Part shown: in pieces, positions 1 to 45,959 of the stretch
How positions within the stretch are numbered: the first letter of the stretch is position 1
How the letters are laid out: every line of letters starts with the position of its first letter
DNA from: a virus
DNA length: 45,959 nt
Virus record (IMG/VR): IMGVR_UViG_3300036893_000027
Reading direction: 5' to 3' (one strand)
Program-made: the position numbers and the translations under genes
The notes under the pieces: model-generated
Databases searched by the model: none
Told to the model about the DNA's origin: nothing
Seen by the model: the letters and a program-made list of their open reading frames with translations, nothing else

Positions 1-1
1 T

Positions 2-169
2 CATATCCTTTCTTCAGTGGGAGATGGAAGGATTGAGCACGTTGCTGAACAGCTTAAGATTGACAAAGGATTCATATCAGCTACCAAGTATTTGAGAGAC
101 GAGCTTGGAGTCAGTTTGAATCAGGCTATTTTCCTCGTTCTGTTGATAGAACGATGGAATCAGATCTGA
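2..169 (+). CDS. 3' end of a hypothetical protein (partial, starts upstream of window)
   Basis: Open frame from window edge to TGA at 167-169; protein-like composition; co-directional with all other genes. Confidence 0.35.
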   Translation, partial: HILSSVGDGRIEHVAEQLKIDKGFISATKYLRDELGVSLNQAIFLVLLIERWNQI

Positions 170-181
170 GGGAGGATACAT

Positions 182-307
182 ATGAGACGCAAGCGCAGAG
201 TATGTTGTCAGTGTGGTGGCACTTTGCTTGTGCGGGCTTGTAGGATGTGTGGTAAGTGGTTTTGTCAGCATTGTATGAGTGGACACTTCCACCCTGTTCT
301 ATTTTAG
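182..307 (+). CDS. small Zn-ribbon protein (41 aa, several CxxC pairs)
   Basis: Strong RBS GAGGGAGGA 6 nt upstream of ATG; CCQCGG..CRMCGKWFCQHC; below 60-aa cutoff of ORF track. Confidence 0.5.
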   Translation: MRRKRRVCCQCGGTLLVRACRMCGKWFCQHCMSGHFHPVLF

Positions 308-346
308 CTCGGGTTTTAAATCTTGATTTGAAAGGAGATAACATCA

Positions 347-655
347 ATGGCACCTCAGTATATACTGAGAGTTTCAGTTTATGACAATGGTAATGTTGTT
401 TATTGTGAGGAGTGGGCAGCCACTGGTTTGGCTGATGCTCTTGACCTTGCTACATCCAAAGTGAAGAGGATGGATGATGTCACCCGTGAATTGGTTGACT
501 CGTATGTTGTGTTGAGAAACAATTATCAACTGCTTTGGTTATCAGCTTGTTCTATTGCCAAAGAGTTTGGAGCTGATGTTCCTGACAGGTATAAGGCTGC
601 TATACAGAGGGCTGAGAAGGCAATTGGAGCTTTCAGAAAGGTTTATGGATTCTGA
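347..655 (+). CDS. hypothetical protein
   Basis: ORF with RBS GAAAGGAGA upstream of ATG. Confidence 0.6.
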   Translation: MAPQYILRVSVYDNGNVVYCEEWAATGLADALDLATSKVKRMDDVTRELVDSYVVLRNNYQLLWLSACSIAKEFGADVPDRYKAAIQRAEKAIGAFRKVYGF

Positions 656-709
656 TTAGCTCGAATTTTTGGTGATGTAGATTTAACACACCTGAGATAA
701 GGAGTTAAT

Positions 710-1003
710 ATGATCATCGACGCACTGACCCACGCCGTCTCTGCTCAGAAGCATCTTCAGAGGGGCTTTGTGAAAGAGTATGGCAAACCCCAGCATATGG
801 ATGAGTACAACGTAGGTTTTTACTGGGGTATGCAAGCTTCACTTTCATTGCTTCGGAAAGTGAAGAGACATTGCGATTCCAGGCGTCTTAACCCTGAGTT
901 GCGTGCCTATATGAAGTGCAGGATGCTCCACGACCGTGCTGAGCACAGGCGTTATTTGTTGAAGAGAACCGAGTCTCTCAAACGCAATCAGAAAGGAGGA
1001 TAG
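710..1003 (+). CDS. hypothetical protein
   Basis: ORF with RBS TAAGGAG. Confidence 0.6.
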   Translation: MIIDALTHAVSAQKHLQRGFVKEYGKPQHMDEYNVGFYWGMQASLSLLRKVKRHCDSRRLNPELRAYMKCRMLHDRAEHRRYLLKRTESLKRNQKGG

Positions 1004-1004
1004 T

Positions 1005-1385
1005 ATGTGTTTAAAGTGTAAGAAATTACCTGAGGGTACCAAGTGTCCAGCTATGTTGGCACTTGAGAGGTTGACTCCTGGTGGATCTGAGTTTTGGGAG
1101 GATCCTATTAGGTGTGCTGATATGATTAGGAGCACACGCACAACTCTTATGAATATGCTGGTTCAATACAAGAAGGCTCTCAATCCAGAGTATATGTATA
1201 ATCTTGGATTGAGTGAGGATGAGGGTAAGTTCACCCTATCTGCTCTGCGAACTTTTGTAAAGAATAGAAGGGAGGGAGGTTCTGTAAGAGGCTTATATTT
1301 TACTGGCCTTGTTGAGCGTGTTGCAGATAGGCTTGACAAGATCATATATCCAAATGCACCTACGGGTGAGAAAGGAGAAGGATAA
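1005..1385 (+). CDS. hypothetical protein
   Basis: ORF with RBS AAAGGAGGA; start 2 nt after previous stop. Confidence 0.6.
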   Translation: MCLKCKKLPEGTKCPAMLALERLTPGGSEFWEDPIRCADMIRSTRTTLMNMLVQYKKALNPEYMYNLGLSEDEGKFTLSALRTFVKNRREGGSVRGLYFTGLVERVADRLDKIIYPNAPTGEKGEG

Positions 1386-1591
1386 TGCAGAATTGGTCTT
1401 TAGCTCTGCGTGAACAGCATGCTATGGATAGAATCTTGGTTGATGCTGCCATAGCATGCTTGAATGAAGTTGGGCCTGGTAAATCTGACTTGGCATTTGA
1501 AGTTGGAGCTAAACACGCTCGTATTAGGTTTCACGCCAGTGAGTGTTTCTCCTACTTGACCTGGAAAAATCCCGACTACAAAGGAGATTAG
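1385..1591 (+). CDS. hypothetical protein
   Basis: ATGA start/stop coupling with upstream gene, RBS GGAGAAGG. Confidence 0.5.
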   Translation: MQNWSLALREQHAMDRILVDAAIACLNEVGPGKSDLAFEVGAKHARIRFHASECFSYLTWKNPDYKGD

Positions 1592-1706
1592 AAACAATTA
1601 TGATAGTCGTAATTGTTTCCACTATTATTGCGTGGCTCTGTGTTATGCCGTGCATCTTTGGAGATTAAGTCGAGGGACTTGACACAATTTGGGTAAAGGA
1701 GGAATT

Positions 1707-2009
1707 ATGCCCCATAAGAGCAGGGCGGCTGTAGACTATAATCATTGGCTTGGTCTTTACATCATCTCGGATAATCGCCGGGATTTCTTGTCTGGGTTTA
1801 CTGGCCAGCATTGGGATCCTGAGGCCGACAAGCTAATGGACGAAGTTATTGATAGAGAGTTTGAGGAGGGAGACAAGAAAGGTAGAACGGTTAGACATAA
1901 ACTTTCTCACGCTATTTACCAGGGGTTTCTACTTGGTGTTTGGTGGGCATCAAGAGGATCGTTGTTTCCTGGGAGCAGTATAGCAAAAGAATTCCCACCC
2001 TCACGATGA
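1707..2009 (+). CDS. hypothetical protein
   Basis: Internal ATG at 1707 preceded by AAAGGAGG; the track start at 1689 is a TTG lying inside the RBS. Confidence 0.55.
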   Translation: MPHKSRAAVDYNHWLGLYIISDNRRDFLSGFTGQHWDPEADKLMDEVIDREFEEGDKKGRTVRHKLSHAIYQGFLLGVWWASRGSLFPGSSIAKEFPPSR

Positions 2010-2025
2010 TAGTGCTGGAGGATTT

Positions 2026-2412
2026 ATGAGCACTGATTTTGATATGAAACTATTGGCGTATGTTGATTTGTGCGCTCATATGATAACGAAGGATTATCTG
2101 GGTGAAAGATTTATACCTGGGTATAAAGGCTATCCTTCGTTATTGAGAGACAGAATCAGTGCTCTGAAAGATAGTCTCGCTGTGATGCGTATGGAGTTGG
2201 TTAGCACACAGAGAATGCTATCTATTGCTAGGGCACGTGAACAGAGTGAAAAAGTCGTAGTACTCAGGGAGCTTCCTTCAAAAACTCAGAGACAGATTGC
2301 GGGTTATGTATCTGAGAGTATTAAGCTAAAGAAGGAACTGAGGTTAGCTTATATTAAGATACATAATTTGAAGAAGGAGAACGAGTCATTAAAAAGGTTG
2401 TTGGAGCTTTAG
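2026..2412 (+). CDS. hypothetical protein with C-terminal coiled coil/leucine zipper
   Basis: RBS GGAGGA; heptad-like C-terminus KLKKELRLAYIKIHNLKKENESLKRLLEL. Confidence 0.6.
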   Translation: MSTDFDMKLLAYVDLCAHMITKDYLGERFIPGYKGYPSLLRDRISALKDSLAVMRMELVSTQRMLSIARAREQSEKVVVLRELPSKTQRQIAGYVSESIKLKKELRLAYIKIHNLKKENESLKRLLEL

Positions 2413-2456
2413 CTCAGATTAACTGGGCTGTTTCAGTCATTACATCTGAGGTTAAT

Positions 2457-2768
2457 ATGATTAATGTTTACTCTCATTTTATGTCCGCTCACGATCCGCA
2501 GATTAGGAGATGGAAGCATATGGGCACACCACATAAACTTGCGGTAGCTATTGAGTATTGTAAGTTTATGTCTCGTGGATACGGTGATGATTGGTATATG
2601 GCCAGTATCACACTAACGGTGTGTATGGGTATGTGCATCAATCACGAAATGAAGTGTATAACTCGTATTTGCAAGCATTGCAAGAGTTTTTACACTGGGA
2701 CTGCTTTTGGGCACTGCAAGTTTTGTGGAGGTTGGAACTTTGAGCGGAAAAAAGAAGAAGATACCTAG
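2457..2768 (+). CDS. Cys/His-rich hypothetical protein
   Basis: RBS GAGG; multiple Cys/His pairs (CKHCKSF..HCKFCGG). Confidence 0.55.
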   Translation: MINVYSHFMSAHDPQIRRWKHMGTPHKLAVAIEYCKFMSRGYGDDWYMASITLTVCMGMCINHEMKCITRICKHCKSFYTGTAFGHCKFCGGWNFERKKEEDT

Positions 2769-2775
2769 TTGGTAT

Positions 2776-2922
2776 ATGGTAGTAGTTTTAATCTTTGCGC
2801 TGGGTATGTGGTATTGTGCTATTTGGGCCTATCAGAATAACAATCTTCCCCTATTTCTGTTGGTACAATCCATAGGGCTGATCATTGCCTGGCTGCTATT
2901 TACATTAGCCAAGGAGGAATAG
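2776..2922 (+). CDS. small transmembrane protein (48 aa)
   Basis: ATG 8 nt after previous stop; hydrophobic helix MVVVLIFALGMWYCAIWAY..LIIAWLLF. Confidence 0.4.
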   Translation: MVVVLIFALGMWYCAIWAYQNNNLPLFLLVQSIGLIIAWLLFTLAKEE

Positions 2923-2923
2923 T

Positions 2924-3208
2924 ATGGTGCCGAAGTATGGATTTGAAATGGTGGGGCCATTTCGAATTTATCTCAGGGCCAAAGGCAAGCGAAGAGAGAA
3001 GCTTGTAGCTACCCTTAATAGCAAGGATGCACTTTCACGCTTTATCCTTGCTACTCCTGATTACGAAAAGATGTTTCGTGTTGAAGATATGGGTGCCAGG
3101 TTTATTACACTCCGTCGTGATAGACAGCTGTATAACTCCGATGTTGTTAGACAACAACATCGACTTCGCCTTCCCAAGCCAGAAACGAAGGATCCCGACT
3201 GGGAATAG
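2924..3208 (+). CDS. hypothetical protein
   Basis: RBS AAGGAGGAATAG-ATG. Confidence 0.6.
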   Translation: MVPKYGFEMVGPFRIYLRAKGKRREKLVATLNSKDALSRFILATPDYEKMFRVEDMGARFITLRRDRQLYNSDVVRQQHRLRLPKPETKDPDWE

Positions 3209-3217
3209 GAGAAACTA

Positions 3218-3430
3218 ATGAGGTATGAAATATATGTTGACGGAGAGCATTTGTATACTGCCGTCAAGGCTGATATTGCTTTAATCAGGTTTAATCAGAT
3301 GTTTTGGAGAGCTGAAAAGGAAATTAAGATTGTTAAGATTCCTTTTGAGCAAGGAGGAAAACCCCGTGTTGAAAACGATGCGGCTTTGGTGGGTGCAGTT
3401 GCGAGTAGCAAGGCTGCTAGGCAAGGCTGA
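3218..3430 (+). CDS. hypothetical protein
   Basis: RBS TAGGAGAAACTA-ATG. Confidence 0.55.
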   Translation: MRYEIYVDGEHLYTAVKADIALIRFNQMFWRAEKEIKIVKIPFEQGGKPRVENDAALVGAVASSKAARQG

Positions 3431-3734
3431 GGAATTGGCTCAGTCTGATATACCAGCTGGTGATCAGGTGTATAGAAGCTTATACACTGAGGTAAATGGT
3501 ATCTTGGATACCTTTACCGATAAGTATCCTATGCAAGATATTGAGATAGCTCCAGGTATTAATGATCTCAAGAAGCTTGCATATCCTGAACCTAAACCCA
3601 GTACCGTCAATAACATAGGGACTATTATTATTGGCGCTGCTATTACCTTGTTCACAGCTGCTGTTCTTTGGGGAACAGCAAGTGGAGTTGAACAAGCTGT
3701 TAGTCATCACGTAATGCATTTATTGGGAGGGTAG
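3330..3734 (+). CDS. hypothetical protein with C-terminal TM helix (start uncertain)
   Basis: Long ORF overlapping the previous gene out of frame; the true start may be an internal TTG or ATG. Confidence 0.35.
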   Translation: MLRFLLSKEENPVLKTMRLWWVQLRVARLLGKAEELAQSDIPAGDQVYRSLYTEVNGILDTFTDKYPMQDIEIAPGINDLKKLAYPEPKPSTVNNIGTIIIGAAITLFTAAVLWGTASGVEQAVSHHVMHLLGG

Positions 3735-3735
3735 A

Positions 3736-3951
3736 ATGAAAACAATAAAGCTGTTTTTCGTGTTTGTCTGGGTTATTGTTGTGTATATGGCAGCCTATGT
3801 AGCTGCTATTGGCGTGTTGTGGGGATTGTTTTATGCAGCCGTAGCTGGGATTAGTGGCATCGCTTATCTTCTGGAGAAATACCGTGCTAGGAAGGAGAGA
3901 CGTGCTACCAGGACTATGGAAATCCCTTTTCGGGTTGTTAACGAACGATGA
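3736..3951 (+). CDS. two-helix membrane protein
   Basis: RBS GGGAGG; two hydrophobic helices then a basic tail. Confidence 0.55.
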   Translation: MKTIKLFFVFVWVIVVYMAAYVAAIGVLWGLFYAAVAGISGIAYLLEKYRARKERRATRTMEIPFRVVNER

Positions 3952-4084
3952 ATATCGTGAGCAAGTTAAAGATATAGCTACAACTATATCTCATAACACT
4001 AACGATATTAACAACTATCAGCTCCCTGATAAAGAGAAGAAAGAAGCTCGTGTTATCAGGGATCAGAAGTGGAGGAAGAAGTGA
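3854..4084 (+). CDS. hypothetical protein (large out-of-frame overlap, start uncertain)
   Basis: ORF whose stop overlaps (GTGA) the next small gene's start, which suggests coupling. Confidence 0.3.
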   Translation: MASLIFWRNTVLGRRDVLPGLWKSLFGLLTNDEYREQVKDIATTISHNTNDINNYQLPDKEKKEARVIRDQKWRKK

Positions 4085-4218
4085 ATATCACCGTTGGCCA
4101 GCTTTTGATTTTGATTGTGCTTGGCAATATGCTTTGGGATGGATGCAAGCTTGTGCTTGGCATTCTGTTTACCATAATGGAATACATAATCAAGAGCAAT
4201 AGTCAAAGGGGGAATTGA
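4081..4218 (+). CDS. small transmembrane protein (45 aa, GTG start)
   Basis: RBS GGAGGAAGAA then GTG; hydrophobic LLILIVLGNMLW..LVLGILFTIM; its stop overlaps the next ATG (TGATG). Confidence 0.35.
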   Translation: MNITVGQLLILIVLGNMLWDGCKLVLGILFTIMEYIIKSNSQRGN

Positions 4219-4580
4219 TGGTAACTGAATTCGTTTTATATGAATTGGTTACTACGGTTGGCAGCTTGTTTGGCATCAAGCTTGTTAATGCCAAGCGCCA
4301 GCTGAGGGGAATTAACAGGCCTAAGCAATTGCCTGTTATAGACAAGGCTCTTCGTAAGAAGGTAGGCACTATGTCTGCCACTGAGGTTGTTATCTCGAAG
4401 AACCTTATTAGGTTCGTTAACACTATTATGAGATATAGGGCTGTGCAATATCTCATTGTGTTGGTAATGAGGAAAACCCGTGCAGAAGCTGACAAAAAGA
4501 TTAGGGTTATTGGTAGCTGCCATAGTAATACCAGGGGGATTTATTGCCCTGGGCGTTTATTGGTTGGCAAGCCGAGCTAA
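4218..4580 (+). CDS. hypothetical protein
   Basis: RBS AAAGGGGGAA; ATG at 4218 (the track TTG at 4215 is adjacent). Confidence 0.55.
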   Translation: MVTEFVLYELVTTVGSLFGIKLVNAKRQLRGINRPKQLPVIDKALRKKVGTMSATEVVISKNLIRFVNTIMRYRAVQYLIVLVMRKTRAEADKKIRVIGSCHSNTRGIYCPGRLLVGKPS

Positions 4581-4592
4581 GAAGGAGGTTGT

Positions 4593-4802
4593 GTGAGCGA
4601 TGATTTAAAAGCTCTAATCCTCCGAGTAATAAGGCAGGCTGGACACTTCTGTATATATCCTACTAAGTTTAATAAAGAGTATCTTGATGCTCTTGATCAG
4701 CTGGAGAAAAGTGGGATTATAGAGAAGTATTCTGTGTCCCATCCCAAGCATAAATATGCTGGTTATGTTTATGTTAAAAGGGGACACAAAGGAGACATCT
4801 AA
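4593..4802 (+). CDS. hypothetical protein (GTG start)
   Basis: RBS TAAGAAGGAGG 6 nt upstream of GTG. Confidence 0.5.
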   Translation: MSDDLKALILRVIRQAGHFCIYPTKFNKEYLDALDQLEKSGIIEKYSVSHPKHKYAGYVYVKRGHKGDI

Positions 4803-5122
4803 TGATATTCACTCCAAGTTCTACAAGTTCTTATATTGCTGGAGCTGGATTTTGGGCTACGGTATGGGCTATGTTGTTTAAGGCTGACACATTTGCCCCC
4901 AAGAAATTGAAGGTTCGTAGAAAGATATTCCGCTGGATTGGTAAGCATCCAGTTGAGGCAATAGTTGTTAGTGAGCTTACTAACTATGGCATTCACGGTG
5001 TGAGTAATCCACTGAGTGTAATGACTGCCATTGGTGGAACCGTTGTAAACACCATTATGGTTATGGGTGTTTGGATTTGGTACTTGGTTATTGGGAAGAA
5101 ATCTGAGCTGGCAAGGAGTTAA
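4802..5122 (+). CDS. membrane protein
   Basis: RBS AAAGGAGA; several hydrophobic segments. Confidence 0.55.
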   Translation: MIFTPSSTSSYIAGAGFWATVWAMLFKADTFAPKKLKVRRKIFRWIGKHPVEAIVVSELTNYGIHGVSNPLSVMTAIGGTVVNTIMVMGVWIWYLVIGKKSELARS

Positions 5123-5123
5123 T

Positions 5124-5294
5124 ATGGGTGGTAAGAGAGTGGAAGAGCACGAGAAGTGCGTCTACTTGATTCATCCAAGATTTAAGATGCCTTTTTTCAG
5201 GTGCAACCTTAGGGTTATACCTGGCACAGACTATTGTAAACGCCACACCAAAAAGGAGGCTAAGAATGTCAGTGGAGAGACACCCCAACATTAA
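5124..5294 (+). CDS. small Cys-containing protein
   Basis: Internal ATG 5124 with RBS AAGGAG; the track ORF 5067 otherwise overlaps the upstream gene. Confidence 0.5.
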   Translation: MGGKRVEEHEKCVYLIHPRFKMPFFRCNLRVIPGTDYCKRHTKKEAKNVSGETPQH

Positions 5295-5460
5295 TGCAGC
5301 TGGGTTATACCAAGATGTTATAACTGCATATCTTCAACGCTTACGTGGTGCAGCCCAAAGAGCAGAGAATAGGAGAGCTGCAATTGATGTTCTTCATCCT
5401 TTGGTCACCGATTTTATCAATAAGCTTGACGCAGCTCTCGATGAGAGGTTTCCACCGTGA
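5266..5460 (+). CDS. hypothetical protein
   Basis: RBS AAAAGGAGG. Confidence 0.5.
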   Translation: MSVERHPNINAAGLYQDVITAYLQRLRGAAQRAENRRAAIDVLHPLVTDFINKLDAALDERFPP

Positions 5461-5650
5461 ACCCTGAGAGTATTAGCAGTATGTTATTTGGCCAGCTCAG
5501 GTATATGTCGATTTTACTCATACCAAGCTTGATTAGGTATGGGGCTGATGTGTGTGCCCACTATGTATATTATTGTTATACATATGGGTTTATACACTTC
5601 AATATGGCGTTGTTGCATTTGCTGTAAAATTGAGGAGAAAGGAGAGAACA

Positions 5651-5878
5651 ATGAACCTACGTCTGTGGTTAAGCAAGCATCCACGCTTGACTCGCATTTG
5701 GAGCGATGAATCAGGGCAGGATATTATCGAGTATGCCTTGATCCTTGCTCTGATTGCGATGTTGGCAGTGACAGGGTTTCCTCCACTGGCAACAGCAATT
5801 CAGAAGGTGTTCACTGGAGCTCAGACTTGTCTGAATGCTCCAACAACCTGTGGTGCTACCACTGGTGGCACCAACTAA
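5651..5878 (+). CDS. Flp/Fap-family type IVb pilin homolog
   Basis: ATG 5651 with RBS GGAGAAAGGAGAG; leader plus DESGQDIIEYALILALIAMLAV, matching the Flp signature (xDExGxxxIEYxLIxAxIA). Confidence 0.55.
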   Translation: MNLRLWLSKHPRLTRIWSDESGQDIIEYALILALIAMLAVTGFPPLATAIQKVFTGAQTCLNAPTTCGATTGGTN

Positions 5879-5888
5879 CAATTAAACC

Positions 5889-5908
5889 ATTGGTATAATG
5901 TGCCAATA
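5889..5908 (+). promoter_or_regulatory. promoter-like motif ATTGGTATAATGTGCCAATA (extended -10 TGGTATAAT)
   Basis: Perfect TGnTATAAT; the motif is repeated at 5991-6010. Confidence 0.45.
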
Positions 5909-5990
5909 GCAGGACTGTATTCGTTTCATTTGTGGCAGGAGCTATTCTATCTAAGCGGCTCTGGAGGCTACAATAGAATACAGTCCTGAT

Positions 5991-6010
5991 ATTGGCATAA
6001 TGTGCCAATA
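5991..6010 (+). promoter_or_regulatory. second copy of promoter-like motif (TGGCATAAT)
   Basis: Near-identical 20-mer, 102 bp downstream of the first copy. Confidence 0.4.
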
Positions 6011-6110
6011 AACAGACTGTGTACAGGGTTATTACAAGCAGGTTGGTGTAAGGCATCACGGTACTGGAGAACACCAACTGAAAGCTTGTGATAGTACACA
6101 GTCTGTATTA

Positions 6111-6183
<73 letters not shown>

Positions 6184-6254
6184 CCAATTTCTGTAAGTTC
6201 TGTGTTGCTGTGGCACAGATGTAGTGTAGTGAATAACAGTGAAAGGAGGGCCAA

Positions 6255-6470
6255 GTGCGCTACATAAAAGTGCTGAAGACTCTTGCTATTGTTGTAGGCG
6301 GAAGTCTTTCAGCTCTGGGTGTTTACTTTCTCTATCGCTCTATGTTTGGCGGGACTCCAGCTATTGAAGCTGATAGTCGTGCTGTTCAGGGAGCGTGGCG
6401 TAGTGCTGTTTCCGGCATTGCGAATCTGTTCCGTCGTAGTAGAACAGATGAGACAGTAATAGCTGCGTAG
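6255..6470 (+). CDS. hypothetical membrane-associated protein (GTG start)
   Basis: RBS GAAAGGAGGG then GTG; hydrophobic N-terminus. Confidence 0.5.
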   Translation: MRYIKVLKTLAIVVGGSLSALGVYFLYRSMFGGTPAIEADSRAVQGAWRSAVSGIANLFRRSRTDETVIAA

Positions 6471-6520
6471 TTGGGTGAGGCTAGTAATAGCCTCACTTTA
6501 AATCACAATCAGGAGGTGTT

Positions 6521-6760
6521 ATGTCAAATAAGGGAACCAAGTGGAGTGCTGAACGACGTGCCAAATTCAAAGCCAGCTGGGCTGCGAGGATGGCAGAAAA
6601 GAGGGCTCAAAAGAATCGTCTGGGTAAGTCGAGGAATGAATCCAATACCGTTGTAGCATTGGCTCTTCCTTCCATTGATACATTCGATTCAGATGATGTG
6701 AAAGCCCTGTTGAGGATGCAGCGTAAGCATCCTCATCTGTTTGACGGTTGGCTGGATTAA
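6521..6760 (+). CDS. basic hypothetical protein
   Basis: RBS AATCAGGAGGTG. Confidence 0.6.
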   Translation: MSNKGTKWSAERRAKFKASWAARMAEKRAQKNRLGKSRNESNTVVALALPSIDTFDSDDVKALLRMQRKHPHLFDGWLD

Positions 6761-6779
6761 TTCCAGCTAAACACAGGCT

Positions 6780-6819
6780 GGGTGAATTGTAGTTCTTGGG
6801 CAATTCACCCTTCCTTTGA
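6780..6819 (+). terminator. putative intrinsic terminator
   Basis: 10-bp perfect stem GGGTGAATTG/CAATTCACCC followed by TTCCTTTG. Confidence 0.45.
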
Positions 6820-6836
6820 TAAGCCTTGCCATTTTT
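6814..6836 (+). promoter_or_regulatory. conserved motif CTTTGATAAGCCnnGnCATTTTT (copy 1)
   Basis: Same 23-nt motif recurs at 11903-11925 upstream of another gene. Confidence 0.3.
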
Positions 6837-6948
6837 CGCCATAGTTGTGTGGGCTATAGGCGTGTTGTGGAAATAACCACACCGACTGACGGGTGGAGGG
6901 TGTGCTTATCTCAATAGTGGGGGCTCACCCTCCATTAAAATAGGAGAT

Positions 6949-7131
6949 ATGATGAATGAAAAGCAGTTCTATGACTTCTTAGCTGAAACAAGATCTATGA
7001 CCACGGATGAACTGCTCCATTGTGTGCTTGATATAACAGCGACAGAGTGTGAGCATTGGTTTGTCAAGGTAAATATGATCTTTTCTGAGCTGGAAAGGAG
7101 GGGATGGAATGATGAGGTCGATGGCTTTTAG
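6949..7131 (+). CDS. hypothetical protein
   Basis: RBS ATAGGAGAT. Confidence 0.55.
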   Translation: MMNEKQFYDFLAETRSMTTDELLHCVLDITATECEHWFVKVNMIFSELERRGWNDEVDGF

Positions 7132-7528
7132 ATGGAGGATTTATTGGGTTGGCTTGATAGCCGCTTTGTTTGGGCTTTTGTGGTTTAAGAATAAGAAATA
7201 CTATCCTGATAAAGGTTGGCGCTGGACAGGTGGTAAGTCCATTCTTGAATGCCTCGGTCTTGTTGTTTCGGCCATATATATGCCAGCTTTGATTGTGGCT
7301 TATGCCAGTATATGGTTGACCAGAAACATCAAACATCAATACATTAAGCTGGCTGCAAGTGTAATAGTCAGCATACCTCTTATGCTTATGGGCAACCTTC
7401 TTCTTGAGGGCCTTGTTATTATAGGTGCCTTTGCCATTGAACTGCTGTCCTCCGATGTGATACGATATTATCGTGAAAGGAGGAATAAACGATATGGAGT
7501 ATCAACAGAAGTCGCTCAATCTGCGTGA
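7109..7528 (+). CDS. multi-pass membrane protein
   Basis: RBS GGAAAGGAGGGG; three or four hydrophobic helices. Confidence 0.6.
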   Translation: MMRSMAFRWRIYWVGLIAALFGLLWFKNKKYYPDKGWRWTGGKSILECLGLVVSAIYMPALIVAYASIWLTRNIKHQYIKLAASVIVSIPLMLMGNLLLEGLVIIGAFAIELLSSDVIRYYRERRNKRYGVSTEVAQSA

Positions 7529-7721
7529 GCTGATAGATGAGCTCTGGGCTTTGTATTTTGTTTTTATCAAGGGTTTGTGGCTATCTGCTACATCCTTGTT
7601 GTATATGTTTGCTTTACTTATGTATACAACAGCCCAATGGTTCTTTGTTGGTAGTAAGAGATTGTATGTTAAAGCACAGGACTGGAAGCCTGTCAGACCT
7701 GTTATCTTTAACATCGAATAG
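7494..7721 (+). CDS. membrane protein
   Basis: Internal ATG 7494 with RBS GAAAGGAGGAATAAAC; hydrophobic core. Confidence 0.5.
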   Translation: MEYQQKSLNLRELIDELWALYFVFIKGLWLSATSLLYMFALLMYTTAQWFFVGSKRLYVKAQDWKPVRPVIFNIE

Positions 7722-7729
7722 GAGGTCTT

Positions 7730-8215
7730 ATGGCTGCGAGGAAGTTCTTGTGCTGGAATTGCAAACATAACGGCAAGCTTAAGCTTGTTGCTGGTAGATA
7801 TGTTTGTAGTAAGTGCAAGAAGGAGCCTAAGAAGGTCTATTGCCAAAACTGCGGCCGTAAGATATGGGCCTCTGATGGGACTTGGATACACAATACTTAT
7901 GTAAGGTGTACCCCTCAGCCTTACATACATTACGATGAGTATAACGGAGGCTCCTATACATATGGAGGTGTTAGTTGTGGCTATCATAATCCACGCCTGT
8001 TAACTTCCAATCCTCCTACTTATAACTGGTGCGTTTGTGATTACGAGGGTAAACCAGTTTTGAATTGCACCTGTGAGACTTACAAGAAAGAGAGGGATAG
8101 GCTCATTGACAAGCGGAACGCTGCAATTCATCGGGACGAAGAAATCAAGCGTAAGAAAAGAGATAAGGTATTAGCCAAGTTTGAAAAGCTTGGTATAAGG
8201 TTGGAGATTATATAG
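7730..8215 (+). CDS. Zn-ribbon / multi-CxxC protein
   Basis: RBS TAGGAGGTC; CWNC..CSKC..CQNC and further Cys clusters. Confidence 0.6.
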   Translation: MAARKFLCWNCKHNGKLKLVAGRYVCSKCKKEPKKVYCQNCGRKIWASDGTWIHNTYVRCTPQPYIHYDEYNGGSYTYGGVSCGYHNPRLLTSNPPTYNWCVCDYEGKPVLNCTCETYKKERDRLIDKRNAAIHRDEEIKRKKRDKVLAKFEKLGIRLEII

Positions 8216-8223
8216 GAGGTATT

Positions 8224-8472
8224 ATGCCAGTGCTTCGTGGTAGAGACAAAAGTGTAAGACCTGCTTTGAACGCAGTGATTGAGATAGCACATAGTCTTTC
8301 TCAATTGCGGGCTATTATTTATCTTTATCCGAATGTCAAGGGTCTCAAAGCCGAAGTGGAGCACGCTGAAGACCATCTTGAAAATGCCATCTATCACTTG
8401 AACCTTGAACTTGGGAGGTCAAATGTTAAAGGAAAAGTTGGATGTAATGCTACCATTCCAGTCAAGATATAG
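8224..8472 (+). CDS. hypothetical protein
   Basis: RBS TAGGAGGTATT-ATG. Confidence 0.55.
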   Translation: MPVLRGRDKSVRPALNAVIEIAHSLSQLRAIIYLYPNVKGLKAEVEHAEDHLENAIYHLNLELGRSNVKGKVGCNATIPVKI

Positions 8473-8836
8473 TCTTGAAAAACCCCTTCTTGTCAGGATT
8501 TATCCACATCTACTCGAGAGTGCCTGCCGTAGAAAGTCCTATAGGAGCTATGATATAGGACTTTCCCATAATGATTTAGATACTACTGCTCATATGCTGT
8601 CTGTATTGTCTCACGAGCTTGGACATATAATGCTTGATATTACGGGGTTACCATTTGCTTTTGGACTTTTGAACCAGCCAGATTCTTATTCTGCCCGTAA
8701 GTATGTCTATAGGACGGAGTCTAAGGCTTGGGATAAAGCTAGGTTAATATTTGAAGAGACCAGGAAGCTTTGTCTGCGTAGCTATGAAAGGGATTTAGGA
8801 TTGGAGGATCCTTTTGCTAAAAGACAAACTGATTGA
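8423..8836 (+). CDS. putative HExxH zinc metallopeptidase (ImmA/IrrE-like)
   Basis: ATG 8423 with RBS GGGAGG; motif LSHELGHIMLD. Confidence 0.5.
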   Translation: MLKEKLDVMLPFQSRYSLEKPLLVRIYPHLLESACRRKSYRSYDIGLSHNDLDTTAHMLSVLSHELGHIMLDITGLPFAFGLLNQPDSYSARKYVYRTESKAWDKARLIFEETRKLCLRSYERDLGLEDPFAKRQTD

Positions 8837-10349
8837 TGCTGGTTTGGCTTTTATGGATATGGTTATTGATCAGGTTCCAACCTTGCTGTCTGAAATAATT
8901 GGAACTAAAATCAAGAACAAAGCTGTTGATGCTATTGGTATTAAGTATAAGGGAATACCGAGGCTATTATCAGCTCGAGTTCTTGCGAAGAGAGCAGAAG
9001 ATGGTGCTTTCCTATCTGGCCCACAACAGATAGGATATGCCAAGTTTGCTATTCGCAAGGGTTTACCGGGCCCTGGTCAGAAGTATATGGCGATTGAGAA
9101 TGAACCACACACCGTTGATGATTTCAGTGGTGTGATTAAGGAGGGATATGGCAAAGGACGAAAGACCCTTGTTTGGTCCGGGCCAGCAGCAATCAAGAGT
9201 GCTGACCGCAGATGGATTGGGAGAGTTAATATCCATCTCCATAGCGCAGAACGTGCGGGAGACCACTATGATTTCGTTGCGGAAGGCGTTAGCCCAGGGG
9301 CCACGCAATTTGAAGTTAATATTCCGTCTGGTAAGTTTAGAGGACGGTACGCATTTGTGTCTCCTGACGGATTTTCAGGTGGAGAACGACTCATCACGAG
9401 GATGAAAGATCGTGGTGTATCTCTTGAGAAACCACGGTTTATCCTCAAGGATATTGACGAGCTTGTAGCATTAGATATTCTTGAGTCTCCTGATGCTGTA
9501 GTTGAGTGGAAGCCTGATGGTAGCTTGGGTAATGTTCTTATCCACGAGAACAGAGCTATTATTACCAGCCACAGGAAACAGGTTCCTTCCTATTACGATA
9601 AACTACCAGCTCTTGAATGGTTGGATAATAAGAGTCGATTGTTTACCAATAGACTCTTATTCAAAGGGCCAGATCAACAAGGGACTTTGTTGAGGGCTGA
9701 GCTATTTCATCCTGATGGAGCAGCAAGAGTTGGAGGTATCTTAAACTCTTCCCCTGATAAGGCTCAGTTATTCCAGCGTAAGAATGGGCCTGTTGTTACT
9801 TATGTTTGGGACATTGTCAAGCTCAGGGGAAGGGATGTTAGCAAACGGCCATACATAGAAAGGAGAGCAATATACGAGGATGTAGTAAAAGATATACGCA
9901 GGTATAATAAGAATTGGTTTGTTATACCTTCCGCTGACAAGAACTTTGTTTCATTCTATGAGCGGATTATCCACGATAAACGTGGTCTTCCTTGGAGTGA
10001 AGGTGTACTGATTAAAGAACACACCCACAAGACAGGTGATTCTGTCTATAAGGTTAAGTTCCGTGATACTTACGATGTCATCGTCTTGGATGTATTACAA
10101 GGCGAAGGCAAGCGTAAGGGTATGGTTGGTCAGTTTGTAGTTGATACTGGCCAGGGTGTAGGTGAAGTGGGCAGTTTTATGGCTACAGATAAGCAATTGA
10201 GATGGATGTGGAGAAATCGCAGCCTGCTCAAAGGACAGGTAGCTGAAGTATATGCCCAGGATGTCACGGAAGCTGGAGCACCAAGGGCTGGTGTGTTCTT
10301 CAGGTGGCATCCATCCAAGTCCGATGTTGCTAATTTGATGCCAAGGTAA
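8814..10349 (+). CDS. ATP-dependent DNA ligase with N-terminal LigD-type 3'-phosphoesterase-like domain
   Basis: Motif I EWKPDGS, motif III LRAELFHPDG, IV YVWDI, EGVLIKE, OB domain with motif VI-like PRAGVFFRWHPSKSD; N-terminus HLHSAERAGDHYDFVAEG resembles the LigD PE motif HxHx..HYDFRLE; probable TTG start with RBS GGAGGA. Confidence 0.8.
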   Translation: MLKDKLIDAGLAFMDMVIDQVPTLLSEIIGTKIKNKAVDAIGIKYKGIPRLLSARVLAKRAEDGAFLSGPQQIGYAKFAIRKGLPGPGQKYMAIENEPHTVDDFSGVIKEGYGKGRKTLVWSGPAAIKSADRRWIGRVNIHLHSAERAGDHYDFVAEGVSPGATQFEVNIPSGKFRGRYAFVSPDGFSGGERLITRMKDRGVSLEKPRFILKDIDELVALDILESPDAVVEWKPDGSLGNVLIHENRAIITSHRKQVPSYYDKLPALEWLDNKSRLFTNRLLFKGPDQQGTLLRAELFHPDGAARVGGILNSSPDKAQLFQRKNGPVVTYVWDIVKLRGRDVSKRPYIERRAIYEDVVKDIRRYNKNWFVIPSADKNFVSFYERIIHDKRGLPWSEGVLIKEHTHKTGDSVYKVKFRDTYDVIVLDVLQGEGKRKGMVGQFVVDTGQGVGEVGSFMATDKQLRWMWRNRSLLKGQVAEVYAQDVTEAGAPRAGVFFRWHPSKSDVANLMPR

Positions 10350-10393
10350 GGAAAGAATCCCCACCATTAAGGTGGGAGTACTGGGGGTGTAAA

Positions 10394-11005
10394 ATGAAGT
10401 ATGTAATAGCAGTAGTATTAGCATTAGTCTTTGCTTCGTATGCTCAGGCTCAGTTGCTACCACAATCTACCGTGGTATTTGTGGGGCCTGAGACTACGGT
10501 TCAGGGATATCAGCATAATACGAGGGGAACTGATGGCTATATGGCTGCTGGATTAGATTTTGAGGATCAACAGCCGATGTATGCTGCTATCGATACCACA
10601 TTCGCCAGTTATTGGTTATGGGAATATGGTACGACAGATCCAAGATCAGTTATAGTTCGGGATTTTATTCAGCCCGATCATCTGCCTGTATTACCTGGGC
10701 AGGGAATAGCTGCTACTTGGTTCAGTTTTCCCAGTCTTACAATCGGCCTCGATTTAACAGATGGGAATACACATAGTGTATCTCTTTACGCTGTTGATTA
10801 CGATGGCCAAGGCAGAGATGAGACCGTGTTAGTTTATGACACGGTTACTGGTATCTTATTGGATATGGAACGGATCCCTTATCCATTTAAGAACGGTTTG
10901 TATTTGGTCTGGAAGATCAAAGGTAATGTCACTTTTGACGTTATCTGCAATCAAGGGCCAAACGCTGTAGTCTCTGCTTTCTTCTTTGATCCCCCAGCAC
11001 AATAA
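10394..11005 (+). CDS. secreted protein (signal peptide)
   Basis: N-terminus MKYVIAVVLALVFASYAQA, a typical Sec signal with an AxA cleavage site. Confidence 0.6.
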   Translation: MKYVIAVVLALVFASYAQAQLLPQSTVVFVGPETTVQGYQHNTRGTDGYMAAGLDFEDQQPMYAAIDTTFASYWLWEYGTTDPRSVIVRDFIQPDHLPVLPGQGIAATWFSFPSLTIGLDLTDGNTHSVSLYAVDYDGQGRDETVLVYDTVTGILLDMERIPYPFKNGLYLVWKIKGNVTFDVICNQGPNAVVSAFFFDPPAQ

Positions 11006-11015
11006 GGAGGAATAA

Positions 11016-11330
11016 GTGCAACCACGGGAACATTACCAGCCCGTGATGGTTACCACTACTCTGTATAAACGGATGGTCAGAGTCGGTGCTATATGTAGCA
11101 GTTGCAGGCAGCGTGTTGCTGAGCACGGTGGTTTTAAGCCGTGTGTTGGTGCCGCTGCAGTCATCTCTACCGATCTTGTCAGAGCAGCGTGTGGTTTCCA
11201 TCGGGCTTTGAATGGAGATTCACTCAAGAAGGCTTTTTACTTCCACCTGGCTGAGACTGTATCCGAAGTAGGCTCGCAGTATTGGTGGGAGAAATTAGCC
11301 TTCAAACTTCGTGAGCTAATGAAATCTTAG
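11016..11330 (+). CDS. hypothetical protein (GTG start)
   Basis: RBS AAGGAGGAATAA then GTG. Confidence 0.5.
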   Translation: MQPREHYQPVMVTTTLYKRMVRVGAICSSCRQRVAEHGGFKPCVGAAAVISTDLVRAACGFHRALNGDSLKKAFYFHLAETVSEVGSQYWWEKLAFKLRELMKS

Positions 11331-11939
11331 CTCAAACAAGTTCCCGTAAGGGAAGGTAACAGATTATGAGCTGTTACCAGTCAACGCTGTAGGCATCAGC
11401 GGGAGGTATGACCCTGATGTAGATTATAACGCACGGCCGAATCTAATAGGTAGTATGCATCTACCATTAGATCCCGTCTAACCCTGACCAGAAGCCTACT
11501 ACTGGAGCGAAGGTACCACACCTGGGGAACTCCAAGTAGGAATAGGTGTACCACTGGGTAGAATCTAACTCAGTGGTAAAGCCTAACAGGTAGCCTGGAG
11601 GTAATGCGAACGTGGATAGTTCATAGGAGGGGTCGTTGTCCAGCGGTGGGCAACGACTGGTAGTGGAAGTCTATCTACGGTCGTTTGCTACACAGCGGTA
11701 GAGTATATTCTTGTATAGAATATACTTTTAGTCTGGTGCTACTCAAGGGTAGAGTATACCAGGTGAGTGGGATGTACTCAGTGCTTTAGGAGTACATCCA
11801 GAGTGGATTATACCAAGTAGTTGGGTACTGCTCATTGGTTTAGATATACCCAGTTATTTGGTTATACTCAGTAGGTGAAAACTACTGGGATAAGCCCCGA
11901 TTCTTTGATAAGCCCCGGCATTTTTGAAAGGAGGAGATT
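11331..11939. repeat. 600-bp ORF-free region dense in direct repeats and hairpins
   Basis: No ORF of 60 aa or more; reiterated (G)GTAGAGTATAYC, TGGATTATACC, GATATACCC and (A/T)ACTCAGTRG units; several 7-10 bp inverted repeats (e.g. GGATGTACTC/GAGTACATCC, CTAATAGGTAG..CTACCATTAG, GTCGTTG..CAACGAC). Confidence 0.5.
11903..11925 (+). promoter_or_regulatory. conserved motif CTTTGATAAGCCCCGGCATTTTT (copy 2), with adjacent GATAAGCCCCG direct repeat
   Basis: Matches 6814-6836; lies 15 nt upstream of the next gene start. Confidence 0.3.
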
Positions 11940-12152
11940 TTGGAAGAGCGTGAGCCATACACCCACGAACATCACAGCTTCACAAAGAAACTACCACACA
12001 TTCCTTGGCCATTCTGTGCCTACTGCGGGCTATTAAGATTAAGGAATTGGCTCACCGACCAAGCTGTTAAACTTGGATGTAATCACACTGATCATCCCAG
12101 TTGGAAATCTTTGGTCAAGAAAGGGGAACCAATTGGACATCATCACAATTAA
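11940..12152 (+). CDS. hypothetical protein (TTG start)
   Basis: RBS GAAAGGAGGAGATTT-TTG. Confidence 0.4.
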   Translation: MEEREPYTHEHHSFTKKLPHIPWPFCAYCGLLRLRNWLTDQAVKLGCNHTDHPSWKSLVKKGEPIGHHHN

Positions 12153-12266
12153 ATTTCCTCCGTTTTGGTGGACTTGGTTGAGACACCAATTACAAACTTG
12201 TGATTTGAATTGTGGCATATGCTACCACGAATTCTGCCAAGAAATGAAAAAAAAAGGAGAAACAAA

Positions 12267-12542
12267 ATGAAAGAGCAGAGAAATGATTTCATTTGCTTGA
12301 CCAGGGTTGAACAGGATTACACAGTATCATCAACAGAAGGAACTTTTGTCACCATCGAAACGCCTATCTACATAAGGAAGAACTCAATTTTAAACATATG
12401 GAGAACCTCTCGCACAGTTCGATACGATGGGGCAGAAAAGGAAACTGAAATAAAATTCACCAGGATCAATAGTTCGTGGCCACATTCACAACAATACGAT
12501 GTAAAAGAGACTCCAGAGGAGATCTTCAACAAGGAGAAATAA
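12267..12542 (+). CDS. hypothetical protein
   Basis: ATG 12267 with RBS AAAAAGGAGAAACAAA. Confidence 0.5.
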   Translation: MKEQRNDFICLTRVEQDYTVSSTEGTFVTIETPIYIRKNSILNIWRTSRTVRYDGAEKETEIKFTRINSSWPHSQQYDVKETPEEIFNKEK

Positions 12543-13228
12543 TGGCGCTGAAAGATATCAAACTTGATGGTAGATACTCCGCCAATATGTGGAAGGTATT
12601 AAGGCGTTTCCTTGAATCCAACATCAACCAGAAATGGAGTGTAGTATACTCTCAAATCTGTGCTGTAGCCAAGGCAGATACTTTACTTGGCAGGAAACTT
12701 CGTGAGGCCACACTTCGTGAAGTAGATGTAGAAAACGTCAATGATAGACCTTATCCAGCTGATTATTTCGTGGATGGTAAAGGCCTATTACAAAAGGGAT
12801 TACAGCGGGAATCCTGGAAGCGCAGGAAGAAAAAGAAGATGCAGACTGCTCCCATAGAGAAAATCCTATTTGTTGATGATGGATTAGATCTATGGTATGA
12901 GCTTTGCGAGACTTCCGATGGCCCGGCTGCTTCCAAATACAGCAAGAAGAGTTGGCACTGGTTTAGGGTAGAACGCAAATACCGAACCGAAGCCGTGAGC
13001 CAACACGAATATATCAATGGCAAATATATTCAGACTGGCTGGAAGGAAGTAGTAAAAGAGGACATTCACAAGTGGACTTGTAATCACAAGATGGTTGCCA
13101 AGATCAATAAGATCTGCAATAGGCAATCAAAGATACTCAAATTAACCAGCTATTACAGGGAAGGAGACAATCGTTGGACAGGCACCTGGCATATAGTAGC
13201 CACCGTCCCAGGAAAGAGTAGAAAATGA
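12542..13228 (+). CDS. hypothetical protein
   Basis: ATG 12542 overlapping previous stop (TAATG), RBS AAGGAG. Confidence 0.6.
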   Translation: MALKDIKLDGRYSANMWKVLRRFLESNINQKWSVVYSQICAVAKADTLLGRKLREATLREVDVENVNDRPYPADYFVDGKGLLQKGLQRESWKRRKKKKMQTAPIEKILFVDDGLDLWYELCETSDGPAASKYSKKSWHWFRVERKYRTEAVSQHEYINGKYIQTGWKEVVKEDIHKWTCNHKMVAKINKICNRQSKILKLTSYYREGDNRWTGTWHIVATVPGKSRK

Positions 13229-13602
13229 CACTCTCAAAGAAACAATTAGAAGACAATCCCAAGATCAAATACCGTAAATGGTTTTGGATTTGGGAGCGAG
13301 ATCTTCTGGCTTTAGCTGGGGATATATTTGATTGGCATCCAACTGATTACGAAGTTAATCAGTGGTCAAGTATGATGGATGCCTATCACAATCGTCCACC
13401 TACAGATTGGCGCACTATCTTGGACAAAGATAAGTGCGTTACCTTATGGAGACAAAAAGCACACGAGCTTGGATTCAAAGATGAAAGAATCTATGCTCTA
13501 TGGCCGCATGCCGATGCAGGCAGACATATCAAATATATGGAAAACCCCTGGTGGAAGGAGCCAGCAAATGGAAATACGGATAGTGCTACAGGTAAAACCT
13601 GA
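13225..13602 (+). CDS. hypothetical protein
   Basis: ATGA coupling; RBS AAAGAG. Confidence 0.55.
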   Translation: MTLSKKQLEDNPKIKYRKWFWIWERDLLALAGDIFDWHPTDYEVNQWSSMMDAYHNRPPTDWRTILDKDKCVTLWRQKAHELGFKDERIYALWPHADAGRHIKYMENPWWKEPANGNTDSATGKT

Positions 13603-13771
13603 CCACTTTGAAGTAAGTATATTATGCCAAGATTGTGGAGAAACCCTGCTTGAAACAAAGAACAGGACTTGGGAAGCCACAGCCTCTGGCATCAACGAAG
13701 TAGTAACAGCACACAAAGAAAATTGCTCGTTTTATAACGAAGCAAGAAATATGCTTGAATCATCTTCTTAA
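13568..13771 (+). CDS. small CxxC protein
   Basis: Internal ATG with RBS AAGGAG; LCQDCGET motif. Confidence 0.45.
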   Translation: MEIRIVLQVKPDHFEVSILCQDCGETLLETKNRTWEATASGINEVVTAHKENCSFYNEARNMLESSS

Positions 13772-13838
13772 ACAAGTTTGCATATATGCGCCAGCATTAT
13801 GCATTGTAGTAAAAATCGTACCAAACAAGGAGCAACAA

Positions 13839-14270
13839 ATGACTACGAATCGTTTTGGCAATCAGGTGCAGGTTCAGCAGAGGCCGTTCCGCAGTAACTT
13901 CTCCCGTGGTGAAGTATTGGTTCTTGCCATCGGAACATCAGGAAAGGATATATCATACGGATTTCCTCGTCCGTTTGCCAGCATCCTGGTGGAAAGCAAG
14001 AAGGGCCAGCGTTATCACATCAAGGCTGAGGGTCGGTTGTCTGAAGTCATTACCGACATTCAACCTGGGAATACCATTAGCTACACAGGAAAATGGATTC
14101 CTTCTGGAACAAAGGTTGTTGATGGAATAACAAAGCGCCGTGCTGGATTTGTTCTGGCTGGAGCTATCAACATCGTCAGCCGTGAACCGAGTGAATATTT
14201 TCTGGACTTGGTGCACGAACAGGACATTCAACGCAGGAAGGACTTGGAGTCCGAACAGCCCAACTTCTAA
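13839..14270 (+). CDS. hypothetical protein
   Basis: ATG 13839 with RBS ACAAGGAGCAACAA. Confidence 0.6.
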   Translation: MTTNRFGNQVQVQQRPFRSNFSRGEVLVLAIGTSGKDISYGFPRPFASILVESKKGQRYHIKAEGRLSEVITDIQPGNTISYTGKWIPSGTKVVDGITKRRAGFVLAGAINIVSREPSEYFLDLVHEQDIQRRKDLESEQPNF

Positions 14271-14345
14271 CTTAACCTTAACCATAACTCTAACAAATGG
14301 AGGGGTCTACTGGCCCCTCCTGTTTTACTCCCAAGGAGGAGTATA

Positions 14346-14609
14346 ATGAGCAATATGCGCTTTAATCTTTATCGGAAGGATTCTGATGAACTTGCTGAGA
14401 TACTCACAACACAAGAACTCATTGACAAGATAGATTACCTTGGGGCAGTATCTTTCAATGAGTTGTATAGTGCTGAACCAGCAATAGAAATAATAACTGA
14501 ATGCCCTCCAATCGATGAGACAGTACAAAAGTATTTGGAAAACGCAAAATGTTCTCATCCAGACAAAGACAACAAAAATCACGTACACACTCACTCTTGT
14601 GTGAACTAA
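14346..14609 (+). CDS. hypothetical acidic protein
   Basis: RBS CAAGGAGGAGTATA-ATG. Confidence 0.55.
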   Translation: MSNMRFNLYRKDSDELAEILTTQELIDKIDYLGAVSFNELYSAEPAIEIITECPPIDETVQKYLENAKCSHPDKDNKNHVHTHSCVN

Positions 14610-14761
14610 TATGGAAAAGAAGAAGCAAACTATAATGGGAGTATTCTCCTTCTTCTTTCCAGGTGGTTTTCCCATCAAAATACCACCCATAACCAAAGAA
14701 CTCAGCCCAAGGGCCAAGGCTTTTAACGATAGTTTAGTATCCAGTTTGGAGAAGAAACACA

Positions 14762-15259
14762 ATGACTCGAGCTGAGTTTATGACAAAATGGGGACAGTTT
14801 CCGGAACATAGGAAATACTGTTTCTATTGTGGGGTTCTTTTAGCTCCATTGAAACCCAACAAAATAAATGGTAGGACTAAAGACCATCTCCATCCAAAGT
14901 CAAAAGGAGGAGGACTCAGAATTCACAATGTAGTGCAAGCCTGTGTAGTTTGTAATACAGGGAAAGGATCATTCAGTCTAGAAGAATACAGGGAATGGTA
15001 CGGTATGTCTTTCTTCTCTGAATTGGTACTTGGTTGTGAATATCCATCTGAAGATCAAACCATAGATGGACAAAACCTGACTCCTTCTTTAAAGGAAACT
15101 TTCAAGAAGATGATTGACACCTGGTATTCCAAATCCAGGAACTTAATAGACAAGAAGATGGAGGGACGACACCTAACCAAAAAGCTAACCAACATCTGTG
15201 ACAATGCCAAATTAACCCTCCCAGAGGAAATGAGACAATGCAAACAATTAAAGTCTTAA
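14762..15259 (+). CDS. HNH endonuclease
   Basis: CFYCGV..DHLHPKSKGGG..HNVVQACVVCNTGKG, a canonical HNH Cys/His/Asn arrangement. Confidence 0.7.
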   Translation: MTRAEFMTKWGQFPEHRKYCFYCGVLLAPLKPNKINGRTKDHLHPKSKGGGLRIHNVVQACVVCNTGKGSFSLEEYREWYGMSFFSELVLGCEYPSEDQTIDGQNLTPSLKETFKKMIDTWYSKSRNLIDKKMEGRHLTKKLTNICDNAKLTLPEEMRQCKQLKS

Positions 15260-15750
15260 TTGTAGGTATTGTAGTCATTCTCTTTATACAACCTACAACC
15301 ATTGATAAGATTAGACTTAGCCCAGAACAACGAGCTAATCTAATCAAAGTAAATAAAGCAACTCTTTCTGCTGCCCGGATATATGCTAGGCATAGTTGTG
15401 GCATTAGATTAGCTCGACAAACAGCAGTAGATGCTATATACTATAAGGTAGATGTTCGCCTTGTAGCTGCTGTAGTCATAGCTGAGTCCAGTTGTAATCC
15501 AAGAGCCAAATCTCCTACTGGCGCTATTGGACTAATGCAGATTATGCCCAAAACCTGGCACGCAACAGAACAACAGCTGTATGATCCAAACTTCAACCTG
15601 AAGAAAGGTTCTATGATATTAGCTTACTTGATCCATATGTATGGTATAGATCAAGGAATAGCTATGTATCTTGGATCTTCCGATGAAGATGAAACAGAAG
15701 CATATGTTGACAGAGTAAAACAAATAGCAGGCTATAGGAGCGAAAGATGA
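15238..15750 (+). CDS. lytic transglycosylase (SLT domain)
   Basis: ESSCNPRAKSPTGAIGLMQIMP matches the SLT catalytic motif ES..N..A.S..GA.GLMQ; TM N-terminus. Confidence 0.8.
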   Translation: MQTIKVLIVGIVVILFIQPTTIDKIRLSPEQRANLIKVNKATLSAARIYARHSCGIRLARQTAVDAIYYKVDVRLVAAVVIAESSCNPRAKSPTGAIGLMQIMPKTWHATEQQLYDPNFNLKKGSMILAYLIHMYGIDQGIAMYLGSSDEDETEAYVDRVKQIAGYRSER

Positions 15751-16121
15751 AAATCAGTATTACCAAAGAAGAGATCAAAGAGGGAGAACCAAGGAATGGT
15801 GTCAGCTGCCCAGTAGCTTTGGCTATTACAAAAGCCACAGGGATAAAGAGAATTGCCGTAGCTGGGCCTTGGGCAGTCCTCAATGATCGAGTACGGGTAA
15901 ACTTGCCACACAATGTCTATCTAAGAATTTCAAGATTCGACAATCCCAAAGGCAAGATGACACCCTTTTCATTTGACTTACCAGACAAGGCTATAAAATC
16001 AGCTTTGTCCAAGAACACAAAGAAGCCTATCTTAGCTGAAATCTTTGCCATAAAAGGTTCCAAGCTAACACCCTTCGATTGGAAGGCAGGCAAAAAGAAG
16101 AACAAAGGAGTAAAGAAATAA
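15747..16121 (+). CDS. small protein, paralog A of a two-member family (see 39931-40239)
   Basis: MKISITKEEIKEGEPRNGVSCPVALAITKATGIKRI..PFSFDLP aligns with MKIVVSKEDIEKGRKQDGSRCPIAIATRRATGLKGI..PFSFNIP. Confidence 0.6.
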   Translation: MKISITKEEIKEGEPRNGVSCPVALAITKATGIKRIAVAGPWAVLNDRVRVNLPHNVYLRISRFDNPKGKMTPFSFDLPDKAIKSALSKNTKKPILAEIFAIKGSKLTPFDWKAGKKKNKGVKK

Positions 16122-16642
16122 ACTTTTTCTTTGACGCCAACCGCTACAACTCCATCTTCCCAGGCAAAGATAATCCAGCAAGCAAAGCGAATAACTGGTT
16201 AGCCAGCTGGAGGGATATTAATGGATATGTTCAACACGACATTCTATACGAAGCCAAGACAAATAACCAGGCTGAGTATGGAAGTATGTTAATGGTGTTG
16301 AAACATATCTATAAAGAGGGAACCGAGAAAAGATTACACCCTAACATTATACTTATTGGGGAAGATCCAGATCCAACAGATCCGGAGGAACTTGAACCAT
16401 ATGATTTTACCATCTATGGGGATAGTCAGCTTGTAATTTATCAAATGATTGGGAAATACAAAGTAAAGGAGGAAGACCTTAAACCCTTGTGGTTAGAAGG
16501 GTTAAACTTAGTACACAACTTAAAGCAGATTTTCAATGTGAACATTACCTTCAAGTGGGTACCAAGGAACACAAATAATATTGCCTTAAATATAGGCAAG
16601 AAAGGATATGAGGACAAAAATGGAACTGATAACAACAAGTGA
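16079..16642 (+). CDS. ribonuclease H (RNase HI-like)
   Basis: FFFDAN..AKTNNQAEYGSML..YGDSQLVIYQM..FKWVPRNTNNIA follows the RNase H D-E-D-D layout; TTG start overlapping the upstream gene. Confidence 0.65.
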   Translation: MEGRQKEEQRSKEINFFFDANRYNSIFPGKDNPASKANNWLASWRDINGYVQHDILYEAKTNNQAEYGSMLMVLKHIYKEGTEKRLHPNIILIGEDPDPTDPEELEPYDFTIYGDSQLVIYQMIGKYKVKEEDLKPLWLEGLNLVHNLKQIFNVNITFKWVPRNTNNIALNIGKKGYEDKNGTDNNK

Positions 16643-16943
16643 TTTAAATCCCGACCTAATCATAAATCGGGAATCTGTGATTGATCGTATTGGTAGGACT
16701 GCCAGCATATCAGCTGAGCAACACCGACCAAACTACGACAAACAAATCAAAGTAGTTAGGGAACAAGCAAAGAAAATGTGCCCTAAATACTCCAACTGCA
16801 AACAAGAAGATTGGTGCTGGCATTGTGCATCTGGACAAAATGGTGTCCTATTCAGAGGGGCCACTTGTCTGGGTTGCAAATTGATGACTAGCGATGCCTT
16901 GATACAAATAAAGGCAAGAAAAGGAGGAATGAATGTTGCTTGA
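16620..16943 (+). CDS. Cys-rich hypothetical protein
   Basis: ATG 16620 with RBS GAGGACAAAA; CPKYSNCKQEDWCWHC..CLGCK. Confidence 0.5.
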   Translation: MELITTSDLNPDLIINRESVIDRIGRTASISAEQHRPNYDKQIKVVREQAKKMCPKYSNCKQEDWCWHCASGQNGVLFRGATCLGCKLMTSDALIQIKARKGGMNVA

Positions 16944-17076
16944 TTGGTTGTTGTTAGCATTAGCCCTAATATCAGCTGGATTTCTATTAGGGTTTGGCAA
17001 GTTTTTCGGAGCGGTAGCAGCTTCTCATATTGCCGCCAAAATGGCGTACAGGTTGAAGTTTGGATCACACAGCTAG
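16933..17076 (+). CDS. small transmembrane protein (47 aa)
   Basis: RBS AAGGAGG 5 nt upstream; hydrophobic LLDWLLLALALISAGFLLGF. Confidence 0.35.
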   Translation: MLLDWLLLALALISAGFLLGFGKFFGAVAASHIAAKMAYRLKFGSHS

Positions 17077-17162
17077 AGAACAAAATCAACCCCGAAGAAA
17101 AAGAACCAGCTAAGCAGAACTAGCCAAAGGGCTAGACCTTAATTAAGAACAGGAGATATACT

Positions 17163-17591
17163 ATGAAGAACCATCATCATTCCACTTATCTTGGAGACCA
17201 GATTCCCCCGTCTCAGATGGAGGAACTGAAGAAGATTGCCAATCGTCCCATCACTCTTGAGGAGAAGCTCAAGAGGTTTGACCAGTTGGCATTGGAACAC
17301 GAATACACAGACCACTTCAGCAAGAGGAAGAGCTACCGCTGTGTATTGGGAACCTTCGTTCATCATCTGTTCAGCACCAGTATGAAGCTTCCTCCCACTG
17401 GTCGGCGGCAGCAGATTATGTATGCTCTCAAATACGCCAAGAGGTATTTGATCGAAAACCCCGAGGTTTCCATTGCCTATGCCGTTGGAATGGGAGCTGC
17501 ACAGGAACGCCGTGAATGGCTGATCACAATCGGAGATGTGACAGCTGTAGACCAAATCTCCATCTTGTCTCAGGAAGCTCCTCAGCGGTAA
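17163..17591 (+). CDS. hypothetical protein
   Basis: RBS ACAGGAGATATACT-ATG. Confidence 0.6.
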   Translation: MKNHHHSTYLGDQIPPSQMEELKKIANRPITLEEKLKRFDQLALEHEYTDHFSKRKSYRCVLGTFVHHLFSTSMKLPPTGRRQQIMYALKYAKRYLIENPEVSIAYAVGMGAAQERREWLITIGDVTAVDQISILSQEAPQR

Positions 17592-17662
17592 GAAGTGGCA
17601 ATAAAAGAGGGGTTAGGATGCCACCAGCTCCTAACTCCTCTTATTCCTTTTAAGAGGATAAA

Positions 17663-18052
17663 ATGACCGAGAACAATCAGGAAACAGCAAAGACTCAGTT
17701 TCCCAGCATTATGCTGAAAGCTGATGTTGCTGACAAGCTGTCAACTTCTGCTACCAGTGTCAGGGCTTTAGTAATTGACGAGTTGGTTCAAGCCGAGATT
17801 GAAAAGAGGAAGAAGGTAGTCCTCTCTATTCTCGGAACTATTGACGAAAAGTCAAAGGAACTCTTCAAGCTTCAGAAACAGGGAGCTGTCAACTACAATC
17901 TCAATGGCGATCCTATTGGTGAACCAGTTTTTACCAAACCCCAATTGGAAGAAATCAAGAAGGTGAAGGAAGGCATCGAGAAGATGCAGTCTGCTTTGGA
18001 CAAGGCCTTCACCAACAATGATTTCCAGAAGCTCTTTGAGCTAACAAAATGA
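17663..18052 (+). CDS. hypothetical protein
   Basis: RBS TAAGAGGATAAA-ATG. Confidence 0.6.
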   Translation: MTENNQETAKTQFPSIMLKADVADKLSTSATSVRALVIDELVQAEIEKRKKVVLSILGTIDEKSKELFKLQKQGAVNYNLNGDPIGEPVFTKPQLEEIKKVKEGIEKMQSALDKAFTNNDFQKLFELTK

Positions 18053-18417
18053 TAGATGAAGTGCTTCATCAGGAGGCACTTCAGCTGGCCAATTCAGAGG
18101 AGGGCATGAAGCAGTTAGTTCATGCCCTTCTTTTTAGCACATCTGGTTTGGAAGCTGATTTTATTAAGGCACTTAAAAAGTATGTCTACCTAAAACGTGT
18201 CTACCAAATTCAAAGGGCAAGGGAATCAGAAGGATACAACCCAAACAGGAAAAACCTGAACATAGACACAAGCAAGGAAGAAGTAGAAAATGCTCACGAG
18301 CGTATGCGGGAATACGAAATAGGACTGGGTTGTGAATATGGCTTTGACTATGTTGCTCACCTCAAGAAGAGTTGGGGAAAGATACTTTCATTACAAGCAG
18401 CAAAATTGGGACTGTAA
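18049..18417 (+). CDS. hypothetical protein
   Basis: ATGA coupling; its last 10 nt overlap the 5' end of tRNA-Lys. Confidence 0.55.
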   Translation: MIDEVLHQEALQLANSEEGMKQLVHALLFSTSGLEADFIKALKKYVYLKRVYQIQRARESEGYNPNRKNLNIDTSKEEVENAHERMREYEIGLGCEYGFDYVAHLKKSWGKILSLQAAKLGL

Positions 18418-18480
18418 CTCAGTTGGTAGAGTAGCTGACTCTTAATCAGCGAGTCGTGGGTTCGAATCCCACCAGTCCCA
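18408..18480 (+). tRNA. tRNA-Lys (anticodon CUU), CCA encoded
   Basis: Acceptor GGGACTG/CAGTCCC, anticodon arm GCTGA-CTCTTAA-TCAGC (CTT at 18441-18443), T-loop GGGTTCGAATCCCAC. Confidence 0.85.
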
Positions 18481-18538
18481 CCACTTTCTTGAGGCTGTAG
18501 CTCAGCAGTTTCTATGTTACAATGTCCACATTTCATAT

Positions 18539-18614
18539 GTCCTCGTATCGGAACGGACTTCTAATCCGTAGCCCCGTAAATGGATCAATGTGAGTTCGAG
18601 TCTCACCGAGGACA
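18539..18614 (+). ncRNA. atypical tRNA-Arg(UCU)-like element without a canonical D-arm
   Basis: Perfect 7-bp acceptor GTCCTCG/CGAGGAC plus ACCA, anticodon arm ACGGA-CTTCTAA-TCCGT (TCT), T-arm GTGAG-TTCGAGT-CTCAC; only 7 nt lie between acceptor and anticodon stem, with a 20-nt region where the variable loop should be; a 5' Ala-tRNA-like fragment (GAGGCTGTAGCTCAGC) sits immediately upstream. Confidence 0.4.
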
Positions 18615-18703
18615 CCATTTCCTAGGAAGAGAGGTATTTGAACCCAAAGTATATGTCTCGGCAAAAGAAGCAATCGAAAGGATTGATAAACTACTGAAAT
18701 AAA

Positions 18704-19063
18704 ATGTGGAATAAATTCCGTAAGCCAGAGAATATTCAAAACCTTCACGTTGCTTTATGGTTGCTGAAAGATTCTTCTTGGTGTCAATCCTGGCACATAA
18801 TGGGAGTATGTATGATAGCTCCCACTCTTTTAGTAACCATATATATGACTTGGCAGCAAAGGAAATACTGGCCTGACCTTATCCATAACATTGCCGTATG
18901 TTTATGGATATGTGCTAATATTGTTTGGATGTGTGGGGAATTCTTCCTACAAGACTCAACAAGACCATATGCCAGGATATTCTTTATTATGGGCCTGGCA
19001 ACTTTGGCAGGCTATTACTCTTATGCTTTTATCCAGCATCTAAGAGGAAAGGAGGTTCAGTGA
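18704..19063 (+). CDS. integral membrane protein
   Basis: Four hydrophobic helices; Trp/Cys-rich. Confidence 0.5.
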   Translation: MWNKFRKPENIQNLHVALWLLKDSSWCQSWHIMGVCMIAPTLLVTIYMTWQQRKYWPDLIHNIAVCLWICANIVWMCGEFFLQDSTRPYARIFFIMGLATLAGYYSYAFIQHLRGKEVQ

Positions 19064-19332
19064 AGATATTATACGCAGCAATGAAATGCTCTGACCTAAC
19101 CGAAGGTAGAGGGCCTATGATAACCATAGGTACATTCTGGAATAAGTATGACGCAGCTGAAGCCGCCAGAGGTTGGGGAGTGATGGGAGTAGGAGATGGA
19201 GAAGTAAGAGAAATAAAAGTTTATGATAGTTGGACAGAGTTTAAGAAACTCGAGCTGGAGGATGTTAGGCAGAAAGCTCTGTCCAAACTAACCGACGAAG
19301 AAAGGATGGTCTTAGGAATTAAAAATGTCTAA
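19060..19332 (+). CDS. hypothetical protein (GTG start)
   Basis: RBS GAAAGGAGG 5 nt upstream of GTG 19060; the track ORF 18925 otherwise overlaps the upstream gene. Confidence 0.5.
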   Translation: MKILYAAMKCSDLTEGRGPMITIGTFWNKYDAAEAARGWGVMGVGDGEVREIKVYDSWTEFKKLELEDVRQKALSKLTDEERMVLGIKNV

Positions 19333-19567
19333 ACTATCAGAAAAGAATCTGGACAGGCTATCCAAAGCAGTTGCAGTAGTAGTTTTAACTATATTCACTT
19401 CTATAATGGCCTATATAATTAGCGCCATTACATTGATGTTCTTGAATATCATAAAGGCTCCAATAGCACATATTGTAGCCACAGCAACTGGAGTAGTTTT
19501 CTTTCTTTATGAGTTTTTATTTGTAGTAATCAATCCAGAGGCAAGAAGTAGAAAGAAAGGAGAATAA
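19325..19567 (+). CDS. two-helix membrane protein
   Basis: Hydrophobic helices; weak RBS. Confidence 0.45.
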   Translation: MSKLSEKNLDRLSKAVAVVVLTIFTSIMAYIISAITLMFLNIIKAPIAHIVATATGVVFFLYEFLFVVINPEARSRKKGE

Positions 19568-20100
19568 TGCCTAAAGAAGGTTTTAGTTTTGGTCAAATGT
19601 TTAGCATATTTATGCTAGGGACTATCGCAATCACATTTGGGCCCACCCTATTCCCAGCATTTGTTCAAGCCCAGGATATTGACCAGTGGGTTTTAATAAC
19701 CCAGGGTGATAATCATTGGATTGTATGTAAAGAGAAAGATGAAGTTAATAGCTGGACTGGGGGGCTAAACTTTCATACAGAAGACGATAGGCACGTGAAT
19801 ATTGGAGGAAATTACATAACCGAGGAATTGGGAATACCTTGTGATGGAAAACATTTCCCAGGAACTGCGGAACCAGACCCTGACCCAATTCCTGGCCCTA
19901 TTACTCCAACTCCAAATCCACAGCCTGAAGCAAAACCAGCTCCTAATGCTGGTTCCTTTCATCCTTCTAAACCTAAAGGAAAGAACCTAACTAAACCTAA
20001 AGGAAAGAACCTAATTATTGCTGGGGTTGAAAGAGATGCTGATTATTGGTCAGCCTTAAGAATAGCAGAAGCTAATGGAGTAAAAATCGATGGCAATTAG
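19567..20100 (+). CDS. membrane-anchored Pro-rich protein with KPKGKNL tandem repeat
   Basis: RBS AAAGGAGAATA-ATG; N-terminal TM segment, PDPDPIPGPITPTPNPQPEAKPAP linker. Confidence 0.6.
   Translation: MPKEGFSFGQMFSIFMLGTIAITFGPTLFPAFVQAQDIDQWVLITQGDNHWIVCKEKDEVNSWTGGLNFHTEDDRHVNIGGNYITEELGIPCDGKHFPGTAEPDPDPIPGPITPTPNPQPEAKPAPNAGSFHPSKPKGKNLTKPKGKNLIIAGVERDADYWSALRIAEANGVKIDGN
19967..20014 (+). repeat. perfect 24-bp tandem duplication (x2) inside the CDS
   Basis: CTAAACCTAAAGGAAAGAACCTAA repeated back to back, encoding KPKGKNLT/KPKGKNLI. Confidence 0.85.
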
Positions 20101-20368
20101 ATGGGAAGATCTTTTGCTTGAGGCAAAAATTCGAGCTCGTAGAGACACTGGGTTTTCCACAACTGAAAACGCAAGGCATACCACTCATATGGAAATGCCA
20201 AGTGGTGCTACATCCAAGAGAAAAAACCACTTAAAATATGAGTCAGCTGCATCTTATGCTAACAAGATTGCAGGTCAACTAATGCTAATAGGATTAGTTG
20301 ATTGTAATGTTATAATAACTCATGCAGATGGTTGGGCTTCTAAATACACGGTTAGCACGATAGTATGA
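20090..20368 (+). CDS. hypothetical protein
   Basis: ORF overlapping previous stop. Confidence 0.45.
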   Translation: MAIRWEDLLLEAKIRARRDTGFSTTENARHTTHMEMPSGATSKRKNHLKYESAASYANKIAGQLMLIGLVDCNVIITHADGWASKYTVSTIV

Positions 20369-20378
20369 ACTCCATTAT

Positions 20379-20627
20379 GTGGTAGGAGAGCCCTTGGACA
20401 CTCGGGAAATAAAGAAAGGGTGTTATGTAACATCAGTAAAAGGAACAATGAGAGCTGGCATTGTTAGCAAAGAATCCAGCAACGGACACGTCTATGTAGC
20501 CTGGTTAATTGGATCTTCTCCCGAAGGAGAAGTCTCTTATTATCTTGAACATATAGCCAGAAAAGAACTTGTTATATTAAGTTCTCCAGGCCCAGAGCTA
20601 CAAAAGTTGAGAGGCAAAGTATTATGA
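20379..20627 (+). CDS. hypothetical protein (start uncertain)
   Basis: ORF fills the gap between neighbours; alternative TTG start after GGAGAG. Confidence 0.4.
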   Translation: MVGEPLDTREIKKGCYVTSVKGTMRAGIVSKESSNGHVYVAWLIGSSPEGEVSYYLEHIARKELVILSSPGPELQKLRGKVL

Positions 20628-21001
20628 TGACCAACAGAAAGCTCCAAAAGTATTTCAAAGAGTTCAACAAAGAATTCTTTGATGGACTTCTCCCCGATAT
20701 AAAAGTTATTTTCTCAGACCTATCGGAAGACGATTTAGCCGGAGCTTTCAACTTTAACTGGGATATAAACAAAAACCCCCTCTTAGAACAAATAACAGAA
20801 GTTAGTATTGAAATAGATAAAGGCTTGCGTGAATATGGAACATATGCTTTAATTACACTTCTACACGAAATGCTACACCTAAAGACTCTGCTACGCTGTA
20901 GCACAAGAGCTAATGTTAACAAAGAAGGAGAACACGGCCCTATATTCAACGAAGAGAAGAGGAAACTCATTCTAAAGGGTGCATTTAACCCTTACTTATA
21001 A
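20624..21001 (+). CDS. SprT-like zinc metalloprotease
   Basis: N-terminus KYFKEFNKEFFDGLLPDIKV plus LLHEMLHL HExxH motif, typical of the SprT family. Confidence 0.65.
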   Translation: MMTNRKLQKYFKEFNKEFFDGLLPDIKVIFSDLSEDDLAGAFNFNWDINKNPLLEQITEVSIEIDKGLREYGTYALITLLHEMLHLKTLLRCSTRANVNKEGEHGPIFNEEKRKLILKGAFNPYL

Positions 21002-21022
21002 AGGAGAATTGTAATTCGTTAA

Positions 21023-21487
21023 ATGCACGAATCAATCGTAGTTCCAAAGAATCCATCTGTAGCTTCTCTTAATCCAGGCGATTTGAATGACTATGTTAAA
21101 TATGTAATCCACGCCGACTGGGGGAACTTGGCTCTTCTTTATGAATTTCTAATTAATTACAAATTCAGAAGGAAGGTGCTGCTCGAAAGAATAAATTGTA
21201 CTTATATGGTACAGCATAAAGAATTAACCATATATGGCACAACTAACAGAATGAATTATGGGGAGTATTATGGACTTGAACTCTGCAGAACGATATTAGA
21301 TACAGACAGACTAGTATCACATCCTTTAGAAATTTTATTAGATAGACTTAGAAGAGTTTATCTAAGAGTTCGTGATGATGCCCAAGTTAGCTCAACGACG
21401 ATCTTTGAGCCTACTGGTCACGAAGTAGCTCAAGGTTGTAGCAATACCATCGTGATACAAGGATGGTCTTCAGTTAGACTTAGGTAG
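21023..21487 (+). CDS. hypothetical protein
   Basis: RBS AAGGAGAATTG. Confidence 0.6.
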   Translation: MHESIVVPKNPSVASLNPGDLNDYVKYVIHADWGNLALLYEFLINYKFRRKVLLERINCTYMVQHKELTIYGTTNRMNYGEYYGLELCRTILDTDRLVSHPLEILLDRLRRVYLRVRDDAQVSSTTIFEPTGHEVAQGCSNTIVIQGWSSVRLR

Positions 21488-21532
21488 CTATCCTTGGAAT
21501 AAATGATACCTAAGAACCTTAAGGAGAAATGA

Positions 21533-21841
21533 ATGGCAGACAAGAAAGAAAACTCAATCAGTGAAATGGATGTGGTCTCAAGGGATCACTTCTTTGACCT
21601 ACTTGAAAGCGGTCAGGAAGAGTTCCGTATTGAGACTACTGTTCCCCCTGGCCGGACGAATGGCAGGGTCATTTCAGAAGACGCCCCGTTTGATAGGGAC
21701 GATCCTATGAGTTATGTGCTTATTGACCTCATCTTTGACAAGATCCGAATGTTTGCCAAAGGTGAATTCACGGCACACGACAAAGCAGAAGCAATGAGCA
21801 AGTATGGAGCCAAGACAACTCCTGTTCTGGCTTCAAAGTAG
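21533..21841 (+). CDS. hypothetical acidic protein
   Basis: RBS TTAAGGAGAAATGA-ATG. Confidence 0.6.
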   Translation: MADKKENSISEMDVVSRDHFFDLLESGQEEFRIETTVPPGRTNGRVISEDAPFDRDDPMSYVLIDLIFDKIRMFAKGEFTAHDKAEAMSKYGAKTTPVLASK

Positions 21842-21854
21842 TCAACCACTCTAC

Positions 21855-21897
21855 ACAAGGCGGGGTATTCTAGAGTATCTCGCCTTGTGTTTTTTCT
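21855..21897 (+). terminator. rho-independent terminator
   Basis: Stem ACAAGGCG..CGCCTTGT followed by TTTTTTCTT. Confidence 0.6.
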
Positions 21898-21901
21898 TAA
21901 G

Positions 21902-21910
21902 TGTGATAAT
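21902..21910 (+). promoter_or_regulatory. extended -10 element TGTGATAAT
   Basis: TGnGATAAT immediately after the terminator, 48 nt upstream of the next start. Confidence 0.35.
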
Positions 21911-21957
21911 ATATCCGTGTATCGTATGGATCATATTTAAAATAATTAGGAGAAATA

Positions 21958-22245
21958 ATGGAGAAGATTCAAGCAGAAGTGCGTTTATATTATACAGGAA
22001 GAACAAGCTGGGAAACTGAGTATTTCACAGCTTCGTCTCTTATGGATGTTCAGATTCAAGCCACAAAAATTGCCAAGGAAAGACAAGCCAGTCATTTCAA
22101 CTTTGGGTTGGCAACACCTGAGGAAAATATCCAAGAAAATCGCAGACTAACTTCCAAAGTCTTTGGGGCAAATATCCCGGTGAAAGATCAAGTAAAAGCC
22201 ATAGAAGGAGCTCTAGGTCTAAGGACTGAAGATGACTCAGACTAA
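21958..22245 (+). CDS. hypothetical protein
   Basis: RBS TTAGGAGAAATA-ATG. Confidence 0.6.
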   Translation: MEKIQAEVRLYYTGRTSWETEYFTASSLMDVQIQATKIAKERQASHFNFGLATPEENIQENRRLTSKVFGANIPVKDQVKAIEGALGLRTEDDSD

Positions 22246-23212
22246 CCCAGAAAAGAAAGAAAGAGAAAGACACAAACCCAAGATTTATATGAACATAGGT
22301 CTTCCTGGTTCCGGTAAAACAACGGAATCCAGGAAGATGATGAATCACGACTCGAATATTATGAGAATTAACAGAGATGATATTCGTGCTATGTGTATGA
22401 ATCATTGGAAGGGAAAGAAGGAAGAATATGTCACTTTATTGGAACAGGAAGCTATTAAGCTTGCCGTTAAAGAACGATACAGTGTTATTATTGATGACAC
22501 CAACCTCAATCCTAACACGAGGAAAAAGTGGGAAAATCTGGCTCTGGAGCTAAAGGTACCTTTCGTTGAGAAAAGCTATCTGGAAGTATCCCTACAAGAT
22601 TGTATTGAAAGGGATGATAACAGAGATAAGAAAGTCGGCAGAGTTGTAATTGAAAATATGGCTCTGAGATACAATCTTATCCCTAAACCAGATAAGCCAA
22701 TTGTTATCTTTGACATCGACGGAACTTTGGCTGACCTTAGTCATAGACAGGGCTACCTAAAAGTATGCAAGGTATGTAAGAAGCTTGAAAAATACCATAT
22801 CGAGAAGATAGAAGGAGCTTGTGGAACTTACACACCGAGCAGGAAAGATCATATATCCTTCTATAATCTTGTCCACGAAGACAAGCCTATTTGGACTGTT
22901 ATAGATTGGATTAACGCTTGCTCGGAGGATTATTATCCAATCTGTGTCTCTGGTCGACCTATGAATCTAACAGGTGAGTCTACCCACTGGTGGCTTAGTA
23001 TGTATCACGTCAATTATCATCATCTTTTTATGCGGGAAAGTGGTGATTTTAGACAAGATACGATTGTTAAACAGGAGATTCTTGACAAGATTCTGAAGTG
23101 GGTACCCAAAGATCAAATTCTATTCACGGTTGATGATAGACCTTCTATCGTTGAAATGTGGAAGAAGAATGGAATCCGCTGCTATGATGTGGGAAAAGGA
23201 ATAGAATTCTAA
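22232..23212 (+). CDS. pnkp: polynucleotide 5'-kinase/3'-phosphatase (T4 Pnkp-like)
   Basis: N-terminal P-loop GLPGSGKTT kinase; C-terminal HAD phosphatase motif VIFDIDGTLAD (DxDGT) with downstream VDDRP. Confidence 0.85.
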   Translation: MTQTNPEKKERERHKPKIYMNIGLPGSGKTTESRKMMNHDSNIMRINRDDIRAMCMNHWKGKKEEYVTLLEQEAIKLAVKERYSVIIDDTNLNPNTRKKWENLALELKVPFVEKSYLEVSLQDCIERDDNRDKKVGRVVIENMALRYNLIPKPDKPIVIFDIDGTLADLSHRQGYLKVCKVCKKLEKYHIEKIEGACGTYTPSRKDHISFYNLVHEDKPIWTVIDWINACSEDYYPICVSGRPMNLTGESTHWWLSMYHVNYHHLFMRESGDFRQDTIVKQEILDKILKWVPKDQILFTVDDRPSIVEMWKKNGIRCYDVGKGIEF

Positions 23213-23291
23213 TGAATAACTATGAAAAAATCCTCATTGTATTAAGAGTAATAATGACCTTCATTGAGGTTGGGTTTTTGTGTAGTATTAG

Positions 23292-23543
23292 TTGGATCGT
23301 CTTCCACATTTTAGGGTGCTTCTAATGTTTATAATACAAGTCATATCCAGCAAAAAGATCAAGCACTACTTTTGTCCTGAGACTCAGTTAGTGCAGATAA
23401 TAGAGAATTCTACAGCTGTAGAATTAGGGCTTACTATTATCAGGCTAACCAACCAAGACGAAATCATTACCACTGAAAGTGCTTCCGTTCTTATGAAGCG
23501 TATTGAAAATGAGGTACCAACACCAAGCCAAGGTATGGTATAA
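23292..23543 (+). CDS. hypothetical protein (TTG start, weak)
   Basis: ORF without a clear RBS. Confidence 0.3.
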   Translation: MDRLPHFRVLLMFIIQVISSKKIKHYFCPETQLVQIIENSTAVELGLTIIRLTNQDEIITTESASVLMKRIENEVPTPSQGMV

Positions 23544-23569
23544 TAGTTATATAAGTTCCCATATGGGAA
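23536..23569 (+). promoter_or_regulatory. extended -10 promoter TGGTATAAT followed by 14-bp perfect palindrome TTCCCATATGGGAA
   Basis: Same TGGTATAAT as at 5891; palindrome 23556-23569 sits between the promoter and the RBS of the next gene. Confidence 0.4.
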
Positions 23570-23598
23570 GTAGTCAAATCTAAAAACAAGGAGAAGAA

Positions 23599-24213
23599 AT
23601 GAAGATCATCTCTTCTATCTTCGTAGTATTAGTACTACTCTTTACAGCTATGACAACACACGCACAGACTGGAGTCTTTGCTCCTTTTGCTGATGTTGCC
23701 GTTGGCTATCAGTCAAACCAGTCAAACCTCAACAAGTTCAATGTGGGAGATGTCTCCTACAACTTTGGGGCTGGCATTGAATCAAGCTCTAAGCATCTTC
23801 TTTTGGATGCGGACGGCCAGTTCAATGGAAACAACCTTAATGGCAATGGATACGAAGGGACAATTAATGCCCTTGGTTATCTAAAGCTCAACGGTTTCTT
23901 GCTTGGCGGTGGCGCTAACTGGAACCAGGTTGAACTTTCAAACCTTAAGGCTGGAATCACACTGACAGGTATTCATCCTTCTGTTGGGGGTGGCTATCAG
24001 TGCTCACGAGATCGTTTTCTAATCAATTACGATCTGCCTGTGGGAAAGAATGCTTATCCAAATGAGGTCATTATCAACTTCCATAATGAAATCTTTTTGG
24101 ATAAGAAGGCTCACATTCGATTTACTCAGAATGTGTTGATCAATAGCAATAAGATTGCAGGTGTCAGACAGAATACCGACACCTTCAAGGTTGGATTGAA
24201 GATAGTCCTGTAG
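23599..24213 (+). CDS. secreted outer-membrane beta-barrel-like protein
   Basis: Signal peptide MKIISSIFVVLVLLFTAMTTHAQT; Gly/Asn/Tyr-rich alternating pattern typical of small OM beta-barrels. Confidence 0.6.
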   Translation: MKIISSIFVVLVLLFTAMTTHAQTGVFAPFADVAVGYQSNQSNLNKFNVGDVSYNFGAGIESSSKHLLLDADGQFNGNNLNGNGYEGTINALGYLKLNGFLLGGGANWNQVELSNLKAGITLTGIHPSVGGGYQCSRDRFLINYDLPVGKNAYPNEVIINFHNEIFLDKKAHIRFTQNVLINSNKIAGVRQNTDTFKVGLKIVL

Positions 24214-24233
24214 TAAAATCGTTGGTTAGAAAT

Positions 24234-24271
24234 GGGGATCCAGGGTGTGGCCTGGATCCCTGTTTCTATTT
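24234..24271 (+). terminator. rho-independent terminator
   Basis: 10-bp perfect stem GGGATCCAGG/CCTGGATCCC, loop GTGTGG, then TGTTTCTATTT. Confidence 0.65.
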
Positions 24272-24278
24272 AGGACTT

Positions 24279-24494
24279 ATGTTTGAATTCTTCAAATTAT
24301 GTGTCGTATGCAAAACCGCAGACAAATGGTTGGGCTACTATGTCTGTGAAGATTGTTTCTACAACATAACAGGAAGAGAAAAAACAAACCAAGGAGAAGA
24401 CAATGGGACGCAGTGTAGGAGCAAAAGCAGCACAGGCAGTAGCAGCGAGCAACAAAACCAAGGCAGTAGTAAGGACTTGGGAACAGATTCTTAA
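24279..24494 (+). CDS. Cys-rich small protein (uncertain)
   Basis: CVVCKTADKW..CEDC; the track ORF 24222 would run through the terminator, so I use the internal ATG. Confidence 0.3.
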   Translation: MFEFFKLCVVCKTADKWLGYYVCEDCFYNITGREKTNQGEDNGTQCRSKSSTGSSSEQQNQGSSKDLGTDS

Positions 24495-24684
24495 GGACAT
24501 CCGCAACTCTTTGACATCTGGATTGTCAATTACTCATAGTGATGTCAAAGACCTACTCGCAAAACACGACGAACTCTTGGCTAAGTCCAAGTTTCTTGGC
24601 TGTCCCAACTGCAACCCTGAACTGGGGCCACAAACATTCTCCTTCACTTCAGAAGAAGGTTCCCCCACAGCACAAAAAGTCTGA
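24403..24684 (+). CDS. hypothetical protein
   Basis: RBS AACCAAGGAGAAGACA-ATG. Confidence 0.6.
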   Translation: MGRSVGAKAAQAVAASNKTKAVVRTWEQILKDIRNSLTSGLSITHSDVKDLLAKHDELLAKSKFLGCPNCNPELGPQTFSFTSEEGSPTAQKV

Positions 24685-24766
24685 CCTAATCTTTTATGAC
24701 AAGGTGATAGAAGCCTCAGAGTCGTGGTGGGACACTATTCTGAGGCTTCAACCTCAGGAGGCTACA

Positions 24767-25009
24767 ATGAAAGAAAAATATTGGTATATGATTAGGTTCA
24801 TAAACGCAGATGGAAAAGTGGAGACTATAAACCGTGAGGTCGAAGTCTTCAACAAGGAACAAGCCAAAACCCACTTTGAAGACCTTAAAGAAACATACAA
24901 GATCAATCAAGAAACTGAACACTTGTGTCTCTGGGGCCGCTGTGCTATAATGACAGCAGATGAACACGAAAGAATCAGAATTCAGGAATTAGCTCGAACT
25001 GATAAATAA
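24767..25009 (+). CDS. hypothetical protein
   Basis: Internal ATG 24767 with RBS TCAGGAGGCTACA. Confidence 0.55.
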   Translation: MKEKYWYMIRFINADGKVETINREVEVFNKEQAKTHFEDLKETYKINQETEHLCLWGRCAIMTADEHERIRIQELARTDK

Positions 25010-25020
25010 GGAGAATTTAG

Positions 25021-26229
25021 ATGTCAGATACGCATAAATGTGAAGTAGTTAGGGTGTTCCCTAAACAACATCCTAATCCGAAGTGCACAAAACTCGACTT
25101 AGTTGAAGTCTATGGGTATACCTGCTGTGTCCAAAAAGGTCAATTCGAACAAGGGCAGTTGGCTATCTACATTCCTCCTGACTCGGTCGTTCCTCAGAAA
25201 AAGCAATTTGAATGGCTCTGGGAAGATATTGAACTTCTCGAAGGCCAAGAAGTCCCCATCCGTCGCCGTAGGATCAAAGCGAAGAAACTCCAAGGTGTAG
25301 CCTCTGAAGGATTACTGATACCTATCAGTGATTTTGGCTATCACGAATATATAACTGATAGTCAATCTATGCCTACAATGAAGGAAGGACAGGATGTTGC
25401 TTCCATCATTGGAGTAACACACTATGAACCTCCTTGTGATGAAACAAGTGGTGATTCCGAGAAAGCCCCTTGTAAGATCAGGAAGAAACGCTATCCCAAG
25501 ACATTTATGGGTTGGGTTTGGTTTATTCTTGATAAGCTGGGACTGCTAAAAAAAAAAGATCAAACAGAAACCACGGCAGAAACAGCAAGCTTTGAAGTCC
25601 CAATCTATGATTTAGAACCTTGGCAGAAACACAGGTCAAGAATAGAAGAAGGGGAAGAAGTTCTAATCACTGAGAAAATCCACGGAGAGAATAGTAGATT
25701 TACCTGGATGAACGATAGGCTTTATTGCGGCAGCCACTATCAATGGAAGAAGAACATAGCAGGTTCAAGATGGTGGGAATGTGTTAAACAGAATCCCTGG
25801 ATTGAATCTTTCTGTAAACAAAATCCAGGTTTAGTTATGTATGGCGAACTTGTTCCTACACAGAAGAGATACAACTATGGACAGAAAGAGGGCAAGTTCA
25901 GACTGTTTGGTTTTGACGTTTATAAACCAGCAGAAAGAAGGTATCTAAGTTATGAAGAGCTTCAAGCGCTCCCATTCGAGTACATATATGGAGAAGCTGA
26001 GGATTCAATTCACGCCAACATTTTGCACCCGTTTCATTGGGTGCCAACAATTAAGAAAGGCCCATACACTCAAGAAGATATTAGGCAGCTTTCGGTTGGC
26101 CAGTCGTTGGTACCGGGGGCAACCAATATCCGAGAAGGAATTGTTATCAGAACAATCAAAGAAAGGAAAGATTATAAAGGGAGGATATGCTTCAAGTTAG
26201 TATCAACTGATTATCTGGAAAAGGATTAA
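25021..26229 (+). CDS. ATP-dependent RNA ligase, Rnl5-like (NgrRnl/DraRnl family)
   Basis: N-terminal domain EVVRV..GYTCCVQKGQFEQGQLAIYIPPDS matches the NgrRnl N-terminal OB-like domain (GWTCVIKKGEFKQGD..VYFEIDS); nucleotidyltransferase motif I TEKIHGENSRF, plus FRLFGFDVY and EGIVIRT..K motifs; no C-terminal OB domain. Confidence 0.8.
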   Translation: MSDTHKCEVVRVFPKQHPNPKCTKLDLVEVYGYTCCVQKGQFEQGQLAIYIPPDSVVPQKKQFEWLWEDIELLEGQEVPIRRRRIKAKKLQGVASEGLLIPISDFGYHEYITDSQSMPTMKEGQDVASIIGVTHYEPPCDETSGDSEKAPCKIRKKRYPKTFMGWVWFILDKLGLLKKKDQTETTAETASFEVPIYDLEPWQKHRSRIEEGEEVLITEKIHGENSRFTWMNDRLYCGSHYQWKKNIAGSRWWECVKQNPWIESFCKQNPGLVMYGELVPTQKRYNYGQKEGKFRLFGFDVYKPAERRYLSYEELQALPFEYIYGEAEDSIHANILHPFHWVPTIKKGPYTQEDIRQLSVGQSLVPGATNIREGIVIRTIKERKDYKGRICFKLVSTDYLEKD

Positions 26230-26231
26230 AG

Positions 26232-26435
26232 TTGCCCATCAAAAGATTTAATGTTAATATGGATCTTGGGAACATATGGGGAAGGCTCTCCGAAACTTGG
26301 GGAGCCTTTTTCTTGTTGTGCTCTCCCAGATATAGAAAGATGGTAAAGAGAATCGACTTTGTAAGCAGCTGGACTAAAAGGAGAAGAGTCTGGATGAGGC
26401 TTAGGAGGGACAATGATAAAAATACCACGCCCTAA
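26232..26435 (+). CDS. small basic protein (TTG start, weak)
   Basis: ORF in the gap between genes. Confidence 0.3.
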   Translation: MPIKRFNVNMDLGNIWGRLSETWGAFFLLCSPRYRKMVKRIDFVSSWTKRRRVWMRLRRDNDKNTTP

Positions 26436-26622
26436 AGTGCCAATAGCACAAAGGTATTATTATAACTTCTGGGCCAGATTATTGTATACTTGGAACTTGA
26501 GGATATTTTACCATCCTAATTCAAGAAATCACGTAGGTTGTCTAAGAATGAGACAGAATGAAATATATGGGACACCTAGAATACAGGAGAGAAAATGGCA
26601 CTACCCGGACACACATCAGTAG
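26413..26622 (+). CDS. small basic protein
   Basis: Strong RBS TTAGGAGGGACA-ATG. Confidence 0.5.
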   Translation: MIKIPRPKVPIAQRYYYNFWARLLYTWNLRIFYHPNSRNHVGCLRMRQNEIYGTPRIQERKWHYPDTHQ

Positions 26623-27581
26623 GAGTTATTATAGGTAGGTTTCAAATACCAGCTCTTCACGAAGGACATAAGAGACTGTTTGAAACTGTATTCAACAGAC
26701 ATAAGAGAGTAGTTGTTCTGTTGGGAATTCCAGCTTGGTTAGGTGGGACAATAAATCCACTTGACTATCAGACTCGAAAGGCTATGATATTAGAAGATTA
26801 TCCAAATGCTCAAGTTGAATATATCAAAGATTGCCAAACCAACGAAGCGTGGAGTAGGAACGTTGACAATAGACTTGGAGAACTCTACCCGTTCTCAGAG
26901 ATTATATTGTATGGAGGTAGAAAGGGTTTTACAGGGGCGTATTGTGGGAAGTTTCAAACTATTGAAACTCTGGAAGATCCGAAATATCATGAAGAAAACG
27001 CAAGCGAAATGCGTAAACAAGCTTCGGTCTTACCGCTCTCGTCAAAAGATTTTAGGACGGGTGTAATATATGGGGCATTTTCGGTTCCAGAAGGGCCCCA
27101 AATGTGTATTGATGGCGCTGTTCTACGAGAGCTTGACAGCAAGGAACTACAAAAAAAGGTTCAAGTTCTTCTCATCGCTAAAGCTAATGAGAAGATGTGG
27201 CGCTTCCCTGGCGGCAAGCTTGACAATGGGGATGTTGACTTGGAGGCAGCTATACTCAGGGAGGTACGTGAAGAGACAGGACTGGAAGTAAGCAACCCCA
27301 GATATATAGCCAGTGGCCCTGTAAAGGACTGGAGAGCGGACAGAGCAGGCATTCAGCTGTATAGTGCCTTATTTGTCCTTGATTACGTCTACGGGGCTGC
27401 TAAGGCCCAAGACGATGCTGCCTTATCTACCTGGCTGGATTTAGAAGGTCTAACAATAGAAAATATGGAGGAATGCCACCGTCCTTTCCTCTTGGCTTTG
27501 AAGAATTGGTATAATACTTACAAAACAAAGGAGATAGAATGCGAGACAACTTCCTGCTCCAAACAGATAGTTATAAGCTAA
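26595..27581 (+). CDS. bifunctional NMN adenylyltransferase / Nudix hydrolase (NadM-Nudix type)
   Basis: N-terminus GVIIGRFQIPALHEGHKRL (NadM GRFQPxHxGH); C-terminal Nudix box GGKLDNGDVDLEAAILREVREETGLEV. Confidence 0.8.
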   Translation: MALPGHTSVGVIIGRFQIPALHEGHKRLFETVFNRHKRVVVLLGIPAWLGGTINPLDYQTRKAMILEDYPNAQVEYIKDCQTNEAWSRNVDNRLGELYPFSEIILYGGRKGFTGAYCGKFQTIETLEDPKYHEENASEMRKQASVLPLSSKDFRTGVIYGAFSVPEGPQMCIDGAVLRELDSKELQKKVQVLLIAKANEKMWRFPGGKLDNGDVDLEAAILREVREETGLEVSNPRYIASGPVKDWRADRAGIQLYSALFVLDYVYGAAKAQDDAALSTWLDLEGLTIENMEECHRPFLLALKNWYNTYKTKEIECETTSCSKQIVIS

Positions 27582-28957
27582 CTCACTGGAAGCAGTATCC
27601 TAAAGACGCAGAGGTAGTTTATAGTTACCTTATGCCTCGTGGAGCTGTTCAAGGAGAAGCTATTCATCACGTTAATATAGTCAATTCAAGTATGTTGACT
27701 TATTACTTGAGGACTTATTTACAGGGCCAGCTTTTTGATATGGATGATATCATTGAAGCTGAGCAGTTCTGTGATGACCATTTTGGTAAAAAGGGCTACT
27801 TTAACCGAGCTGGATGGGAACACATTCTTAAGGAACATAATGGAAGGATTCCAGTTAAGATAAAAGCTCTTCCTGAAGGAATGATAGTTCCTATTGGTAA
27901 TCCTCTGATGACGGTTGAAAACACAGATGAAAGAGTCCCGTGGATAACAAACTACATAGAATCTTTGCTACTGAAAGTGTGGTATCCTGTTTCCGTCGCT
28001 ACGTTAGCAATGAATATAAGGAAAGTTATATCAGGTTATTTGGAAAAGACAGGGGATGTAGCCCAATTGCCATTCAAGTTGCACGACTTTGGATACCGTG
28101 GCGTATCCTCAGAGGAATCAGCAAAGCTGGGCGGAGCGGCCCACTTGACGGTCTTCCAAGGAAGCGACAATCTTACTGGTATTAGAATGCTAAAGAAGAT
28201 GTATAGAGAAGCAGGTATGCCTGGTTTCTCTGTTCCAGCTTCGGAACATTCTACTATGACCAGCTGGGGAAAAGACCACGAGATTGACGCTTACATCAAT
28301 ATGATGGAAGCTTACCCCACAGGTATCATTTCTATTGTTAGTGATAGCTATGATATCTTCAACGCTTGTGATAAGATTTTTGGAGTTGAGCTGAAAGATA
28401 GAATTCTAAAGAGGGATGGAGTTGTAGTAATTCGTCCTGATTCAGGAGACCCAGCTGAGACAATAGCTTCGGTTCTTACCATTCTTGAGAAGCATTTTGG
28501 AACTACAAAGAATGAAAAGGGCTACAAGGAGCTTCCAGCTCAAGTCAGACTACTTCAAGGAGATGGAGTAAACCTTGCAAGTATTGAACGCATTCTTAGT
28601 ATGATGAGGTGGCGTTCTTTCTCTGCCAATAACATTGTTTTTGGTATGGGTGGGGCTCTTCTCCAGAAGATGGACAGAGATACACTTGGATTTGCTTTCA
28701 AGTGCTCTGCTATCAAGCGAGCTGGAGTTTGGCACGATGTCTTTAAAACAGCCAGTGGAAAGAAGTCTCTTAGGGGACGCTTGGCCGTCATAAAAAATGC
28801 CAAGGGAGAAATTGAAACTATCTCTGGTGATCCTGACTTGGTTCTTGGAGAAGATCTACTTGGAATCAAGTTTATGAACGGAGGTTTGTATGAATTCCCA
28901 ACCCTACAAGGGATAAGAGAGTATACAAAGATCCAGGAACCTGTTCTAATAGGATAG
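27539..28957 (+). CDS. nadV: nicotinamide phosphoribosyltransferase
   Basis: Starts MRDNFLLQTDSYKLTHWKQYP (NAMPT hallmark DSYKxTHxxQYP); length 472 aa. Confidence 0.9.
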   Translation: MRDNFLLQTDSYKLTHWKQYPKDAEVVYSYLMPRGAVQGEAIHHVNIVNSSMLTYYLRTYLQGQLFDMDDIIEAEQFCDDHFGKKGYFNRAGWEHILKEHNGRIPVKIKALPEGMIVPIGNPLMTVENTDERVPWITNYIESLLLKVWYPVSVATLAMNIRKVISGYLEKTGDVAQLPFKLHDFGYRGVSSEESAKLGGAAHLTVFQGSDNLTGIRMLKKMYREAGMPGFSVPASEHSTMTSWGKDHEIDAYINMMEAYPTGIISIVSDSYDIFNACDKIFGVELKDRILKRDGVVVIRPDSGDPAETIASVLTILEKHFGTTKNEKGYKELPAQVRLLQGDGVNLASIERILSMMRWRSFSANNIVFGMGGALLQKMDRDTLGFAFKCSAIKRAGVWHDVFKTASGKKSLRGRLAVIKNAKGEIETISGDPDLVLGEDLLGIKFMNGGLYEFPTLQGIREYTKIQEPVLIG

Positions 28958-28965
28958 GAGAGTAG

Positions 28966-30138
28966 ATGAAACTTTACAATATGTTAGATGTAAATCTACT
29001 CCACAAGTATTGGGTAGAGAGAATTGTATCAAAACAGACTCACCCAGAGCACAAAAACTTAGAGATCTATAACTACACTCATCGTGCTCAACACGAGAAC
29101 ATATGGGACAATATAACGGAACAATGTAGAGGATTAATAGTAGATTCCAATACGGGCGATGTATTAGCTCGTCCTTTTCGTAAGTTCTTTAATCTCAACA
29201 CTTCTTTCAAACCTGAGACTATGGAAGAGAACTTACCATATAAAAAGCCAGATTGTATACTTGAGAAGATGGATGGTTCTCTTGGCATTTTATATCCTTA
29301 TAACAATAAGCAATATATTGCAACACGAGGTTCATTTTCTTCTGATCAAGCAAGATGGGCAAATACTTGGTGGGATAGATTAGCATTTTATAACACTGGA
29401 TACCCTGAGTTTCCAAAAGGTTACACTCCATTATTCGAAATCATTTACAAGGAGAATAGAATTGTCGTTGACTACCAGTTCGAAGGTTTGGTCTTACTTG
29501 GACTTGTCCAGATTGAGACTGGTTTTGAGCTACCGTTTACGGAGGTTTGCGAGGTGGCCAGGAGGAACGGACTACAATCACCTAAATCTATTGAAGGGAG
29601 CTTGGAGGAGATCACATCCCGCCAGGAAAGTAATACAGAAGGGTTTGTATTACAGTTTTGGTGCCGCAAAGCCCCCGTCCCTCTACGGCTTAAAGTAAAA
29701 ACCGAGGAGTATAAAAGGCTACATAAAATAATAACTGGCACAAACCCTAAGGGTATATGGGAACACCTGAAAGAAGGTGGGGATCCAGATGCTCTTTGGG
29801 CTAACACTAATAACCAGTTCTTTCACTGGTGCCAGGGTTGGATCAATACTTTTCAAAGGATGTATAAGGAACTTGAAGATGAAACACTCAAAGCATTCGG
29901 TAGAGTTTGTGCCAATGTATCGGAAACACTTTACAGCACACACGGGACACTGGACGCACCGGCTATCAGGGGGGCCCACGCAGTTCTTATTCAACAGGAG
30001 CAAGTTCACTATCAGCCGATACTCTTCGCTATGTTATCAGGTAAGGGATACAAAAAACAAATATGGAAGTCCTTAGAACCTAAAATCCAAGGAAAGGATG
30101 TTTTCCTAAGAAATGGCGACGAATTTAACGGTATTTAA
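28966..30138 (+). CDS. rnlA: RNA ligase 1 (T4 RnlA-like tRNA repair ligase)
   Basis: CRGLIVD..RPFRKFFNLN..ILEKMDGSLGI collinear with T4 Rnl1 CRGIMFE..RPMEKFFNLN..ILTKEDGSLVS (motif I KxDGSL). Confidence 0.85.
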   Translation: MKLYNMLDVNLLHKYWVERIVSKQTHPEHKNLEIYNYTHRAQHENIWDNITEQCRGLIVDSNTGDVLARPFRKFFNLNTSFKPETMEENLPYKKPDCILEKMDGSLGILYPYNNKQYIATRGSFSSDQARWANTWWDRLAFYNTGYPEFPKGYTPLFEIIYKENRIVVDYQFEGLVLLGLVQIETGFELPFTEVCEVARRNGLQSPKSIEGSLEEITSRQESNTEGFVLQFWCRKAPVPLRLKVKTEEYKRLHKIITGTNPKGIWEHLKEGGDPDALWANTNNQFFHWCQGWINTFQRMYKELEDETLKAFGRVCANVSETLYSTHGTLDAPAIRGAHAVLIQQEQVHYQPILFAMLSGKGYKKQIWKSLEPKIQGKDVFLRNGDEFNGI

Positions 30139-30238
30139 ACCTTACAAACAAGCAAGAGATTTATTCTTATTCGGTAAGGTAACAACCTATCTATATATAA
30201 GATCTACTAGATTTTATAGGTGGCGATATAGTATTACA

Positions 30239-30267
30239 CTTGACTATCTCAATCACTTACCTGATAA
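30239..30267 (+). promoter_or_regulatory. sigma70-like promoter TTGACT-N17-GATAAT
   Basis: Consensus -35/-10 spacing, 24 nt upstream of the RBS of the next gene. Confidence 0.4.
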
Positions 30268-30290
30268 TTATATAGAAAAAAGGAGATATA

Positions 30291-30671
30291 ATGAAAGCCA
30301 CGGTAATTGAATATGAAAAACTCTATTACGAGGAGGATTGCCCAGTAGGTATTACTGGACTCTCTACATTTCATGCAACACACCCGATATTTGGACAAGC
30401 CAATCCACCTGTGTACCTCAAAGGAGATATCAGCGAACTTAAAATCGTCAAAGAAACCTTTTGTTGTCCTGATATGGAGAATGCGTACAGGATGGGTACC
30501 GTGGGCTTCGGAGAAAGAAAGAACGAAACTTACAGGAACAAAGTGGCTGAGGTTTTCATTCATATCGAGGGAGGTTCAAAAAACGATATAGCTATTCCTT
30601 TCTGTCTGTGGTGTAAAGCCCCTGTCTTTACACAAGAAAATATGAACTATGTCGAGTATTCAAGACGATAA
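30291..30671 (+). CDS. hypothetical Cys-rich protein
   Basis: RBS AAAAAGGAGATATA-ATG. Confidence 0.6.
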   Translation: MKATVIEYEKLYYEEDCPVGITGLSTFHATHPIFGQANPPVYLKGDISELKIVKETFCCPDMENAYRMGTVGFGERKNETYRNKVAEVFIHIEGGSKNDIAIPFCLWCKAPVFTQENMNYVEYSRR

Positions 30672-31272
30672 GAAATTAGGAAACTGGATAAGAAGATGGA
30701 ATTATATAAGCGAACCTAATATGGAACATTCAACTCATCCAAAGGTAATAAAGACTCCATCTGTGGTATTACTTAATCCTAAGTATCCTCAGAATGTAGC
30801 TTCAGCTATTAGAGCTTGTAGTTGTTTTGGAGTTAGCACTCTTATATGGACTGGGGAGAGGGTTAACTTTTCTAAGCTGGACAGAATTCCCAGGGAAGAG
30901 AGAATGAAAGGATATAGAGATGTATACTGGGAGATCAACGAACGGCCACTTGATCTTTTTCCTGGCTCGATCCCGATTTGCGTCGAGATTACTCCTAACG
31001 CACAAAATCTGGCAACTTTTACTCACCCACCCAACGTGGTGTACATCTTTGGCCCAGAGGACGGCAGCGTTAACCAAGTCTATAGAAGACTATGCCACTC
31101 GTTCGTCTTTATACCTGCGGCACATTGTCTTAACCTCGCTGCGGCGTTAAATGTTGTTCTTTATGACCGCCGAATAAAGAGACAAGCATTGGGTTTAGAA
31201 CCTACGGCTATGAAAGACATTCTTAAAGAAACCAGAGGGCCAATAGACATTCCTGGTTGGAATGGTAGTTAA
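30649..31272 (+). CDS. SPOUT (SpoU/TrmH/TrmL-type) RNA 2'-O-methyltransferase
   Basis: VVLLNPKYPQNVASAIRACSCFGV, YIFGPEDGSV, FIPAAHCLNLAAALNVVLYDR are the three SPOUT motifs; start could alternatively be ATG 30721. Confidence 0.75.
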   Translation: MSSIQDDKKLGNWIRRWNYISEPNMEHSTHPKVIKTPSVVLLNPKYPQNVASAIRACSCFGVSTLIWTGERVNFSKLDRIPREERMKGYRDVYWEINERPLDLFPGSIPICVEITPNAQNLATFTHPPNVVYIFGPEDGSVNQVYRRLCHSFVFIPAAHCLNLAAALNVVLYDRRIKRQALGLEPTAMKDILKETRGPIDIPGWNGS

Positions 31273-31456
31273 TGATAAAAAATAAACGTAGATGGCTAAT
31301 GAGGTTATCATCTACCTTATGTATTTTCCAATGGTATAGAAACTCAAAAATACTATCAGGAGAAAAGCGTACTAAGATATCTGATTGGCTACGTAGGTAT
31401 TACATATGAGACAAGTTAACTACTATTGGTCCAACAAAATATTCAGGGGACATATA

Positions 31457-31579
31457 ATGTTAATGTGGAGAGCTGTATTTAGAAGACAATCAGGAGGTAA
31501 AATACCATCCAAGTACCTCTACCACAAAATATTTGATACTAAGTGTAAAACATACAAAGAAATTTGGAGGAAAGATTAA
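31457..31579 (+). CDS. small basic protein (40 aa)
   Basis: RBS CAGGGGACATATA-ATG; stop abuts the next ATG. Confidence 0.35.
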   Translation: MLMWRAVFRRQSGGKIPSKYLYHKIFDTKCKTYKEIWRKD

Positions 31580-31897
31580 ATGGCCAGAATTAGTGCTACA
31601 AACAATGTAGTTATAACCTGTTACGGGTTTATGACTGCTATATGTGCTGGTATCTTCTTTTGGAAGATTAGTGCTTTCTTTTTTGTGGGTTTTATGTTAG
31701 CATTTATACTTAAACTGGTTAACAGCATAGAAGTCCCAGTCCATAGTCACGGGTTGGAACCAGCTACTAAAAGGAGTAATAATGTCCCAGGAAAATCCAT
31801 TAGCACCAGCTCCAATCCAAGTATTCCGAGACCTACTGAAAGACTTCCCATTGGAAATCCTAATAAAGGTCAAGGAACGAATGCTAATAGTTCATAG
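31580..31897 (+). CDS. membrane protein with Ser/Pro-rich tail
   Basis: RBS GGAGGAAAGATTAA-ATG; two hydrophobic helices. Confidence 0.5.
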   Translation: MARISATNNVVITCYGFMTAICAGIFFWKISAFFFVGFMLAFILKLVNSIEVPVHSHGLEPATKRSNNVPGKSISTSSNPSIPRPTERLPIGNPNKGQGTNANSS

Positions 31898-31979
31898 TGA
31901 ACAACTTGATACAGTTGACGATTTAATCAGCCAGAAGATATTGGAGAAAACCAATGCTGGAGAGAATAAATCAATTTAA
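31782..31979 (+). CDS. hypothetical protein
   Basis: Textbook RBS AAAAGGAGTAATA-ATG; out-of-frame overlap with the previous gene. Confidence 0.5.
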   Translation: MSQENPLAPAPIQVFRDLLKDFPLEILIKVKERMLIVHSEQLDTVDDLISQKILEKTNAGENKSI

Positions 31980-32418
31980 TGATAAGTATGCTTTCTTATC
32001 CAATTTTTATGCATCAGAGGTTCTATATGAAGATCTTGTATATCCAACGGTAGAACACGCTTATCAAGCTGCCAAGACTACTGACATCGAAATAAGAGAG
32101 AATTTTGCTTGGAGGATCCTTACCGCAAAAGAGGCAAAACAAGAAGGTAGAAAGCTTATTATCAGAAAAGATTGGGAATCCATCAAGCTTAAAGTGATGG
32201 AAGAACTGCTAAGAAAGAAGTTCTTAGATCATATGAACTTAAGATTTCTCTTGAAAACAGAAACTGCCTGGTTAGAAGAAGGTAACTACTGGCACGATAA
32301 CTTCTGGGGTAATTGTAGTTGTGTAAAGTGCTCAAACATAGAAGGAAAGAATAACCTTGGTATGCTACTAATGAATATTAGATTTGAATTAAGAAAGTTT
32401 AGGATGATATTTGAATGA
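31954..32418 (+). CDS. NADAR (YbiA/DUF1768) domain protein
   Basis: DKYAFLSNFYASEV..YPTVEHAYQAAK is the NADAR signature (FLSNF..YPTxEHxYQA). Confidence 0.75.
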   Translation: MLERINQFNDKYAFLSNFYASEVLYEDLVYPTVEHAYQAAKTTDIEIRENFAWRILTAKEAKQEGRKLIIRKDWESIKLKVMEELLRKKFLDHMNLRFLLKTETAWLEEGNYWHDNFWGNCSCVKCSNIEGKNNLGMLLMNIRFELRKFRMIFE

Positions 32419-32574
32419 TGAATGCATCAGCTTTTTGGCACAAGCTTGGCACAACATTTAATTTCTTCAGTAGGTATAGACTAAATAGATGGTATTCAGA
32501 AAGTGCAGGTGAGTTGGGAAAAAAATGGGAGCCTAAGATCAGAAAGTTTGGGAAGGCGAAGCGAGGAAAATAAA

Positions 32575-33183
32575 ATGGATTGGTTTACAGCCGACTGGCA
32601 TCTAAATCATAAAAATATCATAAGGTTCTGCAATAGACCTTATACAGACATTGAACAGCATAACGAAGCTTTAATAGCTAATGTAAATGCTGTAGTTAAA
32701 CCTGATGATCGTCTTTTTAATCTTGGGGATGTTACCTTTGGTGGCAACCTTGCTCTTATTAGAGCAAGTATAGTATGTAAGAATGTGTTTGTTATTCTTG
32801 GGAATCACGACAAAGAATCTCAACTAAGAACTCATTTCACCATCTTACCACAATGTTATGAGTATAAGAACAATGGACTTAACTTAGTTCTTTGTCATTA
32901 TGCTATGCGGGTTTGGAACAAATCCCATCACGGAGTTGGACATTTGTATGGACACTCTCATAACACTATGCCATCACTACCTGGGGTGGCTTCTTTTGAT
33001 TGTGGGGTCGACGGGAATAATTATAGACCTTGGTCTGAGGAAGAAGTAAAAACCGAGCTTAAAAGATTAGTCGCTTTAGCACCAGAAGTAAACGGAGAAC
33101 ACCTACATCATGAGTTTAGACATACAGGACGGGAAGAGAATCAAAATACTGGTTCGAAAGAACCTGAAAATGTCGCCAGGTAA
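32575..33183 (+). CDS. calcineurin-like metallophosphoesterase
   Basis: ADWHLNH, LGDVTFGG, ILGNHDKE, LCHYAM, YGHSH give the full MPE motif set; ATG 32575 with RBS GCGAGGAAAATAAA. Confidence 0.75.
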   Translation: MDWFTADWHLNHKNIIRFCNRPYTDIEQHNEALIANVNAVVKPDDRLFNLGDVTFGGNLALIRASIVCKNVFVILGNHDKESQLRTHFTILPQCYEYKNNGLNLVLCHYAMRVWNKSHHGVGHLYGHSHNTMPSLPGVASFDCGVDGNNYRPWSEEEVKTELKRLVALAPEVNGEHLHHEFRHTGREENQNTGSKEPENVAR

Positions 33184-33454
33184 GATAGCAGCCCAAGCAG
33201 TTCACGCTGCCTTAGGACTAAACGAAGCATTGGAGCAAGACTTAGAAGAATGCGATTATCCAGATAGAATAGCTCTTAGTGCCAAACTTTCGGTCGTAGT
33301 CTTAGAGGTAAGTGATGCTAAGTATAAGGCAGCAATACAGCAAGGTGTGGAGAGTGGGCGTACACAATATGCTGTTTTCGACGCTGGGCGCACTGAAGTG
33401 GCGGCGGGTACAGAAACAGTATGTGCTTTCCTTGAAGAACAACCCAAAGTATAA
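33110..33454 (+). CDS. peptidyl-tRNA hydrolase, Pth2 family
   Basis: KILVRKNLKMSPGKIAAQAVHAALG .. AVFDAGRTEV..GTETVCAF matches Pth2 ([25 protein letters not shown]..). Confidence 0.75.
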   Translation: MSLDIQDGKRIKILVRKNLKMSPGKIAAQAVHAALGLNEALEQDLEECDYPDRIALSAKLSVVVLEVSDAKYKAAIQQGVESGRTQYAVFDAGRTEVAAGTETVCAFLEEQPKV

Positions 33455-33582
33455 CAAGAAAAAACCGAAAGAAGTCTTATAGACATCTTATAGGACCACT
33501 CATAGCAAGACCTATATCAACTCTTAGATATAGATCTTATATGAACAAATATAGTATTGGATATCATTGGAGAATAACCAAA

Positions 33583-33665
33583 GGCGGGGTGGTGGAATTG
33601 GCAGACACATCAGACTCAAAATCTGACGGTTAACAGCCATGAGAGTTCGAATCTCTCCTTCGCTA
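33583..33665 (+). tRNA. tRNA-Leu (anticodon CAA), class II with long variable arm; CCA encoded
   Basis: Acceptor GGCGGGG/CTTCGCT (4 WC + 3 G-U), anticodon arm TCAGA-CTCAAAA-TCTGA (CAA at 33617-33619), 14-nt variable arm, T-arm GAGAG-TTCGAAT-CTCTC. Confidence 0.8.
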
Positions 33666-33682
33666 CCAATTTTAGGAGGTTT

Positions 33683-33967
33683 ATGAAAAAAGCAATAGAA
33701 AAACTACTTGCTTGTGCTAAATCTAAAGATTGGGATATACGAAATGTATCAACTAACAAAAAAGATCTTACAACTGCACATAATAAAAGATGTCAGGAGT
33801 TTGAACAAAAGTGTATAGAATACAATCAAGTTATAAGTGAACATAGAAAAGAATTGGCAGATTATGTAAGAGCAGCTTTAAAATTAGGATGCACTCAGTC
33901 TGACATTAACAGGCATTTAGGAGATTATAGTGCTCACGATATAGCTGAGCTAATTAAGGAGAAGTAA
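33683..33967 (+). CDS. hypothetical protein
   Basis: RBS TTTTAGGAGGTTT-ATG. Confidence 0.6.
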   Translation: MKKAIEKLLACAKSKDWDIRNVSTNKKDLTTAHNKRCQEFEQKCIEYNQVISEHRKELADYVRAALKLGCTQSDINRHLGDYSAHDIAELIKEK

Positions 33968-34296
33968 TGTCGATAGTCAAAGAGACCATTCTTTCAAAGG
34001 TAGAAGTAATAAACAAGAGATTTAGAAACAGGATGCAAAGATTACAAAAGCTTGAAGACGAAAAGAGAAAGAGAATAGGTAAACTTGACAGCAAAATAGA
34101 TGTATTGAGGGATGTTGCTACCCAAGACGAAAAGGATCTTATCGAACTTCTTGGAGCTTGTATAAAACAAGATTGCTCAATGCAAGAAATAAGTGATAGA
34201 ATGCCTGGAGTAGAAGCACACTGCATTTCAGAAATGATAGGAGAATACTATGGATCTAAAGTCGCTGAAACACCTAGTAGTAAAGGACGACCCTGA
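33967..34296 (+). CDS. hypothetical coiled-coil protein
   Basis: RBS AAGGAGAAGTA-ATG, ATGA coupling. Confidence 0.6.
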   Translation: MSIVKETILSKVEVINKRFRNRMQRLQKLEDEKRKRIGKLDSKIDVLRDVATQDEKDLIELLGACIKQDCSMQEISDRMPGVEAHCISEMIGEYYGSKVAETPSSKGRP

Positions 34297-34906
34297 AGTA
34301 GAAGTGAAGAAACCAGTTCAGCCAGTAGCTCACGTGGCTGTCAGTTCACCACCAATTGATAGCAGGATTTATTTTGATCCTGTTGACACTTCTCATCTCA
34401 ATGCTGCACCAGTTTCTAATCCAGCTGGATATCATCCTGTCCAGTCTGAGTGTTATCAAAATCTTCTGAAGAAGACAAACTTTGATTCTACTGAGGCTGG
34501 TAAAACACTACAGAAGTATCTCCATCCTCTTGAAAGTGTGCCGTTGGATCCAGGCACTAAAAACAAGATGGCCTTAGCTCAGGCTCGTGAAATTGAGGGC
34601 TTGACAGCAGACAAGGTTCTTGCTACATTTGATGGGCTTAAAGTGACTCTAAAGCAAGAAGAAGATCATTTTAATGACCTTATGTCTCAGGCTCAGGCCA
34701 AGGAAGTTGATGGTAGACAAGCTCAGATTAACTCTTTGTCAGAAGAGATTAATGCTAAGCAAGCTCAATTGGTTCAATTAAGTACAGATATGGCTTCTAT
34801 GCAGAACAAAATCCAGCAGAAGAAAATGGAGTTTAGTTCGGCAGTTCAGACCAGAGCATCAGAATTAGATCAGCAGAAAGCGCACTATCAAGGAATACTA
34901 CAATAG
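34250..34906 (+). CDS. coiled-coil protein
   Basis: RBS TAGGAGAATACT-ATG; Q/A/E-rich heptads in the C-terminal half. Confidence 0.6.
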   Translation: MDLKSLKHLVVKDDPEVEVKKPVQPVAHVAVSSPPIDSRIYFDPVDTSHLNAAPVSNPAGYHPVQSECYQNLLKKTNFDSTEAGKTLQKYLHPLESVPLDPGTKNKMALAQAREIEGLTADKVLATFDGLKVTLKQEEDHFNDLMSQAQAKEVDGRQAQINSLSEEINAKQAQLVQLSTDMASMQNKIQQKKMEFSSAVQTRASELDQQKAHYQGILQ

Positions 34907-34913
34907 GAGATTT

Positions 34914-43828: not shown

Positions 43829-44536
43829 ATGGCCAAGCTACTTAAATGGAACTTATCAAAACTTCAAACACCTTCCAGACCTCTTACAGGGCCGCTTCCT
43901 GACACTTATATTAGGGAACTAACCCGACTATGTGAAGAATTACAAGGGGTTTATCTATCAGGGATTCAGGTTGGAGATGCTCGTTGTTTTGCTATCCCCA
44001 ATCCTAATATGAAGAAGTTTCCTATTATTTACAACCCTGTTATATTGGAACAATATGACGAAATCAAATCTGAAAAAGAAGGTTGCTTGTCATTTCCTGG
44101 TTTGTGGATCTCGATCCCACGCTATAAGTATATTGAAATCTCGTATAAAGATGGCAACTGGAAAGAGTGTAGGGCAACTTTTGGAGCTGAAGATGCTTCG
44201 ACTGAAGAAGCTTTACTTGCCAAAGCTATTCAACACGAGATTTTTCATATGCAAGGCCACGTTATTCACGAAAGAATGAAAAATGCCAAATCAAAAATCA
44301 AAGTTACAGCCGAAATACTCAAAAGATCGTTGGAGCAAAACAAAAGAAATGGTGTACCAAGTATCGTGGAAGGGCCATTGGAGCTGGACCCGAGTACTTT
44401 GCCAGCTATCATCCTCTCTGAGAATAAGGAAGATAATGGACGACTATTATGCGAAGAAAACAGGGGTTTAGATACGGTGACAATGGAACATATAGATGGT
44501 GGTATGCAGACAGAATCAAAAACTCAGGAGCTTTAA
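43829..44536 (+). CDS. def: peptide deformylase
   Basis: Motif 2 EGCLSFPG and motif 3 QHEIFHMQGH (HExxH), with an upstream GIQVGD motif-1-like Gln. Confidence 0.8.
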   Translation: MAKLLKWNLSKLQTPSRPLTGPLPDTYIRELTRLCEELQGVYLSGIQVGDARCFAIPNPNMKKFPIIYNPVILEQYDEIKSEKEGCLSFPGLWISIPRYKYIEISYKDGNWKECRATFGAEDASTEEALLAKAIQHEIFHMQGHVIHERMKNAKSKIKVTAEILKRSLEQNKRNGVPSIVEGPLELDPSTLPAIILSENKEDNGRLLCEENRGLDTVTMEHIDGGMQTESKTQEL

Positions 44537-44569
44537 GAGCAAAGTTCACTTTAAGGCGGATAGGAAACC

Positions 44570-45043
44570 GTGAAAATAGGAAAGCTAAAACTATTTGAGT
44601 CAGCCAAGTATATAGGAGGAAAGGAAGATCCTCTTCTTATACGCTGGATTTTATTCAGGATACCTTCTTTTGGTATCTTCATCCATAAGTTCTGCAGAAG
44701 CGACTACGACAGGGCTCTTCACGATCATCCTTGGACTTTTATAAGCTACATTTTAAAGGGTGGTTATTATGAGTTCACTGAATCTGGTATAGAATGGATA
44801 GGGCCAGGCAGAAGGCTATATAGACCAGCTGAATTTAAGCACAGGGTCGTTCTACAACAGCTCAGTAATGGCCTAAAGAAATGGTTAGAACCTCCCGATC
44901 CTTCTTGGAGCCTGGTATTCGTCTTTAGACGCCGCCGTAAGTGGGGTTTCTGGCTAAAAGATAAGTGGTGTTGGTGGCGTCAGTATGATTATGACAAAGC
45001 CATCTGTTCAGAAGACATACTATGGACAGACGAAAATGACTGA
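44570..45043 (+). CDS. hypothetical protein (GTG start)
   Basis: ORF with RBS-like GGCGGATAGGAAACC-GTG; conserved-looking HDHPWTF block of unknown family. Confidence 0.55.
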   Translation: MKIGKLKLFESAKYIGGKEDPLLIRWILFRIPSFGIFIHKFCRSDYDRALHDHPWTFISYILKGGYYEFTESGIEWIGPGRRLYRPAEFKHRVVLQQLSNGLKKWLEPPDPSWSLVFVFRRRRKWGFWLKDKWCWWRQYDYDKAICSEDILWTDEND

Positions 45044-45332
45044 ATTCAGTGCTCACGATATTGCTAATTTTATAAGCTGGGCTACAGATTTCTGGATATC
45101 AATCCAAGAATACCCTGAACACTGGGCACGAAGATATACCATAGTAGAAATAAGGAAAAAGACAGATAAGATTTGGTATCCGGGCTGTTGGAAAGCTATT
45201 GTAGTATCTCCAGATTTAGTGCTACACTGCGAAAAGCTTGGACTTCTGAAAAGAACTAAAAGATTCGGAGTAAGAGACTTTCTTAGCACGGGTACCCAAG
45301 AGGCCAAAGGGGACGGTCTGCAAAACCGTTAA
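45036..45332 (+). CDS. hypothetical protein whose 3' end overlaps tRNA-Cys
   Basis: ATGA coupling at 45036; no in-frame stop until 45332, so its last 47 nt are shared with the tRNA gene. Confidence 0.4.
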   Translation: MTEFSAHDIANFISWATDFWISIQEYPEHWARRYTIVEIRKKTDKIWYPGCWKAIVVSPDLVLHCEKLGLLKRTKRFGVRDFLSTGTQEAKGDGLQNR

Positions 45333-45359
45333 TCGTGGGTTCGAATCCCACTTCGTGCT
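45286..45359 (+). tRNA. tRNA-Cys (anticodon GCA), CCA encoded
   Basis: Acceptor GCACGGG/TTCGTGC (two G-U), anticodon arm ACGGT-CTGCAAA-ACCGT (GCA at 45320-45322), T-arm GTGGG-TTCGAAT-CCCAC, discriminator U. Confidence 0.8.
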
Positions 45360-45374
45360 CCAGATTAGGAAGAT

Positions 45375-45758
45375 ATGAGCAAAGGAACAGCACATAAAGC
45401 TAAGTTTTACAGAACTATTATGTCTTTCAATCAAGAGGAGAATCACGGAATGATCAAGATTCACGATGGCACACCAATTGGTAATAGATCCCTTTGTCAG
45501 AGTTGCACTAACTGCACTCATATAAAAGGATATGCCCCATCTCAGGAAATAATCATATGTCAGGCAGTATTCGAAAATCCTATGAGAATGACTTTTCCTG
45601 TATATGAATGCAATAGCTACTATAAACAGACTGATACCAAGTTGAAGGATATGGAGAAAGACGCTTGGATTCTTAATATCAAGCGTGGCAGAGTTATGGG
45701 GTTTATTACTGGAGATCAATTTAAAGAAGATAATCCAGATAAGGAAATACTACCCTAA
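45375..45758 (+). CDS. Cys-rich hypothetical protein
   Basis: RBS TTAGGAAGAT-ATG; CQSCTNCTH..ICQ. Confidence 0.55.
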   Translation: MSKGTAHKAKFYRTIMSFNQEENHGMIKIHDGTPIGNRSLCQSCTNCTHIKGYAPSQEIIICQAVFENPMRMTFPVYECNSYYKQTDTKLKDMEKDAWILNIKRGRVMGFITGDQFKEDNPDKEILP

Positions 45759-45959
45759 TGACTCCAACTCAGAAAGCTGCTATTGTTAAGTTAATAGGAC
45801 ATAGGACTACTATTACACAACAACTCATTTTTGATGTGGTGGAAATTCTTGATAAAGAAGGACTTAAGAGTCTCAAAGCAGAAGTTGGAGACAAGCATTC
45901 AGAGTTTGTGCCCGCATCCCACGGCAGAAAGAAGATGAAAGAAGATGAAAAACGTAGTG
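45758..45959 (+). CDS. hypothetical protein (partial, continues beyond window)
   Basis: ATG overlapping the previous stop; open to the window edge. Confidence 0.45.
   Translation, partial: MTPTQKAAIVKLIGHRTTITQQLIFDVVEILDKEGLKSLKAEVGDKHSEFVPASHGRKKMKEDEKRS

Follow-up and report, generated by a model that had tools for sequence, protein, structure and literature searches.

An intact orphan gene for a Flp-type (Tad, type IVc) pilin in a large tailed phage

Why would a phage carry the gene for the subunit of a bacterial pilus? The question is raised by a short gene in the viral record IMGVR_UViG_3300036893_000027, a stretch of 45,959 nucleotides that we call the window; it is a whole JGI contig, has a G+C content of 42% and bears nearly all of its genes on the plus strand. 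The gene, its Shine-Dalgarno sequence and the parts of its product are placed as follows.

5651..5878, plus strand: Flp (type IVc/Tad) prepilin gene, 75 aa and a stop codon, assigned by Pfam and by homology to a pilin of a tad operon
5640..5644, plus strand: Shine-Dalgarno sequence AGGAG, six bases upstream of the pilin ATG, with a second one, GAGGAG, at 5632-5637
5651..5716, plus strand: leader peptide, aa 1-22 (MNLRLWLSKHPRLTRIWSDESG), ending in Gly(-1) of G/XXXXEY in the register of solved Tad pilins
5717..5875, plus strand: predicted mature pilin, aa 23-75, with QDIIEY and a hydrophobic helix, followed by Cys60, Cys67 and a Thr/Gly-rich tail

The sequence and its translation put the ATG at 5651 and the TAA at 5876-5878, and the 75-aa open reading frame lies at 5651-5878 exactly as a sequence-only reading of this DNA had placed it. 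Its Shine-Dalgarno sequence agrees with the recurrent intergenic motif of the window, AAAGGAGA. The JGI pipeline names the product 'Flp pilus assembly pilin Flp', from an over-extended start that gives 101 aa; this start and that of the longest open reading frame (108 aa) were rejected, because it is ATG 5651 that has the Shine-Dalgarno sequence and because the bacterial homologue described below aligns from Met1. A promoter scan and an intergenic k-mer search revealed no sigma-70-like promoter upstream of the gene.

Flp prepilins are cut by an A24 aspartyl peptidase of the TadV/CpaA type, after the glycine of G/XXXXEY. The TadA/B/C platform then polymerises the processed pilins into a filament whose core is built from the hydrophobic helix and Glu5. 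The precursor encoded by the phage, MNLRLWLSKHPRLTRIWSDESG/QDIIEYALILALIAMLAVTGFPPLATAIQKVFTGAQTCLNAPTTCGATTGGTN (the slash marks the predicted cut), has a basic leader of 22 residues, and the hydrophobic segment that had first drawn attention to it, SDESGQDIIEYALILALIAMLAV, is indeed present: the mean Kyte-Doolittle value over the 19 residues 25-43 is 2.28. Its best matches in the PDB are the mature Tad pilins 8U2B/8UCR (E 0.0018 for 8U2B) and 8U1K (E 0.0044). Residues 25-63 of the phage protein align there to chain residues 3-41, and therefore the mature N-terminus corresponds to Gln23, Glu5 to E27 and Tyr6 to Y28; the sequence-only reading had assigned these two residues correctly. Cleavage after Gly22 would leave a mature protein of 53 aa.

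Within a family alignment of 40 sequences, G22, Q23, E27, Y28, L30 and L34 are invariant and all present in the phage pilin, and W17, D24, L25 and L37 are nearly so. Relatives measure 54-92 aa, and the 75 aa of the phage prepilin fall within the range of short prepilins (~50-90 aa). When 1.84 billion cluster representatives were searched exhaustively with phmmer, 826 relatives came up at E<=1e-3, the best of them at 2.8e-15 and 55-57% identity. The Flp_Fap profile (PF04964), for which a match had been anticipated, does recognise the protein (E 2.7e-7, residues 17-58, profile positions 2-43 of 46), but its 30.7 bits fall short of the curated gathering score (32.2) by 1.5 bits; the same family is also listed among the precomputed matches for this protein. 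NCBIfam and PHROGs scans returned no family for it, and PHROGs has none for 10 other diverse Flp pilins either. An AF2 model built on a 3-sequence alignment proposes helices at residues 22-42 and 44-62, at low confidence (mean pLDDT 57.6, pTM 0.29). With its motif in register, significant similarity to the family and 67-74% identity to a pilin of a tad operon, the gene product is almost certainly a genuine Flp (Tad, type IVc) major pilin, as had been claimed from the letters of the DNA.

What kind of virus carries it? PHROGs and Pfam find no capsid, terminase or tail gene within the 46-kb window. Their matches there include an ATP-dependent DNA ligase, a polynucleotide kinase, two RNA ligases, an NMNAT-Nudix protein, a nicotinamide phosphoribosyltransferase (NadV), an HNH endonuclease, an SLT transglycosylase, RNase H, SSB and a peptide deformylase; four tRNAs are detected by ARAGORN and a fifth by Rfam. 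The answer comes from neighbouring contigs. A Logan contig (L072) overlaps positions 1-6147 of the window at 99.98% and encodes an identical pilin. IMGVR_UViG_3300036893_000002 (62 kb) overlaps this contig at 100% over 4,477 nt, and the window itself at 100% over positions 1-127; it encodes a terminase large subunit (phrog_2, E 2.9e-26) and a portal protein (phrog_9232, E 1.3e-34). On the opposite side, a 99.9-kb Logan contig overlaps positions 35375-45959 at 100% and extends ~60 kb beyond them. Since terminase and portal genes are found on a chain of contigs joined at ~100% identity, and since this chain brings the genome to more than 100 kb, the carrier is on this evidence a tailed phage of >100 kb, and the description of the locus as phage-borne holds. 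The pilin gene belongs to its non-structural arm; the terminase and portal genes lie on another arm, and the two are transcribed in divergent directions.

Megablast of positions 4000-12000 against GenBank phages matches only tRNA-Met, and IMG/VR scans with the DNA ligase and one RNA ligase of the window returned no relatives. Four contigs that share its MVP-like protein with the phage (L158-L161) have nothing else in common with it, and the 984-aa gene upstream of the pilin has no match in PHROGs, the PDB or GenBank phages.

The inspected part of the phage genome provides no sign of the machinery with which Flp pilins are assembled. The sequence-only reading had seen no Tad machinery in the window, which Pfam, PHROGs and tblastn all bear out: Peptidase_A24, T2SSE, T2SSF, RcpC and secretin domains are absent from its 73 plus-strand open reading frames (Pfam), PHROGs gives other functions to eight of the ten largest frames, with the remaining two covered by the Pfam scan, and the proteins of a bacterial tad operon find no match in the window by tblastn. 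Genes of a tad/cpa locus are likewise absent from the window and the inspected flanks together (~80 kb of the >100-kb genome). The pilin gene is present in a single copy, as an HMM of the pilin family finds no second Flp frame in the window or in the inspected flanks.

One answer to our question would lie in the behaviour of the host. Tad pili are adhesins, and an extra pilin could boost or alter the Tad-dependent adhesion or biofilm of an infected or lysogenic cell. Flp in the Vibrio harveyi prophages phi345 and phiGANI1709 has in fact been annotated as an adhesion factor (PMC12482185). However, the Pfam summaries and PHROG matches of the window's open reading frames hold no integrase or lysogeny function, and in its gene content the phage resembles large virulent phages, which would gain little from a slow adhesion phenotype. 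Moreover, one more copy of a major pilin adds little where paralogues are frequent, with 218 pilin frames in ~150 loci. We consider this use of the gene quite unlikely.

The history of the gene can be approached through its bacterial relatives. A word-indexed homology search with the phage pilin returned two proteins. P0001 corresponds to the phage gene itself, lengthened by five residues in the tail. P0002, of 65 aa, is identical to the phage pilin at 67% of positions in the search, 73% in a MAFFT alignment and 74% in the best BLASTP segment of 54 aa. In contrast to the phage gene, this nearest homologue lies inside a tad locus: its contig, Ga0455670_0149964 (L001), is bacterial, with 52-61% GC, and has in order a sigma-54 activator, a 501-aa protein, the pilin, Peptidase_A24, RcpC and one further gene, the last matching tad-locus neighbours in 22 other loci. 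The best identities of these neighbour genes to the compared loci range from 33 to 52%. By its gene order, P0002 sits in a real tad operon, and this context suggests that the host of the phage carries a tad locus too.

Around the cleavage site the two pilins do not differ at any position between -4 and +12, a segment that includes DESG/QDIIEYAL, and both contain GFPPLATAI and a C-terminal TCLxxPTxCG loop. The phage protein differs by a longer leader, by 11 substitutions in the mature part and by an ATTGG(n)TN tail of 7-12 aa. The changes are unevenly spread: three, all conservative, fall in the first 28 mature residues and eight in the next 18, to which the 7-12-aa tail is added. A C-terminal concentration of divergence, and G/T/A-rich tails after the second cysteine, are found among bacterial family members as well and therefore are not signatures of the phage; the two-cysteine motif, TCLxxxxxC(G), is common to many bacterial relatives. 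Judged from these sequences, both the motif and the tails are features of the subfamily and not phage inventions.

Over 50 aligned codons, the phage gene and the gene of P0002 are identical at 65% of nucleotides, with pS at 0.90 (saturated) and pN at 0.164. The GC3 of the phage pilin gene, 0.47, lies between that of the large phage genes (0.39) and that of the bacterial pilin gene with its neighbours (0.59-0.67, with 0.59 for the gene of P0002). Saturated synonymous sites, low pN and intermediate GC3 together indicate an old capture, whose composition has drifted toward that of the phage while the protein stayed under purifying selection. The same values weigh on the suspicion that the gene is a functionless passenger or an assembly chimera, bacterial DNA gained by chance or misjoined to the phage. 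Its G+C of 0.50 is above the 0.42 of the window, as such an origin would have it; yet the protein is conserved over saturated synonymous sites, its GC3 is ameliorated, its Shine-Dalgarno sequence is of the phage type, and the same gene with its flanks recurs in five independent assemblies. A passenger or chimera is thus barely credible.

From which lineage was the gene taken? Among the GTDB species, each represented by a single genome, a scan brought up 68 loci with relatives at 34-68% identity. The exact DESG/QD junction occurs in 37 of them, and 36 of these 37 are Acidobacteriota metagenome-assembled genomes, which points, as far as one gene can tell, to an Acidobacteriota-like host lineage. 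The source was probably a bacterial host lineage of this kind. At the same time, the phage is much lower in G+C than such hosts.

The five assemblies that contain the pilin are the window, JGI 3300037168 and the Logan assemblies SRR11569229, SRR11576585 and ERR11630400. Their proteins are identical except for a 5-aa insertion in the tail of one: in ERR11630400, ATTGG becomes ATTGGAATGG. It is the sole coding difference among the five and falls in the predicted exposed tail. Nucleotide identity amounts to 99.98-100% in the two overlaps that were measured (L072 and L162), and the protein is identical in L154 and L073. The repeated unit and the elements that flank the gene are listed below.

5855..5869, plus strand: 15-nt unit GCTACCACTGGTGGC, encoding ATTGG (aa 69-73), with an in-frame tandem duplication in variant L003 that gives 80 aa
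5563..5583, no strand assigned: perfect palindrome ATGTATA-N7-TATACAT, within the 190-nt non-coding stretch upstream of the gene, found once in the window with 0 expected
5889..6009, plus strand: near-perfect hairpin of 121 nt, which begins 11 nt downstream of the pilin stop, its ends being two ATTGGYATAATGTGCCAAT boxes
6012..6105, plus strand: second long hairpin, directly before tRNA-Met (6111-6186)

The palindrome is a possible operator. The 34-nt arms of the first hairpin make up the window's longest inverted repeat, and the two hairpins folded together reach z = -10.7; no Rfam family matches them, either at the gathering threshold or at E<=1. The first hairpin may serve as the 3' boundary or as a processing element of the pilin transcript. 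Variant L003 has a longer insert in place of the interior of the second hairpin.

Several small open reading frames near the pilin have predicted transmembrane segments (4480-4596, 4802-5122, 6255-6470 and 7109-7528). They lend some colour to the idea of a co-opted membrane peptide, a helix derived from Flp that acts in the membrane independently of any pilus. Such a peptide would have no need for Gly(-1), Gln+1, Glu5, Tyr6, Trp(-6) or the C-terminal cysteine pair, all of which the phage has kept. Since every determinant of processing and assembly is retained, and the same motif is kept in eleven other viral Flp genes, we regard a role of this sort as very improbable.

These eleven genes were found in IMG/VR. 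A scan with the single pilin sequence returned nothing there, and relatives surfaced only with a degenerate pattern drawn from the 40-sequence alignment: 11 viral contigs of 5-134 kb and 49-60% GC encode Flp relatives that are 34-51% identical. All 11 have an intact G/QDLxEY site, and PF04964 matches 11 of the 12 viral pilins. As tad-type neighbours we counted those common to three or more other loci. By this count they accompany the pilin at 80 of the 84 bacterial loci of at least 8 kb, against none of the 11 viral ones; when the genes next to the viral pilins were compared with those around pilins in ~150 bacterial loci, two isolated matches appeared in the 11 loci. Adjoining several of the viral Flp genes are phage hallmarks, namely a portal gene 250 nt downstream (L168), an overlapping DNA polymerase gene (L169), a tail fibre gene (L163) and a terminase gene (L164).

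Apart from the pilin, the viral loci have next to nothing in common. If two pairs of related contigs are set aside, a viral pilin resembles bacterial pilins roughly as closely as it does other viral ones, which suggests several independent captures by diverse uncultivated phages. A tblastn search of 50,697 GenBank phage records with our pilin and two other Flp queries gave nothing at E<=1, the sensitivity of such short hydrophobic queries being limited. Apart from the annotation in V. harveyi prophages, literature searches directed at phage-encoded Flp, at Flp in viral contigs and at the Tad pilus of Acidobacteria together with phage gave no paper.

What, then, would a phage do with this subunit? 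In the mechanism that we favour, the 75-aa prepilin would be inserted into the inner membrane and cut after Gly22 by the A24 prepilin peptidase of the host (TadV/CpaA). The mature subunit of 53 aa, with its Glu5/Tyr6 and a core helix close to that of the host, would be taken up by TadA/B/C and co-polymerised with host Flp. Its divergent, exposed C-terminal third and Thr/Gly-rich tail would alter the surface of the pilus, or the excess of subunit would perturb the dynamics of the filament. Pilus-dependent phages, be they competitors or the phage's own progeny, would as a result fail to adsorb productively to a cell already infected, and the outcome would be receptor replacement or superinfection exclusion, as for phage FimU. 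We infer each of the links concerned: prepilin processing, incorporation in the pilus and the effect on phage adsorption. To the mechanism as a whole, by which the phage pilin enters the host Tad pathway and alters or blocks the pilus as a phage receptor, we give a probability of roughly 45%.

Published work on pili bears on these steps. In the Tad pilus of Caulobacter, the subunit has its N-terminus buried and its C-terminal end turned to the outside, and it is to the C-terminus and to exposed residues that phage phiCb5 attaches (PMC11067988). The pilin of a non-host strain carries four substitutions, of which N43R and T51A, both in the C-terminal half, directly affect hydrogen bonds to the phiCb5 maturation protein and disrupt them; the authors propose that these two contribute to the resistance of that strain (PMC11067988). 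In Pseudomonas, a FimU encoded by a prophage is built into the type IVa pilus and phages that bind the pilus tip are blocked (PMC12952977). Virulent phages carry PilA-like genes as well, including versions reduced to the N-terminal part, for which the same role or an inhibition of assembly has been proposed (PMC12952977). Display of the phage subunit by the host Tad system, or a block to superinfection, thus appears plausible by analogy with this type IVa precedent (PMC12952977) and from the recurrence of orphan Flp genes.

The same literature offers a simpler variant, in which the excess phage pilin is processed, or at least binds TadV and the platform, and poisons assembly as a dominant negative, so that Tad pili are lost. 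Superinfection would be excluded, or progeny no longer lost on infected cells, with no variant subunit in the pilus at all. The strong Shine-Dalgarno sequence of the gene fits such an overproduction; overexpression of FimU disrupts assembly, and truncated phage PilA may inhibit it (PMC12952977). By sequence this variant looks the same as incorporation. However, a pure inhibitor does not need the full assembly set, and Glu5, Tyr6, the core helix and the cysteine pair have all been kept under purifying selection, so that a subunit fit for the filament is somewhat favoured over one that only jams its assembly. We hold jamming to be rather unlikely, and return to a pilin that enters the filament.

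The reading may be extended beyond our phage. Orphan Flp genes could be a recurrent, independently acquired weapon of diverse environmental phages that infect Tad-piliated, largely uncultured bacteria: each would take the major Tad pilin of its local host and, through the machinery of that host, re-surface or sabotage the pilus; this generalisation is possible, and we put it forward tentatively. If it is true, phages of these lineages rely to a large extent on Tad pili as receptor, phage-borne pilins can be used as markers in host prediction, and defence by receptor replacement extends from the minor pilins of type IVa to the major subunit of type IVc. If the pilin has no such role, it is an ordinary moron derived from the host, which JGI annotation already calls 'Flp pilin'.

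That phage-encoded copies of a pilus subunit can replace the receptor and keep other phages out was shown only in 2026, and only for the type IVa pili of Pseudomonas. With the window and the eleven viral contigs, all with intact orphan major pilins of the Tad type, the same idea becomes testable for the widespread type IVc class. Their carriers are phages of soil or sediment with mostly uncultured hosts. For such phages the pilin is a rare clue to the host, here through the junction signature of Acidobacteriota, and it designates the Tad pilus as a likely receptor. The protein family, its naming by JGI, the phage homologues of type IVa pilins and Flp in Vibrio prophages are already known. What is new is modest: a major Tad pilin, orphan but intact and kept for a long time, in a tailed phage whose genome exceeds 100 kb, a direct link between a phage pilin and its homologue in a tad operon, and evidence for the independent acquisition of Flp genes by diverse uncultivated phages.

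How does the phage pilin compare with known systems? The Flp/Fap Tad pilins (PF04964; 8U1K, the Caulobacter PilA, and 8U2B/8UCR) resemble it in size, basic leader and G/XXXXEY site, and share with it Glu5/Tyr6, followed by one hydrophobic helix (in the phage protein a predicted one) and by a C-terminus that is short and exposed. Unlike typical members, the phage gene has no tadV, rcpCAB or tadZABC nearby; its subfamily is marked by a leader ending in W-x-[DE][DE]-x-G/QD and by the C-terminal two-cysteine motif. The V. harveyi prophages phi345 and phiGANI1709 (mSphere 2025, PMC12482185) also contain a pilin of the Flp type, identified by sequence similarity only. Their carriers are temperate and the gene is read there as an adhesion or virulence factor; we set it beside the phage Flp by its description.

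Inhibitors of the Tip, Aqs1 and Zip/PlzR type serve the end that we propose here, the inactivation of the pilus receptor after infection. Unlike the phage Flp, they are small cytoplasmic proteins that bind PilB or PilZ, and not homologues of pilin. Closer in nature are the PilA-like proteins of Xylella prophages and virulent phages (PMC12952977), orphan homologues of a major pilin as is the phage Flp. The N-terminal PilA fragments of 60 residues from six Pseudomonas phages (PMC12952977), which consist of the helix only, even have a Flp-like architecture. All of these PilA-like proteins are T4a pilins, which PilD processes, with no Flp-type pilin among them, and the role given to them is likewise only a proposed one.

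Finally, the nearest functional parallel is P-FimU of the F10-like Pseudomonas phages (Sztanko et al., Cell Rep 2026, PMC12952977), like the phage Flp a homologue of a pilus subunit encoded by a phage. P-FimU is a minor pilin of the tip, of type IVa, with a globular domain; it comes from temperate phages and has been tested experimentally. The phage Flp, by comparison, is a major subunit of type IVc (Tad) without a globular domain, comes from a large and apparently non-temperate phage and is known from its sequence. In both proteins the determinants of assembly are kept; P-FimU differs in exposed parts, including an extended C-terminus, and the differences of the phage Flp may be concentrated there likewise. 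The outcome for P-FimU is receptor replacement together with superinfection exclusion, and it is the same outcome that we propose for the phage Flp.

Downstream of the orphan 75-aa Flp pilin gene, the 234-nt spacer that separates the pilin stop codon from tRNA-Met (5879-6112, plus strand) is predicted to fold into two hairpins:

5889-6009, plus strand: hairpin 1, long and near-perfect
6012-6105, plus strand: hairpin 2, long and near-perfect

The MFE of the spacer is -103 kcal/mol, compared with -58 ± 4 for shuffled sequences (z = -10.7). Hairpin 1, the longest inverted repeat in the window, is bounded at both ends by a palindromic box, ATTGGYATAATGTGCCAAT; the two boxes have no other occurrence. 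Neither hairpin matched a family in Rfam. They may be RNA processing elements, terminator elements or a small RNA.

The same spot differs between assemblies. In L003, a variant of the locus from ERR11630400, positions 4560-4720 carry a longer, unrelated and branched insert in place of the hairpin 2 interior (window 6040-6095); the closing stem ACRGACTGT...ACAGTCTGT is retained. In L073, an assembly whose pilin protein is identical to that of the window, 5 nt are deleted from the hairpin 1 loop, and L155, a 100-kb Logan contig, has a break near window position 6130. The hairpin region therefore looks like a variation hotspot.

On the other side of the gene, 68 nt 5' of the pilin start, lies a perfect palindrome, ATGTATA-N7-TATACAT (5563-5583). 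It is present as a single copy in the window, with none expected, and may serve as an operator.

The plus-strand block opens upstream of the window, on the overlapping contig L162, where it directly follows the divergent switch region at L162 8152-9788. Its first gene and the further features of the phage are as follows:

L162 9788-12742, plus strand: 984-aa protein, with its end some 1.6 kb before window position 1
18539-18614, plus strand: fifth tRNA (Rfam, 42.6 bits), absent from the ARAGORN output, adjoining tRNA-Lys (18408-18483)
22232-30138, plus strand: RNA-repair and NAD-salvage cluster
35949-37769, plus strand: OmpA-domain 606-aa protein, host-like auxiliary gene
39006-39815, plus strand: ABC-type ATPase, host-like auxiliary gene
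40269-42692, plus strand: 807-aa protein with a shoulder domain of the Major Vault Protein (E 3.9e-30) plus a Vault_3 repeat
43829-44536, plus strand: peptide deformylase, host-like auxiliary gene

For the 984-aa protein, PHROGs, a sequence search of the PDB and GenBank phages gave no match. The cluster encodes a polynucleotide kinase, an Rnl1-like RNA ligase, an NMNAT-Nudix fusion, a nicotinamide phosphoribosyltransferase and a second, T4 gp63-like RNA ligase. NADAR, SpoU methylase and SprT-like domains are also found among the ORFs of 17163-45755, at the level of the region rather than of individual ORFs. Past the window end, L155 10385-20384 encodes an AAA ATPase, a DUF2201 protein, a second ATP-dependent DNA ligase, a WGR-domain protein and a dCMP deaminase.

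Homologues of the 807-aa protein (41-45% identity) occur on four other large IMG/VR contigs (46-114 kb), which have nothing else in common with the present phage. A Band_7/SPFH match (E 6.5e-4) also fell on one ORF of the batch that includes the 807-aa protein.

Orphan Flp prepilin genes with an intact G|QDLxEY site are carried by 11 diverse IMG/VR viral contigs (L163-L173), where they adjoin portal, terminase, tail-fibre or DNA-polymerase genes; tad genes are absent from their vicinity. Among bacterial relatives, one Flp subfamily (P0005, P0006, P0009-P0020 and others; loci L006, L008, L011, L026, L060 and L061) has a conserved C-terminal two-Cys motif, T-C-L-x5-7-C, and in some members a tail rich in Gly, Thr and Ala comes after it. 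This points to a possible disulfide-closed C-terminal loop, which would be unusual among the helix-only Tad pilins.

What the first reader, a model, noticed from the sequence alone, without database searches (positions are those of the whole stretch)
11331..11939. Repeat- and palindrome-rich 600-bp ORF-free region
This is the only long non-coding stretch in the window. It contains reiterated units (GGTAGAGTATATTC, GGGTAGAGTATACC, GTGGATTATACC, GATATACCC, GGTTATACTCAGTAGG; AACTCAGTGG/TACTCAGTGC/TACTCAGTAG). It also has many stable hairpins: TTCCC-GTAA-GGGAA, GGTAACAG..CTGTTACC, CTAATAGGTAG-TATGCAT-CTACCATTAG, GTCGTTG..CAACGAC, AGTATATTC..GAATATACT and GGATGTACTC..GAGTACATCC. It ends in a duplicated GATAAGCCCCG and the shared CTTTGATAAGCC motif. 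Candidates are a replication origin or iteron array, a cluster of small structured RNAs, or a packaging or regulatory hub.
Basis: seen in the sequence. Interest (0 to 1): 0.55.

Follow-up and report, generated by a model that had tools for sequence, protein, structure and literature searches.

The report
Phage non-coding spacer with promoter-like boxes
This 609-base gene-free stretch of an uncultured large phage really is packed with repeats and hairpins, and is most likely a control region between two gene blocks; only its last ~60 bases (a hairpin and two repeated boxes just before the next gene) are conserved in related phages.

Summary
Window 11331-11939 has no ORF over 52 aa. Its direct repeats and perfect hairpins exceed every shuffle, and its hairpin density is 3-4 times that of the rest of the window. 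Two cautions apply. The whole upstream 12 kb also folds unusually well, so the fold z-score (-5.8 to -7.4) is high but not unique. The body of the region has no alignable counterpart in relatives.

What is conserved is the 3' end. In four lineages (ligase 56-60% identical) a hairpin is followed by two direct 14-nt boxes (TACTKGKATAAGMC, 18-19 nt apart), 7-27 nt before a start codon (in one lineage the called gene starts 107 nt on). The 'TATACC..CAGT' repeats in this phage are inverted copies of that box. On the minus strand two of them read TGGTATAAT and TGGTATACT, the extended -10 promoter type this phage uses elsewhere.

Best reading (about 0.4): a transcribed, structured regulatory junction with divergent promoter-like elements. 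Rivals are a discrete structured ncRNA, neutral cassette debris and a replication origin. No Rfam family, tRNA, DnaA box, CsrB-like or MotA-type signal was found. Function is inferred, not shown.

The parts
11331..11939 (.). ORF-free spacer between a 104-aa ORFan (11016-11330) and a 70-aa phrog_7020 ORF (11940-12152)
11341..11378 (+). Two adjacent hairpins, TTCCC-GTAA-GGGAA and GGTAACAG-N8-CTGTTACC. Read on the minus strand, the first is followed by CTTGTTTGAG, a weak terminator-like site.
11385..11696 (+). Predicted multi-hairpin domain closed by a long-range helix (GCTGTA / TACAGC). It contains hairpins at 11395-11420, 11443-11470, 11496-11541, 11549-11578 and 11632-11657. MFE and centroid structures nearly coincide.
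11686..11758 (+). Two 22-nt direct repeats, TGCTACNCANNGGTAGAGTATA (11686-11707 and 11737-11758), flanking an AT-rich 12-bp hairpin (11700-11728)
11753..11761 (-). Anti-box unit b. The minus strand reads TGGTATACT (extended -10 type). It is retained in variant L002.
11770..11799 (+). Perfect 10-bp hairpin GGATGTACTC-N10-GAGTACATCC. The L002 change at 11798 turns G-C into G.U.
11807..11815 (-). Anti-box unit c. The minus strand reads TGGTATAAT, a perfect extended -10. In L002 this T is lost here, and a TATAAT is gained in unit e (at 11861).
11816..11832 (+). Hairpin AGTAG[TTGGGTA]CTGCT. Four of the nine clustered W/L002 substitutions fall in its 5-bp stem, and all keep pairing. One pair changes on both sides (G-C to A-U, 11820/11828).
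   Evidence: with my reading of the alignment
11843..11874 (+). Anti-box units d (GATATACCCAGT) and e (GGTTATACTCAGTAG). Unit e is the 5' arm of the hairpin that pairs with box 1.
11867..11889 (+). Conserved hairpin CTCAGTAG-GTGAAAA-CTACTGGG, whose 3' arm overlaps box 1. The counterpart in L005 is GTAG-GTTAAAT-CTAC.
11883..11896 (+). Box 1, TACTGGGATAAGCC (clade-conserved twin box, first copy)
11901..11914 (+). Box 2, TTCTTTGATAAGCC, 18 nt after box 1. It is followed by SD GGAGGAG (11930-11936) and a TTG start at 11940.
6780..6836 (+). The only other copy in the window: a 10-bp hairpin followed by a single box, CTTCCTTTGATAAGCCTTGCCATTTTT

Best explanation
The region is a transcribed, non-coding junction between two gene blocks in the variable region downstream of the DNA ligase gene of an uncultured large phage.

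Its functional core is the last ~60 nt. A hairpin has a 3' arm that overlaps the first of two direct 14-nt boxes (TACTKGKATAAGMC, 18-19 nt apart). The second box lies 7-27 nt upstream of a candidate start codon (in L021 the called gene starts 107 nt on). I infer that the boxes are tandem promoter-type elements or operator sites that start or gate expression of the downstream A-rich block. Their hexamer (T/G)ATAAG is -10-like but carries G at the position of the -7 T.

In this lineage the box has been copied four times in inverted orientation, giving the 'TATACC..CAGT' repeats. These inverted copies can base-pair with the boxes in read-through RNA. On the minus strand two of them are canonical extended -10 promoters that point leftward into the hairpin-rich body. 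The ~170 nt from 11750 to 11915 would then be a divergent promoter cluster.

The hairpin-rich body (11331-11750) would be untranslated, structured RNA: the 3' tail of the upstream block and/or a leftward transcript.

Shown: the anatomy, the conservation of the twin box, and the promoter matches. Inferred: that any of these elements fire, and what the structured RNA does.
For: - The twin box with an 18-19 nt period occurs once per locus in four lineages whose ligases are 56-60% identical, while the surrounding DNA cannot be aligned: window 11883/11901, L005 17237/17256, L021 8588/8607, L022 6453/6472.
- In all four it directly precedes an SD sequence and a candidate start codon. In three of the four it sits 1-2 genes upstream of the homologue of the 250-aa gene 12476-13228; for L022 that homologue is assumed from position and was not tested.
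- Box-like hits score at least 13 bits 17 times on the plus strand and 3 times on the minus strand in 189 kb; nine of the plus-strand hits are the training sites. Several of the untrained hits fall in intergenic gaps: window 6810, L019 5082, L025 1511 and 2209.
- The minus strand carries TGGTATAAT (11815) and TGGTATACT (11761). This is the same motif found on the plus strand at six sites, three of which I checked and found just upstream of a gene or tRNA (5891, 23536, 27507).
- Between the window and L002, the perfect TATAAT moves from unit c to unit e by two opposite transitions, at 11807 and 11861.
- The compositional boundary lies at 11.9-12.2 kb, exactly at the twin box: G+T drops from 0.55 to 0.46 and AT skew flips sign.
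- No strong plus-strand terminator lies inside the region, so read-through RNA should contain it.
- In L005 and L021 an upstream segment is complementary to box 1 over 9-11 bp, with a compensatory difference: C-G in L005 against A-T in L021 (my pairing).
Against: - The boxes carry G where sigma-70 needs the -7 T, and no -35 element lies at 16-18 nt. They are not standard host promoters, and no phage sigma factor or RNA polymerase was identified in the window.
- In L005 the second box is only 13 nt from the ATG, which is tight for a promoter.
- The minus-strand promoters are specific to this lineage; none is found in L005, L021 or L022.
- The minus-strand terminator is weak, and such sites are at chance frequency.
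- The conserved box 1 complementarity makes sense only in an RNA that starts upstream of the boxes. That argues the boxes could be RNA-level elements rather than promoters.
- There are no expression data.
Confidence: 0.4

Rival explanations
1. A discrete, lineage-specific structured non-coding RNA (or a few) on the plus strand, roughly 11331-11890. It would be processed from read-through transcripts and act as an RNA, in the way large ornate phage-associated RNAs such as GOLLD and ROOL do. The twin box would be part of it or would sit just after it.
For: - The plus-strand fold is -226 kcal/mol with z of -7.4. For 11331-11746 it is -154.8 with z of -4.8, and MFE and centroid nearly coincide.
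- All 11 base substitutions between the window and L002 in the region are transitions. Seven lie in plausible stems and all seven keep pairing, through G.U on the plus strand or a double change.
- ORF-poor, hairpin-rich segments also precede the twin box in L005 (z of -3.9) and L021.
- Short significant local similarities exist between L005 and L021 and between L021 and L022.
Against: - No Rfam family matches even at E up to 10.
- The fold z-score is not unique in this genome, and the strand asymmetry follows G+T content.
- The body cannot be aligned with relatives, so there is no real covariation test.
- In L022 the equivalent space holds a terminator and a called 46-aa ORF.
- I chose the 11816-11832 hairpin after seeing the substitutions.
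Confidence: 0.25
2. The body is mostly neutral debris. Only the hairpin plus twin box is functional. The rest would be leftover or duplicated regulatory cassettes, as with degraded PeSLs (promoter-early stem-loop cassettes) in T4-type phages, accumulated by recombination in a hyperplastic region.
For: - Gene content between the ligase and the 12476 homologue differs in every relative.
- The window and L002 are 99.5% identical but have replaced patches at 12100-12500 and 13200-13550.
- The repeats are box copies with irregular spacing, which matches the description of degraded PeSLs as 'multiple weak/degraded copies ... inappropriately spaced' (PMC4122927).
- The body is not conserved.
Against: - Hairpin density is 3-4 times background, and perfect 10-bp stems are retained.
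- The substitutions keep pairing, and a minus-strand TATAAT is maintained.
- There is no trace of decayed coding sequence.
Confidence: 0.2
3. A replication origin. The box copies would be iterons bound by an initiator, the AT-rich palindrome at 11700-11728 would be the unwinding element, and the promoters would provide transcriptional activation.
For: - Six or seven copies of a 10-14-nt motif lie within 230 nt, next to a 77% A+T palindrome.
- Tandem promoters flank known phage origins (T7 phi1.1A/B; from my own knowledge).
- The site coincides with a skew discontinuity.
Against: - There are no DnaA boxes.
- Spacing is irregular (51/54/36/18/26/18 nt) and orientation is mixed.
- The plus strand is G+T-rich to the left and A-rich to the right, the reverse of a bidirectional origin.
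- Relatives keep only the two boxes next to the start codon.
- The flanking genes are ORFans with no recognisable initiator.
Confidence: 0.08
4. A T5-type injection-stop or untranslated repeat region that marks the end of a first-injected pre-early block.
For: - It is an ORF-free, repeat- and palindrome-rich region at a sharp boundary between a block of small ORFs and the rest of the genome, which resembles the T5 injection stop signal (iss) region (10.1101/866236).
- The two blocks differ in composition.
Against: - The T5 repeat regions are highly conserved among relatives and carry eight DnaA boxes. Here the body is not conserved and there are no DnaA boxes.
- There is no evidence for terminal repeats or two-step injection.
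- Homologues of the upstream genes in relatives are not near contig ends.
Confidence: 0.03

Closest known systems
PeSL / PmSL cassettes (promoter-early stem-loop) of T4-type phages (Arbiol 2010, PMC2839356; Comeau 2014, PMC4122927)
   Same: - A stem-loop lies just upstream of a promoter-type element, followed by SD and start codon.
- It sits in a hyperplastic region full of small ORFans.
- Copies recur (6780-6836 and 11867-11914).
- Degraded, mis-spaced copies lie nearby.
- Mosaic replacement between near-identical genomes occurs close by.
   Different: - The boxes are not -35/N17/-10 sigma-70 promoters, because the hexamer ends in G.
- There are only two loci in 46 kb, not one per gene.
- The boxes are paired as a fixed 18-19 nt direct repeat.
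- Inverted copies are complementary to the box.
- The phage is not shown to be T4-type.
T5 untranslated repeat regions / injection stop signal
   Same: [quoted passage not shown]
   Different: - There is no DnaA-box array.
- The repeats are not conserved in relatives.
- No terminal-repeat context is known.
Large ornate phage-associated ncRNAs (GOLLD, ROOL)
   Same: - The size class is 400-600 nt.
- Many hairpins are enclosed by long-range helices.
- It lies in a phage genome that also carries tRNAs and RNA-repair genes.
   Different: - There is no match to either covariance model.
- There is no conserved core across relatives.
- There is no covariation support.
Iteron-type origins (lambda ori, plasmid oriV)
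   Same: Reiterated short motif next to an AT-rich segment.
   Different: - Spacing is irregular and orientation is mixed.
- There are no DnaA boxes.
- The conserved copies abut a start codon.

Membership tests
PeSL-type promoter/stem-loop cassette | Stem-loop immediately upstream of the promoter element | tested here: met
   The hairpin at 11867-11889 overlaps box 1, and the hairpin at 6780-6810 abuts the box at 6810. L005 and L022 also have a hairpin just upstream.
PeSL-type promoter/stem-loop cassette | Sigma-70-like -35 / N17 / -10 promoter | tested here: not met
   The box hexamer is (T/G)ATAAG, with G at the -7 position, in all 8 conserved copies. No -35 lies at 16-18 nt.
PeSL-type promoter/stem-loop cassette | Followed by SD and start codon of the next gene | tested here: met
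   The gap from box 2 to the start codon is 27 nt (window), 21 nt (L022), 13 nt (L005), and 7 or 107 nt (L021).
PeSL-type promoter/stem-loop cassette | Many dispersed copies that flank ORFs differing between close relatives | tested here: inconclusive
   Only two loci occur in 46 kb. A mosaic patch between the window and L002 starts about 180 nt downstream.
Iteron replication origin | Three or more same-orientation repeats at regular, helical-phase spacing | tested here: not met
   Spacing is 51/54/36/18/26/18 nt, with four copies inverted relative to two.
Iteron replication origin | DnaA boxes | tested here: not met
   TTWTNCACA has no match in the region; there are 3 in the window against 5.1 expected.
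Iteron replication origin | Adjacent AT-rich unwinding element | tested here: inconclusive
   Only a ~30-nt palindrome of 77% A+T, at 11700-11728.
Iteron replication origin | Initiation of replication at the site | not testable with these tools
   This needs marker-frequency or replication-intermediate mapping.
T5 iss-type repeat region | Repeats conserved in order among relatives | tested here: not met
   Only the 3' module is shared.
Known structured RNA families (Rfam 15, including tRNA, GOLLD, ROOL, group I/II introns) | Covariance-model match | tested here: not met
   Nothing reaches the gathering score. At E up to 10 there are only two snoRNA chance hits. Nothing was found in relatives.
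tRNA gene or pseudogene cluster | Cloverleaf detected above the chance rate | tested here: not met
   ARAGORN finds none at default or 80% thresholds. At 70% it finds 3 hits, against 2.6 per 900 nt in shuffles.
Extended -10 sigma-70 promoter (minus-strand units b and c) | TGnTATAAT-type sequence | tested here: met
   TGGTATAAT at 11815-11807 and TGGTATACT at 11761-11753. Activity was not tested.

The most novel reading that the evidence does not exclude
The anti-box and box complementarity is a riboregulatory device. In read-through RNA, several upstream 'CCAGTAG/TATACC' segments would compete to pair with the conserved box, next to the ribosome-binding site. This would happen inside a ~550-nt ornate RNA specific to an uncultured large-phage clade. 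The RNA fold would then gate expression of the next gene block, or the RNA would be a new large structured phage ncRNA class.
Probability: 0.15. Interest if true: 0.6.

Novelty: new variant of a known kind. Interest (0 to 1): 0.35.

Why it matters
If the twin box is a promoter or operator class of this uncultured large-phage clade, it gives a handle on that clade's gene regulation. It has a -10-like hexamer ending in G, a fixed 18-19 nt tandem arrangement, and a hairpin that can mask the first copy. The relatives are represented by contigs of 210-220 kb and also appear to encode an RdRP/YonO-like polymerase, which could be the enzyme that reads these boxes. The case also shows how short regulatory boxes can be copied in both orientations and build a long repeat- and palindrome-rich spacer. 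It is a caution against reading such spacers as origins. In itself it is a moderately ordinary intergenic control region.

Tried and rejected
- **tRNA or tRNA-like genes.** 'GGTAGAG' resembles a D-arm, but ARAGORN hits at a relaxed threshold are at the chance rate and no Rfam tRNA hit was found.
- **Known RNA families.** None matched.
- **T4 MotA-type middle promoter.** TTTGCTACA-N11-TATATT at 11684 looks like one, but the pattern is not enriched and shows no strand bias in the window, with 9 plus-strand and 7 minus-strand matches.
- **CsrB-like GGA sponge.** There are 15 GGA triplets, against a window mean of 13.3.
- **Decayed gene.** tblastx against relatives finds nothing, and every frame has at least 8 stops.
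- **Plus-strand sigma-70 or extended -10 promoters inside the region.** None was found.
- **DnaA boxes.** None was found.
- **Strand asymmetry of folding as evidence for a plus-strand RNA.** It is explained by the G+T skew of the whole upstream block.
- **Finding relatives.** The phages database, IMG/VR by protein and by DNA pattern, and JGI metagenomes by pattern (a chance hit in coding DNA) gave nothing. The two flanking proteins are ORFans.
- **Alignment of the body with relatives.** It failed or was ambiguous. My tentative homology of hairpin 11549-11578 with the L021 and L022 hairpins is therefore not claimed.
- **Twin box in more distant relatives.** It was not found in L007, L017, L019 or L024-L029 within the flanks fetched.

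Full report
**Context**

The window is part of an uncultured large phage. Over 46 kb the genes I identified all lie on the plus strand, and there are scattered tRNAs. Recognisable genes include:
- an ATP-dependent DNA ligase at 8814-10349;
- polynucleotide kinase;
- two RNA ligases;
- NAMPT and a NUDIX protein;
- peptide deformylase.

No cultured phage is related at the DNA level. Exact-protein look-ups found the same phage in three other assemblies and one variant, L002. L002 is about 99.5% identical, with mosaic replaced patches. The ligase has homologues at 48-60% identity, some on contigs of 210-220 kb. I fetched about 15 related loci through them.

**Observation**

The region lies between the stop codon of a 104-aa ORFan (11330) and the TTG start of a 70-aa ORF (11940). 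Gene callers missed that ORF, but it matches phrog_7020 and has homologues in many phages. Nothing over 52 aa is open, and each frame carries 8-17 stops. tblastx against relatives finds nothing, so this is not a freshly decayed gene.

All the listed repeats and hairpins are present and exceed dinucleotide shuffles. Hairpin density is 3-4 times that of the rest of the window.

Calibration matters, however. This genome's 600-nt windows average z of -2.8, and six other sampled windows, mostly coding, reach -5.9 or lower. The whole block 1-11.9 kb is G+T-rich and folds far better on the plus strand. Thermodynamic stability and strand asymmetry are therefore weak evidence on their own.

**What is conserved**

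blastn and nhmmer of the region against relatives gave one hit. It is 24 nt at the 3' end, matching L005.

Reading it showed a shared module: a hairpin (GTAG-GTNAAAN-CTAC) followed by two direct copies of TACTGG(G/T)ATAAG(C/A)C. The same twin box has an 18-19 nt period and occurs once per locus in L005/L006, L021 and L022. A small HMM finds only these sites. In every case the second box lies 7-27 nt upstream of a candidate start codon; in L021 the called gene starts 107 nt on. In three of the four lineages the module sits 1-2 genes before the homologue of window gene 12476-13228; for L022 that homologue is assumed from position.

A PWM built from the boxes shows plus-strand bias, with 17 plus-strand against 3 minus-strand hits (nine of the plus-strand hits are the training sites). 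Several untrained hits fall in intergenic gaps of relatives. The window has one further, single copy behind a hairpin at 6780-6836. The motif is absent from IMG/VR and JGI contigs by pattern search.

**What the internal repeats are**

The reverse complements of the 'TATACC..CAGT' units (11751-11874) align with the box. For example, the reverse complement of unit c is CTACTTGGTATAATCC, against CTACTGGTATAAGAC for the L005 box. The units are therefore inverted box copies.

Two things follow:
- They are complementary to the boxes. Unit e and box 1 form the long hairpin that RNAalifold predicts. In L005 and L021 an upstream segment (TGTACCAGTAG / TGTACAAGTAG, significant local similarity) is complementary to box 1 over 9-11 bp. 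One position differs in a compensatory way, C-G against A-T.
- On the minus strand, units c and b read TGGTATAAT and TGGTATACT. This is the extended -10 motif found at six plus-strand sites in the window; the three I checked lie just upstream of a gene or tRNA.

Between the window and L002, the perfect TATAAT moves from unit c to unit e through opposite transitions at 11807 and 11861. That hints that one functional leftward -10 is being maintained.

**Substitution pattern**

The window and L002 differ at 12 positions in the region (11 substitutions and one 1-nt deletion). Nine substitutions cluster in 11798-11868, and all are transitions.

Seven fall in plausible stems, and all seven keep pairing (and my reading). 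Four lie in the 5-bp stem at 11816-11832, which includes a G-C to A-U double change.

This suggests selection on plus-strand pairing. It is post hoc, however, and rests on a single comparison.

**Boundary**

AT skew flips sign and G+T drops from about 0.55 to 0.46 at 11.9-12.2 kb, which is exactly at the twin box. Relatives show no such shift.

**Interpretation**

The conserved promoter-proximal twin box, the divergent extended -10 elements and the block boundary point to a regulatory junction.

PeSL cassettes of T4-type phages are the closest described architecture, but the boxes fail the sigma-70 criterion because the hexamer ends in G. Relatives encode a ~970-aa protein with a weak RdRP (PF05183) hit upstream of the ligase. 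This raises the untested possibility of a phage polymerase with its own promoters.

Against an origin:
- There are no DnaA boxes.
- Repeat spacing and orientation are irregular.
- The direction of the skew change is wrong for a bidirectional origin.
- Only the boxes next to the start codon are conserved.

The T5 iss region is a formal analogue, but its defining conservation and DnaA-box array are missing here.

A discrete structured ncRNA remains possible. The 11331-11746 fold is well defined, with z of -4.8. It has no family match and no alignable homologues.

**Verdict**

This is a real, non-random, non-coding region. It is most likely a regulatory junction whose conserved part is the hairpin plus twin-box module. 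The function of the hairpin-rich body is unresolved.

Noticed in passing
window 18539-18617: A second tRNA-like gene lies next to tRNA-Lys. Rfam tRNA scores it 42.6 bits, but ARAGORN finds it only at relaxed thresholds, with an oversized anticodon loop and a four-base 'anticodon' (cccg). It could be an unusual or frameshift-type tRNA, or a degenerate one.
   Followed up: partly
window 5879-6110: Two copies of TGG(T/C)ATAATGTGCCAATA (extended -10 type) each precede a segment of ~80-95 nt enclosed by a 12-13-bp inverted repeat, directly upstream of tRNA-Met. This is the most stable 600-nt window (-247 kcal/mol, z of -8.7). It may hold small RNAs or processing sites.
   Followed up: no
window 1-11900 versus 12000-45959: There is a sharp compositional change. 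The upstream block has GC skew of about +0.2, T at or above A, G+T of 0.53-0.59, and much more stable plus-strand folding. The downstream block is A-rich (AT skew about +0.15). No such change is seen in relatives L005 and L021.
   Followed up: partly
window 8500-8800, 12100-12500, 13200-13550 (versus L002): These are mosaic replaced patches (25-100% divergent) in genomes that are otherwise 99.5% identical, typical of a hyperplastic region.
   Followed up: partly
L027 1787-4678 (also L005 1692-4607, L007 622-3591, L019 1008-3941, L024 940-3909, L026 3137-6061): Relatives encode a 963-989-aa protein 5-6 kb upstream of the ligase. The L027 copy has a weak Pfam RdRP (PF05183) hit, so it may be a YonO/crAss-like single-subunit RNA polymerase. 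The equivalent gene would lie just left of this window.
   Followed up: no
window 11940-12152: A 70-aa ORF with a TTG start has conserved Cys and His residues and matches phrog_7020, with homologues in many enterobacterial phages. It was not called in the public assemblies.
   Followed up: partly
window 40269-42692: An 807-aa protein has major-vault-protein shoulder, Vault_3 and SPFH/Band-7 domains, which seemed to me an unusual combination for a phage protein.
   Followed up: no
window 4131-4730, 41731-43130: Three sampled 600-nt windows here, mostly coding, have fold z-scores of -7 to -8, as extreme as the finding itself.
   Followed up: no

What the first reader, a model, noticed from the sequence alone, without database searches (positions are those of the whole stretch)
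18484..18617. Unconventional tRNA-Arg(UCU)-like gene lacking a D-arm, next to a tRNA 5' fragment
The 76-nt segment 18539-18614 has a perfect 7-bp acceptor stem with ACCA, a 5-bp anticodon stem with the UCU loop, and a canonical T-arm (TTCGAGT). However, only 7 nt separate the acceptor from the anticodon stem, and a 20-nt segment (AGCCCCGTAAATGGATCAAT, containing a D-loop-like AATGGAT) sits where the variable loop belongs. Just upstream, GAGGCTGTAGCTCAGC resembles the first 16 nt of a tRNA-Ala with no matching 3' half. This could be a rearranged or permuted tRNA, a decoy or tRNA-like regulatory RNA, or a nuclease-resistant tRNA variant. The phage encodes tRNA repair enzymes, which makes the last option relevant.
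Basis: seen in the sequence. Interest (0 to 1): 0.6.

Follow-up and report, generated by a model that had tools for sequence, protein, structure and literature searches.

The report
Phage arginine tRNA with rewired core
This is a real arginine tRNA gene whose D-arm is split and placed on either side of the anticodon arm; the same non-cloverleaf layout recurs in hundreds of phages (including Felix O1 and phi92), is mostly left unannotated in their records, and I found no description of it in the literature I could search.

Summary
Window 18539-18617 (+) has a 7-bp acceptor stem, ACCA end, a UCU anticodon arm and a canonical T arm. Only 7 nt lie where the D-arm belongs, and 20 nt lie where the variable loop belongs. 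Rfam's tRNA model matches it only by deleting the D-arm; ARAGORN misses it.

It is not a decayed gene. More than 150 distinct relatives share the layout. In them CGG before the anticodon stem pairs with CCG after it, with four covarying pair types. The next bases follow the D-loop consensus (A14 R15 .. G18 G19 A20). R15 covaries with the last base before the T stem, like the 15-48 Levitt pair. The D-stem strands and D-loop are therefore present in permuted order, and an ordinary L-shaped core can probably still form (inferred).

An anticodon-blind search returned almost only Arg anticodons (six kinds) with A20, the bacterial ArgRS determinant. A sister clade with U20 and A73 carries Ile-type anticodons.

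Felix O1, phi92, BASEL phages and Klebsiella, Vibrio, Streptomyces and rhizobial phages carry the gene inside tRNA clusters, mostly unannotated.

Best reading: a functional, structurally rewired tRNA-Arg that decodes AGA. Why it is rewired is unknown. The upstream "5' fragment" is real sequence but not diagnostic.

The parts
18539..18617 (+). Whole gene: tRNA-Arg(UCU) with a permuted D-arm, 76 nt plus encoded CCA
   Evidence: Rfam RF00005 scores it 42.6 bits with the D-arm deleted. The family model R1 scores it 84.6 bits (the window sequence is in R1's training set), while canonical tRNAs score 39 bits or less. It is the only copy in the window.
18539..18545 (+). Acceptor stem, 5' strand (GTCCTCG). 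It pairs with 18607-18613.
   Evidence: Read from the sequence. All 7 pairs covary in the family; 99.2% of cells are paired.
18546..18548 (+). U8 and A9 equivalents, then a U that faces U at 18577 (a 13-22-like U.U)
   Evidence: T8 and A9 are invariant in alignment A1. T opposite T is found in 62 of 76 subfamily-A sequences. The role assignment is inferred.
18549..18551 (+). CGG, the 5' strand of the new helix. It lies where the 3' strand of a D-stem (positions 23-25) leads into position 26 and the anticodon stem.
   Evidence: Pair counts in A1: C-G 139/139; next pair GC 79, CG 27, UA 19, AU 13, other 1; third pair GC 59, CG 38, AU 5, UA 3, UG 2, other 32. RNAalifold predicts the same helix independently.
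18553..18569 (+). Anticodon arm: ACGGA-CTTCTAA-TCCGT, anticodon TCT at 18560-18562
   Evidence: Read from the sequence. The stem covaries; 99.5% of cells are paired. The loop C32 U33 ... A37 A38 is shared by 133 of 151 family members.
18570..18573 (+). Linker AGCC between the anticodon stem and the returning helix strand (about 3-10 nt in the family)
   Evidence: Length and sequence vary across the family. Its role is unknown; filling the D-stem groove is an inference.
18574..18576 (+). CCG, the 3' strand of the new helix. It lies where the 5' strand of a D-stem (positions 10-12) leads into the D-loop.
   Evidence: The same covariation as for 18549-18551.
18577..18584 (+). D-loop-like segment TAAATGGA = U13 A14 A15 A16 U17 G18 G19 A20
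   Evidence: A search that did not specify this motif returned G-T-A-R-N(1-3)-G-G-A in all 85 unique sequences. A20 goes with Arg anticodons: 150 Arg and 1 Ile among A20 sequences, no Arg among 25 sequences with another base at 20. A20 is the main bacterial ArgRS determinant (PMC9976931).
18585..18589 (+). Connector TCAAT to the T stem. Its last U (18589) behaves as U48, the Levitt partner of A15 (18580).
   Evidence: R15 against the last base before the T stem: A-U 146, G-C 4 (three lineages), A-C 1. In A1: AU 134, GC 4, other 1.
18590..18606 (+). T arm: GTGAG-TTCGAGT-CTCAC
   Evidence: Canonical T-loop consensus. The stem covaries; 99.6% of cells are paired.
18607..18617 (+). Acceptor stem 3' strand CGAGGAC, discriminator A (18614), encoded CCA (18615-18617)
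   Evidence: Read from the sequence. CCA is encoded in 67 of 99 parsed viral-contig sequences (97 family members).
18491..18506 (+). GAGGCTGTAGCTCAGC in the 55-nt spacer. It resembles a tRNA 5' end; possibly a relic, and its status is unproven.
   Evidence: It holds the only exact GTAGCTCAG in the window. There is no covariance-model hit. The 16-mer occurs mostly outside tRNAs in viral contigs.
18408..18483 (+). Canonical tRNA-Lys(CUU) immediately upstream, on the same strand (context)
   Evidence: ARAGORN and Rfam at 75.1 bits.

Best explanation
Window 18539-18617 encodes a functional arginine tRNA (anticodon UCU, reading AGA). It belongs to a large phage-borne family whose core is wired differently from the cloverleaf.

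The order of elements is:
1. acceptor 5' strand;
2. U8 A9 U;
3. a 3-nt strand (CGG);
4. one nucleotide;
5. the anticodon arm;
6. a short linker;
7. the complementary strand (CCG);
8. a D-loop sequence (U A14 A15 N U G18 G19 A20);
9. a 5-nt connector ending in U48;
10. the T arm;
11. the acceptor 3' strand, discriminator A and CCA.

The CGG/CCG helix stacks on the anticodon stem, as a D-stem does. Its strands are connected the other way round: the strand that runs into the anticodon stem comes straight from the acceptor stem, and the strand that runs into the D-loop comes from the 3' side of the anticodon stem. The D-loop then leads directly into the T arm.

Shown here: the helix, the conserved D-loop consensus, the 15-48 covariation, and the link between position 20 and anticodon identity.

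Inferred from the known layering of the tRNA core: the molecule can still form U8-A14, R15-Y48 and G18G19 with the T-loop, and so adopt an L shape of normal dimensions, with 5 anticodon-stem pairs, one spacer layer and 4 D-stem layers. No strand would need to run along the D-stem groove.

Inferred mechanism of use: RNase P and the 3' processing enzymes recognise the normal acceptor/T domain. Host ArgRS reads A20, C35, U36 and A73. EF-Tu and the ribosome accept the tRNA. It supplies decoding capacity for AGA, the commonest Arg codon in this phage.

Why the rewired form is kept is not known. Escape from host tRNA-directed nucleases, or discrimination from host tRNA, is possible but untested.
For: **The element itself**
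- It is a tRNA-like gene with the D-arm missing from its normal place. It lies on the coding strand, directly after tRNA-Lys.

**A family, not an accident**
- A second pattern that did not specify the motif gave 85 unique sequences, all carrying the motif.
- The merged set holds 151 unique sequences.

**Structure**
- On a MAFFT alignment of 139 sequences, 98.3% of cells pair, against 62.5% after shuffling and at most 43.7% when partners are slid.
- The new helix shows C-G 139/139; then 138/139 paired with four pair types; then 107/139 paired.
- RNAalifold predicts the same helix without being given it. Motif-anchored counts agree.
- The proposed fold of the window sequence is -22.4 kcal/mol, against an MFE of -23.9.

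**Tertiary signal**
- R15 against the base before the T stem: A-U 146, G-C 4, A-C 1.

**Identity**
- Anticodons in the anticodon-blind set: TCT 55, ACG 26, CCT 7, TCG 6, GCG 2, CCG 1, against 1 GAT.
- With a base other than A at position 20, the same architecture carries TAT, GAT or CAT anticodons and discriminator A.
- This matches the bacterial identity sets: Arg = A20, C35, U/G36, A/G73; Ile = U20, A73 (PMC9976931 Table 1).

**Use**
- AGA makes up 34% of Arg codons in the window's ORFs, 18 per 1000 codons.
- Several contigs carry two family members with different Arg anticodons: L019, L029, L071, L085, L092.

**Cultured phages**
- It lies inside tRNA clusters, on the same strand, in Felix O1, Mushroom, phi92, Antha, BF17, KPP-1, Stanimal, Vibrio D419, Mesorhizobium Cp1R7A-A1, Atu_ph04 and SOVA965. 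Model R1 scores these 60-81 bits.
- In the ~5 kb tRNA-cluster regions retrieved for phi92 and Antha, it is the only gene with an Arg anticodon.

**Same slot as a canonical gene**
- Shigella phage Sf14 has a canonical tRNA-Arg(TCT) between Ile-GAT and Ser-TGA. Mushroom has the permuted gene at the same place in the same gene order.
- The Felix O1 genome paper noted over-use of AGA and that a matching tRNA 'might have been expected' (PMC3185647). The permuted gene is at NC_005282.1 25951-26029.
Against: - There are no expression, processing or aminoacylation data for any member. Function is inferred from conservation alone.
- The new helix is short: 3 pairs in the window, and only 2 reliable pairs in many ACG-type members (32 of 139 lack the third pair).
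- The 15-48 covariation rests on four sequences from three lineages.
- The three-dimensional equivalence to a normal tRNA core is reasoning from textbook geometry. It was not modelled or probed.
- For the window sequence alone, the thermodynamic MFE prefers a different fold that breaks the T arm.
- The family was collected with sequence patterns, so the invariance of G18, G19 and the T-loop is partly built in. The motif-blind scan removes this only for subfamily A with anticodon UCU.
- The library scans were capped at 120 loci, so all counts are lower bounds and samples, not censuses.
Confidence: 0.75

Rival explanations
1. It is a truly D-armless tRNA of the mitochondrial kind. It would be a flexible Y- or boomerang-shaped molecule with a long unstructured variable region and no D-loop/T-loop contact. 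The AATGGA similarity to a D-loop would be incidental.
For: No hairpin D-arm exists between the acceptor and anticodon stems. A synthetic D-armless tRNA-His works in E. coli translation (PMC11551756), so such molecules can function.
Against: - The segment after the anticodon arm is the most conserved part of the molecule, and it follows the D-loop consensus position by position.
- It is anchored by a covarying helix.
- R15 covaries with the base before the T stem.
- The T-loop keeps the full TTCGANT consensus, which mitochondrial armless tRNAs lose (PMC7609411).
- Position 20 tracks amino-acid identity.
Confidence: 0.08
2. It is a tRNA-like decoy or regulator that is not used in translation. 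Examples would be a sponge for a host anticodon nuclease or a tRNA-modifying enzyme, or a substrate for the phage's own PNKP and RNA ligase repair system.
For: The window encodes PNKP and two RNA ligases. Phage tRNAs are known to counter tRNA-targeting defences (PMC10264068 and PMC11464382, listed). There is no direct evidence that this RNA is charged.
Against: - A decoy has no need to diversify into six anticodons of one amino acid, or to keep A20 with Arg anticodons and U20 plus A73 with Ile anticodons.
- A decoy need not occupy the slot of a canonical tRNA-Arg(UCU) in a syntenic cluster.
- The acceptor stem, discriminator and CCA are intact, and AGA is the phage's commonest Arg codon.
Confidence: 0.07
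3. It is a functional tRNA-Arg, as in the best explanation, and the rewired core is kept specifically because it escapes a host or rival-phage nuclease that recognises the body of canonical tRNA-Arg (and tRNA-Ile). Alternatively, it lets a phage enzyme tell phage tRNAs from host tRNAs. This adds to the best explanation and does not exclude it.
For: - The family is essentially phage-borne. About 80% of pattern hits in viral contigs are members, against about 8% in cellular genome contigs, and the members checked there with R1 (L139, L154, L204, L212) sit among many further tRNA hits.
- There is no copy in 5,426 complete E. coli genomes.
- It coexists with tRNA-repair genes in this window.
- Evasion of tRNases by altered phage tRNAs is an established theme (papers listed).
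Against: - No nuclease with the required specificity was identified here.
- Known phage escape variants change the anticodon loop, but this family keeps the host-like loops CTTCTAA and CTACGAA.
- The family spans hosts from Enterobacteria to Streptomyces. That fits a broadly neutral, mobile tRNA lineage as well as it fits an arms race.
Confidence: 0.2
4. It is a decaying pseudogene: a tRNA-Arg that lost its D-arm through a deletion and gained junk in the variable region, next to another tRNA remnant.
For: Some annotation pipelines label a member 'tRNA-OTHER'. A possible tRNA 5' remnant lies 33 nt upstream.
Against: - More than 150 distinct sequences, from phages of unrelated hosts, keep the same architecture.
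- Substitutions are compensatory in all four helices.
- Acceptor stems are intact and CCA is encoded.
- In the phi92 and Antha cluster regions examined, it is the only Arg-anticodon gene.
Confidence: 0.02

Closest known systems
Canonical bacterial and phage tRNA-Arg (for example Shigella phage Sf14 tRNA-Arg(TCT); E. coli argU, from my own knowledge)
   Same: 7-bp acceptor stem, discriminator and CCA. A 5-bp anticodon stem with the loop C-U-UCU-A-A. The T arm. The D-loop consensus A14 R15 G18 G19 A20 and R15-Y48. The same slot in the Ounavirinae tRNA cluster.
   Different: The strand order of the core. The D-stem is not a hairpin; it encloses the anticodon arm. The D-loop follows the anticodon arm and runs straight into the T arm. 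There is no separate variable loop. Rfam can align it only by deleting the D-arm.
Mitochondrial D-armless tRNAs (tRNA-Ser(AGY/UCU) of mammals and nematodes) and the synthetic mini HisT
   Same: No D hairpin between the acceptor and anticodon stems, only a short connector (PMC7609411, PMC11551756).
   Different: Those molecules lose the D-loop and the D/T-loop contact and are flexible. This family keeps G18 G19, A14, R15-Y48 and a full T-loop. It is also not organellar. PMC11551756 states that natural armless tRNAs are known only from mitochondria.
Class II tRNAs (Leu, Ser, bacterial Tyr, Sec; allo-tRNAs) with long variable arms
   Same: About 20 extra nucleotides between the anticodon arm and the T arm.
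   Different: Class II tRNAs also have a normal D-arm, and their extra segment folds on itself. Here the extra segment pairs with the 5' connector and carries the D-loop. The class II tRNA-Ser and tRNA-Leu genes picked up by my pattern were clearly distinct.
Circularly permuted tRNA genes of Cyanidioschyzon merolae, and two-piece (permuted) tmRNA (from my own knowledge; Rfam RF04321 exists)
   Same: The idea that tRNA-fold elements can be encoded in a different linear order.
   Different: In those cases the gene or precursor is permuted at the acceptor ends and the mature tRNA fold is standard or two-piece. Here the 5' and 3' ends are normal. The permutation is internal and persists in the mature RNA.

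Membership tests
tRNA (Rfam RF00005 / cloverleaf tRNA) | Score at or above the curated gathering threshold of the family model | tested here: met
   42.6 bits against a gathering score of 29, matching model positions 1-71.
tRNA (Rfam RF00005 / cloverleaf tRNA) | 7-bp acceptor stem with discriminator and CCA; 5-bp anticodon stem with a 7-nt loop (U33, purine 37); 5-bp T stem with the TTCRANY loop | tested here: met
   Read from the sequence. All three helices covary in 139 relatives.
tRNA (Rfam RF00005 / cloverleaf tRNA) | D stem-loop hairpin between positions 9 and 26 | tested here: not met
   Only TATCGGA lies there. The Rfam alignment deletes 11 of the 13 D-arm positions. ARAGORN makes no call.
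tRNA (Rfam RF00005 / cloverleaf tRNA) | Aminoacylation and use on the ribosome | not testable with these tools
   Only indirect support: the anticodon and position-20 identity pattern, codon usage, and replacement of a canonical gene at the same position.
Permuted-D-arm phage tRNA family (defined here; model R1) | A helix formed by the strand just before the anticodon stem and a strand 3-10 nt after it, followed at once by G-U-A-R-N(1-3)-G-G-N and a short connector to the T stem | tested here: met
   The window has CGG/CCG followed by GTAAATGGA and TCAAT. R1 scores it 84.6 bits; it is part of the training set. Members outside the training set score 60-82 bits, and canonical tRNAs score 39 bits or less.
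Permuted-D-arm phage tRNA family (defined here; model R1) | R15 pairs by type with the last base before the T stem (Levitt-like) | tested here: met
   The window has A (18580) and T (18589). Family counts: A-U 146, G-C 4, A-C 1.
Bacterial tRNA-Arg identity set (A20, C35, U/G36, A/G73; PMC9976931) | A at position 20 of the D-loop, C35, U36 or G36, and a purine discriminator | tested here: met
   The window has GGA with A at 18584, anticodon TCT and discriminator A at 18614. Numbering that A as position 20 is an inference from the D-loop consensus, supported by the association between A20 and Arg anticodons.
Mitochondrial-type D-armless tRNA | Loss of the D-loop/T-loop interaction motifs (G18 G19, T-loop consensus) | tested here: not met
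   GG and TTCGAGT are present and are conserved across the family.
Class II (long variable arm) tRNA | A normal D-arm plus a self-pairing variable stem-loop | tested here: not met
   There is no D hairpin. The extra segment pairs with the 5' connector, not with itself.
Circularly permuted or split tRNA gene | The 3' half is encoded upstream of the 5' half, or the halves lie at separate loci | tested here: not met
   The acceptor 5' and 3' strands are in normal order within one 79-nt gene. The upstream 16-mer has no partner and gives no model hit.

The most novel reading that the evidence does not exclude
Phages carry a widespread, previously undescribed class of translationally active tRNAs: an Arg clade with six anticodons, and a sister Ile clade. 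Their core is an internal circular permutation of the cloverleaf: D-stem 3' strand, then the anticodon arm, then the D-stem 5' strand, then the D-loop. This would be the first natural non-cloverleaf tRNA architecture outside organelles. It would be read by ordinary bacterial ArgRS or IleRS, EF-Tu and ribosomes. It is present in laboratory phages such as Felix O1 and phi92, where it supplies the 'missing' AGA decoder.
Probability: 0.5. Interest if true: 0.9.

Novelty: new variant of a known kind. Interest (0 to 1): 0.85.

Why it matters
1. **tRNA architecture.** A 2024 paper states that all known bacterial tRNAs are cloverleaves and that armless tRNAs occur naturally only in mitochondria (PMC11551756). 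This family would show that the same L-shaped core can be built from a different strand topology. That bears on how tRNA evolved, and it offers new scaffolds for orthogonal tRNAs.
2. **Annotation.** ARAGORN missed every copy I tested with it, in nine loci. Most GenBank records leave the gene blank or call it 'tRNA-OTHER'. Phage tRNA repertoires, codon-compensation analyses and tRNA-versus-defence analyses therefore systematically lack an Arg decoder, often for AGA. The sister clade suggests they also lack an Ile decoder (AUA). The Felix O1 genome paper noticed the missing AGA tRNA.
3. **Testability.** E. coli K-12 and Salmonella phages carry the gene, so expression, charging, structure and fitness can all be tested directly.
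4. **Function.** The family may reveal a new way for phage tRNAs to differ from host tRNAs in the arms race over tRNA cleavage.

Tried and rejected
- **Close relatives of the window phage.** BLAST of 18300-18800 against cultured phages matched only the tRNA-Lys. A search of viral contigs with the PNKP protein found nothing. No syntenic comparison of the spacer was therefore possible.
- **ARAGORN in other modes** (mitochondrial, intron, relaxed threshold). It produced only a reverse-strand 'mt-Ser' and a forced 'tRNA-Leu(taa) with a 7-nt intron'. I rejected both. They destroy the conserved UCU loop and have no support in the family alignment.
- **The single-sequence MFE fold**. It pairs AUCCGU with AUGGAU and breaks the T arm. 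I rejected it because the anticodon-stem 3' strand varies freely across the family while the TGGA motif stays fixed, so this pairing is not maintained (alignment A1).
- **Pairing of A9 and U with the last two connector bases.** There is no compensatory change (TA 61, AA 6, CA 6, GA 2). The G15 sequences change the last base to C, which fits 15-48 pairing and not A9 pairing.
- **The 5' fragment.** There is no truncated-tRNA hit at E <= 10. The exact 16-mer is mostly non-tRNA elsewhere. No promoter-like or terminator-like site falls between 18300 and 18950.
- **'Arg only' as a property of the architecture.** I tested this with a pattern requiring a base other than A at position 20. It is rejected: an Ile-type clade exists.
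- **Whether the 'tRNA-Arg TCT' annotated by tRNAscan-SE in phage Sf14 is a family member.** It is canonical; R1 scores it 23 bits.
- **Literature.** Eight full-text searches found no description of this architecture. Subscription-only papers are not covered.
- **One Ile-clade sequence** had no match among cultured phages.
Full report
**1. The observation**

The sequence at 18539-18617 reads GTCCTCG TATCGGA ACGGA CTTCTAA TCCGT AGCCCC GTAAATGGA TCAAT GTGAG TTCGAGT CTCAC CGAGGAC A CCA.
- a perfect 7-bp acceptor stem and an ACCA end;
- a 5-bp anticodon stem with a UCU loop;
- a canonical T arm;
- only 7 nt where the D-arm belongs;
- 20 nt where the variable loop belongs.

Rfam's tRNA model matches at 42.6 bits (gathering score 29), but only by deleting 11 of the 13 D-arm positions and inserting 17 nt. 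ARAGORN finds the four ordinary tRNAs of the window (Met, Lys, Leu, Cys) and not this one. Its mitochondrial, intron and relaxed modes give only implausible alternatives.

The window looks like part of a large phage. Genes are almost all on the + strand. They include a PNKP, two RNA ligases, NAMPT and a DNA-ligase-like protein. The window has no close relative among cultured phages.

**2. It is a family**

I searched viral contigs for UCU tRNAs with a long gap before the T arm. Besides some class-II-like tRNAs, this returned sequences with the window's layout. In them the trinucleotide before the anticodon stem and a trinucleotide after it changed together: CGG/CCG in the window and CCC/GGG elsewhere.

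I then ran a pattern that ignores the anticodon, GTAANTGGA followed 7-14 nt later by GTTCGANTC.

A second pattern specified nothing in the D-loop-like region: GTATC, 8 nt, CTTCTAA, then a T arm. It gave 85 unique sequences. Every one carries G-T-A-R-N(1-3)-G-G-A at the same place.

The merged set has 151 unique sequences.

**3. Structure**

*The new helix.* I aligned 139 of the sequences with MAFFT (A1) and counted pairs.
- Overall, 98.3% of cells are paired. The figure is 62.5% after shuffling and at most 43.7% when partners are slid by 1-3 columns.
- The new helix (columns 12-14 with 41-43) is C-G in 139/139 sequences.
- The next pair is GC 79, CG 27, UA 19, AU 13, with one mismatch.
- The third pair is GC 59, CG 38, AU 5, UA 3, UG 2, with 32 mismatches.
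- RNAalifold predicts exactly this helix, together with the three classical ones, without being told.
- Counts anchored on motifs instead of on the alignment agree. No shuffle out of 10,000 reaches the observed pairing.

In the window the helix is C18549-G18576, G18550-C18575 and G18551-C18574.

*The D-loop-like segment.* The bases after the returning strand fit D-loop numbering exactly: U13 A14 A15 N16 U17 G18 G19 A20. The base at the R15 position covaries with the last base before the T stem: A with U 146 times, G with C 4 times (three lineages), and one A-C. This is the pattern of the 15-48 Levitt pair. It argues against the alternative that this U pairs with A9.

*Subfamily B.* A second subfamily, common in Vibrio phages, adds an outer helix between the nucleotides right after the acceptor stem and those right after A20. 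Its pairs are U.G 22/22, A-U 22/22, then AU 12 / GC 10, then CG 15 / UA 4 plus others. The window belongs to subfamily A and lacks this helix.

**4. What the rewiring means (inference)**

In a normal tRNA the D-stem stacks on the anticodon stem. The strand 22-25 continues through position 26 into 27-31. The strand 10-13 continues into the D-loop.

In this family the strand that continues into the anticodon stem comes directly from U8 A9. The strand that continues into the D-loop comes from the 3' side of the anticodon stem through a short linker (4 nt in the window). The D-loop then runs into the T stem through a short connector ending in A-U48.

The block 'D 5' strand, D-loop, D 3' strand, 26, anticodon arm' has thus become 'D 3' strand, 26, anticodon arm, linker, D 5' strand, D-loop'. 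That is an internal circular permutation.

The stack has the usual height: 5 anticodon-stem pairs, one spacer layer, then 3 Watson-Crick pairs plus U.U. The residues that build the core are all present: U8, A14, R15-Y48, G18 G19, and T54 to A58.

From the known layer order of the tRNA core (my own knowledge of the yeast tRNA-Phe structure), each new junction joins neighbouring layers: 9 to 22, 43/44 to 10, and 21 to 48. An ordinary L shape is therefore plausible, and no strand has to run along the D-stem groove. I did not model or probe this.

For the window sequence the proposed fold is within 1.5 kcal/mol of the MFE.

**5. Identity and use**

*Anticodons.* In the anticodon-blind set the anticodons are TCT 55, ACG 26, CCT 7, TCG 6, GCG 2 and CCG 1. 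These are all Arg. There is also one GAT, plus two false positives: a class II tRNA-Leu(GAG) and a spurious parse.

*A control for bias.* My pattern fixed A after GG, so I repeated it with any base except A. The same architecture appears with U at that position (C in one case), a discriminator A, and anticodons TAT 13, GAT 5, CAT 6 and TGT 1. None is Arg.

*Match to known identity sets.* The review of tRNA identity lists A20, C35, U/G36 and A/G73 for bacterial Arg. It lists U20 and A73, among others, for bacterial Ile (PMC9976931 Table 1). Position 20 of the permuted D-loop therefore follows the rules of the cognate synthetases. This is the strongest indirect evidence that these RNAs are charged, and that the D-loop numbering is right.

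*Codon usage and gene sets.* AGA is the commonest Arg codon in the window's ORFs: 34% of Arg codons, 18 per 1000. Several contigs carry two members with different Arg anticodons.

**6. Distribution**

*Cellular genomes.* The same pattern run on one genome per bacterial and archaeal species gave mostly class II tRNA-Ser genes and chance matches. Only about 9 of 120 hits were members. Those I checked with R1 (L139, L154, L204, L212) lie among many further tRNA hits. None was found in 5,426 complete E. coli genomes.

*Cultured phages.* By contrast, many carry the gene.
- A phi92-type sequence occurs at full length in about 254 records. These include Justusliebigvirus, Felixounavirus, Klebsiella Mydovirus, jumbo Asteriusvirus, the BASEL phages and Streptomyces Karimacvirus.
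- Subfamily B matches 289 Vibrio phage records.
- ACG types occur in Mesorhizobium, Xanthomonas, Stenotrophomonas and Microbacterium phages.
- The window's nearest matches are Agrobacterium phage Atu_ph04 and Stenotrophomonas phage SOVA965.

A covariance model of the family (R1) scores members 60-85 bits and canonical tRNAs 39 bits or less. In every record inspected the gene lies inside a tRNA cluster, on the cluster's strand. It is unannotated in all of them except one 'tRNA-OTHER'. ARAGORN missed it in all nine loci where I ran it.

**7. Two further arguments for function**

- Felix O1 (NC_005282.1) carries the gene at 25951-26029. Its genome paper found no AGA tRNA with tRNAscan-SE, although AGA is over-used, and remarked that one might have been expected (PMC3185647).
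- In the related Shigella phage Sf14 a canonical tRNA-Arg(TCT) lies between Ile-GAT and Ser-TGA. In Felixounavirus Mushroom the permuted gene lies at that position in the same gene order. The two forms are positional substitutes.

**8. The upstream fragment**

GAGGCTGTAGCTCAGC (18491-18506) contains the only exact GTAGCTCAG in the window, and it resembles the 5' end of the neighbouring tRNA-Lys. No model reports a truncated tRNA there. The 16-mer occurs 22 times in viral contigs, almost always outside tRNAs. A relic of a lost tRNA is plausible given its position, but that cannot be shown, and nothing links it to the permuted gene.

**9. Comparison with what is known**

The element works like a tRNA-Arg and passes Rfam's threshold. 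It fails the cloverleaf's defining D hairpin.
- It is not a mitochondrial-type armless tRNA, because it keeps the D-loop and the T-loop.
- It is not a class II tRNA, because it has no D hairpin and its extra segment does not pair with itself.
- It is not a permuted or split gene in the Cyanidioschyzon sense, because its ends are in normal order.

Eight full-text searches found no description of this architecture. A 2024 paper states that all known bacterial tRNAs are cloverleaves and that natural armless tRNAs exist only in mitochondria (PMC11551756). A 2020 review of non-canonical tRNAs has no such case (PMC7609411). The library lacks most subscription journals, so prior description cannot be excluded.

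**10. Verdict**

The finding is real and, as far as I can tell, new. It is a member of a widespread phage family of tRNAs with an internally permuted D-arm, and most probably a working AGA decoder.
- Confidence that it is a functional rewired tRNA-Arg: about 0.75.
- Confidence that the rewiring exists to evade nucleases: about 0.2 (this adds to the first claim).
- Novelty: a new variant of a known kind.
- Interest: high, because a specialist would not expect a non-cloverleaf tRNA in E. coli and Salmonella phages, and because it can be tested at once in laboratory systems.

Noticed in passing
L342, L343, L348 (two copies), L354, L359, L363, L372, L379, L384, L391, L404, L411, L420 (two copies), L434, L435, L440, L450, L451, L455, L461; also L100: A sister clade has the same permuted architecture but U (C in L440) at position 20, a discriminator A, and anticodons TAT, GAT or CAT (Ile, Ile2 or Met type). 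An example is TGGCGTA TATCTCC TCAAG CTTATAC CTTGT AGAAAGA GTAATTGGT CACAT GAGAG TTCGAGT CTCTC TTCGCCA A. One query found no copy among cultured phages.
   Followed up: partly
L014, L016, L019, L025, L038, L048, L051, L068, L077, L084, L085, L098, L100, L114-L116, L121, L125, L126; Vibrio phage D419 at L488 1481-1560: Subfamily B of the Arg clade has an extra covarying helix between the 4 nt after the acceptor stem (T-A-R-Y) and the 4 nt after A20 (R-Y-T-G). The D-loop becomes an 8-nt bulge in a long continuous stack. It is not clear how this fits the L shape.
   Followed up: partly
L001 2651-2724, and the same sequence in L004, L008, L011; variant in L010 885-959 (IMG/VR sample 3300045988): These tRNAs have a normal D-arm and a UCU anticodon, but also a class-II-like long variable stem-loop (GAGCTGCAATGCTC). 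That combination is unusual for an Arg anticodon.
   Followed up: no
L369, L408, L425, L382: These are tRNA-like sequences with an acceptor stem, a T arm, a D-arm-like TAGTATAATTGGTATTA and a GTAACTGGT motif. They have no evident 5-bp stem with a 7-nt anticodon loop.
   Followed up: no
L470, minus strand of the locus, around 5902-5917: A tRNA-Lys(UUU) 5' half (GAGGCTGTAGCTCAGCTGGTAGAGCAACGGACTTTTAATCC) is followed by unrelated sequence. It may be an intron-containing or split tRNA gene.
   Followed up: no
L491 1152-1230 (Felix O1 NC_005282.1 25951-26029): The annotated start of the HNH endonuclease ORF45 (26003-26395) overlaps the 3' part of the unannotated permuted tRNA-Arg gene. The CDS start is probably set too far upstream. 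HNH genes also flank family members in SOVA965.
   Followed up: no
window 40269-42692 (+): An 807-aa protein has a Major Vault Protein shoulder domain (E = 4e-30) and a vault repeat, with weaker SPFH/Band 7 similarity. This is unusual in a phage-like window.
   Followed up: no
window 22232-23212, 25021-26229, 28966-30138, 27539-28957, 8853-10349: The window encodes a PNKP kinase/phosphatase, an Rnl2-like RNA ligase, a T4 Rnl1-like RNA ligase, NAMPT and an ATP-dependent DNA-ligase-like protein. NAMPT also lies next to the tRNA cluster in phi92-like phages.
   Followed up: no
L486 1036-1110 and 2739-2808 (Klebsiella phage KPP-1): ARAGORN reports two 'tRNA-???' genes with 2-nt anticodons in the same tRNA cluster. 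One of them is annotated tRNA-OTHER/pseudo in the record.
   Followed up: no
L043 (IMG/VR 3300022752_000079): This is the single family member that combines A20 with an Ile anticodon (loop CTGATAT). It may be an identity switch in progress or a mis-acylation-prone tRNA.
   Followed up: no

What the first reader, a model, noticed from the sequence alone, without database searches (positions are those of the whole stretch)
26595..28957. Two-gene NAD+ reconstitution pathway (NadV plus NMNAT-Nudix)
A NAMPT homolog (DSYKLTHWKQYP) and a bifunctional NadM-type NMN adenylyltransferase fused to a Nudix hydrolase (GRFQ..HEGH plus the Nudix box REVREETG) are sufficient to rebuild NAD+ from nicotinamide and from ADP-ribose via Nudix/PRPP routes. 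This resembles the phage NARP2 counter-defence that overcomes NAD-depleting immunity such as Thoeris, DSR, SIR2 and TIR effectors. It is also classic KVP40-type NAD salvage.
Basis: partly seen in the sequence, partly recalled or inferred. Interest (0 to 1): 0.6.

Follow-up and report, generated by a model that had tools for sequence, protein, structure and literature searches.

The report
Phage NAD+ salvage gene pair
Two adjacent genes in what looks like a very large phage encode the enzymes that rebuild the cofactor NAD+ from nicotinamide; this is the already described KVP40/NARP2-type pathway, here with an unusually divergent second enzyme, so it is real but ordinary.

Summary
ORF 26595-27581 is a two-domain NMN adenylyltransferase + Nudix protein (NadM/NatV type). 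ORF 27539-28957 is a textbook nicotinamide phosphoribosyltransferase (E 2e-125 to mammalian NAMPT, all catalytic residues kept).

The NadM-Nudix protein belongs to a divergent, compact subfamily found mostly in uncultivated large phages. It falls far below NCBIfam cut-offs and shows no BLAST hit to KVP40-type NatV. Profile, profile-profile and fold comparisons still tie both domains to solved NadM-Nudix enzymes.

In 58 of 60 dereplicated viral relatives, a NAMPT gene lies within the ≤10 kb flanks fetched. In 57 it is downstream on the same strand.

The pathway needs PRPP, and the window encodes no PRPP synthetase. "Sufficient from ADP-ribose" therefore holds only with the host enzyme.

Verdict: a new member of a known kind (KVP40 NadV/NatV, NARP2). 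The biochemistry is well supported. The counter-defence role is inferred from published work on KVP40. Interest is low to moderate.

The parts
26278..26312 (+). Intrinsic-terminator-like hairpin (16-bp stem, then a T-rich tail). It lies just after the upstream RNA ligase gene and probably marks the end of the preceding transcription unit.
   Evidence: terminator scan. RNA fold -31.4 kcal/mol, z = -4.5, 0 of 200 shuffles fold as well.
26585..26589 (+). Shine-Dalgarno AGGAG, 5 nt upstream of the nadM-Nudix ATG.
   Evidence: Read directly from the sequence.
26595..27581 (+). Bifunctional NMN adenylyltransferase / Nudix hydrolase gene (NadM/NatV type, compact divergent subfamily), 328 aa.
26616..27029 (+). 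N-terminal nucleotidyltransferase (NMNAT) domain, residues ~8-145. Motifs: GRFQIPALHEGH (14-25), NPLD..R (54-61), D79/W86, and NASEMR (135-140; S137 and R140 correspond to the SxTxxR motif).
   Evidence: Invariant residues in A1 and in 119 homologs. Profile hits to 2qjt, 2qjo and 1f9a. hhalign against classical phage NatV.
27096..27509 (+). C-terminal Nudix domain, residues ~168-305. The box is G207-x5-D213-x8-R222-E223-V-R-E226-E227-T-G-L. Downstream conserved residues are D245-W-R247, D273-D274 and H295.
   Evidence: Pfam NUDIX 4.1e-14. Conservation counts. Fold matches to the NadM-Nudix ADPRase domain and to the ADPR-bound NrtR Nudix domain.
27528..27533 (+). Shine-Dalgarno AAGGAG, 5 nt upstream of the NAMPT ATG, inside the 3' end of the nadM-Nudix gene. 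The 43-nt overlap suggests translational coupling.
   Evidence: Read directly from the sequence. A 53-nt overlap is kept in relatives L005/L006.
27539..28957 (+). Nicotinamide phosphoribosyltransferase gene (NadV/Nampt), 472 aa.

Best explanation
This is a two-gene NAD+ salvage (reconstitution) module carried by a large, probably huge, phage.

Proposed mechanism:
1. The NAMPT homolog condenses nicotinamide with PRPP to give NMN.
2. The N-terminal domain of the upstream protein adenylylates NMN with ATP to give NAD+.
3. The fused Nudix domain most likely splits ADP-ribose (and perhaps NAD(H)) into AMP plus ribose-5-phosphate. This removes the NADase product and feeds ribose-5-P back to PRPP through the host's PRPP synthetase.

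The genes overlap by 43 nt, each has its own Shine-Dalgarno sequence, and they lie just downstream of a strong terminator-like hairpin. They are probably expressed together, along with the downstream Rnl1-type RNA ligase.

The expected biological effect is to keep NAD+ available during infection, including in hosts whose Thoeris, DSR, SIR2 or TIR-type defences destroy NAD+.

Shown here: gene identities, domain architecture, conservation of catalytic residues, and near-obligate linkage of the two genes in viral relatives. Inferred: the enzymatic activities, the Nudix substrate, co-transcription, and the counter-defence role.
For: NAMPT:
- NCBIfam PRK09198 at 547 bits, above its 405-bit cut-off.
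- E 2e-125 to mammalian NAMPT. In the printed alignment the counterparts of Y18, F193, R196, D219, H247, R311, D313, G353-D354, G383-G384 and R392 are all identical.
- It groups with Nmnat-linked Nampts, not with Prs-linked NARP1-type Namats. It carries the DSYK / HDFGYRG / QGDGV / GMGG signatures rather than DFYK / HDFSMRG / YGDSI / GxGSF (12 sequences only).

NadM-Nudix:
- AF2 model with pLDDT 89.3.
- The best Foldseek hits over ~350 columns are the three solved bifunctional NMNAT/ADPR pyrophosphatase entries 2qjt, 2r5w and 2qjo, E ~1e-16.
- The family profile hits both domains of 2qjt (2.6e-28) and 2qjo (2e-23).
- hhalign against classical phage NatV, including KVP40-like ValKK3, gives probability 99.9%, E 6e-35, over 278 columns.
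- R15, F16, H22, H25, D79, W86, R140, R222, E223, E226, E227, D273, D274 and H295 are invariant or nearly so in 119 homologs.

Linkage:
- Of 60 dereplicated IMG/VR loci encoding this subfamily, 58 have a NAMPT homolog within the ≤10 kb flanks fetched. In 57 it is downstream on the same strand, with a median gap of 244 nt. One of the two exceptions had only 163 nt of downstream sequence.
- The same gene order occurs in Tunturi_5, VspSw_1, DSS3P8 and Xanthomonas phage X1.

Function of the kind:
- The KVP40 Nampt + Nmnat pair abolished Thoeris and DSR2 defence and raised NAD+ (preprint 10.1101/2024.02.11.579819).
Against: - No activity was measured.
- The NMNAT-Nudix protein scores far below the NCBIfam equivalog cut-offs (51 vs 397 bits) and gives no tblastn hit to KVP40-type NatV at 1e-5.
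- Its HxGH loop has a 2-residue insertion.
- The canonical Gx5E glutamate of the Nudix box is replaced by Asp in 92 of 119 homologs, and is not conserved in the rest. An extra residue precedes REx2EE.
- Nudix substrate specificity cannot be read from sequence.
- No PRPP synthetase is encoded in the window, so the ADPR-recycling branch depends on the host.
- The window contains no virion structural gene. The phage assignment rests on gene content and on relatives in huge-phage genomes.
Confidence: 0.82

Rival explanations
1. Same chemistry, different purpose. The pair is a general auxiliary metabolic module that boosts NAD+ supply for a large, fast-replicating phage, and was not selected specifically against NAD+-depleting immunity.
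For: NARP2 raises NAD+ even in cells without a defence system. NadV is found in about a third of jumbo phages. This was, from my own knowledge, the original interpretation in the KVP40 paper (Lee, Li & Miller, J Bacteriol 2017), which I could not retrieve.
Against: The neighbours are not metabolic genes. They are of RNA-repair and ADP-ribose-processing type: PNKP, two RNA ligases, a SpoU methylase and NADAR. That fits a conflict/counter-defence region. The only DNA ligase seen in the window is the ATP type, so there is no obvious NAD+-consuming phage enzyme here. The two purposes are not mutually exclusive.
Confidence: 0.3
2. The Nudix domain of this divergent subfamily has a substrate other than free ADP-ribose. 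Candidates are NAD-capped RNA, NADH, or an ADPR-derived immune signal such as gcADPR. In that case the fusion combines NAD+ synthesis with signal or cap destruction.
For: After NadM-Nudix, the next fold matches are the ADPR-binding NrtR Nudix domain, the NAD(H)/NAD-cap hydrolase NudC, and RppH. The first half of the Nudix box is non-canonical. The gene sits among RNA-end-processing genes. PMC9503650 proposes that phage Nudix proteins target ADPR-derived signals.
Against: The residues shared outside the box (D245, D273-D274, H295) align with the invariant FD, DDA and H positions of classical NadM-Nudix/NatV. That argues for the same substrate class. No specific evidence points to another substrate.
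Confidence: 0.1
3. The Nudix domain is a non-catalytic ADP-ribose sensor, as in NrtR regulators, and only tunes NMNAT activity.
For: The best single-domain fold hit is the NrtR Nudix domain bound to ADPR (3gz8). The Gx5E glutamate is lost.
Against: R222, E223, E226 and E227 are kept in 116-119 of 119 homologs at 34-55% overall identity. That is the pattern of an active hydrolase. From my own knowledge, inactive NrtR-type domains have degenerate REx2EE cores.
Confidence: 0.05
4. The phosphoribosyltransferase is a NARP1-type Namat that uses ADPR-PP, not PRPP.
For: Namat and Nampt are homologous. KVP40 Nampt shows some activity on ADPR-PP in vitro.
Against: No Prs/Adps-like gene is in the window. 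The protein clusters away from Prs-adjacent Namats and carries the Nampt-type motif variants. It is paired with an Nmnat, which is the NARP2 hallmark.
Confidence: 0.03

Closest known systems
Vibrio phage KVP40 NadV + NatV (NAD+ reconstitution pathway 2, NARP2)
   Same: The two enzymes and domain set are the same: Nampt plus an NMNAT-Nudix fusion. The predicted reactions are the same (Nam + PRPP -> NMN; NMN + ATP -> NAD+; Nudix on ADPR/NAD(H)). Both occur in large phages. The window NAMPT is ~40% identical to the KVP40-like NadV. The NadM-Nudix family matches the KVP40-like NatV profile at 99.9% probability.
   Different: The NMNAT-Nudix protein is too divergent for BLAST to find KVP40-type NatV. 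It lacks most of the ~45-residue interdomain insert, has a 2-residue insertion in GRFQ..HxGH, and has a Gx5D-x8-REx2EE box. Here the genes are adjacent and overlapping, whereas the KVP40-like nadV locus shows no natV within 6 kb.
Bacterial NadM-Nudix / NadV salvage (Francisella tularensis and Synechocystis NadM, PDB 2qjt, 2r5w, 2qjo)
   Same: Two-domain architecture and fold. These are the best sequence-profile and Foldseek matches over the full length.
   Different: Only ~18-19% identity. The relative domain orientation in the model differs (TM ~0.38 overall, rmsd ~14 A). The context is viral rather than chromosomal.
Compact NadM-Nudix subfamily of huge phages (LR745206, LR756500/502/504; Tunturiibacter phage Tunturi_5 gp218 + gp217)
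   Same: The same subfamily at 29-36% identity, with the same nadM-Nudix -> NAMPT order. It accounts for 315 stretches in IMG/VR.
   Different: The window's clade (52-56% relatives) has overlapping genes and sits inside a PNKP / RNA ligase / NADAR block. Some other members pair with a very divergent 553-575 aa NAMPT-like protein.
NARP1 (Adps + Namat) and NARP3 (PnuC + NadR)
   Same: The same end result, which is phage-driven restoration of NAD+. Namat is a NAMPT homolog.
   Different: NARP1 needs a PRPS-like Adps next to Namat, which is absent here. NARP3 uses nicotinamide riboside import and NadR; neither was seen in the window regions examined.

Membership tests
NARP2 / KVP40-type phage NAD+ salvage | A Nampt of the PRPP-using clade, not an Adps-associated Namat. 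| tested here: met
   NCBIfam PRK09198 at 547 bits, above its 405-bit cut-off. E 2e-125 to mammalian NAMPT with the catalytic residues identical. NJ tree and motif variants separate it from Prs-adjacent Namats (small sample).
NARP2 / KVP40-type phage NAD+ salvage | An Nmnat homologous to KVP40 NatV encoded by the same phage. | tested here: met
   hhalign of the window family against classical NatV (including KVP40-like ValKK3): probability 99.9%, E 6e-35, both domains. Direct tblastn at 1e-5 does not reach KVP40-type proteins.
NARP2 / KVP40-type phage NAD+ salvage | No Adps (NARP1) in the same genome. | tested here: inconclusive
   No Prs/Adps homolog in the 46-kb window (tblastn E<=0.01) or among called genes within +/-10 kb. 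The rest of the ~100-kb contig and genome was not seen.
NARP2 / KVP40-type phage NAD+ salvage | Encoded by a phage. | tested here: met
   Closest relatives are in huge-phage genomes and IMG/VR contigs. The window has unidirectional genes, 4 tRNAs, and PNKP, Rnl1, HNH, transglycosylase and RNase H hits in PHROGs. No virion structural gene lies within the window.
NARP2 / KVP40-type phage NAD+ salvage | Restores NAD+ and overcomes NAD+-depleting defence. | not testable with these tools
   Needs infection assays and NAD+ measurement.
NadM-Nudix bifunctional NMNAT / ADPR pyrophosphatase | N-terminal HIGH-type nucleotidyltransferase with (H/T)xGH and SxxxxR motifs and the NMN-site NP..R / D..W residues. 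| tested here: met
   R15, F16, H22, H25, P55, D57, R61, D79, W86 and R140 are conserved in 117-119 of 119 homologs; N54 is kept in 109 of 119. They align with the classical invariants. There is a 2-residue insertion before HxGH.
NadM-Nudix bifunctional NMNAT / ADPR pyrophosphatase | C-terminal Nudix domain with the full Gx5Ex7REUxEExGU box. | tested here: inconclusive
   The REUxEExGU half is intact: R222, E223, E226 and E227 are kept in >=116 of 119. The Gx5E glutamate is Asp (92 of 119) or variable, and the spacer is 8 residues, not 7. The catalytic core is met but the full signature is not.
NadM-Nudix bifunctional NMNAT / ADPR pyrophosphatase | Passes the curated family model. | tested here: not met
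   Best NCBIfam PRK05379 model scores 51 bits against a 397-bit cut-off. Pfam CTP_transf_like is not reported at E<=0.01. Membership is therefore at the level of a distant subfamily, supported by profile and fold.
NadM-Nudix bifunctional NMNAT / ADPR pyrophosphatase | ADP-ribose is the preferred Nudix substrate. | not testable with these tools
   Only homology-based inference is possible. D245, D273-D274 and H295 align with conserved classical positions.

The most novel reading that the evidence does not exclude
The compact huge-phage NadM-Nudix subfamily is more than a diverged NatV. Its atypical Nudix domain may destroy an ADPR-derived immune signal or NAD-RNA cap. The operon it shares with the Rnl1 ligase, near PNKP, a second RNA ligase, a SpoU methylase and NADAR, would then be one co-regulated island that counters NAD+ depletion, tRNA cleavage and nucleic-acid ADP-ribosylation together.
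Probability: 0.1. Interest if true: 0.6.

Novelty: new member of a known kind. Interest (0 to 1): 0.25.

Why it matters
The finding adds a clean example of the NARP2/KVP40-type NAD+ rebuilding pathway in the poorly sampled huge-phage lineages. It also shows that a divergent, compact NMNAT-Nudix subfamily escapes the curated models I tried and BLAST from KVP40, yet is almost always followed by NAMPT. Surveys seeded with the KVP40 protein may therefore undercount NARP2 in uncultivated large phages, although I did not test this. The finding does not open a new question. The chemistry and the counter-defence role were already established for KVP40, and the NadV+NadM association in jumbo phages is already published.

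Tried and rejected
- DNA-level search of the region against 50,697 phage records found only short ~70% patches inside NAMPT and NADAR. There is no close sequenced relative.
- Direct tblastn of the NMNAT-Nudix protein did not reach KVP40-type NatV. I bridged through VspSw_1 and profile-profile comparison.
- The sigma-70 promoter scan gave 26 sites against 22 +/- 4.5 expected. I make no promoter claim.
- Terminator-like sites overall were also at the chance level (8 vs 7 +/- 2.9). Only the 16-bp hairpin at 26278-26312 stands out.
- The KVP40 paper (Lee et al. 2017) could not be retrieved by DOI. Statements about it are second-hand or from memory.
- I looked for KptA/Tpt1, Macro, Prs/Adps and NadR in the neighbourhood, using precomputed Pfam calls and tblastn. 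None was found.
- I considered that the small ORF 26413-26622 (69 aa, overlaps the nadM start) is part of the module. It has no family hit on record and I left it out.
- I considered a bacterial-chromosome origin (nadM-nadV operons exist in bacteria). I rejected it on gene content and on the viral relatives.
- The classical '+15/16 proline' ADPRase marker is absent. By my own reading of the printed alignment, it is also not at that position in the solved Francisella NadM-Nudix sequence, so it is uninformative.
Full report
**Observation**

ORF 26595-27581 (+) encodes 328 aa and ORF 27539-28957 (+) encodes 472 aa. The quoted strings are all present:
- GRFQIPALHEGH at residues 14-25 of the first protein.
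- REVREETG at residues 222-229 of the first protein.
- DSYKLTHWKQYP at residues 10-21 of the second protein.

The ORFs overlap by 43 nt in different frames. The NAMPT start cannot be moved downstream. Its alignment to mammalian NAMPT begins at residue 4, and it includes the counterpart of the active-site Tyr18 at residue 12.

Each gene has a Shine-Dalgarno sequence 5 nt before its ATG. AGGAG lies at 26585-26589 and AAGGAG at 27528-27533.

A 16-bp GC-rich hairpin followed by a T-rich tail lies at 26278-26312, just after the upstream RNA ligase gene. It folds at -31.4 kcal/mol with z = -4.5. Only 8 nt separate the NAMPT stop from the next gene, an Rnl1-type RNA ligase at 28966. The pair therefore probably starts a transcription unit that runs into that ligase. 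This is an inference. The promoter scan was no better than shuffled sequence.

**The NAMPT gene**

This gene is unambiguous.
- Pfam NAMPT_N 8.8e-27 and NAPRTase 1.3e-53.
- phrog_448 at 8e-151.
- NCBIfam PRK09198 at 547 bits against a cut-off of 405.
- E 2e-125 to mammalian NAMPT chains.

In the printed alignment, all the following counterparts are identical: Tyr18, Phe193, Arg196, Asp219 (nicotinamide selectivity), His247 (autophosphorylation), Arg311, Asp313, Gly353-Asp354, Gly383-Gly384 and Arg392. The numbering and roles of these residues come from my own knowledge of the human enzyme.

I compared twelve phage proteins in a small neighbour-joining tree. The window protein groups with the Nampts that sit next to an Nmnat: KVP40-like PVA8, VspSw_1, DSS3P8, Xanthomonas X1, Tunturi_5 and the metagenomic relatives. 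It lies apart from two NARP1-type proteins that sit directly behind a PRPS-like gene (Staphylococcus phage Fi200W and Bacillus phage PJN02).

It also carries the Nampt-type motif variants DSYK, HDFGYRG, QGDGV and GMGG. The two Namat-type proteins have DFYK, HDFSMRG, YGDSI and GxGSF instead.

**The NMNAT-Nudix gene**

This protein is real but divergent.
- Pfam sees only the Nudix domain (4.1e-14, residues 190-300).
- CTP_transf_like is not reported at E<=0.01.
- The best NCBIfam bifunctional NMNAT/Nudix model gives 51 bits against a cut-off of 397.
- tblastn against 50,697 phage records finds only 12 records. Five are at 29-36% identity: four huge uncultured phages of 462-642 kb and the 308-kb Tunturiibacter phage Tunturi_5. 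Seven are T5-like Vibrio phages at 21-24%. None is KVP40-type.

The large protein database holds 192 homologs, many on contigs of 200-370 kb. An alignment of 40 of them (A1) and conservation counts on 119 show three groups of conserved positions. Counts are out of 119.

Nucleotidyltransferase signature:
- R15 119, F16 119, H22 119, H25 118.
- N54 109, P55 118, D57 117, R61 119.
- D79 118, W86 119.
- R140 119.

Nudix catalytic core:
- G206 and G207 119 each.
- R222 117, E223 118, E226 116, E227 119.

Downstream Nudix positions:
- D245 118, W246 117, R247 119.
- D273 and D274 119 each.
- H295 117.

A family profile hits both domains of the solved bifunctional NMNAT/ADPR pyrophosphatases: 2qjt at 2.6e-28 and 2qjo at 2e-23. 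It also hits the archaeal NMNAT 1f9a at 1.4e-9.

An AlphaFold model built on A1 has mean pLDDT 89.3. Its best Foldseek matches in the PDB are 2qjt, 2r5w and 2qjo over about 350 columns, at E ~1e-16. The overall TM-score is only ~0.38 because the two domains are oriented differently. Next come the ADPR-bound NrtR Nudix domain, NudC and RppH.

Profile-profile comparison against five classical phage NatV proteins, including KVP40-like ValKK3, gives probability 99.9% and E 6e-35 over 278 columns spanning both domains.

Three differences from the classical family are consistent across the subfamily:
- A 2-residue insertion between GRFQ and HxGH.
- Loss of most of the ~45-residue interdomain segment.
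- A Nudix box of the form G-x5-D-x8-REUxEExGU. The canonical Gx5E glutamate is Asp in 92 of 119 homologs and otherwise variable, and the spacer is one residue longer.

**Gene linkage**

A scan of IMG/VR with the A1 alignment found 315 confirmed stretches, and I fetched the best 80. After dereplication at 90% identity there were 60 clusters:
- 58 have a NAMPT homolog within the ≤10 kb flanks fetched.
- In 57 it lies downstream on the same strand.
- In 29 the gap is 300 nt or less; the median gap is 244 nt.
- Of the two clusters without NAMPT, one had only 163 nt of downstream sequence.

The same order, nadM-Nudix then NAMPT, is seen in Tunturi_5, VspSw_1, DSS3P8 and Xanthomonas phage X1. Such tight and ancient linkage across proteins only 30-40% identical is strong indirect evidence that the divergent N-terminal domain still consumes the NAMPT product, NMN.

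**What the pair cannot do alone**

NAMPT needs PRPP. The Nudix route from ADP-ribose yields ribose-5-phosphate, and a PRPP synthetase must turn that into PRPP. The window has no Prs or Adps homolog (tblastn E<=0.01). None is called within +/-10 kb on the parent contig either.

By contrast, 17 of the 60 related clusters have a Prs homolog nearby. The example tested is a genuine ribose-phosphate diphosphokinase, with TIGR01251 at 268 bits against a cut-off of 113. The two NARP1-type PRPS-like proteins fall below that cut-off at 70 and 101 bits.

So "sufficient to rebuild NAD+ from ADP-ribose" is true here only with the host Prs. I did not see the rest of the genome.

**Context**

The window is part of a 99.9-kb metagenomic contig. 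Its features are phage-like:
- Predicted genes are almost all on one strand.
- There are four tRNA genes.
- There are many ORFs without family hits, plus PHROG hits to HNH endonuclease, transglycosylase and RNase H.

I saw no virion structural gene in the window. The phage assignment therefore rests on gene content and on the relatives.

The NAD genes are embedded in a block of RNA-end-repair and ADP-ribose-related genes:
- PNKP, 22232-23212.
- An RNA ligase with a PHA02142 OB domain, 25021-26229.
- An Rnl1-type ligase, 28966-30138.
- A SpoU-family RNA methyltransferase, 30649-31272.
- A NADAR protein, 31954-32418.
- A metallophosphoesterase, 32503-33183.
- A PTH2 homolog.

A relative whose NadM-Nudix is 52% identical keeps the PNKP / RNA ligase / NadM-Nudix / NAMPT / Rnl1 / NADAR order, with a 53-nt overlap, and adds Thg1. 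Across the 60 viral clusters, 17 have PNKP, an RNA ligase or Thg1 within the flanks. I have no null expectation for that number.

Published surveys already note that NadV and NadM co-occur in jumbo phages. They also note that phage Nudix and NADAR genes lie in early regions with RNA-repair functions (PMC9503650).

**Mechanism and comparison with what is known**

The best explanation is the classical two-step salvage:
1. Nam + PRPP -> NMN.
2. NMN + ATP -> NAD+.

A fused ADPR/NAD(H) pyrophosphatase completes the module. This is the KVP40 NadV/NatV pathway. The Sorek laboratory named it NARP2 and showed that it abolishes Thoeris and DSR2 protection and raises NAD+ when the KVP40 genes are expressed or knocked into SBSphiJ (preprint 10.1101/2024.02.11.579819).

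The window meets the NARP2 criteria that can be tested in sequence:
- The Nampt clade: met.
- An Nmnat homologous to NatV: met.
- A viral setting: met.
- No adjacent Adps: met within the window only.

As a NadM-Nudix family member, it passes on architecture, fold and catalytic residues. It fails the curated model cut-offs and one position of the Nudix signature. I file it as a distant subfamily whose activities are inferred.

**Rivals**

- Same chemistry but a general metabolic purpose. This is not exclusive with counter-defence.
- A different Nudix substrate, such as an NAD cap or an immune signal.
- A non-catalytic sensor Nudix. The near-invariant REx2EE core argues against it.
- A NARP1-type Namat. 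The clade, the motifs and the absence of Adps argue against it.

**Verdict**

The finding is correct and well located, but it describes an already known kind of system. The modest new content has three parts. The Nmnat-Nudix partner belongs to a compact, divergent subfamily typical of huge phages, which the curated models and KVP40-seeded BLAST used here do not recover. That subfamily is almost invariably followed by NAMPT. In this lineage the pair overlaps and sits in an RNA-repair/NADAR block.

Interest is 0.25.

Noticed in passing
window 40269-42692 (+): An 807-aa protein has a major-vault-protein shoulder domain (Pfam PF11978, 3.9e-30), a Vault_3 repeat and a weak SPFH/Band 7 match. It hits eukaryotic major vault protein chains in the PDB (E 1e-14, residues ~428-746). 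Among 50,697 phage records its only homologs are three huge uncultured phages (LR756500, LR756501 and LR756503, 462-735 kb; 42-43% identity). A vault-protein-like gene in huge phages is unusual.
   Followed up: partly
window 22232-23212, 25021-26229, 28966-30138, 30649-31272, 31954-32418, 32503-33183, ~33170-33454: The NAD genes are surrounded by an RNA-repair/protection and ADP-ribose set: PNKP, two different RNA ligases (PHA02142-OB type and Rnl1 type), a SpoU RNA methyltransferase, NADAR, a metallophosphoesterase and PTH2. The order is conserved in a 52%-identical relative that also has Thg1 (L005/L006). It looks like a counter-defence island. Enrichment was not tested against a null.
   Followed up: partly
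L015 6001-10671; 17 of 60 IMG/VR clusters (e.g. L020, L024, L036, L040): Many relatives of the module carry a Prs homolog a few kb from NadM-Nudix + NAMPT. The one checked (L015) is a genuine PRPP synthetase, with TIGR01251 at 268 bits against a cut-off of 113. That gives a three-gene set that could close the ADPR -> R5P -> PRPP -> NMN -> NAD+ loop without the host Prs. The window lacks it.
   Followed up: partly
L002 8932-10593 (LR745206); L014 6934-8661; L048, L054, L073, L078, L096: A deeply divergent, longer (553-575 aa) NAMPT-like clade, only 22-26% identical to the window NAMPT, sits directly behind the same compact NadM-Nudix in some huge phages. It has ALAHRN instead of ASEHST around the catalytic His. 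Its substrate is unknown.
   Followed up: no
window 6111-6186, 18408-18483, 33583-33668, 45286-45362: Four tRNA genes (Met-CAT, Lys-CTT, Leu-CAA, Cys-GCA) are scattered singly among the + strand genes rather than clustered.
   Followed up: no
window 35949-37769, 39006-39815, 43829-44536, 8814-10349: Other cargo includes a 606-aa protein with a C-terminal OmpA peptidoglycan-binding domain, a stand-alone ABC-type ATPase and a peptide deformylase homolog. There is also a 511-aa ATP-dependent-type DNA ligase, supported only by weak Pfam matches below the gathering score plus PHROG 2e-24.
   Followed up: no
window 30291-30671 (+): A 126-aa Cys-rich ORF lies between Rnl1 and the SpoU methylase. It has no Pfam or PHROG hit and overlaps the SpoU start by 23 nt.
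   Followed up: no

Follow-up and report, generated by a model that had tools for sequence, protein, structure and literature searches.

What do four enzymes encoded side by side in an uncultured phage do for it, and do they act together? The question is raised by positions 30649-33454 (+ strand) of IMG/VR virus record IMGVR_UViG_3300036893_000027, the whole 45,959-nucleotide stretch of which we call the window. The genes for a SpoU/TrmH 2'-O-methyltransferase (SpoU), a NADAR protein, a five-motif metallophosphoesterase and a small Pth2 all retain their catalytic residues as judged from sequence, and a second sample carries the same gene arrangement at 99.945% identity. An earlier, sequence-only reading had taken the four to be a module directly downstream of NAD genes that forms an anti-defence or damage-reversal layer. 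Its family assignments hold, with Pfam and PHROGs matches on the + strand and intact active sites. However, an Rnl1 gene and ORF 30291-30671 intervene between the NAD genes and the four enzymes, and the larger stretch from about 22.2 to 33.7 kb holds the following features, all on one strand.

22232-23212, + strand: T4-type Pnkp, polynucleotide kinase with HAD 3'-phosphatase (HAD_PNKP 6.4e-27; AAA_33 1.1e-16; phrog_505 2.9e-65)
25021-26229, + strand: second RNA ligase, PHA02142 OB domain plus PF09414 (TIGR02306 3.3e-37)
26595-28957, + strand: NMNAT-Nudix and NAMPT, an NAD+ salvage pair of the NARP2 type as defined in PMC13464706 (Pfam NUDIX, NAPRTase, NAMPT_N; NCBIfam bifunctional NMNAT/Nudix)
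28966-30138, + strand: T4 Rnl1-type RNA ligase (PF09511 8.5e-20; phrog_562 9.8e-67)
30291-30671, + strand: conserved protein of 126 aa with a four-cysteine (CC...CPxC) putative zinc site
30649-31272, + strand, probable start 30721: SpoU/TrmH-class SPOUT RNA 2'-O-methyltransferase (PF00588)
31580-31897, + strand: 105-aa ORF with two hydrophobic segments, possibly a small membrane protein (gene call in both samples)
31782-31979, + strand: 65-aa ORF overlapping 31580-31897 and NADAR; coding status uncertain
31954-32418, + strand: NADAR (YbiA-fold) ADP-ribosyl/N-glycoside hydrolase, Glu-type, without N-terminal extension (PF08719)
32415-32573, + strand: 52-aa basic ORF, ATGA overlap with the NADAR stop (gene call in both samples)
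32575-33183, + strand: calcineurin-like metallophosphoesterase of the aq_1665/phrog_547 family, proposed to heal RNA 3' ends
33110-33454, + strand: small Pth2-type peptidyl-tRNA hydrolase (PF01981)
33583-33668, + strand: tRNA-Leu(CAA), 129 nt past Pth2 (ARAGORN; Rfam 52.3 bits)

The upstream Pnkp and two RNA ligases, one of them the adjacent Rnl1, had been missed as a link to RNA repair, and they point to tRNA repair and translation rescue as a framework that hangs together better, in which ADP-ribose reversal would be one arm. We lean towards reading the island as a mix-and-match toolkit for tRNA repair, translation rescue and de-ADP-ribosylation, a piece of mosaic counter-defence in a phage of about 100 kb. 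The four enzymes most likely reverse host attacks on tRNA and DNA, and they are best read as independent tools that have been shuffled together repeatedly in large phages, without a single obligate pathway. Three are of known kinds, and the RNA methyltransferase would be an element of phage RNA repair not described before. The island genes are spread across 11 kb with unrelated ORFs in between, and promoter and terminator scans gave signals no better than those of shuffled sequence. The window additionally encodes a peptide deformylase and scattered tRNAs.

The best-supported claim of the sequence-only reading is that NADAR removes ADP-ribose. The protein scores 77.8 bits against PF08719 (cutoff 35.1), matches E. 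coli YbiA (2B3W) at 4.9e-17, comes just short of TIGR02464 (72.6 vs a cutoff of 73.7), and has the catalytic set E34, K41, W74, E109, D115 and W118, the absence of which would have counted against it. It is 44% identical (pairwise E 2e-34) to bas32_0066, the NADAR-Bas32 of phage IrisVonRoten, which has been shown experimentally to neutralise DarT1 and restore phage growth against DarTG1 (PMC11257639). Like the phage anti-DarT1 NADARs described there (AdfN of T4, NADAR-Bas32 and NADAR-Bas60), the protein stands alone without an N-terminal extension, and it shares the catalytic E/K/E/D/W set with NADAR-Bas32. Unlike them, it carries a CxCxxC insertion, and its last-strand residue is a YbiA-type Glu, whereas T4 AdfN has His and DarT1-linked antitoxins have Asp. 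Its neighbours are RNA-repair genes, in contrast to the nucleotide-metabolism genes around bas32_0066. NADARs can also free guanosine in RNA of ADP-ribose (PMC11833690), and NADAR has been tied previously to RNA-repair regions (PMC9503650).

The NADAR result is also the starting point of the model favoured earlier, a single ADP-ribose-centred layer coupled to the NAD genes in which NADAR clears guanine, the resulting by-products (ADP-ribose, ADPr-cyclic phosphate or 2',3'-cNMP) are dealt with by the phosphoesterase, and SpoU and Pth2 handle the effects on translation. Beyond an intact NADAR close to a validated anti-DarT1 enzyme, this model can draw on the NAMPT/NMNAT-Nudix pair 3 kb upstream, on NADAR or NAMPT/NMNAT beside Pth2 in three other loci, on NAMPT near the phosphoesterase in phages Quinn and PsIn, and on surveys proposing that NADAR, Macro, Nudix and phosphoesterase proteins process soluble ADP-ribose derivatives in phages (PMC9503650). 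We nevertheless judge it distinctly unlikely. KptA/Tpt1, Macro and 2H enzymes, which make or process ADPr-cyclic phosphate, were not found among the window ORFs scanned, and the four genes do not travel together: of 70 non-redundant viral loci that carry SpoU, seven have the phosphoesterase within 10 kb of it, eight have NADAR and one has Pth2. Even the closest relatives keep only the SpoU-NADAR pair, with the phosphoesterase 6 kb off and Pth2 absent. Of the damage-reversal layer, the NADAR arm is supported. The four-gene module is not, and neither is a role of the phosphoesterase in ADP-ribose processing: the genes that recur closest to it encode polynucleotide kinase and Rnl1, not NADAR.

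The phosphoesterase falls under both Pfam cutoffs (22.4 vs 27; 19.4 vs 21.5) and matches the PHROGs family phrog_547, 'phosphoesterase', at 5e-43. All five metallophosphoesterase motifs reported earlier are invariant in a 10-sequence family alignment (D7-x-H9, G51-D52, G76-N77-H78, H108 and G126-H127-x-H129). Translation most likely starts at ATG 32575 (MDWFTADWH), with GAGGAAAA 6-13 nt upstream, rather than at GTG 32503. The Aquifex aeolicus protein aq_1665 (1XM7) is matched at 2.6e-9, and at 2.6e-26 over the full length with a family profile, with all five metal-binding motifs in common; because aq_1665 is an uncharacterised protein, this informs on fold and active site and says nothing about the substrate. 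Gene context points to RNA. Homologues adjoin a kinase-only PNK and Rnl1 in Vequintavirus, Thalassavirus, Pakpunavirus and several IMG/VR lineages. In phage HeinrichReichert the gene directly follows a 136-aa kinase-only PNK with an RNA ligase adjacent; in Vibrio phage Quinn and Pseudomonas phage PsIn, Rnl1 and a small orthologous PNK are both encoded no more than about 2 kb from it, and the same stretch of 8-10 kb takes in NAMPT as well; and IMG/VR loci contain PNK-phosphoesterase pairs and one Rnl1-phosphoesterase-PNK triad. We therefore propose, from these neighbourhoods, that it is an RNA 3'-end-healing enzyme. A HAD phosphatase is already present in Pnkp, and the need for a second healing enzyme is not obvious.

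A different role for the same fold would be the degradation of cyclic (oligo)nucleotide immune signals (CBASS, Pycsar or type III CRISPR), with SpoU methylating rRNA against a ribosome-targeting toxin, much as AviRb, Tsr and NHR act against antibiotics. Phage calcineurin-like phosphodiesterases have been proposed to counter nucleotide signals (PMC7824862), the family profile of the phosphoesterase weakly matches Rv0805 and GpdQ, which are cyclic-nucleotide or glycerophospho-diesterases (E 3e-4 to 6e-3), and the top structural matches of SpoU include AviRb and the methyltransferases for thiostrepton (Tsr) and nosiheptide resistance. We consider this combination very improbable, given that the PDB matches of the phosphoesterase are marginal apart from aq_1665, that no PADLOC or anti-defence family was matched, and that the N-terminal domains with which AviRb/Tsr-type enzymes bind rRNA are missing from SpoU, whose first 30 residues are modelled as disordered and whose matches are limited to the catalytic domain. 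The tRNA-gene context of SpoU also favours a tRNA substrate: tRNA genes lie within 8 kb in 42 of 82 SpoU loci, several of which sit inside arrays of 20-32 tRNAs.

The methyltransferase itself matches SpoU_methylase (54.6 bits vs a cutoff of 29.7), and it probably starts at M25 (30721), since homologues start there and residues 1-30 are the disordered segment. Its invariant residues are N49 and R55 in motif 1, E137 in the FGPEDG of motif 2 and N162 in the HCLNL of motif 3. The best folds for its AF2 model (pLDDT 83) are TrmH, AviRb, TARBP1, TrmJ and TrmL, each at no more than 24% identity. TrmH, TrmJ and TrmL, the tRNA Gm18, Nm32 and Nm34 enzymes that head the structural and profile matches, share its fold and three motifs, including the catalytic Arg of motif 1. 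What sets SpoU apart from them is a basic loop specific to its clade (R-[LI]-P-R-E-E-R-M-K-G-Y) together with a GW[DN]G tail at the C-terminus, and SpoU scores far under every NCBIfam equivalog cutoff (30.9 vs 167; 18.7 vs 190.6). The clade is found in one of 50,697 deposited phage genomes. About 50 Pseudomonas species have a chromosomal orthologue, set among what look like housekeeping genes, and SpoU may be no more than an enzyme of tRNA or rRNA maturation.

The whole locus could be a set of unrelated accessory genes in a hyperplastic early or accessory region, with SpoU maturing phage tRNAs or host rRNA, the phosphoesterase serving nucleotide or DNA metabolism, Pth2 giving general translation support like the phage peptide deformylase, and NADAR acting as a stand-alone anti-DarT factor. 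Close relatives already differ widely in which genes they carry and in what order; the phosphoesterase family lies among DNA-replication and nucleotide genes in three lineages (phiAGATE, CP21 and phi4:1); and the bacterial SpoU orthologues, the deformylase and the scattered tRNAs fit as well. Repair genes are absent within 10 kb from 44 of the 70 SpoU loci, and only 26 have any RNA-repair or NADAR gene and only 11 a ligase, counts that have no matched background set. Against this stands the clustering at SpoU. Its commonest same-strand neighbours are a 217-aa PF09414 RNA ligase, NADAR, the phrog_547-family phosphoesterase and a His_Phos_1 phosphatase, each of which directly adjoins it in other phages, and 14 of 30 such neighbours are no more than 1 kb away, where an even spread over 10 kb on each side predicts 10% (P = 3e-7). 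The same position beside SpoU is taken by two non-homologous phosphatases, and PNK-phosphoesterase and phosphoesterase-Pth2 pairs recur across separate lineages. We judge a lack of functional cooperation unlikely.

Pth2 provides one of those pairs. The protein (54.6 bits against PF01981, cutoff 23) has invariant K25, Q29, H32, D91, G93, T95 and E96, with PDB Pth2 matches starting at its residue 12. The 74-nt overlap with the phosphoesterase gene noted earlier is real at the ORF level, because the N-terminus set by homologues is conserved (M-[KR]-R-I-K-[IL]-L-x-R-K-N-L-K-M in nearly all of 28 homologous small Pth2 proteins) and ATG 33110 is the sole start codon upstream of that strand, the phosphoesterase stop being at 33183. 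The 22 overlapped phosphoesterase codons form a non-conserved tail, and the closest homologue stops (...EHLHHDK) at the point where Pth2 starts in this phage. This phosphoesterase lies within 8 kb in 11 of 82 viral Pth2 loci, mostly as Pth2...PNK-phosphoesterase, and one locus has the order seen here with an 8-nt overlap. Elsewhere Pth2 is linked to NMNAT/NAMPT, NADAR or tRNA genes, with a median of 290 nt to the nearest tRNA gene.

If the toolkit works as homology and gene context suggest, host anticodon nucleases or ribotoxins would cut tRNA to leave 2',3'-cyclic-phosphate and 5'-OH ends. The metallophosphoesterase and the HAD domain of Pnkp would remove the cyclic or 3' phosphate, Pnkp would phosphorylate the 5' end, and Rnl1 or the second ligase would seal the break. 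SpoU might 2'-O-methylate the tRNA, either at the 3' nucleotide once that is healed and the break still unsealed, in the manner of Hen1, or in the anticodon loop ahead of any attack, and the methyl group would block recutting by metal-independent nucleases, which need that 2'-OH. Pth2 could make stalled, cleaved or toxin-acetylated tRNAs available for recycling by removing their peptidyl or N-acyl-aminoacyl groups, NADAR would hydrolyse ADP-ribose off guanine in phage DNA after DarT1-type attack, and possibly in RNA, and the adjacent NAMPT/NMNAT pair would rebuild NAD+.

Much of this has precedent. An earlier prediction (Iyer et al. 2021, PMC7824862) assigned Pth2, calcineurin-like phosphatases, Thg1, PNK, Rnl1/2 and tRNAs to the repair of RNA and the rescue of ribosomes in phages, and the T4 Pnkp-Rnl1 and jumbo-phage sets have the same components as the island: a PNK with HAD phosphatase, Rnl1- and Rnl2-type ligases, a calcineurin-like phosphatase, Pth2, tRNAs, NADAR and nearby NAD+ salvage. 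Thg1, also part of those sets, is present in a sister contig. The phage described here is no jumbo phage, and the island adds to that catalogue the SPOUT 2'-O-methyltransferase, which is absent from it, and the conserved four-cysteine protein. In bacteria, Pnkp-Hen1 and Pnkp1-Rnl-Hen1 'repair with immunity' (PMC4411300, PMC3675462) combines the same four activities that are predicted here, namely a 5' kinase, a metallophosphoesterase-type 2',3' phosphatase, an RNA ligase and an RNA 2'-O-methyltransferase, and the repaired tRNA resists re-cleavage through Hen1 methylation (PMC4411300). The abutment of SpoU genes on phosphatase and small ligase genes in other phages adds to the likeness, and by this analogy the SpoU clade is plausibly a Hen1-like 'repair and immunise' methylase. 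However, SpoU is a SPOUT (trefoil-knot) enzyme whereas Hen1 has a Rossmann fold, and the activities here reside on separate proteins rather than in a fused Pnkp or a defined complex.

For the small ORFs, suggested previously as possible inhibitors, the analysis yielded nothing for or against that idea. ORF 31457-31579 has neither a homologue nor a gene call. ORFs 31580-31897 and 31782-31979 overlap one another, and both have strong ribosome-binding sites (GGAGGAAAG upstream of the first, AAGGAG 7 nt upstream of the second); jackhmmer and tblastn found no homologues of the first outside this phage, and the second has a weak syntenic match upstream of NADAR in two other loci (31% over 36 aa, E 0.001). 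ORF 32415-32573, for which no homologues were found, was missing from the earlier list and occupies the gap between NADAR and the phosphoesterase. The protein of ORF 30291-30671 has no structural match in the PDB, and its gene is conserved.

The four enzymes that the sequence-only reading had named, a SpoU/TrmH-class methyltransferase (hereafter SpoU), a NADAR protein, a phosphoesterase and the peptidyl-tRNA hydrolase Pth2, are all encoded on the plus strand at 30649-33454, as judged from Pfam and PHROGs matches. RNA-repair and NAD genes lie immediately upstream, and therefore the four enzymes are the tail of a longer island (~22.2-33.7 kb) rather than a self-contained block.

Genes of the island and a translation-support gene downstream
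22232-23212, + strand, T4-type Pnkp with kinase and HAD phosphatase, upstream of the four enzymes
25021-26229, + strand, RNA ligase with PHA02142 OB domain, upstream
26595-28957, + strand, NMNAT-Nudix and NAMPT (NARP2 pair), upstream
28966-30138, + strand, T4 Rnl1-type ligase, upstream
30649-31272, + strand, SpoU
31954-32418, + strand, NADAR
32575-33183, + strand, phosphoesterase
33110-33454, + strand, Pth2
43829-44536, peptide deformylase (PF01327, 8.7e-22), further downstream and also in the sister contig L006

The NARP2 pair is as defined previously (PMC13464706). A tRNA-Leu(CAA) gene starts 129 nt past Pth2, and the deformylase is a further translation-support gene of the same genome. The window is a phage-like contig with its genes on one strand. 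One sequencing run yielded a 99,921-bp assembly that contains its sequence, which is also represented by a 4.5-kb contig from a second run; the two samples are 99.945% identical across 3,620 nt. A megablast search revealed no nucleotide-level relative of the 26-36 kb region among 50,697 deposited phage records. Promoter and terminator scans gave counts not above those for shuffled sequence, and we therefore claim no operon structure. Two terminator-like hairpins (21853-21890 and 26278-26312), each with a 16-17 bp stem followed by a T run, flank the block from Pnkp to the ligase and may be transcription-unit boundaries.

Based on homology and gene context, we infer that the island may well be a mix-and-match set of tools that counter damage to tRNA, translation and bases. 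Healing of 2',3'-cyclic or 3'-phosphate ends would be the task of the phosphoesterase and the HAD domain of Pnkp, Pnkp would phosphorylate 5' ends, and sealing would fall to Rnl1 or the second ligase. SpoU might 2'-O-methylate tRNA such that metal-independent nucleases are blocked from cutting or re-cutting, Pth2 would release tRNAs from peptidyl or N-acyl-aminoacyl adducts, and NADAR would undo guanine ADP-ribosylation while NAMPT and NMNAT rebuild NAD+. One weak point of the end-healing role proposed for the phosphoesterase is that a HAD phosphatase is already present in the phage. Partners typical of an NAD-dependent repair route (KptA/Tpt1, Macro and 2H) were not found among the window ORFs scanned, which belong to a genome of ~100 kb, and PADLOC returned a weak match for NADAR (PDC-M42C, 8e-8) and none for the other genes. 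Systems that cleave tRNA or ADP-ribosylate their targets (PrrC, RloC, PARIS, retrons, DarTG and others) constitute a major branch of bacterial immunity, and phages are known to answer them with tRNA replacement, with T4-type end healing and sealing, and with NADAR or antitoxin mimics. To our knowledge, a 'repair and immunise' counter-defence has not yet been described for any virus.

Such a strategy is established for bacterial Pnkp-Hen1 repair, wherein methylation by Hen1 protects tRNA, once repaired, from colicin D (PMC4411300). As in that system, kinase, phosphatases and ligases are all present in the island. However, the methyltransferase is of the SPOUT type rather than Hen1, and the genes are scattered over 11 kb instead of forming one operon or complex, which by definition excludes the island from the Pnkp-Hen1 type. 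A functional analogy is nevertheless possible. Phage RNA-repair and ribosome-rescue sets and NAD/ADP-ribose networks with the same components appear in the relevant text of existing catalogues (PMC7824862, PMC9503650). None of the terms 'SPOUT', 'SpoU' or 'TrmH' occurs in that text; relative to it, the SPOUT methyltransferase is the new element, and the interest of the locus rests on what SpoU might do.

SpoU matches PF00588 across residues 39-172 with 54.6 bits (cutoff 29.7), and its motifs N49...R55, F-G-P-E137-D-G and H-C-L-N162-L vary little or not at all across 26 sequences. By way of Thermus thermophilus TrmH, we take these to be the TrmH catalytic residues (Arg of motif 1, Glu of motif 2 and Asn of motif 3). 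An AF2 model (pLDDT 83, with residues 1-30 disordered) matches TrmH (1zjr), AviRb, TrmJ and TrmL with a Foldseek probability of 1.00, and the modelled alpha/beta fold resembles that of solved TrmH-class SPOUT enzymes. Identity to the ribose 2'-O-methyltransferases TrmH, AviRb, TARBP1, TrmJ and TrmL is no higher than 24%. SpoU is a predicted RNA ribose 2'-O-methyltransferase of the SpoU/TrmH class, and reaches no NCBIfam equivalog cutoff (TIGR00050, 30.9 against 167; TIGR00185, the TrmL model, 18.7 against 190.6). Its close homologues, termed here the SpoU clade, share a clade-specific loop without variation (R-[LI]-P-R-E-E-R-M-K-G-Y) as well as a GW[DN]G tail at the C-terminus, and the true start of the window gene is likely 30721. 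JGI names the protein TrmL, and in one related locus (L021) a tRNA-Leu(CAA) gene lies 7 nt downstream. We rejected the reading of the protein as a TrmL acting on the neighbouring tRNA-Leu(CAA), given the TIGR00185 score and the finding that tRNA-Leu(caa/taa) genes occur as often near Pth2 (12 of 80 loci) as near SpoU (14 of 82).

Single-protein scans of IMG/VR yielded no SpoU locus and one distant Pth2 locus, and alignment-based scans were needed. The resulting set comprises 83 SpoU loci (80 IMG/VR contigs plus three relatives), which collapse to 70 clusters at 90% SpoU identity. Neighbours were sought with iterated profiles in the 10 kb on either side of SpoU and were counted in clusters.

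Gene families within 10 kb of SpoU, in clusters
217-aa PF09414 RNA ligase, 10/70
NADAR, 8/70
Phosphoesterase of the window type, 7/70
Rnl1, 6/70
Histidine phosphatase (PF00300), 5/70
PNK, 3/70
Pth2, 1/70

A four-gene module is not borne out by these counts. The nearest relatives keep the order Rnl1...SpoU-NADAR, with the phosphoesterase 6 kb downstream and Pth2 absent. Any repair partner at all is found near SpoU in just 26 of the 70 clusters, which is a raw count with no matched background set. Neighbours of the ligase, NADAR, phosphoesterase and histidine-phosphatase families number 30, and 14 of these are no more than 1 kb from SpoU, where an even spread over 10 kb either side would place ~10% (P = 3e-7). 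In different lineages, the gene adjoining SpoU encodes one or the other of two non-homologous phosphatases. Genes for tRNAs occur within 8 kb in 42 of 82 SpoU loci, several of them inside arrays of 20-32 tRNAs. Some viral SpoU loci also carry tmRNA genes (L012, L038, L062, L069 and L073) or suppressor-type tRNAs with anticodons cta, tca or tta (L020, L027, L047, L057, L061 and L073); the latter hint at stop-codon recoding in some large SpoU-bearing phages.

It is conceivable, and in our estimation rather unlikely, that the SpoU clade is a SPOUT-based phage counterpart of Hen1 that acts in a tRNA 'repair and immunise' process with the adjacent phosphatase, ligase, Pth2 and a conserved 4-Cys protein (30291-30671). 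SpoU would be partnered by the RNA ligase and by the adjacent metallophosphoesterase or, in other phages, by the histidine phosphatase. It would 2'-O-methylate the cleavage-site nucleotide of tRNAs cut by host anticodon nucleases, or might do so pre-emptively, and the tRNAs, once repaired, would be immune to re-cleavage. Pth2 would first remove any acyl or peptidyl adduct, and the 4-Cys protein might be a tRNA-binding accessory. If SpoU clade members do protect tRNA via ribose methylation, this would represent a new viral counter-defence principle and would assign a function to a highly conserved methyltransferase family. The data also fit a SpoU that is an ordinary maturation enzyme borrowed by phages. 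Orthologues with 40-43% identity that lack the C-terminal tail are carried on the chromosomes of ~50 Pseudomonas species (L205-L256, ~6001-6405), where a conserved neighbourhood includes YcgN-like, YajD-like HNH, nitroreductase, 2-hydroxyacid dehydrogenase and RNase D genes, and this orthologue looks like an uncharacterised housekeeping methyltransferase.

The clade has at least 235 matches in IMG/VR and more than 580 in bacterial and archaeal species genomes, and is represented by one of the 50,697 deposited phage records, that of an uncultured 595-kb phage. The family is highly conserved and almost absent from cultured phages. The window SpoU is 50-68% identical to the metagenomic relatives among the matches listed. 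As for the host, the top SpoU matches are Acidobacteriota MAG contigs, which may themselves be phage-derived.

The phosphoesterase scores below both Pfam gathering thresholds (Metallophos, 22.4 against 27; Metallophos_2, 19.4 against 21.5), and its membership is based on phrog_547 'phosphoesterase' (5e-43) and on a profile match to 1XM7 (E 2.6e-26), the uncharacterised Aquifex protein aq_1665, which is its sole strong solved relative. The assignment as a calcineurin-like enzyme with five motifs holds (D7, H9, G51-D52, G76-N77-H78(-D79), H108 and G126-H127-x-H129), and these metal-binding motifs (DxH, GD, GNH[DE], H and GHxH) are invariant in 10 members from very different phages. Its start is likely ATG 32575, which we favour over GTG 32503. 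Neither CthPnkp nor lambda phosphatase was returned by single-sequence or profile searches of the PDB, and placement in their clade by sequence was rejected on this basis.

Gene context supports a role analogous to that of the RNA 2',3'-phosphoesterases of repair systems. In the Vequintavirus HeinrichReichert, the gene comes straight after that of a 136-aa kinase-only PNK, with an RNA ligase alongside, and in Quinn (a T5-like Vibrio phage) and PsIn (Pakpunavirus) it lies ~2 kb or less from Rnl1 and a small PNK, with PRPP synthase and NAMPT in the same 8-10 kb. The orthologous small PNKs are 42-45% identical to one another, and IMG/VR loci include PNK-phosphoesterase pairs and one Rnl1-phosphoesterase-PNK triad. 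As a counter-context, the family lies among replication and nucleotide genes in phiAGATE, CP21 and phi4:1. The data suggest that phrog_547, which is very common in phages, may be the 3'-healing partner of kinase-only PNKs. Such PNKs (136-148 aa) turn up repeatedly beside Rnl1 and the phosphoesterase in members of Vequintavirus, Thalassavirus and Pakpunavirus and in one IMG/VR phage (L090, 4583-5555; L091, 4287-5519; L092, 3992-6832; L107, 12807-15293), and the arrangement looks like a 'split Pnkp' in which a metallophosphoesterase replaces the HAD domain.

Pth2 matches PF01981 with 54.6 bits (cutoff 23), and its solved relatives include human Bit1 (1Q7S, 1.4e-6) and archaeal Pth2 structures. 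Residues K25, Q29, H32, D91, G93, T95 and E96, within the motifs GK...Q..HA and DAGxTE, are invariant in 29 sequences and are presumably catalytic, judging from work on archaeal Pth2. Scores fall under the NCBIfam equivalog cutoffs (TIGR00283, 48.1 against 82; NF003314, 46.3 against 126), and by sequence the protein is assigned to a shortened phage-borne clade, mostly of ~80-130 aa, as distinct from canonical archaeal and eukaryotic Pth2. Nearly all homologues begin M-[KR]-R-I-K-[IL]-L, and therefore ATG 33110 is the sole possible start; with the phosphoesterase stop at 33183, the 74-nt overlap noted earlier is consequently real. The gene caller's start at 33170 (14-nt overlap) was rejected, as it would delete the conserved N-terminal strand. 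On the phosphoesterase side, the overlap covers a 22-codon tail absent from the closest homologue, which ends ...EHLHHDK exactly at the point where the window Pth2 starts.

A phosphoesterase of the window type lies within 8 kb of Pth2 in 11 of 82 viral loci, mostly as Pth2...PNK-phosphoesterase, and in one locus (L153) the phosphoesterase again precedes Pth2, here overlapping it by 8 nt. Other arrangements include Pth2-NMNAT-NAMPT (L117) and NADAR-Pth2 (L150). The tRNA gene closest to Pth2 is a median 290 nt away, and CCA-adding enzymes are encoded near Pth2 in phage KLEP7. One of the catalogues proposes a ribosome-rescue role for phage Pth2 (PMC7824862), and Pth enzymes are reported to detoxify the tRNA-acetylating toxin TacT (PMC9241777).

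For NADAR, direct experimental precedent exists. The protein matches PF08719 (77.8 bits against 35.1), its best solved relative is Escherichia coli YbiA (2B3W, 4.9e-17), and the assignment made from sequence is upheld, with all catalytic or ADP-ribose-contacting residues kept. Specifically, an alignment with NADAR-Bas32 and two relatives shows no variation at E34, K41, W74, E109, D115 and W118, which correspond to E43, K50, W89, E125, D130 and W133, the residues that contact ADP-ribose in the P. nicotianae NADAR structure (PMC11543638). The Glu of the last strand (LEE, E109) is a YbiA-type signature, and the score against the YbiA subfamily model TIGR02464 is 72.6 (cutoff 73.7). This residue is Asp in DarT1-linked antitoxins and His in T4 gp30.3/AdfN (PMC11125620). 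Unlike DarG1 (BC4488) antitoxins, which adjoin DarT, the 154-aa window protein has no N-terminal extension and no ART gene nearby; given its Glu as well, we rejected both the DarG1 and the AdfN types. Over 149 aligned columns (query residues 4-148), NADAR shares 44% identity with bas32_0066, a protein of phage IrisVonRoten (E 2e-34). That protein, NADAR-Bas32, neutralises DarT1 and allows DarTG1-sensitive phages to grow again (PMC11257639). On these sequence criteria, the window protein is a predicted member of the functional class of phage anti-DarT1 NADARs, which would extend validated examples to an environmental phage lineage. NADARs also take ADP-ribose off guanosine in RNA (PMC11833690). 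Even if none of the proposed functions proves right, the locus remains a clear case of an accessory island whose kind is known.

For the small ORFs, several of which had been put forward as possible inhibitors, the evidence points neither towards nor away from such a function. ORF 31457-31579 is unsupported as a gene, and ORFs 31580-31897 (with two hydrophobic segments) and 31782-31979 overlap one another, have good ribosome-binding sites and show little or no conservation. ORF 32415-32573 is called as a gene and has no homologues. The ~300 nt that follow SpoU (31272-31579) hold no called gene, only unsupported short ORFs, and gave no Rfam match; this gap may be regulatory.

Elsewhere in the window, Rfam reports a fifth tRNA at 18539-18614 (42.6 bits), directly after tRNA-Lys(CTT) at 18408-18483, which ARAGORN does not call. 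An 807-aa protein (40269-42692) combines the shoulder domain of Major Vault Protein (3.9e-30) with a Vault_3 repeat and also matches SPFH/Band_7 weakly. Three related phage contigs (L006, L007 and L060) encode homologues, and the conservation of a vault/SPFH-like protein in a phage lineage is unusual. Just past the island are a 606-aa protein that has an OmpA peptidoglycan-binding domain at its C-terminus (35949-37769) and a 269-aa ABC-type ATPase (39006-39815).
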